Shown: positions 1-43,906 of the stretch, piece by piece | Layout: the number at the start of each line of letters is the position of its first letter | How positions within the stretch are numbered: position 1 is the stretch's first letter | Source: Nemertoderma westbladi | Lineage: Eukaryota > Animalia > Xenacoelomorpha | Reading direction: 5' to 3' | Length of the DNA: 43,906 bases | NCBI GenBank assembly: GCA_032718475.1 | Contig: JAUCBJ010002939.1 | Location: 1 to 43,906 of the forward strand | Translations under genes and position numbers: made by a program | The notes under the pieces: model-generated | Database searches by the model: none | Told to the model about the DNA's origin: nothing | What the model saw: the letters and a program-made list of their open reading frames with translations, nothing else

Positions 1-1259
1 AATGCTCTCCTTTCTGCTTCTGCCACTGCCTTTGCCACCTTTCTTTCTGCTTCTGCATCTGCTATAGCCTCCGCCATAGCCGCCGTTTTTTGTTCCTCTA
101 TCCTTTTTTTCTTTATTTGTTCTTCTCGGACTCTAGTGAGGCGGAGTTTTTCATCACATTCAGCTTGGTTTGCAGCTAACATTTCGGCGTCGATTGAGTC
201 CAACACAAGCTTGGTTCCTTCACTATTAGGGGAAAGTCCAGACAGCCGTCTCCTCAACTCTTCGTCTCCTAGGAATCGCTGATAGTCGGACAAATAAATG
301 TCGATAGCGTCTCTAGTTCGCGGTTTCTCGGCGGCCTCTTCGCTTTTCGCTTGAGCAAGGGTGACATCATTTGGTTCTTCATAGGTTGATCTCTCAGCCA
401 GCTGGGATTTCCACGGGGCTGTTTCCTGTACTTTAAGATCTACCCGATGTAGCCAAGTTTTGACAGCAACCTGCAGCGACGTGTCCTGTCTTCTTTTGGA
501 AGTTTCCTCAAAGGCTGAGAGGATTAGTCGAATGCGTAGGGTTCTTTCGCATATTTGATATAGCAGTTCTTCCTGCTCTTGAGGTCCGTGAGGTTGTCGA
601 AACAGTTGTTCTTCCAATCGCTCCAAGGATCCGAAGAATCCCTGCACATATCCTGCTGCCGACCTCTTCCAAACAGCTGGATCCATTGTATCTTTAGCCA
701 CTCGCATCCTGTGTATATCTTCCCAAGTAGCCTCGGACAGATCCAACGGAAATCCGAGTCCGGGAAAGTTCCATTGTGATTCAACAATAGATATCAATTC
801 TTCCCTGGCGTATCCCGCGTAATTATCTTGGGTCGCTTGCTTATTCTTCGCCCAGTCGGCTTGATGTTCCTCCACCGCAATGAGTATAGTAGTTAGCACT
901 GCAGCAGGAAGAGTAAGAAGGGGGTCCGAGTAGACTGTATCAGCCATCTGCACTCCATGTTCGGGAGTCAACTCTACAGTATCCGAACTGCTGGAGCTAT
1001 CGGGTCTCTGGGAAGTAGGTTCTTGACCAAGATGTTGCTGCGATAGGACAACTGCCTCTTGGTCCCGTTTTACCTGTGCCCGAGTGCCTATGATGGACCT
1101 ATGGTGGACTAGCCTAGGGTCTGATACTACTGGAGGGATGACCTTTTTTACAGTAGGAGGTGAGCCGAACTCCTTTCTTATTCGCTCCACACTCCTATCT
1201 GAATCACAAATAGTTGTATCGATCAGACTGTCTGACAGGTTTTGCTGAGTGTCAGACAT
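1..1259 (-). CDS. Partial intronless ORF (>=419 codons, runs off window edge); probable gag-like first ORF of a retroelement
   Basis: Manual translation from ATG at 1259: MSDTQQNLSDSLIDTTICDSDRSVERIRKEFGSPP...EEQIKKKRIEEQKTAAMAEAIADAEAERKVAKAVAEAERRA, no stop to position 1. Absent from the ORF track because no stop is in the window. Coiled-coil-like at the window edge; no diagnostic motif seen, so the gag call rests on context. Confidence 0.6.
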   Translation of the reverse strand, partial: MSDTQQNLSDSLIDTTICDSDRSVERIRKEFGSPPTVKKVIPPVVSDPRLVHHRSIIGTRAQVKRDQEAVVLSQQHLGQEPTSQRPDSSSSSDTVELTPEHGVQMADTVYSDPLLTLPAAVLTTILIAVEEHQADWAKNKQATQDNYAGYAREELISIVESQWNFPGLGFPLDLSEATWEDIHRMRVAKDTMDPAVWKRSAAGYVQGFFGSLERLEEQLFRQPHGPQEQEELLYQICERTLRIRLILSAFEETSKRRQDTSLQVAVKTWLHRVDLKVQETAPWKSQLAERSTYEEPNDVTLAQAKSEEAAEKPRTRDAIDIYLSDYQRFLGDEELRRRLSGLSPNSEGTKLVLDSIDAEMLAANQAECDEKLRLTRVREEQIKKKRIEEQKTAAMAEAIADAEAERKVAKAVAEAERRA

Positions 1260-1394
1260 GTTTAGTTATACAGTTGAATGTCTACTACTATAGTTTCAGT
1301 TAAAGCAAGTCTAGTAATTCAGTATAACCGCAAGCCTAGCGATTTATTACCGGTACCGTTACTCAGTGTAACGTGATATATATACAATATATTA

Positions 1395-1641
1395 GAATAC
1401 CGGTATGCTTATAATATATATAAGTATTATTACAGACTAAATTTGTCCCAGAGTACCGGTATATAATTTTAGCACAAATATATATAAATATATAATAGGC
1501 CTATCGTGAATACCGGTATACAGCTTACACTAATAGTATATAAGTATAATTATGAACTAGAATTAATTACAGAGTACCGGTATGATTTCAGCTCAAATTT
1601 ATAGAGATAAATATAATAAGCCTATGGTAAGTACCGGTATG
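1395..1641. repeat. Diverged ~115-120-bp tandem duplication punctuated by TACCGGTA
   Basis: AGTACCGGTAT...ATATAATA(G/A)GCCTAT...TACCGGTAT at ~1452-1520 recurs at ~1573-1641; ~1395-1460 resembles ~1508-1581. Confidence 0.6.
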
Positions 1642-2622
1642 TCAATTATTTTTAGAATAATTGAATTCCTGAATATTTTAGGGTTACTTAGTTACTTTAA
1701 CTTACTTTATTACCGTTATTTAAGCAGTAGTCCAACTGATAGTGAGACCTAGTTGTCGTATGGCAGGCCTACTATTTATAAATCGTTTGATTTGATTTAT
1801 AATATTTATATACCCGTTTAAATGGGTTTTTTGTCAATATTTGAAATAAATGTTATTATTTCTGGGGGGTCACTACACAGAAGCTGTGCGCTCTCAGTGA
1901 AGTGCTATTTATTTGACACTAAAACTGATAATTCTAATTTACCTAAGTTACTTAATACTACAAATTACTTACGATACGGGTGAGATTAATTCTCTAATTA
2001 AAACACAACAAAAATATGACGTACGAATTTTTAGGGTAATTTTACAGGAAGTCTACAACCAGCCTAACAAAGGGTTAGAATTCTGGTTATTACAACGGAC
2101 AGGGTACTACGGTATTTGAAATAACAAGTAGTAGTAAATATATTGTACTGTCCAGATAGGAAAATACCACCGCCTGACGACCTATAACCGTATCGCTATA
2201 GGTACTACGTTATGTATCACGGATTGTTCCTACCCAGAAGCTAATAGAGCTAACGAATGTGCCTATCAACCACTTTACAACACAAATATACTGCCTACAC
2301 TAATTACTTCGGAAAGCACTGTACACTAAACCCTAAATTAGGTACAAGTACCGGTATAACAAATAATCAGTAGTTAAATATACTTGAACAGTTAAAAGAA
2401 CCACGGCATCTGCTGGAGTGACCGAAGCACAAAGTCGTCAGTCTTTACCTACGCCTAGCAGCCCTGATGTAGTACCGGGGTTAGTTTAACTATAACGGTA
2501 TGTATAACAAGCACAATTACTGTAGGAATAAACTTGGGGACATGAATGTTGCGAATAATCGCATAAACTCTGAATAATAAATATTACGCTACCCGTACAG
2601 AATACTCAAACAAATACAAACC

Positions 2623-3140
2623 AAACGCTGGCAGACTACTATTAAGCCTAAACAAACTACAGTATGTGCAGATTCTGAAACTGTTAGTTAGTATGCGTTC
2701 TAACACGGTAGTACGACTTACTCTTTAAGAGGGGATTGACCTTACCGCTTATGGCTGCCCCAACTTACTAACGGCACTTGATCAGACCAACTCTACACAC
2801 ACAGCAATCCCTTCAGACCCAAAAATAGCTAGACAACAATCCAGCCTACAAATATTTGAGTAATAACTATTACGGTACCTGAACAGACCACACAAACAAA
2901 CACAGGCTAAAACACTGGCAGACTACGATCAAGCCTAAATAAACTACAGTATATGCAGACTCTGAAACTGTTAGTTAGTATGCGTTCTAACACGGTAGTA
3001 CGACTTATTCTTTAAGAGGGGATTGACCTTACCGCATATGGCTGCCCCAACTTACTAACGGCACTTTATCAGACAAACTCTACACACGCCGTAATCTCTC
3101 CAAACTCAACAACAGTCAGACAGCAGCTCAGCCTACAATT
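2623..3140. repeat. Two-copy direct repeat, period 287 bp
   Basis: CTGGCAGACT at 2628 and 2915; the ~110-bp core (CTGAAACTGTTAGTTAG...ACTTACTAACGGCACTT) is nearly identical, flanks more diverged. Confidence 0.9.
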
Positions 3141-4690
3141 ATCTGAACAATCTGAGCAGGGTCACACGCCTTCTGCTCAATATTAGCCTACTAGTAAATA
3201 AAACTGACAGAAATAGACCTAAGTAAAATCCCAATAAAAACCAGGCGTCCCCGATTTAATATCGAGACCTACCGGTATACAATAATCAAAATCGAATAAT
3301 ACTAAATGTACTTGTACAGCAGTACCGGTACCGGTGATGACAGTTAGGCCTACTGACCTACAGAAGCACCGGTTCAGTTTTACCAGTCACTACGGTATTT
3401 TGCAACCTTATTGCCTACTGCAATAAGATTATAAACTGTTACTGTTCGCGCTTTCGAAGACCTTTAGCAGTTTAACCTGCCAAAATTTATATGTCTTTTA
3501 GTTAATTAAAACCACTTTAGCATACGACAATAATTTATGCTAATACACAAAACATTAGCCGAAGTCAGCCCATGCGCGATCATTCACCCGATGGATCTAC
3601 ACCCGGGAGACTGAATTCGGATGCTTAAATTTTATTATTGCAGTGTAAGGTTGCAGTGTATACCTACTGTATTATTCGATAGATCGTTAATAATTAATCT
3701 CTGACAGATATTATTGGCTTTCGGGAAATATTAACAGTTCCTTTAGGATGTGGCGCTTTATCTATTTAAACAGAACTAAGGCTTATACTAAAACGCAACG
3801 ATACTGCTTATGATTGAAGTATAAAGCGTATTCTTTAGGAAATACTTTGTTACCAATCACAATCATACACACTATTCTGCCGACCGTCAGTATATTTGAT
3901 CACACATAAAGAGAGCAGCAATTGACTCACGTAGGGTCTGCTAAATAACATTGGATTCAATACACACCACATTAATATAAATCGCAATTGTTATGTATAG
4001 CCGGTCTCTCTAACCTGTAGTGTATCAAGAAAATTGGGAATTTGGGTGATTTATCCGTATTATCCAAAGAGCAATATTTCCATCAACAAATAGGTACAAT
4101 TAATAACTGACGGTAAAATAACAGTACAAACAATATGATTAATGCAATTAAATTAAGTGAGCTAGTGAGTTCTTTCGATTCGATTGATTAATTAGGTAAC
4201 AGTTTATACTTTCGATAATTTAAGCAGTTTTACTAGAGTTCTTCCCAAAAGGCCGGTGTTTCTGGCTTAGACAGCAATAACAACAAAGTATCAAGTAAAA
4301 ACAGTAAGACAGAACACTCTCCTTATGATCGGCTGAAAAGCTACACGTCGACAGGAAAAATCGCTCTGATTGGCTCAAGCCAAACAAAGAACCACGAGTC
4401 CAATGGCTGTTTCCATGTCAGCAACCAGCTGTTAGATGTCGTAATATGAATCATCACGGCTAAGCTGTGAAAGGTAGTTGGTGCATTACAGGTTTTTTGC
4501 CTTACCATGTCCGCCAAAACACGTATATAGCAGAATGACTTTTATGTCCGTTAAAACACCTGTAACGGTACCTTGCGGGCGAGGGGAATATATATACAGT
4601 TAGAGAACCTTTTTAGAGTATTCCAGCGCCTGGGGGGAAACTGGATTGCGAAGCAAAAGGGGCCAGTTATATCCCACAGAAGCTTTTACA

Positions 4691-7600
4691 CATATAGTCC
4701 ACTATTACAGCTGCTGAAACGCATATAGACCACTATTACAGTGGCTGAAACACGTAGTCCACTTATGACACTGGCTAAACGCATATAGAGTAGTCCACTA
4801 TTATATACAGTTGCTGAAACGCCTATAGTCTAATATTACAGTGGCTGAAACGCATATAGTCCACTATTACAGCTGCTGAAACGCATATAGACCACTATTA
4901 CAGTGGCTGAAACGCATATAGACCACTATTACAGCTGCTGAAACGCATATAGACCATTATTACAGCTGCTGAAACGCATATAGGCCACTATAACAGTGGC
5001 TGAAACACGTAGTCCACTATTACAGTTGCTGAAACGCCTATAGTCTAATATTACAGTGGCTGAAACGCATATAGTCCACTATTATAGTTGCTGAAACGCA
5101 TATAGACCAATATTACAGTGGCTGAAACGCATATAGACCACTATTACAGTGGCTGAAACACGTAGTCCACTATTACAGTTGCTGAAACGCCTATAGTCTA
5201 ATATTACAGTGGCTGAAACGCATATAGTCCATTATTACAGCTGCTGAAACGCATATAGACCACTATGACAGTGGCTGAAACACATATAGACAAGTATTAC
5301 ATTGTGGCTGAAACACATATACAGTAGTACACCATTACAGTTGCTGAAACGCCTATAGTCCACTATTACAGTTGCTGAAACGCCTATAGTCTAATATTAC
5401 AGTGGCTGAAACGCATATAGACAAGTATTACAGTGGCTGAAACACATACAGTAGTACACTATTACAGTTGCTGAAACGCCTATAGTCTAATATGACAGTG
5501 GCTGAAACGCATATAATCCACTATTGCAGCTGCTGAAACGCATATAGACAAGTATTAAAGTGGCTGAAACACATATACAGTAGTCCACTATTACAGTTGC
5601 TCAAACGCCTATATTCTAATATCACAGTGGCTGAAACGCATATAGACAAGTATTACACTGGCTGAAACACGTAGTCCACTTATGACACTGGCTAAACGAA
5701 TATACAGTAGTCCACTATTACAGTTGCTGGAACGCATATAGTCCACTATTACAGCTGCTGAAACGCATATATACAATGTATTACATAGTGGCTGAAACAC
5801 ATATACAGTAGTACACTATTACAGTTGCTGAAACGCATATAGTCCACTATTACAGCTGCTGAAAAGCATATAGACAAGTATTACAGTGGCTGAAACAAAT
5901 ACAGTAGTCCACTATTACAGTTGCTGAAACGCATATAGACAAGTATTACAGTGGCTGAAACACATACAGTAGTACACTATTACAGTTGCTGAAACGCCTA
6001 TAGTCTAATATGACAGTGGCTGAAACGCATATAATCCAATATTGCAGCTGCTGAAACGCATATAGACAAGTATTAAAGTGGCTGAAACACATATACAGTA
6101 GTCCACTATTACAGTTGCTCAAACGCCTATATTCTAATATCACAGTGGCTGAAACGCATATAGACAAGTATTACACTGGCTGAAACACGTAGTCCACTTA
6201 TGACACTGGCTAAACGAATATACAGTAGTCCACTATTACAGTTGCTGGAACGCATATAGTCCACTATTACAGCTGCTGAAACGCATATATATACAATGTA
6301 TTACATAGTGGCTGAAACACATATACAGTAGTACACTATTACAGTTGCTGAAACGCATATAGTCCACTATTACAGCTGCTGAAAAGCATATAGACAAGTA
6401 TTACAGTGGCTGAAACAAATACAGTAGTCCACTATTACAGTTGCTGAAACGCCTATAATATTACAGTAGCTGAAACGCATATAATTCACTATTACAGCTG
6501 CTGAAACGCATATAGACAAGTATTACATAGTGGCTGAAACACATATACAGTAGTACACTATTACAGTTGCTGAAACGCCTATAGTCTTAGTCTAATATTA
6601 CTGTGGCTGAAACGCATATAGTCCACTATTACAGCTGCTGAAACGCATATAGACAAGTATTACATAGTGGCTGAAACACATATACAGTACTACACTATTA
6701 CAGTTGCTGAAACGCCTATATTCTTAGTCTAATATTACTGTGGCTGAAACGCATATAGTCCACTATTACAGCTGCTGAAACGCATATAGACAAGTATACA
6801 TAGTGGGTGAAACACATATACAGTAGTACACTATTACAGTTGCTGAAACGCCTATAGTATAATATTACAGTGGCTGAAACGCATATAGTCCACTATTACA
6901 GCTGCTGAAACGCATATAGACCACTATTACAGTGGCTGAAACACGTAGTCCACTTATGACACTGGCTAAACGCATATAGAGTAGTCCACTATTACAGTTG
7001 CTGAAACGCATATAGACAAGTATTATATAGTGGCTGTGAAACACATATACAGTAGTACACTATTACAGTTGCTTAAACGCCTATAGTCCACTATTACAGC
7101 TGCTGAAACGCATATAGTCCACTATTGCAGCTGCTGAAACGATATAGACAAGTATTACATAGTGGCTGAAACACATATACAGTAGTACACTATTACAGTT
7201 GCTGAAACGCATATAGACCGCCATTACAGTGGCTGAAACGTATATAGACCACTATTACAGCGGCTGAAACGCATATAGACAACTATTACAGTGGCTGAAA
7301 CGCGTATAGACCACTATTACAGCTGCTGAAAAGCATATAGACCACTATTACAATGGCTGAAACGCATATAGACCACTATTACAGCTGCTGAAACGCATAT
7401 AGACAACTATTACAGCTGCTGAAACGCATATAGACCACTATTACAGTGGCTGAAACGCATATAGACCACTATTACAGCTGCTGAAACGCATATAGACCTT
7501 TATTACAGCTGCTGAAACGCATATAGGCCACTATTACAGTGGCTGAAACACGTAGTCCACTATTACAGTTGCTGAAACGCCTATAGTCTAATATAACAGT

Positions 7601-9260
7601 GGCTGAAACGCATATAGTCCACTATTACAGTTGCTGAAACGCATATAGACCAATATTACAGTGGCTGAAACGCATATAGACCACTATTACAGTGGCTGAA
7701 ACATGTAGTCGACTATTACAGTTGCTGAAACGCCTATAGTCTAATATTACAGTGGCTGAAACGCATATAGTCCACTATTACAGCTGCTGAAACGCATATA
7801 GACCACTTTGACAGTGGCTGAAACACATATAGACAAGTATTACATAGTGGCTGAAACACATATAAAGTAGTACACTATTACAGTTGCTGAAACGCCTATA
7901 GTCCACTATTACAGTTACTGAAACGCCTATAGTCAAATATTACAGTGGCTGAAACGCATATAGACAAGTATTACAGTGGCTGAAACACATATACAGTAGT
8001 CCACTATTACAGTTGCTGGAACGCATATAGTCCACTATTACAGCTGCTGAAACGCACATATACAATGTATTACCTAGTGGCTGAAACACATATACAGTAG
8101 TACACTATTACAGTTGCTGAAACGCATATAGTCCACTATTACAGCTGCTGAAATGCATATAGACAAGTATTACAGTGGCTGAAACACATACAGTAGTCCA
8201 CTCTTACAGTTGCTGAAACGCATATAGACAAGTATTACATAGTGGCTGAAACACATATACAGCAGTACACTATTACAGTTGCTGAAACGCCTATAGTCTA
8301 ATATTACAGTGGCTGAAACGCATCTAGTCCACTATTGACCTGCTGAAACGCATATAGACAAGTATTACATAGTGGCTGAAACACATATTCAGTAGTACAC
8401 CATTAAAGTTGCTGAAACGCCTATAGTCTAATATTACAGTAGCTGAAACGCATATAGTCCACTATTGCAGCTGCTGAAACGCATATATACCACTATTACA
8501 GTGGCTGAAACGCATAGTCCACTTATGACACTGGCTAAACGCATATAGAGTAGTCCACTATTACAGTGACTGAAACGCCTGTAGTCTTAGTATAATATTA
8601 CAGTGGCTGAAACGCATATTATCCATTATTACAGCTGCTGAAACGCATATAGACAATGTATTACATAGTGGCTGAAACACATATACAGTAGTACACTATT
8701 ACAGTTGCTGAAACGCCTATAGTCTAATATTACAGTGGCTGAAACGCATTTAGTTCACTATTACAGCTGCTGAAACGCATATAGACAAGTATTACATAGT
8801 GGGTGAAACACATATACAGTAGTACACTATTACAGTTGCTGAAACGCCTATAGTCTAATATTACAGTGGCTGAAACGCCTATAGTCTAATATTACAGTGA
8901 CTGAAACGCATATAGACAAGTATTACATAGTGGCTAAAACACATATACAGTAGTACACTATTACAGTTGCTGAAACGCATATAGTCCACTATTACAGCTG
9001 CTGAAACGCATATAGACCACTTTTACAGTGGCTGAAACGCATAGTCCACTTATGACACTGGCTAAACGCATATTGAGTAGTCCACTGTTACAGTGACTGA
9101 AACGCCTATAGTCCACTATTGACTGAAGCGCATATAGACCACTATTCTGTGGCTGAAACGCATATAGTCCACTATTACAGCTGCTGAAACGCAAATAGAC
9201 CACTATTACAGTGGCTGAAACGCATAATATCCACTATTACAGTGACTGAAACGCATAGTT
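4691..9260. repeat. Minisatellite, ~31-bp unit (CTATTACAGTGGCTGAAACGCATATAGACCA), ~140 copies, with higher-order duplication
   Basis: Direct reading; length variants ~29-36 bp. Rare variants recur at 518-bp spacing (TATGAC 5491/6009; TCAAAC 5601/6119). Confidence 0.97.
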
Positions 9261-9500
9261 ATCCATGTAATTACGGCCCTAAAATGTATCTACTGTAGGT
9301 CTACTGTTGGCTAACTACAGTATTACAGCCGCATATCAAACATATAAAATAGGTTGCATTTGTGTGATGGATTTTACTAGAGAATATTATGTAGGCCGCC
9401 TGTACTATTGTACTGCATACTGTACACAATTTGACATGGAATAGTTCCTTAATTCAGGTACATGTGCGCACTCTTGTAATACAATACGACGGAGGACTGT

Positions 9501-10371
9501 GTAAGGTTTGATCAAGAAATCGACCTACCGTTGCAAAATATTATTTCACATAATTAGAGGTTGAAGTCAAAATAGTTCATTTGGTATTAAAATATCGAAT
9601 TTTATTTTTTTACCTTTTCCAGATCAGAATTTTTTGCTAATTCTGAAACTGTAAACGAAATTTTCATATCTATTTTAGTTTTGGAGTTATTTGATTTTTT
9701 GTAGACCTCACTCATTTTGAAATTATTATAAATTTAAGTGGCCAATTTTTTGTACTGTAAGATAGCTATTACTTTTTCAAAATACTGTAATTGTATTTGT
9801 CCTACAGGATAATTTTTGCTATGAGTTTTCCTGTTCAGTGATTTAATTTCAATTGTTACTTTCCACGGCTGACGGATCATAGACTGTCGATCAGTCTGTT
9901 TGTCTGTCTGTCTGTGTGTCCGTTTGTCTGTCAAAAATTAGGGAAACATGATATCTAACAAAATGTTTTGCTTTGGGGGTTTTCTCGGAAGGCGATTCCA
10001 TTTCCAATGTCGATTTATGGGTTTGACGCGACCATGCTTGTCTGAATTCGTGTTAGTCAGTCTGTCTGTCTGTCTGTGTGTCGGTTTGTCTGTCAAAAAT
10101 TATGGAAACATGAAATCTAACAAAATGTTTTGCTTTTGATGTGAAATGAAATCACCGACCAAGAAAACCCCATAATTGTTTGTTAATTTGAGATATTTCT
10201 CAATTTTGACAGACAAGCAGACAGAAAGACCGACAGACAGACAGACGTACAAACATTAAATAATCAATCAAAAGTAAAAATAGATATCGGAAATGAAGTC
10301 ACCGACCAAAGAAAACACCATAAATAAATTTGTTTGTTAATTTGATTTAGTTCTCAATTTTTACAGACACA

Positions 10372-10404
<33 letters not shown>

Positions 10405-11131
10405 ACGTCTAGATTTCTTTAAACTGAAAAAGTAAATTTTAACTGTAATTACCGCCCAGTGACATTTTAAATGTTATCACCACCCAGAAAAACCCCATAA
10501 CACAAATTTTGAATAGTTTGTACGCTTCTTAAATTTTAACAGACAGACAGACATACCAAAAACAGACAGACTGACTGACATGAAAACAATCGTCTAGAAT
10601 CGGTAAATAGTGAAAACCGACATCGTATTTGAAATCATCGGCAAATAAAAACCCAATAGCAAAAAAATGTAGGTGTTGGTGCTTTATTTATTTATTTGTT
10701 ACATTTTTGACAGACAAACAGACAAGTATTCAGACAAACAGACAGAGTGACCTCCAATAGAAATAACAATTAAATAATTGTCGCCTAAGTTCCATTCACT
10801 GATGTGTATCAGAATTCTGACGTATATACCTAATTTTTTACAAGTCTGCTTTGAAATATCCTAAAAGTTTTCATTTGAAAATCCCCCCAATTACAGAAAA
10901 TTGGCGGGAACGTTTGAAACTCTCATAACTTGAAAGGCGTTTTTCTCAAAACTTTGTTAAAATTTGGTCATAAGACTACTAATTTTCAAAACTCGATATC
11001 TCAACAACACTTTATCGGATTTGAAATCTGTTTTCAGTGTTCGATTCAGCATAAAAATGTGTATTTGAATCAATAAAAAAACACAAAATTATTTTTTGTA
11101 ACCGTAGGTCGGTTTCTTGATCAAACCTCAC
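9501..11131. mobile_element. Non-autonomous DNA transposon, ~40-bp TIRs, 4-bp TSD CTGT
   Basis: Left GTAAGGTTTGATCAAGAAATCGACCTACCGTTGCAAAA; right end reverse-complements to GTGAGGTTTGATCAAGAAACCGACCTACGGTTACAAAA. CTGT at 9497-9500 and 11132-11135. Superfamily uncertain (Sola-like by TSD length). Confidence 0.8.
9880..10750. repeat. Internal diverged ~150-190-bp modules carrying (GTCT)n/(AGAC)n microsatellites in both orientations
   Basis: 9893-9975 matches 10060-10135; inverted relatives at ~10150-10750. Architecture is reminiscent of Helentron-associated (HINE/DINE-like) elements (inference). Confidence 0.65.
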
Positions 11132-11629
11132 CTGTTGTGTTAATTTGGTAGGTAACAACTATAATTGTAGTATTGGCGCTAAAGGACGCTCAAAATGTGT
11201 GAGATTATAATTAGTTTACAATCCGGTTACCATGGTTATTAAACCATAGTGTCGCAATGATATGTAAAAACTGACAACTGCAGTTTAGTATTCTGTAATT
11301 TGCTATTTTTGTTTCTGAAACTTGTTGCAACCGTAAACCTCTAAAAGATCGCAACTTTCTATGTCGATAAATATCATTTGATTGCTTTATAATAATTAGC
11401 TTAATTTTGTAGTTTAATATTTGGCAATTTTAAATTTCAACTCGTGCTTTTTTTATAATCTCAATAAGTGCATTATTTTTATTTTTTGTAAATTGACCCT
11501 TGCATAAATACGCAGGCTGCGCACGTTTGCTTTAAAAGCCTCGTTGCGCTCATCCTGTACATATGGTCACGAAAATATATTGCGTACAACCTACTGTACG
11601 TATTGTGATCACTTTGACGTTTTGTGAAC

Positions 11630-12035
11630 AATGATACGTTTTTTCGTGATACCCAATAGCCATGCAATCTTCAGTGTTTTCTGTAATTAGGTTATTTATC
11701 ACAAAAACAGTTTAATAATGCTCTTGTAATATATATAGAACACGGCCGAACGTAGCGAGGGAGATCTTTAAAGGAGAATAGTATTAAAAAATAATTGAAT
11801 CGCCCATTGAACAAGATGATTTACATTCACAAAACCAACTGCTCATATTGTCCAATGGGCGATTCAATTATTTTTTAATACTATTCTCCTTTAAAGATCT
11901 CCCTCGCTACGGTCGGCCGTGTTCTATATATATTACAAGAGCATTATTAAACTGTTTTTGTGATAAATAACCTAATTACAGAAACCACTGAAGATTGCAT
12001 GGCTATTGGGTATCACGAAAAAAAAACGTATCATT
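11630..12035. repeat. Near-perfect long inverted repeat (foldback/MITE-like), ~190-bp arms, ~23-nt spacer
   Basis: 11630-11819 is the reverse complement of 11843-12035 with about four substitutions and one A-run length difference. Confidence 0.93.
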
Positions 12036-12465
12036 AGCTGTTTGCATTAGTAATCTATTAGTAAAATTCGGGGTAATTTTTTTTTATTAATTAAATTAAC
12101 TCATGATGACTACCAGCAACCTTGTAATTAGTACCAATAGATTCAGCGTTAGTGAAATATCTTAAAAAATTGTTTTTTACTTGTCACAAGATGAAATTGA
12201 GGCTCTTCTGCTATTAAAATGAATGGCCCCCGCTAGCGGAGCCTGAAGATCTACTATGCCAGTCTTAATTAATAAATAATACAGTTGTAGTCCTTGATAT
12301 ACAACACCCAATGTTCCAATACCCATACCATAATTGATCAGCTCACACGACCTAGTAAACAACACAAAACAGCCTAAGACCCATCAATAATGGAAGCTTT
12401 TCCATGGTAGTGAACCTTCTGCTGTTCTGTGCTATTTGCTATGGAACTGATTGAAATGCAGATAT

Positions 12466-12513
12466 GCTGAACCCAAGGACTACTATACTAGTATAGTAGT
12501 CCTTGGCTGAACC
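12466..12513. mobile_element. P-element-type excision scar: 32-bp perfect palindrome flanked by 8-bp TSD
   Basis: GCTGAACC|CAAGGACTACTATACT-AGTATAGTAGTCCTTG|GCTGAACC (TSDs 12466-12473 and 12506-12513). Confidence 0.8.
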
Positions 12514-14424
12514 TGAAAGTATTTACTTTAGGTATACCGGTACCACAGTCGTCTACTGTACGTTACAGGGAAATTCGGGACTGTAGTGTCAGAGGTGCAG
12601 GTAGGTCTGAATGCTGAAGCCTATCTTTTTAAAAAACAATTAAGATTTCCATTACACCAAATTTTAACAGTTTATTAATACTGTAATACAACTGATACAA
12701 TGTACAGTACACTGTAATATTCAATATTCCGGTATACTACTGTACTACAGTTTGTACATACAGACATACAGTTTGTTACGCTACTCTCTGTCTGTCTGTC
12801 TAGGAAACGCTGAATCGACCGGTTCGCGAATTTTGGCCGGTACCGGTGCAGGGCTGCAGGGCAGGCCGGTCAGCCGGTTCTAAAAAACCGGCCTGACCGG
12901 TACCGGTCAGCCGGTAGGTCGGTCTGCAACTGCAGTTTTATGACTGATAAAAAAAATATTGATGACACTCTACACAGCTACATCTGTACATGGAAATTTG
13001 AAAAGTATAATTTTAAGAAGCACTCTAATGCTGTAATGCAGTAATGGGTGGGCGTGGGGGGGGGGGGGGGGGGGTGTGCGCATAGCGCAGAACAGCATAA
13101 CACAAACGCTTTCTATTACATTTGCAGATCTGTACATACAGGCATAGGCCTACGTAATTTGAAAATAAAACCAGAAAACAATATTTTACAACAAATTAAA
13201 TCGCAATAATTTTTCTTGTCCATTTACAGGTTTAAATCACTCATGATGTCCTTTTTTTGACTTTTTATGTCAGTCTGTCAGTAGGCCTAGGCCTATGTCT
13301 TCCAGAAATCTACCGTTAGGCAGTTGAGTTAGGTTCCATGCTACCTGGCTACCGGTTTCTCTACTGCTGTTTTCTTAGGCTGTTAGGCTATCAGTACCGG
13401 TATTACTGCAGTACTGTATTAGTATATCTGTATATCAACTTATTGTAAATTTTCAGTTTGTTCAGTCTCTGAACTTGAACTTGTTTATTAGCGGATTACA
13501 AAGTAAAATAAATACAAATCACAACAGTTAGGTATATGGCTTGTACAACTACAGTACAGTACGACAATCATAGTGCAATTGTTCTGTTTTACACAATATA
13601 GGCAATTTAGTACATAATATAATATACGCAATTTTAGTGTTAAATATTAAATATTTACAACAATGTTCGATGTCCAGTTGAAATAAAATGAATATAGAAG
13701 GTAGGCCTAATTGATACAGAAACTAAGAACATAATTGAATATAATATAATATACAGTATAAGCGTTATAATACTCCAGTTGAATAAAAATAATAAAATGG
13801 TAATGGTATGTTCGATCTTGTTAAAAACTGATAGGTTAAAAATACACAAAAATTATCTGAAAAGAATCCACAAGCAAAATTAATATGAATAGACCAGGTG
13901 CACGTAACAAATAAAAATAAGGACCGTTATTGATACTTAATAAAATAACACATAAATACTGCCATTAACAACTTGCAACAAGAAACATATTAAAGTTCCA
14001 AATGAAAAAATACTAGAGAGGTGGAGACTAGTTTTCCAAAACTACAGTATCTTGATTGTCTGTGGATGTACGAATTATATTTAAATAAAATAATAAGAAA
14101 TAAATATGGATTCGATCTTGTTTAAAATATCCTAAAAAAGTTAAAATAAACTGACACCACATTTTTCACCAAATTAACATATTTACACTAACAAAATATA
14201 TTTAAACTAAAATAATTACAACTGTACAAGATAAAAAGCATGATCCAAGCTTGACGCCCAATGTGTGTAGTGTTATCACCGATAGAAATTAACAAAAAGA
14301 AAAAAAAAATGTAGCCGCTAAGGATAGCCCTAAGAGATAATTACATCTCATTTCCATAGGGATCCCTGTTATAAAAGGTAGATAAAATATAAAGTTTATA
14401 AGTAATAGAAACATAATAAAATCG

Positions 14425-17332
14425 CTATGTTATTGTGAACACCGAGATATCCGTGGATGCAAGTTTATCTAAAAAGTGTTTCTTCAGGTTGTGTTGGAAT
14501 ACGACAAGAGATGGCGCTCGAGTTATTGACCCTGGTAGATCATTCCACAACGAGGGCCCATAGTATGAGAATGTAGACTGGCCGTGGACGGTGTGTCTCT
14601 GTGGGATTTCCGCACGTATATGTGGCCCCCGAAGATTCATTGCACCTTGATTAAAGGAAACTAGCTCCAAGAGGTATGATGGAGCTTGCAAGTGTAAAAC
14701 TTTATACATATACGACAGTATTTTAGAATAGCACCTTTCCCTTAATGGAAGCCAGTTTATATCCTTGAAGTGGACCGGGCCGATGTGATCACGAGACCCT
14801 ATACCCAGGCAGAAACGAATGCATTTTCGTTGGAGAGCCTCCAACTGAGTTCGCAATTTGGAAGAGATAGTCAAGAACCAGCAGCTAGAGGCGTAGTCCA
14901 TATGGGGCTGGATGAGGGCCATGCAGAGTAGTCGACGGGAATGGCGATCGAGAACTCCTCCATTGCGGTGAAGAAATTTTAGACGGCTGTTTCCCTTTTT
15001 AATTATTTTTTGAGCCATATTCTCACCTGCAAGAGTGTCATCGAGTTCTGCTCCGAGATAGGTTACCGCATCCTTCACCGGTATATCAATGCCGCCGCAT
15101 TTAACTTGCAGTTTCGGAGCTGATGCTAACCTCTGATGTGTACCAAAACAAATTGCCTGGGTTTTCTTGAAATTTATGCTAAGGCGATTATCATTACACC
15201 AATCGTACACAGCATCCATATTCTCTGACAGGACGCGAGATAGTTCATCCACATCAGAATTTGAGTACAATAAGCTGGTATCATCGGCAAACATTGGGGC
15301 TGCAATTTCTATAGCTTGTGAAATGTCATTGGTATGGTCACCGAATAAATCGGGCCCCAAAATCGAACCTTGAGGAACTCCAATGTCAATTTGGCTTCTT
15401 TCCGATTCTACACCATTAATACTCACAAACTGCTGTCTACCCTTCAGGTACGATTTCATCCATCTTGTAGTGCTATCAGAGAATCCCATAAGTTTGAGTT
15501 TGGCTAGCAGTGTGGAATGATCTATGGTGTCGAACGCCTTGCTGAGGTCTATTAGAACCATACCTGTAAGATGGCCTTTCTCAATACCTTCTCGGATGAA
15601 GTTGTCTACATAGATTAGGGTAGTCTCAGTCGAATATCCACGCCGAAATCCAGACTGAAGTTTATTAGCGATCCCACTTGTTGCTATATATTCCGCATGC
15701 TGGTTGTGGACGACCCTTTCAAGAATCTTCGATAAAATTGGCAGGAGAGAAATCGGTCTGTTATTTTCCTTTTCTAGAGCATTTCTAGAACTTTTTTTAA
15801 TAGGCTTGACTTTGGCGGTTTTGTAATTGTCAGGAAAAGTGCTGGTTTTGATCGAAGTATTAACTATGTGTGTTATAGGTCACTGCGGATGAAGTTGTCT
15901 ACATAGATTAGGGTAGTCTCAGTCGAATATCCACGCCGAAATCCAGACTGAAGTTTATTAGCGATCCCACTTGTTGCTATATATTCCGCATGCTGGTTGT
16001 GGACGACCCTTTCAAGAATCTTCGATAAAATTGGCAGGAGAGAAATCGGTCTGTTATTTTCCTTTTCTAGAGCATTTCTAGAACTTTTTTTAATAGGCTT
16101 GACTTTGGCGGTTTTGTAATTTTCAGGAAAAGTGCTGGTTTTGATCGAAGTATTAACTATGTGTGTTATAGGTCACTGCAATCCTTTATTATTCGTGCTG
16201 GAATTCCATCTGCGCCTGTACTTTTGCTTGTATCAATTTCCTGGATAATTGACTCTATTTCTTGTTCAGTTATTTCGGAAAGAGTAAATGTTTCCTGACT
16301 GGTTCCCATGTTTTGGTAATAATCCCTTGTAGCCTCGTATCCAAATCGTCCTGTAGGAGATGGTAATTTCGATTCCAAGGATTTTGCAACATTTGAAAAA
16401 TACTCGTTAAAACAGTTGCTTATTAGTTTTGGGTCACGTGATATTACACCATCTATTATCAATCCTGGACTGGCAGAATCAGCTGTTTGTGTCTTTTTGG
16501 AAGGCATGCCAAGTGATTTGAAAATTTTCCAAAGGTCTTTGGGATTGTTTTTAGAAGATTGTACTTTTGCTTTGATATATTCTGCTTTTTTGAAACGTAT
16601 TAAACTAGTTACTTTATTCCGAATTTTTTAGAAATCATCTTCATTGGCTTTTGCTTGGTGAAAAACAAGTGTAGCTTTGTGGCGTTTTGTAATGGCATCG
16701 CGAACCTCATTATCCATCCATGACTCGCTTCGGTGTTTAACCCTCACTGATCTTGGCGGCGCTAAACGGTCAATTATATTTTTGAGTTCATCAGATAGCT
16801 GCCTTGCTGCATCATTGACATCTGTCTGAGATGTTACTCCCTGGATAACGGTGTTTGTTCTTGTGTTTGCCAGCATTATATCTTTATTATAGTTTTTATA
16901 ATTTCGACAAATGATTTCTTTGTGGTGATTTATGGGTATTTTAACCTTCTTACGGGTACAGAATATCAGGTAGTGGTCACTCATTCTTAGTTTAATAACA
17001 CCACTTTGGCTTACCATATTCATATTTGAGACAAATACATGATCAATTATGGTACTTGAAGTTTCCGTGACACGCGTATACTCAGTTATTATTTGCTTCA
17101 GACTAAGAGATCTGCAGAAGTGTGCTAGTTTATGGGGTGTAGCAGTATCTTCAGTTACCGGTAATGTTATCGTTGCTTGGTTTCCAGTTTCCATGACATC
17201 GGGTAATGTTGATACCGGTAACCCCCTGGGCTTTGAAGTGTCCGTATTTGTGTCTCCCAATATATAAACTTCGTGATACGATGATATGTCTCCAAGAGTA
17301 TCCTCTATGTTTTCAAAAAAAGTCGTATCTGT
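14425..17332 (-). pseudogene. Disrupted LINE ORF2 (endonuclease-reverse transcriptase)
   Basis: ORF pieces 16628-17389, 16166-16507 and 14425-15561 are one ORF2 broken by an in-frame stop at 16628-16630, a frameshift near 16168 and a 293-bp tandem duplication. Confidence 0.9.
15593..16179. repeat. 293-bp tandem duplication inside the LINE RT
   Basis: CGGATGAAGTTGTC...ATAGGTCACTGC begins at 15593 and again at 15886; one substitution seen (AATTGTCAGG vs AATTTTCAGG). Confidence 0.95.
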
Positions 17333-17680
17333 GAAAACTAGATTATTCCGTGCATTCATTACACCTCTGTCCTCTATACTGTAACGCATTATGGTCTCAT
17401 AGTAATTACTCGTCGTCAGTATATAATAGGATTAGGGCTGTAGGGTGGCTTACAACCTGACAACAACGCGGCAAGAAAGTTATTTTCAATTCCTCCGCTG
17501 TCTATTATGTCACTATTTTTTGGTTCTCACAATTTGCCTTGTTTTGTGCACGTACGTCACCACTCTGTAACCAGTTTATTCTCTAGAATTGAATCATCCG
17601 CCAATCATGTTGTAGGCCATATTTTTCGTTGTACCGTAGGCTCAAGACTACAGTCCATGCGCAATAGTTCCTTACTATTT

Positions 17681-19872
17681 CAGTAGGGAACACATGCCCG
17701 AATTGGCAGCACAGACGCACTGCCATTTTTGAAAAATGCACTGCCATATTAGGCAGTTTTACCCTAAATTTCGGATAAAATGTGAATTTTTATCAACTTC
17801 CTGCAGGAAGGGCCCCATTTTTATTTCATTGGATGAAAATATGATATATATTGGAGGTAAATACAAAATGTAGTAAGAGTTTCATGGTTGGGTTTTGGAG
17901 ATATTTGACATTGAAAATTGCAAGTCAAAAACATGCACTGCCTAAAATGGCAGTTATGGTAGGCCTATTGAATTAATTCCTTCTGCCTGACTGTAGGAGA
18001 GCTGGAGAGCCTGGCAATGCCAGGCATCCTTCAGTCCTTCAGAGTTTATCTATCTCTGTCTGTACTGTATCTGCTAAACAGCCTATCTATCTACAGTATA
18101 TAAGACTATCTTTTTGAAAGCAATTTATATATTTTATTTTTGTTAGTTATTCAGTTAACTGATTAACAATTTACACAGTCACTGACAGCTGGACAGGTAA
18201 TTTATTAATATATTTATTCTACTGTATAAAATATTAATATACAGGTATGTGTGGCCATTATAACAATATGTATTATAGGCCTATAGTTTGTTAATATTAA
18301 AAGTTACAGTTCGCTAATGATAAAATTTATGTTTATTGACTGATTGATATGGTAACTGATAATTATTGATAGTAAATATTTAGTAATAAAATCATTAGGC
18401 CTAATACTGTAATATATATTTAAAACTGTCATATCTTTAAGGGGTCTGTACAGAAATTTACCTCCCCTTGATAAATTTATTGTTTAATAATTTATGAATG
18501 TAGAGAGAAATTTCTTATAAGGCACTGTTTAAGGATTAACTGACAGACTGATAGGCATTAGGCCTATTTGTTAACAAAATACAAATTACTGTATAAGAAG
18601 TCATCATCAGATCATTAGTAAGAAATAATTAAATCCAATTTAGATACTAAAAAATAGTCTATAGGCCTATTTAGATTTACACATTCACACACAAAATTTA
18701 TATAATAAACTAGTATTTTGATACAGTACAGCAGTATGACTTACCGGCTGACCAGTAATCTAAAATTGATATAAATCAATTAATTGTAAATTGATACAGT
18801 ATTATGTTGGTTTTACAGTAGATGGAAAACGTAAAATAGCCCTATAGATAGAGTGAGCCTCAATGAGTAAAACCAACATAAATATAAAATAATAATAAAG
18901 ATAAAGATAATATATTCTAACAAACACATGTTGCAACAGTATATTTTTTCAAAGCATAATTTGATACTAATGTTTTTGTGTACAAGTACAATAGGCTGGC
19001 TGTGAGTGGCTGGATAGAATAAACGTTAATAGTAAAACATGTAGAGTAAAACAAACAAGTAAAACAAACATAATACTGAATATCTAAAATATAAAAATAT
19101 TACAAATTAAAAATTAAAATTAACAAGCTAATATTGCGATAGTAGGCCTATAAATTAAGCTAAAACTGAGATGAGCGTTTATGTTTACAATAGGCAATAG
19201 GAGTTGAGTACGTAGATTAAAACACATACAAAGTCATACATTCGACAATAGTAATGGTAAGGGATATAGAGAATGTAATACAAACCAACATACCATATAC
19301 AGATATAATATTTACAAATTCAGGAGAAAAATGATCGGGTCTTTCTTTTTCCAACTTTCCCAGTCTACTGGTGTTTCAAACTGTGAAAAATTGATTTATA
19401 AAATCCAGAAATCTGTTGAATATTGGTTATTTATATATATATTGTTTCCATCAGAATTGCTGAATTGTATGTAATGCTGAACAGCTGAATGCATTTTCTG
19501 ATTTTGCACTGCCATTTTAAGCATTGCACTGCTAGTTAAAACAGTAGGCTGTTATATTAAGCTGTTAAGCAGAACACTGCTATTTTGGGCAGTGCATGCT
19601 TTTGACTAGAAATTTTAAAAGTCTGATGTCTCTAAAACCCAACTGTGAAAGTCTACCAAACTTTCTATTTACCTTGCAATACATATTATATCTTCTCATA
19701 TCATATATATCATATATATATATCATATCATCCCATGAAATAAAAAAGGGGCCCTTCGAGCGGGAAGTTAATAAAAATTGACATTTTATCAGAAATTTAG
19801 GCTAAAACTGCCTAATATGGCAGTGCATTTTGCAAAGTCTGCACTGCCTGTTTGGGCATGTGTTCCCTACTG
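17681..19872. mobile_element. Non-autonomous DNA transposon, ~280-bp imperfect TIRs, CAG...CTG termini, 5-bp TSD TATTT
   Basis: TATTT|CAGTAGGGAACACATGCCC ... GGGCATGTGTTCCCTACTG|TATTT; repeated GCACTGCC subterminal motifs; no coding remnant seen. Confidence 0.82.
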
Positions 19873-20149
19873 TATTTTGATTATTAACGATTAGACTAGG
19901 CCTACTTTACTTACCATAGGGCCTAATACAGTAATATCTGAATATAAAATATGTGATATTTTTCATTCTACTTTAGTTCAGTAGTTACTTTCTACCGTAT
20001 AGTAGTTACCTTATAGTCTGTTAGTTACACTATATTTAATATTTGTGCTATTATTATGTACTGTACACTGATATGAACCATAGTCGGTTTGGTGTAAGTA
20101 AATAAATTAATAAAAAAAAATAAAAAAAATCAGTATATATAGAGCACTA

Positions 20150-22089
20150 TTTTGCAGTATTGCTGCATTGTATGTAGGTATAAAACCTACCTATGCCTTA
20201 CTGACTACAGGACTAGGGCCTAGTTTATTATATAGGCCTAAATTTTGTGTGTGAACGTGTAAATCTAAATATAGGACTATTTTTTCGTATCTAAATTGGA
20301 TTTAATTATTTCTCACTAATGATCTGATGATGACTTCTTACTGTCTTATACCTGTATACAGTGATTTGTATTTTGTTAATGCAGTAATGGGTGCCTTATA
20401 AAAAATTTCTTTCAACATCCATAAATTATTAAACAATAAATTAATCAAGGGGAGGTAAATTTCTGTATGGAACCCCTTAAAGATATGACAGTTTTAAATA
20501 TGATACATATTAATGATTTTATTACTAAATTTTTACTATCAATAATTATCAGTTACCATATCAATCAGTCAATAAACATTAATTTTATCATTAGGTTACA
20601 GTGGTAGCCAGAAGGAACCAAAACAATAAACGATTAGAAAAAAATAAAATTCTAATTTTTTGTGTGATTTGGTGTTTGGTGTGATTTGGTCAATTTTGTG
20701 TGATTTGGGTGTTTAGACGGACCGGCCTATAGGCCTAATACATTGTTATGGCCACATATATATTAATATTTTATAGGCCTACAGTCTGACAGTAGGCCTA
20801 TAATAAATATATTAATAAATTACCTGTCACTGACTGTGTAAATTGTTAGGCGTAACCCATAACCAGTTAATTGAACATTGAATAAGTAACAAAAACAAAA
20901 TATATAAATTGCTTTCAAAAGGATAGGCATAGGCCTATATATATACTGTAGGTACAGATAGCTGGATAGATAGGCTGTTTAGCAGATACAGTACAGACAG
21001 AGATAGATAAACTTTGAAGGACTGAAGGATGCCTGGCACCTATATGGAATACTGACAAAAAGCGCGCCACATGCGTTCTGGTTAAACGAAAATCGCGCCA
21101 GTCATGATATCTAATGCGCGCCAAGCCAACAATTGACTATGAAATTTTGCAGTAATTGCTTAAATGTAATAATTTATCAGTTTATAATTCTGTAGCCCTA
21201 CAGTATGTTAACATTTAAATGCGAGCGTAGCGAGCACGGAAATTCTGCTGAATCATGCAGGCTGTCATGGTTTTATTGGTTTGAAGAATCTGACAGTCTG
21301 ACAATTGAAAAACTTTTGAAACAATAAGTCATGTTTTTAATGGTCATGCTCAATCTGTCCGTTTCCATTTGTCCACAGCCAGACAGTACTAAGAGTAGAC
21401 TTGCAGTATAAACGCGAGCGAAGCGAGCGGACATTTTTCAATCTTTTTAAACCTATGGAATAATTTCAAATAGAGCTGTAGAGTGGGATGTGTTGCTAGT
21501 CTGCTAGTGCACTGCTACGCTACCTCCTACTGTCCTAACCTAACCCTACATCGCTACATCCATATTCGCGCCAGGACCGCCAGGATCCTCAATGCGCGCC
21601 ACACGCCCCTGTCACTACGCGCCAGGATCCTTAATCCGCGCCACACGCCCCTGTCACTACGCGCCAGGATCCTTAATCCGCGCCACACATGTTGAGCAAA
21701 CTCTACATAAATTCCAACCTGGGCCTGGCATTGCCAGGCTCTCCTACATTCTGACATTCAGACAGTAGGAATTAATTCAATAGCATAACTGCCATTTTAG
21801 GCAGTGCATGTTTTTGACTTGCAATTTTCAATGTCAAATTCTCAAATATCTCTAAAACCCAACCATGAGACTCTTACCACATTTTGTATTTACCTCCAAC
21901 AGTCCAATATATATCATATTTTCATCCAATGAAATAAAAATGGTGAATGGGGCCCTTCCAGCGGGATGTTGATAAAAATTCACATTTTATCCGATATTTA
22001 GGGTAAAACTGCCTAATATGGCAGTGCATTTTTCAAAAATGGCAGTGCGCCTGTGCTGCCAATTCGGGCATGTGTTCCCTTCCCTACCG
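20150..22089 (-). mobile_element. Inverted partial second copy of the 17681 element, with nested insertions
   Basis: 21723-22089 and ~20150-21038 align in reverse to ~17681-18740. Confidence 0.85.
21039..21722. mobile_element. 684-bp nested insertion with 8-bp TSD GCCTGGCA
   Basis: TSDs at 21031-21038 and 21723-21730; the empty site is seen in copy 1 (~18010-18029). Imperfect termini CCTATATGGAAT / CCAGGTTGGAAT; internal 42-bp CGCGCC-rich tandem at ~21578-21690. Confidence 0.8.
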
Positions 22090-22559
22090 TCAGTATAGTA
22101 TACCCGGTACTGTATACGGGTATATATATATCAACGACACAATGATTAAGATAATGACAGATATACGATATACTGTATTGTGCACAGTCTGACAGTGCAA
22201 ATTACTTACCGGTACATTAATTGGACACAATTATTTACTTTCAGTTTGTGATAGGCAGATAGGCCTATGGTTTGTGATTTGGTTTGGCTGGTGTGATTTG
22301 GGCATGTTGGGTGTTTAGACTGTTACATGGACGATGGCAGGATGGACCGGACCCCCATCAACCCACTGGCCCATAGAAGTATAGAACTGTAGATGGTTTG
22401 TTGGATGCTTGATACTTTTTGTGGACAATTCAGCAATATACTATAATTAGTGTCTGTTCGGGAACGGAATACTGGAATATACGGATATAATACCTGAAGC
22501 AACTTCGGCCTACGGCCTCAGTCTGTCAGTAGTTATAGCTATAGGAACAGATTAATTTG

Positions 22560-22800
22560 ATCGTTTGTCGGTTAATCAGATCGTTTATTGTTTTGGTTAG
22601 AAAAGCGTGCCTCTGTAACCTGTTCCCTTCCCTCAATTGGTAACAACATCGTTTATTGTTTTGGTTAGATAAGCCTGCCTCTGTAACCTGTCAGCCTGTT
22701 CCTTTCCCTCAATTGGCATGATTGGTAACAATATCGTTTATTGTTTTGGTTATAAAACCCAGCCTCTGCAACCTGTTCCTTTCCCTCAATTGGTAGCAAT
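22560..22800. repeat. Three-four tandem ~70-85-bp units (ATCGTTTATTGTTTTGGTTA...CTCTGTAACCTGTTCC..CCCTCAATTGG), dispersed family
   Basis: Inverted relatives at ~20594-20635 and ~24056-24118. Confidence 0.8.
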
Positions 22801-22869
22801 ATTCTTAATATTACTGTATTAGGCGTATAGGCCTATAATTTTAGTTCTATATTAGGCCTATTAAATTTT

Positions 22870-23183
22870 TTCTCGATTTTTTTCGCGAAATGCCATTCTT
22901 CCCGAAAATATCAGAGTGTTTTCCCACGGAGACCGGCTAAACCGGTAGTTACTGGAATTTTGAAAAATAAAGTCTGAGTCTTTTCTCAGAGAGACTTGTT
23001 TTCGAGCAAAACAATTATATCCACGGGTAAGGATTACGTTGAATAATATTCCATAAAATAAACAATTTATCTCCAATTTTAACCTGCCAGGCAGCTGACT
23101 GATATAGAAAGAAATGCCTTCATTATCGCGAAAAGTTGCAGTGGATTTGTTGCCTGCAACCTAAACTTTCATGCTGAGCGGAC
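22870..23183 (+). promoter_or_regulatory. Candidate promoter/5' UTR of the SH3BP5L gene
   Basis: Unique CpG-containing stretch directly upstream of ATG 23184, with E2F-like TTTCGCGAAA (22881) and TCGCGAAAA (~23127). Transcription start not determinable. Confidence 0.35.
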
Positions 23184-23329
23184 ATGTCAATTTCTTCAAA
23201 TGAAAGTTTAATTGAGGAGAACGTCGAAGTGTTGGACCCGAGGCAGAAAAGAATAGAAATCGAACTCGAGAAGTTAAACTCAACGAGCGATAAAGTGAAC
23301 CTATTGGAGAACGAACTTGATTCCCGCAG
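23184..23329 (+). CDS. SH3BP5L: SH3 domain-binding protein 5-like (parcas/REI-1 family Rab11 GEF), coding exon 1
   Basis: MSISSNESLIEENVEVLDPRQKRIEIELEKLNSTSDKVNLLENELDSR(R) fits the family's DPRIxxELEKLN..IN..E.EL motif; in-frame upstream stop; donor AG|GTTTGT, phase 2. Not in the ORF track. Confidence 0.85.
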
Positions 23330-24371
23330 GTTTGTTTTTGTTAGGCCTACATAGGTACCGCGATCTATTTACAGAATATTTGTAAACAATATGCAATAGG
23401 CCTACCCTACCGGTACGCATTAATATTTAATTTAAGTAGGCCTACGGTACGACTTACGACTATTCAAGGGTGCGATGAGATTGAGATTAAGATTATGTAG
23501 GGCCTATTGCACGATAATAGTCGACACAGTGTAAATATGCAGACATACCGGTAAATATGGCGAATTAATACAAATACTGCATAGGGCTATAACTTACACC
23601 TTTATATAAATTTACATACATAAAAAGTTAAAATTATTGTGCTGCTGGGGATAGCCTCATGAGTTATTCAACTTGTTTCCATGAGGGTCCCCAAGGAAAG
23701 AGTTCATGAGGGCAATAAGTCAATATGAAGTAAAATCAATATTAAAATACATCTTTTAGTCGATATCATTGGATAATGTAGCTAAAAACCATGTTCAATA
23801 TTCAAAATAAGCTTCAATTTAAATAAGTACCGGTAACCTACACAAAATGATTTATTTGCGGTAAAAATGTTTGACTGTCTGATTAACACTGCAAAGCATT
23901 CTAAAAGCTAAAAATGGGTTAAAAATTGTTAAAAAGTTTGAAAAAACTATAAAACTTTACAATCAGGCCTATCTATGCTGAGTTTACAAAGTAGAAGTTG
24001 GGGAATTTCGGGTTTGGTACCCCCGGATGCAATTTTTTTCCGTCATTTTTATATATACCAATTGAGGGAAAGGATCAGGTTACATATGCGCTTTTCTAAC
24101 CAAAACAATAAGCGATCACTTTACCAGGGTACTAAAGTGCTATTTCACTGGCTGGCTTACTGGTGGGTACCAAACCCGATAGAGCTAAAAGTTGTGCTTA
24201 GAAATGTTTAAACGTCGAAATGTGAAGTGCAGACAATGAATATGAAGTGAAACCCAATCATACATAGTAGATAGATACAATAAGAATTCAAATTAAAAAA
24301 ATTAAATGTTTAGCCGCTGGTAGTTTAATAATGTCCCCCTTATGTGGTTTATTATTTATTTATTTTTCCAG

Positions 24372-24524
24372 GTCGACGTTCAAACGATATCTGAACAATT
24401 TTACTGTGAATCTTAAAGAAATCGCTAACAATTTGGGTTCCGCCGTCGAGAAATCGCGATTGTATTACGAAGCGGAGGCGCATAGCAGAGAGGCTCATCT
24501 AGAGACACAACGTGCTGCCGTCAA
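24372..24524 (+). CDS. SH3BP5L: SH3BP5-like, coding exon 2
   Basis: Acceptor TTTTTCCAG|; STFKRYLNNFTVNLKEIANNLGSAVEKSRLYYEAEAHSREAHLETQRAAV (LG..VEK.R.YYEA motif); donor AA|GTAAGA; 153 nt, phase 2-2. Confidence 0.92.
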
Positions 24525-25705
24525 GTAAGAAAGTGGAAAGGGGCGCTCAGCTCGAGACACAGCGAGCTGCGGTCTAGTAGGAAAGGGGTAAGGGGGGCTA
24601 AGCTCGAGACACAACGAGCTGCGGTCTAGTAGGAAAGGGGGTAAGGGGGGCTCAGCTCGAGACACAACGAGCTGCGGTCTGGTAAGAAAGGGGAAACGGG
24701 GGCTCAGCTCGAGACACAGCGAGCTGCCGTCTAGTAGGAAAGGGGTAAGGGGGGCTAAGCTCAAGACACAACGAGCTGCGGTCTAGTAGGAAAGGGGTAA
24801 GGGGGGCTCAGCTCGAGACACAGCGAGCTGCCGTCAAGTAAGAAAGGGGTAAGGGGGGCTCAGCTCGAGACACAACGAGCTGCGGTCTAGTAGGAAAGGA
24901 GTAAGAGGGGCTAAGCTCAAGACACAACGAGCTGCGGTCTAGTAGGAAAGGGGTAAGGGGGGCTCAGCTCGAGACACAGCGAGCTGCCGTCAAGTAAGAA
25001 AGGGGTAAGGGGGGCTCAGCTCGAGACACAGCGAGCTGCGGTCTAGTAGGAAAGGGGTAAGGGGGGCTAAGCTCAAGACACAACGAGCTGCGGTCTAGTA
25101 GGAAAGGGGTAAGGGGGGCTCAACTCGAGACACAGCGAGCTGCCGTCAAGTAAGAAAGGGGTAAGTGGGGCTCAGCTCGAGACACAGCGAGCTGCGGTCT
25201 AGTAGGAAAGGGGTAAGGGGGGCTAAGCTCGAGACACAGCGAGCTGCGGTCTAGTAGGAAAGGGGAAAGGGGGGCTCAGCTCGAGACACAGCGAGCTGCC
25301 GTCAAGTAAGAAATGGGTAAGGGGGGCTCATCTCGAGACACAGCGAGCTGCGGTCTAGTAAGAAAGGGGTAAGGGGGGCTAAGCTCGAGACACAACGAGC
25401 TGCGGTCTGGTAAGAAAGGGGAAACGGGGGCTCAGCTCGAGACACAGCGAGCTGCGGTCTGGTAAGAAAGGGGAAACGGGGGCTCAGCTCGAGACACAAC
25501 GAGCTGCGGTCTGGTAAGAAAGGGGAAACGGGGGCTCAGCTCGAGACACAGCGAGCTGCGGTCTAGTAAGAAAGGGGAAAAGGGGGCGCAGCACGAGACA
25601 CAACGAGCTGCCGTTAGGTGAGAAAGGGGAAAGGGGGGCTCAGCTCGCGACATCGAGCTGCCGTCTAGCGGTCTGGTAAGAAAGGGATTGGGGGGCTCAG
25701 CTCGA
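24493..25705 (+). repeat. 52-bp minisatellite (~23 copies) = last 32 nt of exon 2 + first 20 nt of intron 2
   Basis: Exon copy GCTCATCTAGAGACACAACGTGCTGCCGTCAA|GTAAGAAAGTGGAAAGGGGC; CT(A/C)GAGACAC at 24499, 24551, 24603 and onward. Confidence 0.95.
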
Positions 25706-25832
25706 AATTAGTAGTTAGAGTGTATTATTACTCATAGTCATTAACCACACTCCACGTGAGGGTTCGCGGATGTTTTTTTTTCCATAAAATTATTATAATT
25801 TTTAACGCTGGTTACAATCTTGTCTTACTTAG

Positions 25833-25956
25833 ATATGAGAGAGCGATTAGCCAGCACACCACAGCTAAGGAGATGGTCGCTGTGGCGGAATCGAGATTAC
25901 AGCGCCAACATTTCGATGTGGCATGGCAAGAAAAGTTGAACAATACCACACTCCAA
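25833..25956 (+). CDS. SH3BP5L: SH3BP5-like, coding exon 3
   Basis: Acceptor CTTACTTAG|; YERAISQHTTAKEMVAVAESRLQRQHFDVAWQEKLNNTTLQ (YERA.S.H..AKEMV.VAE...D..WQE.LN motif); donor CAA|GTAAGT; 124 nt, phase 2-0. Confidence 0.92.
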
Positions 25957-27014
25957 GTAAGTGTATACCACACTCCAAGTAAGTGTATACCGCACTACAA
26001 GTAAGTGTATACCACACTCCAAGTAAGGGTGTACCACACTCCAAGTAAATGTTTACCACACTCCAAGTAAGTGTATACCACATTGCAAGTGTTTGCCACA
26101 CTCCAAGTAAATGTATACCACACTCCAAGTAAGTGTATACCACACTCCAAGTAAATGTATTCCACACTCCAAGTAAGTGTTTACCACACTCCAAGTAAGT
26201 GTATACCACACTCCAAGTAAGTGTATACCACACTCCAAGTAAATGTATTCCACACTCCAAGTAAGTGTTTACCACACTCCAAGTAAGTGTATACCACACT
26301 CAAAGTAAGTGTATACCACACTCCAAGTAAGTGTATACCGCACTACAAGTAAGTGTATACCACACTCCAAGTAAGTGTATACCACACTCCAAGTAAATGT
26401 ATTCCACACTCCAAGTAAGTTTATACCACACTCAAAGTAAGTGTATACCACACTCCAATAAATGTATTCCACACTCCAAGTAAGTGTTTACCACACTCCA
26501 AGTAAGTGTATACCACACTCAAAGTAAGTGTATACCACACTCCAATAAATGTATTCCACACTCCAAGTAAGTGTTTACCACACTCCAAGTAAGTGTATAC
26601 CACACTCCAAGTAAGTGTATACCACACTCCAAGTAAGTGTATACCACACTCCAAGTAAGTGTATACCACACTCCAAGTAAATGTATTCCACACTCCAAGT
26701 AAGTGTTTACCACACTCCAAGTAAGTGTATACCACACTCCAAGTAAGTGTATACCACACTCCAAGTAAGTGTATACCACACTCCAAGTAAGTGTATACCA
26801 CACTCCAAGTAAATGTATTCCACACTCCAAGTAAGTGTTTACCACACTCCAAGTAAGTGTATACCACACTCCAAGTAAGTGTATACCACACTCCAAGTAA
26901 ATGTATTCCACACTCCAAGTAAGTGTTTACCACACTCCAAGTAAATGTATACCACACTCCAAGTAAGTGTATACCACACTCCAAGTATAACTTCAGGGAT
27001 AATGACTGTAGAAA

Positions 27015-28072
27015 TGAACTCCGCCTGCTCAGACCTATACAATAACAACTCTATACAGTTTACCGTAGACTACTCCAGAAAATCCATAAACTACCTAGAT
27101 GTTACTATTCAAGCTTCAAACTCAACAAAACTAACAACCAAAATATATAGGAAACCAATGTCTAATAAACTACCCATCGCATACTCAAGCTTCCACCACA
27201 AACCATCCTTGCTAGCCATAGTTCGAGCTGAACTGCTGCGCATTCGCCGACTAACGGATTCAACAAATCATTTCAAACAACAAAGGCATTTATATCTCGA
27301 AAAGTGTAAACTCAGAGGATACCCCTTGAACTTCCTTTTAAGTTTGTATGCGTGGGACCCACCCCAATGTTCAACATTCACTGCCGCCGAACACGATCAG
27401 GACTTTCCGCATTCACCAAGCCATACCAATCAACAAAACAACATAAAACCTCCTACCCAACGTTTCTATCTGTCAACGACACCACAATTTATCCCTACCC
27501 TCAGCAAAGTTGTACGTCGGCATAACAGACGAGTTCAGCACCTTGGTGTAACATTACAAACTGTCCCACGAAATGCACCAACTTTGGGAAAGCTTCTAAT
27601 ACGTAAACAGGAACCACAAACAGCTCCAGGTAACCATCCATGTTTGCAACCCCGCTGCCTCACCTGCTTGGCAATTACGGATATGAAAGAGACACCATGG
27701 GGCGAGCCAATCATCGGGAGGTTTGATTGTAAATCCAGCAACATTCTCTATACCATTAAATGTAAAACTCACCCCTATCAATACTACCTCGGTCAAACTG
27801 AACAACGTCTGCACAAGAGGCTCAATAAACATCGGGAGAACATCAACAGCTACAGGAAAGCTCTGGATAAGGCAATAAAGAACAACAAGCCGATATGTAC
27901 TGTGACAACAACTGACCCGGAGGTGCTATAGCTTCAACATTTCAGTAGCTGTAATAATTACGAAGTAACATGCGTCCAGCAATTTCGTAACCACCAGCGT
28001 CGTATTCATACTGAAGCATTACTCATTAATTGCCACCGCCCACCCCTCAATAAACTGGTACCACTTCTATAG
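27015..28072 (+). pseudogene. Penelope-like RT/GIY-YIG ORF remnant with premature stop
   Basis: TAG at 27929-27931 is followed in frame by LQHFSSCNNYEVTCVQQFRNHQRRIHTEALLINCHRPPLNKLVPLL*, carrying the GIY-YIG R..E....P.LN end. The ORF-track start at 26945 is satellite sequence. Confidence 0.88.
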
Positions 28073-28820
28073 AATGAAACTTCGACCCGATGGCTCGCCC
28101 CCACCTAACATTTGGATGTAACAAACTCACACCACCTCTAATAATTAATTAACTGTGCAGTACGCTCTACCCTTGCTGTAATATACAATGTGTCAGCCAG
28201 CTGTAATGTACGTACTATAGCCGAACATATTAGTATTCAATAGGAAGTACCAAAACAAAAACTTTTTTAAAAATTGTAATATGTAATCTTGTAGGGATTC
28301 CATTTATTTAGTAACAGTAATATGTGTCCTTTTATCCCCCTCAATTTTATGGCTTAGGTATTCTTTCCCTTCTTTTAAATATATTTTTAAATGATTTTTT
28401 ATTTCAGAACCAACATTTTTTTAGAATTTTTTTACCCTTTTACCAGCCTCACTTTTATTTGTGAATTTGTAACTCAACGACTTAATATTGGAACCAACAA
28501 TTTTTAACTATTTTTAATCATTTAATGGTTTTAACGTTACCCACCCTTTTTACACCTCTTCATTTAGCACCCTTTTTATTTTTATTTTTAATTTTTTAAA
28601 TTTAATATTGAACGTCTAATACCTTAACAACACTTGTAGCCTACAATTCTATCTCTAGGCCTACATACAGTATTATGATAAATCTAAATATGTTAATCTA
28701 ATACATCCTATCATACTGTGTATATCGGAATTTGGTGGCATAATAATTGGTTGTACCGTATGTTAAATTTAATATTATGGTTTAGGTTTATAAATTGTGT
28801 TTTAATGTTATTTTAATTTA

Positions 28821-28862
28821 ATTTACTGAAGACGTCCGTGAGGATGAAATGGCCATATAAAT
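28821..28862 (+). ncRNA. Minimal type I hammerhead ribozyme
   Basis: Stem I ATTTA/TAAAT; core CTGAAGA; extra C; stem II GTCC-GTGA-GGAT; GAAA; palindromic stem III ATGGCCAT; predicted cleavage after AUA at 28857. Confidence 0.85.
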
Positions 28863-30971
28863 AGAAACTGTTTTCGTTAACCGTGGCATTAGACCCTTTC
28901 TACAGTCATTATCCCTGAAGTTATAATTATGGATACGCCACGAACGGCATCATTTCGACTTCTTTCCCATTTAAACACTCCAAGTAAGTGTTTCCCACAC
29001 TCAAAGTAAGTGTATACCACAATCCAAGTTAATGTATACCGCACTACAAGTAAGTGTTTACCACACTCCAAGTAAGTGTTTACCAGACTCCAAGTAAGTG
29101 TATACCACACTCCAAGTATGTATACCACAGTACAAGTAAATATATACCACACTACAAGTAAGTGAGTGTTTTGTTTACCACACTCCAAGTAAGTGTATAT
29201 CACACTCCAAATAAGAGTTCACCACACTCCAAGTAAGTGTATATCACACTCTAAGTGTTTACCACACTCCAAGTAAGTGTTTACCACACTCCAAGTAAGT
29301 GTTTACCACACTCCAAGTAAGTATACCACAGTACAAGTAAGTGTTTACCACACTCCAAGTAAGTGTTTACCACACTCCAAGTAAGTATACCACAGTACTA
29401 GTAAGTGTATACCACACTCCAAGTAAGTGTTTACCACACTCCAAGTAAGTGTTTACCACACTCCATGTAAGTATACCACAGTACAAGTAAGTGTATACCA
29501 CACTCCAAGTAAGTGTATACCACACTACAAGTAAAGGTTTACCACACTCCAAGTAAGTGTATACCACACTCCAAGTAAGTGTATACCACACTCCAAATAA
29601 GTGTATACCACACTCCAAGTAAATATATACCACACTACAAGTAAGTGTTTACCACACTCCAAGTAAATGTATACCACACTCCAAGTAAGTGTTTACCAAA
29701 CTCCAAGTAAGTATACCACAGTACAAGTAAGTGTATACCACACTCCAAGTAAGTGTATACCACACTACAAGTAAAGGTTTACCACACTCCAAGTAAGTGT
29801 ATACCACACTCCAAGTAAGTGTATACCACTCTCCAAATAAGTGTATACCACACTCCAAGTAAATATATACCGCACTACAAGTAAGTGTTTACCACACTCC
29901 AAGTAAATGTATACCACACTCCAAGTAAGTGTATACCACACTCCAAGTAAGTGTATACCACACTACAAGTAAAGGTTTACCACACTCCAAGTAAGTGTAT
30001 ACCACACTCCAATTAAGTGTATACCACACTCCAAATAAGTGTATACCACACTCCAAGTAAATATATACCACACTACAAGTAAGTGTTTACCACACTCCAA
30101 GTAAATGTATTCCACACTCCAAGTAAGTGTTTAGCACACCGCAAGTGTATACCACACTCCAAGCAAGTGTATACCACACTCCAAGTAAGTGTATACCACA
30201 CAACAAGTAAGGGTTTACCACACTCCAAGTAAGTGTATACCACACTCCAAGTAAGTGTATACCACACCCCAACTATATGTATACCACACTCCAAGTAAGG
30301 GTTTACCACACTCCAAGTAAATGTATACCACACTGCAAGTGTATACCACACTCCAAATAAATGTATACCACACTCCAAGTAAGTGTTTACCACACTGCAA
30401 GTGTATACTACACTCCAAGTAAGTGTATACCACACTCCAAGTAAATGTATACCACCTTCCAAGTATATGTTTACCACACTGCAAGTGTATACAACACTCC
30501 AAATAAATGTATACCACACTCCAAGTAAGTGTTTACCACACTGCAAGTGTATACCACACTCCAAATAAATGTATACCACACTCCAAGTAAGTGTTTACCA
30601 CACTGCAAGTGTATACTACACTCCAAGTAAGTGTATACCACACTCCAAGTAAGTGTATACCACACCCCAACTAAATGTATACCACACTCCAAGTAAGGGT
30701 TTACCACACTCCAAGTAAATGTATACCACACTGCAAGTGTATACCACACTCCAAATAAATGTATACCACACTCCAAGTAAGTGGTTACCACACTGCAAGT
30801 GTATAGCACGCTCCAAGTAAGTGTATACCACACTACAAGTAAGGGTTTACCACACTCAAAGTAAGTGTATACCACACTCCAAGTAAATGTATACCACGCT
30901 CCAAGTAAGTGTTTACCACACTCCAAGTAAGTGTATACCACACTCCAAGTAAATGTATACCACACTCCAAG

Positions 30972-31250
30972 GTTCCACCTTGGTGTAGTGGTCGCATTGA
31001 ATTCACATCTCCCGTATGTCGTGGGTTCGAACCTCACATAGGCCAGGGCAGTTTTCGTTTCGGCACGAATGCTTTAAAGGGACCAGCCAGGGCGCATCTC
31101 TGCCTTGCATCCTTAAGTGGTAGCTAAATGAGTACTGGAGTTTCCTCTGGGGAGTAAAGTTCTGGGGGGACCTCACTGGAAATAAGTCGTCGGACTTTGT
31201 GCGTAATCCCTGGACTAGCGGCCGAAGAAAATTTACTTTACTTTTACTTT
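30972..31250 (+). mobile_element. tRNA-derived SINE
   Basis: A box TGGTGTAGTGG, B box GGTTCGAACC, central GCCTTGCATCCTT...TAAATGAGTAC..CTGGGG segment resembling conserved SINE core domains (from memory, unverified), (TTTAC)n tail, flanked by ACACTCCAAG on both sides. Confidence 0.9.
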
Positions 31251-34123
31251 ACACTCCAAGTAAGTGTTTACCACACTGCAAGTGTATACCACACTCCAAG
31301 TAAGTATATACCACACTCCAAGTAAATGTATACCACACTCCAAGTAAGTGTATACAACACTCCAAGTAAGTGTATACCACATTGCAAGTGTTTGCCACAC
31401 TCCAAGTAAATGTATACCACACTCCAAGTAAGGGTTTACCACACTGCAAGTGTATACCACACTCCAAGTAAGTCTATACCACGCTGCCAGTGTATATCAC
31501 ACTCCAAGTAAGTGTATACCACACTACAAGTAAGGGTTTTCCACACTTCAAGTAAGTGTATACCACACTCCAAGTAAATGTATACCACACTCCAAGTAAA
31601 TGTATAGCAAGTAAATGTATACCACACTCCAAGTAAGTGTATACAACACTCCAAGTAAGTGTATACCACATTGCAAGTGTTTGCCACACTCCAAGTAAAT
31701 GTATACCACACTCCAAGTAAGGGTTTACCACACTGCAAGTGTATACCACACTCCAAGTAAGTCTATACCACGCTGCCAGTGTATATCACACTCCAAGTAA
31801 GTGTATACCACACTCCAAGTAAATGTATAGCACACTCCAAGTAAGTGTATACCACACTCCAAGTAAATGTATACCACACTCCAAGTAAATGTATAGCACA
31901 CTCCAAGTAAGTGTATACCACACTCCAAGTAAGTGTATACCACACTCCAAGTAAGTGTATACCACACTACAAGTAAGGGTTTACCACACTCCAAGTAATT
32001 GTATACCACACTCCAAGTAAGTGTTTACCACACTCCAAGTAAGTGTTTAACACACTCCAAGTATGTATACCACAGTACAAGTAAATGTATACCACACTCT
32101 AAGTAAGTGTTTACTACACTCCAAGAAAGTGTATACCACAATCCAAGTAAATGCATACCGCACTACAAGTAAGTGTTTACCACACTCCAAGTAAGTGTAT
32201 ACCACACTCCAAGTATGTATACCACAGTACAAGTAAATGTATACCGCACTACAAGTAAGTGTTTTGTTTACCACACTCCAAGTAAGTCTATACCACACTC
32301 CAAGTAAGAGTTGACCACACTCCAAGTAAGTGTATATCACACTCCAAGTAAGTGTTTACCACACTCCAAGTAAGTGTATACCACACTCCAAGTAAGTGTT
32401 TACCACACTCCAAGTAAGTGTATACCACACTCCAAGTAAGTGTTTACTACACTCCAAGAAAATGTATACCACAATCCAAGTAAATGTATACCGCACTACA
32501 AGTAAGTGTTTACCACACTCCAAGTAAGTGTATATCACACCCCAAGTATATATACCACAGTACAAGTAAATGTATACCACACTCCAAGTAAGTGTTTACT
32601 ACACTCCAAGAAAGTGTATACCACAATCCAAGTAAATGTATACCGCACTACAAGTAAGTGTTTACCACACTCCAAGTAAGTGTTTACCACACTCCTTGTA
32701 GGTGTATACCACACTGCAAGTGTATATCACACTGCAAGTAAGTGTATACCACACTCCAAGTATGTATACCACAGTACAAGTGTGGTGTATACCACACTAC
32801 AATTAAGTGTTTACCACACTCCAAGTAAGTGTTTACTACATTCCAAGAAAGTGTATACCACAATCCAAGTAAATGTATACCGCACTACAAGTAAGTGTTT
32901 ACCACACTCCAAGTAAGTGTTTACCACACTCCAAGTAAGTGTATACCACACTCCAAGTATGTATACCACAGTACAAGTAAATGTCTACCACACGACAAGT
33001 AAGTGTTTTGTTTACCACACTCCAAGTAAGTGTATACCACACTCCAAGTAAGAGTTCACCACACTTCAAGTAAGTGTATATCAGACTCTAAGTGTTTACA
33101 ACACTCCAAGTAAGTGTATACCACACTCCAAGTAAGTGTTTACCACACTCCAAGTAAGTGTTTGCCACACTCCAAGTAAGTATAACACACTCCAAGTAAG
33201 TGTATACCACACTACAAGTAAGGGTTTACCACACTCCAAGTAAGTGTATACCACACTCCAAGTAAGTGTATACCCCACTGCAAGTGTATACCACACTCCA
33301 AGTAAGTGTATATTACACTCCAAGTAAGTGTATACCACACTCCAAGTAAATGTATACAACACTCCAAGTAAGTGTGTACAACACTCCAAGTGTTTGCCAC
33401 ACTCCAAGTAAATGTATAACACACTCCAAGTAAGGGTTTACCACACTGCAAGTGTATACCACACTCCAAGTAAGGGTTTACCACACTCCAAGTAAATGTA
33501 TACCACACTGCAAGTGTATACCACACTCCAAGTAAATGTATACCACACTCCAAGTAAGGGTTTACCACACTGCAAGTCTATACCACACTCCATGTAAGGG
33601 TTTACCACACTCCAAGTAAATGTATACCACACTCCAAGTAAGGATTTACCACACTCCAAGTAAATGTATGCCACACTCCAAGTAAGGGTGTACCACACTC
33701 CAAGTAAATGTATACCACTCTTCAAGTGTATACCACACTCCAAGTAAATGTATACCACACTCCAAGTAAGTGTATACCACACTCCAAGTAAGTGTATATC
33801 ACACTCCAAGTATGTGTATACCACACTCCAAGTAAGTGTTTACAACACTCCAAGTAAGTGTATACCACAATCCAAGTAAGTGTATGCCACAATCCAAGGA
33901 AATGTATACCACACTCCAAGTAAGTGTTTACTACACTTCAAATAAATGTTTACCACACTCCAAGTAAGTGTTTACCACACTGGTAAATATATAAACGGGA
34001 AAATCTAAACGCTTTAATGAAGTAGAAACCTAGAGCTCTATTATAGTCCTGAATTTCAATTATTAAATTTATCACCATAATAATTCTGCCACTAAAGTCT
34101 GTTTATGTTTTTCCTGCGCGCAG

Positions 34124-36685
34124 GTAAATGAGTATGAATTGGTAAAGAGGGAAGCAGAGCGGGACCACTTGGCTACGGCGCAGAGGTTTACAGCAGCCCA
34201 ACAAAGCGCTAAACAGCTCTACGCAAAGAACAAACGCGCCATCATTAAATCTAAATCGTATTTTGACCAGAAAGCCGTTTATATCGACACTTTGGAACAA
34301 CATAAACTCAAGATCGAAGCGTTAAGTAGAGAAGTTCGAGTCGCAAAACAGGTTTACTCTGAAACGCTGCAGCGGTTGAATTCCATCAGCGAAGAGATAC
34401 ATCGGCGCAGAGAGGAGCGACGAGCTAGGAAGGGAGGTAGGGGGATTGGTGTGGGCAGCGAGAATCCATCCCCGTGCTGCAATCTACGGGATAGTTGCGA
34501 TGAAACCCCGCAATCCGAAGTTTCAGTTAAACCTATTAGTGATTCCGTTTGTGATTCGCAGACTTTATCCACCGATGTTTGTTCACATTCCAGTATAAAT
34601 AAATCTTTTGATCAGGAATCTAAGACCAATAAATCTGATGATCATAACCTTCATAGCATTACCTCTCCCGATCATGATTTAGACATCAGTGACTCGCCTG
34701 GCCATGATTCTCGAGTCAGTAATTTCCCACCCCAAAACTCAACGACCAGTGATTCATTTGGCCACTGCCTGCAACCCTCTAGCTCGCTAGTATCGTATGA
34801 CGAACCTGATGAAATCAACGTACCGACGGCATCCGATTCAACTAAATGTGCAATAGAACAATCTCCGCCCGCTGTTGTTCAGTCTATGGATGTAGGAGCA
34901 ACGAGGTACGGAATGGAAGCCGCAGTGCTGGAAAGTGGCGATAAACTAAATCGAGGCGTATCGACCTTGGTCTCAATGGTACACAACACGGCGCCTCCCG
35001 AACCCAGCTCAATGGCTCACGAACCCAACCAGTCGGCTCATGAACCCAAGTCGTTGGCTCACGAACTCAACGTGTTGTCTCCCGAACCCAACTCTTCCGC
35101 TTACGAACCCAACTCGTTGGCTCACGAACACAACACGTCTGCTCACGAATCCAACTCGTTGGCTCACGAACCCTACTCGTTGGCTCACGAACACAACTCA
35201 TCTGCTCACGAACCCAACTCCTTGGCTCGCGAACCCAACTCGTTGGCTCACGAACTAAAATTGTTGGCTCCCGAACCCAACTCATCCGCTCACGAACCCA
35301 ACTCGTTGGCTCACGAACACCACTCGTCTGCTCACGAACCCTTAACGTCGGGTCACGAACAAAACACATTGGCTCACGAACACAACTCTTTGGCTCACGA
35401 ACCCAACTCGTTGCCTGACGAACCCAACTTGTTAGCTCCCGAACCAAACTCGTTGGCACCCATACCCAACTCGCTGGCTCACGAACCCAACTCGTTAGCT
35501 CCTGAACCAAACTCGTTGGCTCCCGAACCCAATCCGTTGGCTCACGAACTCAAATTGTTGGATCCCGAAACCAACTCATCCGCTCACGAACCCAACTTGT
35601 TGGCTCTCGAACACAACTCGTCTGCTCACGAACCCCTCACGTCGACTCACGAACCCAACTCGTCGGCTCACGAACCCAACTCCTTGGGTCCCGAACCTAA
35701 CTCGTTGGCTCCCGAACCCATCTCGTTGGCTCACGAACCCAACTCGTCGACACACGAACCCAATCCGTTGGCTCACGAACCCAACTCGTCTGCTGACGAA
35801 CCCAACCCGTTGGCTGACGAAACCGACTCGTTGGCTGACGAACTCAACTCGTCGGTTCACGAACCCAACTCGTCGACACACGAACCCAATCCGTTGGCTC
35901 ACGAACCCAACTCGTCTGCTCACGAACCCAACTCTTCGGCTCACGAACACAACTCGTTGGCTCACGAACCCAACTCGTCGGCTCACGAACCAAACTCGTC
36001 GGCTCTCGAACCCAATCCGTTGGCCCACGAACCCAACTCATCTGCTCACGAACCCAACTCTTCGGCTCACGACCCCAACTCGTGGGCTCACGAACCCAAC
36101 TCGTCGGTTCACGAACCCAATTCGTCGGCTCGTGAACCCAGCTCATTGGCTCACGAACCTAACTCGCCCCAACATTTTACTGAGTTCCAGAGTTTCGCGT
36201 CGTTTCCTCCCGTTAACCCGAGTTTGTCGGTTGTGAGTTGGCCCCGTCTCCCACCCCCGACTGCTCCCAGACCCAATCCGTCGTCCCACGAACCATCCCG
36301 ACGTCCGTCTGTCTCTCTCGTCTGCCGCGCGGCGACGCCACTCTCCGAGGCGATCGGTTCTCTCTCCGACGAGGAGGACGGAGGACTACAGAATAAACCC
36401 TACGTGAAACTGAGCGCTCGCGAGGCCCGTAACCTCGGACGGTTGCGTTCATTATCAGCGGCGGTCGAACCCACGGCGGAAACGCGAACGGCCTCACTCG
36501 CAAACAAACGGAAGTCCGAAACCCGACTGGCGATTCGATTCTCCACTCCGAGCCTCGATGCAGCGAAGCCTAGGAGTTGGTCGGAGATTCTACCGTCTTC
36601 GACTATTTTCGAACCACTTCGCGCCTCTAATGTTCCGTCATCTACACGAACTGATGAACCCATTGATGAAGAATCTTACGCATAA
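34124..36685 (+). CDS. SH3BP5L: SH3BP5-like, coding exon 4 (coiled-coil end plus long low-complexity tail)
   Basis: Acceptor TTTTTCCTGCGCGCAG|; VNEYELVKREAERDH...RAIIKSKSYF...YSETLQRLNSISEEIHRRR fits the family's AI.KSRPYF / YS..L..L..ISE.IH..R motifs. Joined CDS 2985 nt = 994 aa if the tail is unspliced. Confidence 0.88.
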   Translation, partial: VNEYELVKREAERDHLATAQRFTAAQQSAKQLYAKNKRAIIKSKSYFDQKAVYIDTLEQHKLKIEALSREVRVAKQVYSETLQRLNSISEEIHRRREERRARKGGRGIGVGSENPSPCCNLRDSCDETPQSEVSVKPISDSVCDSQTLSTDVCSHSSINKSFDQESKTNKSDDHNLHSITSPDHDLDISDSPGHDSRVSNFPPQNSTTSDSFGHCLQPSSSLVSYDEPDEINVPTASDSTKCAIEQSPPAVVQSMDVGATRYGMEAAVLESGDKLNRGVSTLVSMVHNTAPPEPSSMAHEPNQSAHEPKSLAHELNVLSPEPNSSAYEPNSLAHEHNTSAHESNSLAHEPYSLAHEHNSSAHEPNSLAREPNSLAHELKLLAPEPNSSAHEPNSLAHEHHSSAHEPLTSGHEQNTLAHEHNSLAHEPNSLPDEPNLLAPEPNSLAPIPNSLAHEPNSLAPEPNSLAPEPNPLAHELKLLDPETNSSAHEPNLLALEHNSSAHEPLTSTHEPNSSAHEPNSLGPEPNSLAPEPISLAHEPNSSTHEPNPLAHEPNSSADEPNPLADETDSLADELNSSVHEPNSSTHEPNPLAHEPNSSAHEPNSSAHEHNSLAHEPNSSAHEPNSSALEPNPLAHEPNSSAHEPNSSAHDPNSWAHEPNSSVHEPNSSAREPSSLAHEPNSPQHFTEFQSFASFPPVNPSLSVVSWPRLPPPTAPRPNPSSHEPSRRPSVSLVCRAATPLSEAIGSLSDEEDGGLQNKPYVKLSAREARNLGRLRSLSAAVEPTAETRTASLANKRKSETRLAIRFSTPSLDAAKPRSWSEILPSSTIFEPLRASNVPSSTRTDEPIDEESYA
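35010..36168 (+). repeat. In-frame 21-bp repeat (GCTCACGAACCCAACTCGTTG; AHEPNSL/S) x ~55
   Basis: Continuous within the exon 4 reading frame, no stop or frameshift. Confidence 0.93.
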
Positions 36686-37435
36686 TATGTTTCTCATAAA
36701 GGATGGAAAGGCGACGCATAAAGCGTGAAACATCTTTACCACAAAAAATACTTTCCGAATATTTCTATATATTGTCTCCAATGTTGTGCTAGTTTTAGAT
36801 TGCAATTATTTTCTTTTTCGTTTCAAAAGTTTTTATTTTTATTAAATTATATTTTACATTTAAATTATTCTGCAATTGGAATGTCTGTAAATAATGGCTA
36901 ATACATCCTTCTTTACCTTTTAATTAATTTACTTTACTATTTAAAATAATTAGGGGAAGGTGTGAGGAAAGGTAATTTACATAGAGAAGAGTGCAGTGAG
37001 GAAAGTGGGGTGTGGGGTATGGCCACTGGTAACAAAAGGTAAGTCTATTGCAAACGCTACGCCTCTGAGCAAGAGGAGAACAGAGACCGCCATTGATAGT
37101 GTCTAGAGTAGAGATTCTGTGGCATTGTGACAGGCACAGTAAGTAGTGTTGCATAGATGCATTAAAGAATTCAAAATCCCCCCCCCCCCCCCCCCCTCAT
37201 CCTCTCCCTTAAATATGGTGGGTAAGAGTGGGCGATCATATGATATCATATACCGAAATTATTGTTATGAAATAATGAAACTGTGATATTACGTTAAATT
37301 CAATATAGATTAAAAAATTTTATGAATAAAAGGCAAAGATAACAATTATTGTATTAATTTAGCACCATTAATTAGTAGATTACACTGCTGTAATTATTCC
37401 GTTAGTTCGTTCCGGTAACGTTGACGATCCCATCT

Positions 37436-37574
37436 CTACGCTTCTACTGTGTCATCTTCCTCACTTTCCATCAACGCTTCGAAATCATCCCTTTTCTGTA
37501 TGTTTAGCACAACCTTTGGTTGAATTTGAGTCGGAATTGTGTCAGGTTCGGATACATCAGTTGTTCGAACCTCA
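37436..37574 (-). CDS. Terminal coding exon of an unidentified single-pass membrane protein
   Basis: Acceptor ATGATTTAG|, phase matches the preceding exon; (S)EVRTTDVSEPDTIPTQIQPKVVLNIQKRDDFEALMESEEDDTVEA*. Confidence 0.7.
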
Positions 37575-37996
37575 CTAAATCATTAAATAAATAACGTATT
37601 ATCTTGCATCACATTCACATTACCCCACAACACTACATTCATAATACTTTAGACACAAACTCAATTTAGGCCCTTTGCGCAGCGCAGATTGTTACTGGTA
37701 GATTGCTCTACATTATCTCCAACTTATTGTTCCAGATACTGTAGTTGATCATTGCACAAGCTCATTCCGTTAGGGTGTTGTCAAGGTCAGCCAATTCTAG
37801 ACTTCCCCTATAGAGTCCGGACAGAAATACTAACCCAGTAAGACAACAAGTTCAACAAACAGCAAGCTGAAAGCATTGGATTTGCCATGATTTTTATATA
37901 ATAATGTCGTTTGTATTGGCTGTTTGTTCCATATGCCTATACAGCTCATTTCACAAGTTCAAATCCTTTCCATGCAGTGCCATACCTCACTCCACA

Positions 37997-38058
37997 ACAC
38001 CCCTACGTCGTTCCAGGCAGTTTCAACCACCCCGTTCCACATAGTTCCATACACCCCT
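37997..38058. repeat. Orphan unit of the 54-bp satellite, separated from its array by a transposon insertion
   Basis: ACACCCCTACGTCGTTCCAGGCAGTTTCAACCACCCCGTTCCACATAGTTCCATACACCCCT matches the unit at 41216 onward. Confidence 0.9.
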
Positions 38059-41000
38059 GGCTCAAAATCACAAAAAGTGGCCAAAAAAATTATTAAAAAA
38101 AAAAAAGTTTCCCAAAGTATGTAATATTATATATCACCAGAAAGCTCTTGATGCGCTGAATTCAATGGTGGTAATTTCCCAATAGCCCCGACCTCATGGT
38201 AACAAATAATTGAGAAAAACAGATGTCCATTCCTGTAACACTTGTCCCACAATGTAACGCCCGATATCAGCCAATCAGAGCCCTTGAATGGCGATTTCCG
38301 ATGCCTGTAACAATTTGTCCCACCATGTAACACCAGTTGTAATTACACTGAAATGTTAAATTAACATAGATTTCGTCTCTGAGTGGGAGCTATGCAGCCA
38401 TTCCTTATCCCAGTAACACATCCCAATGAAGCTTATTTGAAAATAAAATCAATCATAATAAATCTTTATGGTCCCCATTTCTGGAAAAATTATAAAATAT
38501 TATAGTTTATCAAATAAATATAAAGAGTTTTATTTTTAAATTTTAACCACTTTTAGGTACTTTAGTGACGATTTATATGAAAATTCACAAAGTATGACGA
38601 GTTTATTACCGAGTTTATAACTGTATATCACTATGGCTGAGCAGTTAGTCAAAACCTATAAATTGTTCATCAGTTTCATCTCCACCCTCCACAGAACCTC
38701 CTGTACTCCCCACTCCATCTTCTACACCCTCCATAGATTCTCCTGTATTCCAAACGTTATCTTGTATAGCCGCCACGGATCTTCCCATACCCCCCACTCC
38801 TTCAAAACCTGTAAATTGTTCATTATCACTTTCATCCCCACCCTCCACAGATCCACCTGTACCTTCCACTCCATCTTCCCCACCCTCCTCAGATCATCCT
38901 GTACTTCTCACCCTGTCTCCCACACCCTCCACAGATCCTCCTGTACTTCTCACCCTGTCCCCCCCCCCACACCCTCCACAAATCTTCCTGTACTTCTCAC
39001 CCTGTCTCCCACACCCTCCCCAGATCCTCATGTACGTCCCACTCCGTCTCCCACACCCTCCACAGATCCTCCTGTACTTCTCACCCTGCCTCCTACACCC
39101 TCCACAGATCCTCCTGTACTTCTCACCCTGTCTCCCACGCCCTCCACAGATCCTCCTGTACTTCCCACTCCGTCTACCACACCCTCCACAGATCATCCTG
39201 TACTTCCCACTCCGTCTCCCACACCCTCCACAGATCCTCCTGTACTTTTCACCCTGTCTCCCACACCCTCCACAGATCCTCCTGTACTTCTCACTCCGTC
39301 TCCCACACCCTCCACAGATCCTCCCATAGCTCCCACTCCGTCTCCCTCACCCTCCACAGATCCTCCTGTACTTCCCACTCCGTCTCCCACACCCTCCACA
39401 GATCATCCTGTACTTCCCACTCCGTCTCCCACACCCTCCACAGATCCTCCTGTACTTCCCACTCCGTCCCCCACACCCTCCACAGATCCTCCTGTACTTT
39501 TCACCCTGTCTCCCACACCCTCCACAGATCCTCCTGTACTTTTCACTCCTGTCTCCCACACCCTCCACAGATCCTCCTGTACTTTTCATCCTGTCTCCCA
39601 CACCCTCCACAGATCCTCCCATTCTCCACTCGCACCTCTACGTACTGCTCTCGCACTAACTACTCCTCTCGCTCCTCCAACTGCTCCCCTTCCACATCTA
39701 CCTTTTCCCCTCGCACCTCCAACTGCTCCACTTGCACCTCTACCTTTTCCCCTCACACCTCCAACTGCTCCTCTTGCACTTCTACCTTTTCCCCTCGCAC
39801 CTCCAACTGCTCCCCTTGCACCTCTACCTTTTCCCCTCACACCTCCAACTGCTCCCCTTGCACCTCTATTTTTTTCCCTCCCACCTCTAACTGCTCCCCT
39901 CACGGAGCTCCCAATCTCCCTCTCCCAATCGCAGAAGATAGATCTAAGATGGACCGCATTCCATATAAGACAGATCAGTATTATTAGTCCTATTTTTATT
40001 TACTATCAGTATCTTGATACCGGAACGGCAAGCTGATGTCTAATAAGTAATGAAATGTGGTCTCTATTCTATACCGTAGTCACATAGTGTCTGTATCAGT
40101 GTCTTATAACTGGTTCTGGTTAGGATTAGTTTGTTTAGTAGTCAATAGTAAACTCTATGCACTGCGCAGATCTGTAGATCCAATAACTTCGAATCAAACG
40201 CAATAAAGAGGCAGCACTGATACTGTTACCGGTACTACTGTAGGTAGGTAAGTACCAATTCACAGTTAATACTGCTGTTCTGTGTGCATGACCTACAGTC
40301 TTATCAATATTATAAAGTCTGCACTACTAAAGTGTTACAGGTGAGACATGTCCCATTCTGTAGCCCTAAATTATTCGATTTACATGTTACATGTGGGACG
40401 TCCCGCCTTGTAACGATTTTTTGTGTTACAGGCTTTTGTTACAGGTGGGACAAAGCTCATGCTGATAAATGTAAAAGCAACTAAAGTCTATTCCACAGTC
40501 AATTGTTGCCACAAATGATTACTCACGCAAAAGACCAAGAACTTGGCTATCTTCTGATATTTGAATCTTCATATCAAGTTTGTTAGAACTGATTCTAGAG
40601 CATGGTAAACCAGTGCACTTGGTGTTACACATGGGACAATCCTAATTGACATAATCGACTCGCACGTATAAAACCAGCCATTATCTCTGGTTGTGTTTAG
40701 TATTTTTTCGTAAAATCTGGAACATTCCACTTCTTGAAGATTTTCCTTTCAAATAAGAATTTAGTTTATAGAATCCAAATAAAAACCTATTGGTGAATTC
40801 AGTTGTTACCGTTTGGGACAAGTAATTGTCAAAAATATGGGTATATTATCTATTGTTTTATTTAAATATGATATCAATAAAACAATTTGGGAGTTATTCC
40901 ATTGCATTCCTCTATTATTTAGCTTTAAAATGAGCTATAACTTGTTGAAATACACCCAGTAGATGTCAAAATACATCCATCAGAAAACAATCAACTTTTT

Positions 41001-41215
41001 TGGACAATTGAAAAACCTGCATTTTTTAATACTAAAAGGTCTGTAAAATCTTTCAAAGTCGGAGTGACAGTATGATTTTTTGTGCATCTATGTTGGACCA
41101 TAAAATTATCTTCAAAAATATATATAACTTTACTAGGTTCCAAAAAAAATTTCATTCTAAAATTAAGTCGAATCGTGTGGGAAACGTTTTGGGCCACTTT
41201 TTGTGGGTTTGGGCC
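38059..41215. mobile_element. Non-autonomous DNA transposon, ~29-bp imperfect TIRs, 4-bp TSD CCCT
   Basis: CCCT|GGCTCAAAATCACAAAAAGTGGCCAAAAA ... TTTTGGGCCACTTTTTGTGGGTTTGGGCC|CCCT; removing it restores an intact satellite unit; inverted subterminal TGTCCCA/TGGGACA motifs. Confidence 0.85.
38670..39925. repeat. Two abutting pyrimidine-rich 42-bp minisatellites inside the TIR element
   Basis: CACACCCTCCACAGATCCTCCTGTACTTCCCACTCCGTCTCC to ~39625, then CCTCTACCTTTTCCCCTCGCACCTCCAACTGCTCCCCTTGCA to ~39925. Confidence 0.92.
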
Positions 41216-42115
41216 CCCTACGTCGTTCCGCGCAGTTACAAACACCCCGTTCTACACAGTTCCATACACCCCTTCGTCGCTCCGCGCAGTTTCAAACACC
41301 CCGTTCCACACACCCCTACGTCGTTCAGCGCAGTTACAAACACCCCGTTCCACATAGTTCCATACACCCCTACGTCGTTCCGCGCAGTTACAAACATCCC
41401 GTTCCACACAGTTCCATACACCCCTACGTCGTTCCGCGCAGTTTCAAACACCCCGTTCCACACACCCCTACGTCGTTCCGCGCAGTTACAAACATCCCGT
41501 TCCACACAGTTCCATACACCCCTACGTCGTTCCGCGCAGTTTCAAACACCCCGTTCCACACACCCCTACCTCGTTCCGCGCGCGTTTCAAACACCCCGTT
41601 CCACACAGTTCCATACACCCCTACGTCGTTCCGCGCAGTTTCAAACACCCCGTTCCACACAGTTCCATACACCCCTACGTCGTTCCGCGCAGTTTCAAAC
41701 ACCCCGTTCCACACAATTCCATACACCCCTACGTCGTTCCGCGCAGTTTCAAACACCCCGTTCCACACAGTTCCATACACCACTACGTCGTTCCGCGCAG
41801 TTTAAACACCCCGTTCCACACAGTTTCATACACCACTACGTCGTTCCGCGCAGTTTCAAACACCCCGTTCCACACAGTTCCATACACCACTACGTCGTTC
41901 CGCGCAGTTTAAACACCCCGTTCCACACAGTTTCATACACCACTACGTCGTTCCGCGCAGTTTCAAACACCCCGCTTCACATAGTTCCATACACCACTAC
42001 GTCGTTCCGCGCAGTTTCAAACACCCCGTTCCACACAGTTCCATACACCCTTACGTCGTTCCGCGCAGTTTCAAACACCTCGTTCCCCAGATCCATACAT
42101 CTCGTTCCACAGTTT
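41216..42115. repeat. 54-bp minisatellite with 44-bp variant
   Basis: TACGTCGTT at 41371, 41425, 41469 and onward; decays towards ~42210. Confidence 0.95.
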
Positions 42116-42286
42116 CATATAAGCCCAGTTGCACATCGATTCCCACAGATGCATGCAGCACCATTTTCGTTCCACGCCGTTTCATGCAGCACCATTTTGT
42201 TCCACAGATTTTGAAACACTACAAGCGACTGCAGTCCCAGAAAACTAAACGTCCAAGATGCAAATATGGTTTGTTTTCGAACTAAC

Positions 42287-42510
42287 CTGTAAGAATGTTC
42301 GTCCTCTGTCATCGATTTGGGATCCATGGATGAATGGAATTCGATGGAGACATTGTTTAACGATTCGCCGCCGTCCAATCTATCTGTCTCGTCTCGACTC
42401 CCGCCCCTCACGCAGTTCCAACCGTAGCCACGATATCGCGCCTGTCGCATCGCAACAAACGCAACAACACCGAATAAAACAGCCAGCGTTACCGATATTA
42501 TAATGGCTAT
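42287..42510 (-). CDS. Transmembrane exon of the single-pass membrane protein
   Basis: Acceptor ATCTTGCAG|; IAIIISVTLAVLFGVVAFVAM-RQARYR (hydrophobic helix plus basic stop-transfer); donor AG|GTTAGT; 224 nt, phase 0-2. Confidence 0.8.
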
Positions 42511-43010
42511 CTGCAAGATAATTATATGAATAGGAAATCGTACAAGTTTGTCTTTGATTAAAACATAAATACCGGGTTGATTAAACCGGAGACAGGATAC
42601 AGACCATCGATAGAGAAATCCGATTCCTTACTGGTTACTCGTACGGATTCTATAACCTGATTAAATTAATACTTTACCCGAGAAGCGAGAGACGCTACTA
42701 AAGCCAAACGCTCTCGGCACTTCGGCCAATTTCCGGCTGGGCAGACAGCGAGTCGAGTTATTGTGGGAGGGAAACCTAATAAGTTTAATGTAATGACTGG
42801 CTGAGGGTAAAGAATACTTTATGATAAATATAAATATAATATATTCAACACGCAAGAAATAACGTTATGACATTGAGCACCAGTTATACAGTATGTCTAC
42901 ACCGTAGGCCTAATTAAAACCTCTTTAAGAATCCCTATGTGATTTTAATCAGATTAAATGAAATGTTGAGCCATTTGCTTAATCTAATCTTTCACACATC
43001 TCCAGACGGG

Positions 43011-43102
43011 GTGGGGGGGGGGGGGTGGTGTGACGGGGCGGGGGGGGGGGGGTGGGGTAGGGGTGGTGTGGCGGGGGGGGAGGGTTGGGGTGGAGGGGTG
43101 GT
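43011..43102 (+). repeat. G-run tract (G-quadruplex-capable); a poly-C run follows at ~43266-43293
   Basis: Multiple runs of >=4 G within ~90 bp. Confidence 0.7.
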
Positions 43103-43265
43103 GAAGCAAGTCACATTTTGAAAATTAAAATTCAAATCACATCTCGTCTCATCATTATAAATTATTAATACACTATAAAGTATACACTATATATTTAATT
43201 TTGAATTTCTATCCTTTCCGTCGATTTTTACTGAAAGTGGGATGAATTTTGACTGCATAAAGACA

Positions 43266-43296
<31 letters not shown>

Positions 43297-43688
43297 ATTT
43301 ACATATCATTTAAGAAAAAAGGTGCCAATTATTTAATAATTATTTATTGTTTTAATAAACTTGGCTGTAGCATAATGTATAAATTAAATATCATAATTAC
43401 TACCGGTTAATACTGTAAGTACAGTATTTCCCATTAAAATTAATTTATAAAACTATGTCTAATAGATACCAATTAATAATAACAACATAAATTTAAAAGT
43501 TTTTTTTAGAATCACAAACAAAATGGCGCTATTTCTTTTTGAAACCCACATTTGAAAAACTACAACACACTGGCTTTAATAAAGCAGATATGTTAGATAT
43601 GGTTTCATATACATACAGTATATTTTGATATTTATACAATGAAATAATATTCACATTGTAACCATATACTCCAAACCACCACACTCAC

Positions 43689-43906
43689 CTTGTACACTCC
43701 GAAGTCATAGGCACTGCACACCAGATTGTTGCTATAAGTCTGATCGAAGTCTGTCACGGTTACTGCTGCGTCAGCTCGGCGGTGGAACTCAGATTGGTTG
43801 AGGTACCGGTCAGCTGTAGACATCGCTAAGTGCTGGTTGTCCGGGTGATCGAAGTATCGGTAGACTACCACAGTAGGTTGCTTACCGGGGCACCAAACCG
43901 AACGGT
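43689..43906 (-). CDS. Partial upstream (ectodomain) exon of the membrane protein
   Basis: Open from the window edge: RSVWCPGKQPTVVVYRYFDHPDNQHLAMST...NLVCSAYDFGVYK; donor AAG|GTGAGT, phase 0, compatible with the next exon. Confidence 0.78.

What the first reader, a model, noticed from the sequence alone, without database searches (positions are those of the whole stretch)
24493..33985. Splice-donor-seeded satellites: two consecutive introns are built from tandem copies of their own exon end plus 5' splice site
Seen: the intron 2 array (52-mer) and the intron 3 array (22-mer) are unrelated in sequence, yet each begins inside the upstream exon, spans the GT donor and extends only downstream, stopping ~125-140 nt before the acceptor. 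Inference: two independent arrays with the same geometry suggest a recurring process that seeds or tolerates amplification at 5' splice sites. Selection alone would forbid expansion into the exon but does not obviously explain why the unit straddles the donor. I do not know of this as a named system.
Basis: partly seen in the sequence, partly recalled or inferred. Interest (0 to 1): 0.88.

Follow-up and report, generated by a model that had tools for sequence, protein, structure and literature searches.

The report
Splice-donor "mirage" minisatellites in SH3BP5 gene
In an animal SH3BP5-like gene, two neighbouring introns are filled with head-to-tail copies of their own exon end and splice signal (about 23 and about 270 copies), yet the one spliced assembly available uses the first signal both times, so this is a large example of the known "mirage" repeats and likely harmless.

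Summary
The gene is a four-exon SH3BP5 homologue. A 52-nt unit (33 exon + 19 intron nt, about 23 copies) fills intron 2. An unrelated 22-nt unit (14 + 8 nt, about 270 copies, 133 exact copies of the donor 9-mer) fills intron 3, split by a Penelope-like and a SINE-like insertion. One spliced contig (run X1) uses the first donor in both introns. Both arrays look locus-born.

It is a named kind: amphioxus "mirages" (PMC3087553, PMC3902484) and the human F7, CBS, 6-16, LAMIN B2 and PDGF donor VNTRs (PMC1557585). Mirages hit acceptors too. The scan noted such arrays before in other genomes, consecutive exons included (unchecked).

With the arrays collapsed, both introns were only about 150 nt. That explains the 127 and 142 nt tails and makes donor overlap likely once an array arises there (about 0.45 and 0.18). 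Uniform seeding over the window fits poorly (P 0.0003-0.004, post hoc). Best reading: exon-biased repeat birth plus selection and first-donor use. A donor-specific mechanism is untested because no genome is held.

The parts
23184..23329 (+). SH3BP5-like coding exon 1 (start codon to donor; the transcript begins further upstream); intron 1 (1042 nt) has no array
24372..24524 (+). exon 2; its last 33 nt form the exonic part of the first 52-nt unit
24492..25705 (+). 52-nt donor-spanning minisatellite, about 23 units; authentic GT at 24525-24526
25706..25832 (+). 127-nt unique remainder of intron 2 with the acceptor
25833..25956 (+). exon 3; its last 14 nt form the exonic part of the first 22-nt unit
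25943..26987 (+). 22-nt donor-spanning minisatellite, segment A (48 units); authentic GT at 25957-25958
26988..28974 (+). Penelope-like retroelement fragment inserted in the array (GIY-YIG domain; 32-nt inverted match between its ends)
28975..33981 (+). 22-nt minisatellite, segments B and C (85 and 115 ungapped units)
30972..31250 (+). SINE-like insertion in the array (short-repeat tail; A/B-box-like motifs by eye; no ARAGORN or Rfam hit)
33982..34123 (+). 142-nt unique remainder of intron 3 with the acceptor
34124..36685 (+). exon 4 (rest of the SH3BP5 domain and a long low-complexity tail)
34995..36166 (+). third array of the gene: in-frame 21-nt (7-residue) coding minisatellite, 56 copies, not at a splice site

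Best explanation
Each array is a 'mirage' minisatellite made of copies of an exon end plus its splice donor, likely born by local tandem duplication in an intron that was probably only about 150 nt long, and likely tolerated because the first donor is still the one spliced. Shown: the exon boundaries, the make-up of the units, the first-donor joins in one spliced contig, and the absence of the units elsewhere in the window. Inferred: (1) this genome makes minisatellites often and with a lean toward exonic or exon-near, GC-richer DNA; (2) slippage or unequal exchange expanded and homogenised the units; (3) selection purged expansions inside the conserved SH3BP5 helices and at the branch point and acceptor, so the survivors are donor-straddling units that push all extra copies into the intron, plus an in-frame repeat in the low-complexity tail; (4) upstream-first donor choice or exon definition, possibly backed by decay of stop-containing products, keeps the mRNA normal; (5) the neutral array later took two retroelement insertions.
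For: The exonic part of the 52-nt unit encodes family-conserved residues (two alanines in 17 of 17 aligned homologues, a glutamine in 16 of 17, using 17 of 24 hits), so the unit came from the exon. Summed DNA depth over the units is locus-sized: about 4-27 times single copy for the 52-mer and 350-520 times for the 22-mer, against 10,000 times or more for a dispersed repeat in intron 1 (order of magnitude only). First donors are used. No decoy matches the U1 consensus better than the real donor, and no decoy of equal match gives an in-frame, stop-free product. TRF-called repeats cover 37% of the window. Four of 7 large arrays start in, or within about 200 nt of, a shown or predicted exon. Exons are 40-48% GC and unique intron DNA 32-34%. 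Collapsed introns are 146 and 150 nt. Precedent: PMC1557585 (first-donor scanning shown in F7), PMC3087553, PMC3902484.
Against: The exon-biased birth rate rests on 7 arrays in one window and on one neighbour gene model with no RNA check. Even given birth in these two introns, both straddling the donor has P about 0.08. The gene has two donor arrays and no acceptor array. First-donor use rests on one contig from one run labelled 'DNA?'; contigs drop rare forms, and decay would hide decoy use.
Confidence: 0.7

Rival explanations
1. A donor-specific mutational process seeds the first duplication at the 5' splice site, for example co-transcriptional R-loops, polymerase pausing or U1/spliceosome-linked breaks repaired with slippage.
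For: Two of 3 donors in this gene carry arrays and none of 3 acceptors does. The uniform null gives P 0.0003-0.004 for the window and 0.002 for the gene. None of 7 paper searches returned a genome-wide donor-versus-acceptor count, and PMC3087553 calls the mechanism of generation unclear.
Against: Mirages occur at both boundary types (PMC3087553; PMC3902484). Any donor/acceptor asymmetry is also expected from selection, because the first acceptor copy keeps the branch point and would lengthen the exon (inference). The third array in the gene is mid-exon. The P values are post hoc.
Confidence: 0.15
2. Pure coincidence: arrays are seeded uniformly in a repeat-rich genome, and this window was picked out of very many for its pattern.
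For: The scan reads about 250,000 windows, so P near 0.001 is reachable by ascertainment. Five of 7 arrays here are not on a known donor.
Against: Three arrays fall in a gene of 3.2 kb collapsed length within a 27-kb collapsed window. Several boundary arrays per gene are described for amphioxus Adh3 and PGBD5.
Confidence: 0.09
3. The arrays are kept by selection as decoy-donor regulators (a U1 sink, protection from premature cleavage, or a stop-codon switch that tunes SH3BP5 levels).
For: 133 exact donor 9-mers persist in intron 3. Reading into either intron meets a stop at +2 or +46.
Against: The donor is eroded in 17 of 22 units of the 52-mer. In the 22-mer the +5 G is among the most variable sites (29% of units). 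Two insertions are tolerated. X1 shows no contig on either array (weak, since contigs show presence only).
Confidence: 0.04
4. The arrays are dispersed satellite families or mobile elements that landed at the donors and donated the exon ends, or they are assembly artefacts.
For: The window carries several mobile elements, and contigs cannot span the arrays.
Against: The exonic parts align with SH3BP5 homologues. Depth is locus-sized, and three DNA runs (two samples, which may be the source) hold contigs running from each exon into its array. Units are diverse: 14, 41 and 51 distinct types in the three segments.
Confidence: 0.02

Closest known systems
Amphioxus 'mirage' minisatellites (Adh3, Canestro et al. 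2002, not held, known only through citing passages; globins BflGb6 and BflGb9, PMC3087553, passages; PGBD5 and troponin C, PMC3902484, one passage)
   Same: The tandem unit spans an exon-intron boundary, reiterates the splice signal, is of similar length (Adh3 10-72 bp), recurs within one gene, leaves splicing normal, and its boundary unit stands apart from the homogenised interior.
   Different: Far more copies here (about 270 against 3-6 in BflGb6); both arrays are on donors of consecutive introns; the array carries retroelement insertions; length instability was not tested; the host is an animal of unresolved group (nearest named hits are gastropod and insect proteins at 48-54% identity over one exon).
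Human donor-spanning VNTRs: F7 intron 7 (37 bp, 5-9 copies), CBS intron 13 (15-20), interferon-inducible 6-16 intron 2 (25 pseudo-sites), LAMIN B2 (100 bp, 10-15), PDGF intron 4 (81 bp, 16-18); PMC1557585, abstract, introduction and Discussion read
   Same: The first monomer spans the exon/donor boundary, identical donors follow, and the most upstream one is used.
   Different: One array per gene there, two here. 132 identical decoys here against 25 at most. Minor use of nearby downstream sites, seen in CBS and 6-16, could not be tested here.
Intron gain by tandem duplication of AG/GT proto-splice sites (Rogers model, as cited in PMC3087553; PMC2812944, passages)
   Same: Tandem repeats at an exon-intron boundary fill an intron.
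   Different: Here the acceptors lie in unique 127 and 142 nt tails unrelated to the units, and the donors have no AG before the GT. The arrays enlarged existing introns and did not create them.

Membership tests
mirage / boundary-spanning minisatellite | tandem repeat whose unit spans a real exon-intron boundary | tested here: met
mirage / boundary-spanning minisatellite | unit of minisatellite length (Adh3 10-72 bp, globins 150-160 bp per PMC3087553) | tested here: met
   52 and 22 nt; range
mirage / boundary-spanning minisatellite | splice signal reiterated in many but not all units | tested here: met
   exact donor 9-mer in 5 of 22 and 133 of 248 registered units; 28 and 161 GTRAG sites
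mirage / boundary-spanning minisatellite | regular splicing retained (authentic site used) | tested here: met
   one spliced X1 contig joins at both first donors; minor forms are not visible in contigs
mirage / boundary-spanning minisatellite | length instability between haplotypes or cells | not testable with these tools
   only short contigs; none spans an array
intron created by tandem duplication | both donor and acceptor supplied by copies of one unit containing AG/GT | tested here: not met
   acceptors lie in unique tails; no AG before the donor GT
dispersed satellite family or mobile element | copies at other loci and a unit unrelated to the host exon | tested here: not met
   no match elsewhere in the window; locus-sized depth; exonic part conserved in SH3BP5 homologues; the whole genome was not searchable
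   no genome held; only a one-window null

The most novel reading that the evidence does not exclude
This lineage has a splicing-linked mutational process that seeds tandem duplications at 5' splice sites and inflates 150-nt introns up to 50-fold. The arrays also act as fossils of earlier exon sequence: the 52-mer majority differs from today's exon at 6 of 33 sites, 5 of them third codon positions. The 132 identical decoys would make the intron a very large natural test of first-donor choice.
Probability: 0.15. Interest if true: 0.6.

Novelty: new member of a known kind. Interest (0 to 1): 0.25.

Why it matters
As it stands it is a clean and unusually large mirage. It shows first-donor choice holding against 132 identical downstream donors, at least for the main transcript, and it shows a route by which 150-nt introns grow to 1.3 and 8.2 kb. 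How mirages arise is still described as unclear (PMC3087553), so a repeat-rich genome like this one is a good place for the donor-versus-acceptor count. If that count showed a donor excess beyond selection, it would link splicing to local DNA mutation.

Tried and rejected
The genome-wide enrichment test could not be run: no genome is held. The look-up of sequencing runs listed no holder on record as RNA; X1 was judged transcript-like only from its joins and from zero depth on unique intron DNA. X1 shows no contig on either array, which is no proof that decoys are unused.

The length of the X1 contig as an indirect test of the exon 3-4 join was uninformative; one search replaced it. The search for homologous proteins with exon 4 found nothing (205 candidates). 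'Array majority is ancestral because it encodes Q like human SH3BP5' is weak: homologues have Q 9, H 5, L 3 of 17. The third-position excess is P = 0.018 for the majority sequence but P = 0.14 for all variable sites (5 of 9), and it is post hoc. The megablast search for long internal duplications in the 22-mer printed no rows, so higher-order structure was not resolved.

The 54-mer at 41215-42099 as a third donor array: one GTRAG site lies in its first unit on the minus strand, but the likely donor of the neighbour gene is at 42287, about 190 nt away, and there is no RNA check, so it was not counted. The SINE-like insertion gave no ARAGORN or Rfam hit. Canestro 2002 is not held. Paper searches returned nothing; others returned no genome-wide count; PMC10078293 passages were not relevant. 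No earlier notes exist on this genome or on look-alike stretches.

Full report
Gene. The finding lies in a plus-strand gene of four coding exons: 23184-23329, 24372-24524, 25833-25956 and 34124-36685, predicting 994 residues. Each exon on its own hits Pfam SH3BP5, and together they tile the profile without overlap: 4-30, 33-82, 84-125 and 128-228 of 231. Exons 2 and 3 align with the SH3BP5 chains in the Protein Data Bank. The nearest named proteins are from two gastropods and an insect at 48-54% identity over exon 2 (5 of 24 hits looked up), so the host is an animal whose group I did not resolve.

Arrays. TRF gives a 52-mer at 24492-25705 (23.2 copies) and a 22-mer at 25943-26987 and 28975-33981 (47.8 and 231.2 copies). 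The first 52-nt unit is 33 exonic plus 19 intronic nt; the first 22-nt unit is 14 plus 8. An ungapped scan registered 22 and 248 units and found no match to either unit elsewhere in the window on either strand. The exact donor 9-mer recurs in 5 of 22 and 133 of 248 units. The arrays end 127 and 142 nt before the acceptors. The 22-mer array is split by a 2-kb Penelope-like fragment (GIY-YIG, E 1.2e-4; 32-nt inverted match between its ends) and a 280-nt SINE-like piece (by eye; no hit). The three segments share 7-9 unit types pairwise, which fits insertions into one existing array.

Are the boundaries real? Four runs hold the locus and none is on record as RNA. Run X1 behaves as a transcript. 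One 1625-nt contig with no mismatches skips intron 1 (1042 nt, GT..AG), leaves exon 2 at 24524 with loose letters that match the start of exon 3, and leaves exon 3 at the first donor with loose letters that match exon 4; unique intron DNA has zero depth in X1. X2-X4 cover the introns and show no such joint. Even if X1 held a retrocopy, the joins would mark the same boundaries. Limits: one contig, one sample; contigs drop rare forms; only the first 2 and about 4 units were laid.

Origin. The exonic part of the 52-nt unit codes for residues conserved across homologues (two alanines in 17 of 17, a glutamine in 16 of 17; 7 of the 24 hits were left out because they matched only part of the exon or lay in long unrelated-looking proteins). 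So the unit came from the exon and not the reverse. Summed DNA depth over the units is about 4, 12 and 27 times single copy for the 52-mer and about 350, 435 and 520 times for the 22-mer in X2, X3 and X4. A dispersed repeat in intron 1 reaches 10,000 times or more. The tool warns that this is no copy number, but the order of magnitude fits arrays confined to this locus. The 52-mer majority differs from the exon at 6 of 33 sites, 5 at third codon positions (P = 0.018; for all variable sites 5 of 9, P = 0.14). This hints that the exon drifted at synonymous sites while the array kept an older state. It is post hoc and weak.

Chance and selection. TRF-called repeats cover 37% of the window. If 7 large arrays were seeded uniformly on the collapsed 27,265-nt window, two or more on donors has P = 0.0003-0.004 for 3-10 donors; within the gene P = 0.002. 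These figures are post hoc, in a window picked for the pattern. Collapsing the arrays leaves introns of 146 and 150 nt. If one allows only seeds that leave the exon and the last 35 nt of the intron intact, 45% and 18% of allowed seeds straddle the donor (joint 0.08). The tails before the acceptors are then simply the rest of the old introns. What remains to explain is why arrays arose here at all. Four of 7 arrays start in or within about 200 nt of a shown or predicted exon, one being the in-frame 21-mer in exon 4; exons are 40-48% GC against 32-34% for unique intron DNA. An exon-leaning birth rate plus selection accounts for all three arrays of the gene. This is inference from one window.

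Why it is tolerated. No decoy matches the U1 consensus (recalled motif) better than the real donor: 10 equal it in intron 2 and 133 in intron 3. Reading on into intron 2 meets a stop at +2. In intron 3 the decoys at +22 and +44 shift the frame and a stop follows at +46. So none of these decoys yields a normal protein, and decay could hide some decoy use. In human F7 the most upstream of several identical donors is chosen by an oriented process, shown with 50 constructs (PMC1557585; abstract, introduction, Discussion). I infer the same here.

What is known. Minisatellites whose first unit spans an exon/donor boundary are listed for human F7, CBS, 6-16, LAMIN B2 and PDGF (PMC1557585). In amphioxus such repeats are named mirages, described for Adh3, two globins, troponin C and PGBD5. 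They occur at both 5' and 3' boundaries, do not disturb splicing, and their mechanism is called unclear (PMC3087553 passages; PMC3902484 passage). The original Adh3 paper is not held. No supplements were read. Four defining features were tested and met; length instability was not testable. Seven paper searches returned no genome-wide donor-versus-acceptor count. Earlier notes of this scan describe the same kind of array in sharks, rays, molluscs, annelids and urchins, including consecutive exons and acceptor-side cases. These are unchecked; their mention of lancelets led me to the mirage papers.

Verdict. It is a new member of a known kind. Its distinguishing points are size (about ten times the largest published count I saw), two consecutive introns, and nested insertions. 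A donor-specific mutational process stays open at about 0.15. Interest 0.25.

Noticed in passing
window 34995-36166 (+): In-frame 21-nt minisatellite (56 copies of a 7-residue unit) in exon 4 lengthens the SH3BP5-like tail by about 390 residues; a third array in the same gene.
   Followed up: partly
window 37437-43906 (-): Likely neighbour gene, convergent with SH3BP5: candidate exons near 43690-43906, 42287-42511 (a hydrophobic, transmembrane-like stretch) and 37437-37574; no convincing Pfam hit; no RNA check.
   Followed up: partly
window 37991-38058 and 41215-42099: A 54-nt array in the predicted last intron of that gene appears split by a 3.1-kb element (38059-41215) with about 29-nt inverted ends. 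The element itself holds two 42-nt arrays (38835-39619, 39658-39900). One donor-like site lies in the first unit on the minus strand near 42056.
   Followed up: partly
window 4691-9257: 4.6-kb array of a 31-nt unit (142 copies) with no repeated donor motif and no evident gene link.
   Followed up: no
window 14425-17431 (-): LINE-like element with a reverse transcriptase (RVT_1, E 7e-29) and weak endonuclease hits, broken by a near-perfect 293-nt tandem duplication at 15593-16179.
   Followed up: partly
window 3-1265 (-): 421-residue open frame running off the window start; no Pfam hit.
   Followed up: no
window 22580-22799 and about 24030-24126: A short, very high-copy dispersed repeat (summed depth 10,000 times single copy or more in DNA runs) sits in intron 1 and, by eye, as a 68-nt tandem upstream of exon 1.
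   Followed up: no
window 25957-25963 and 34124-34130: Exon 4 starts with the same four bases as intron 3, and the commonest donor variant in the 22-mer array (45 units, G to A at +5) matches the start of exon 4 for 7 nt. Probably a single transition, but it mimics the spliced junction.
   Followed up: no
window 17668-22061: Pairs of inverted and direct copies of a roughly 250-nt element (about 17668-17960, 19590-19850, 21780-22061), seen by eye; likely MITE-type repeats.
   Followed up: no
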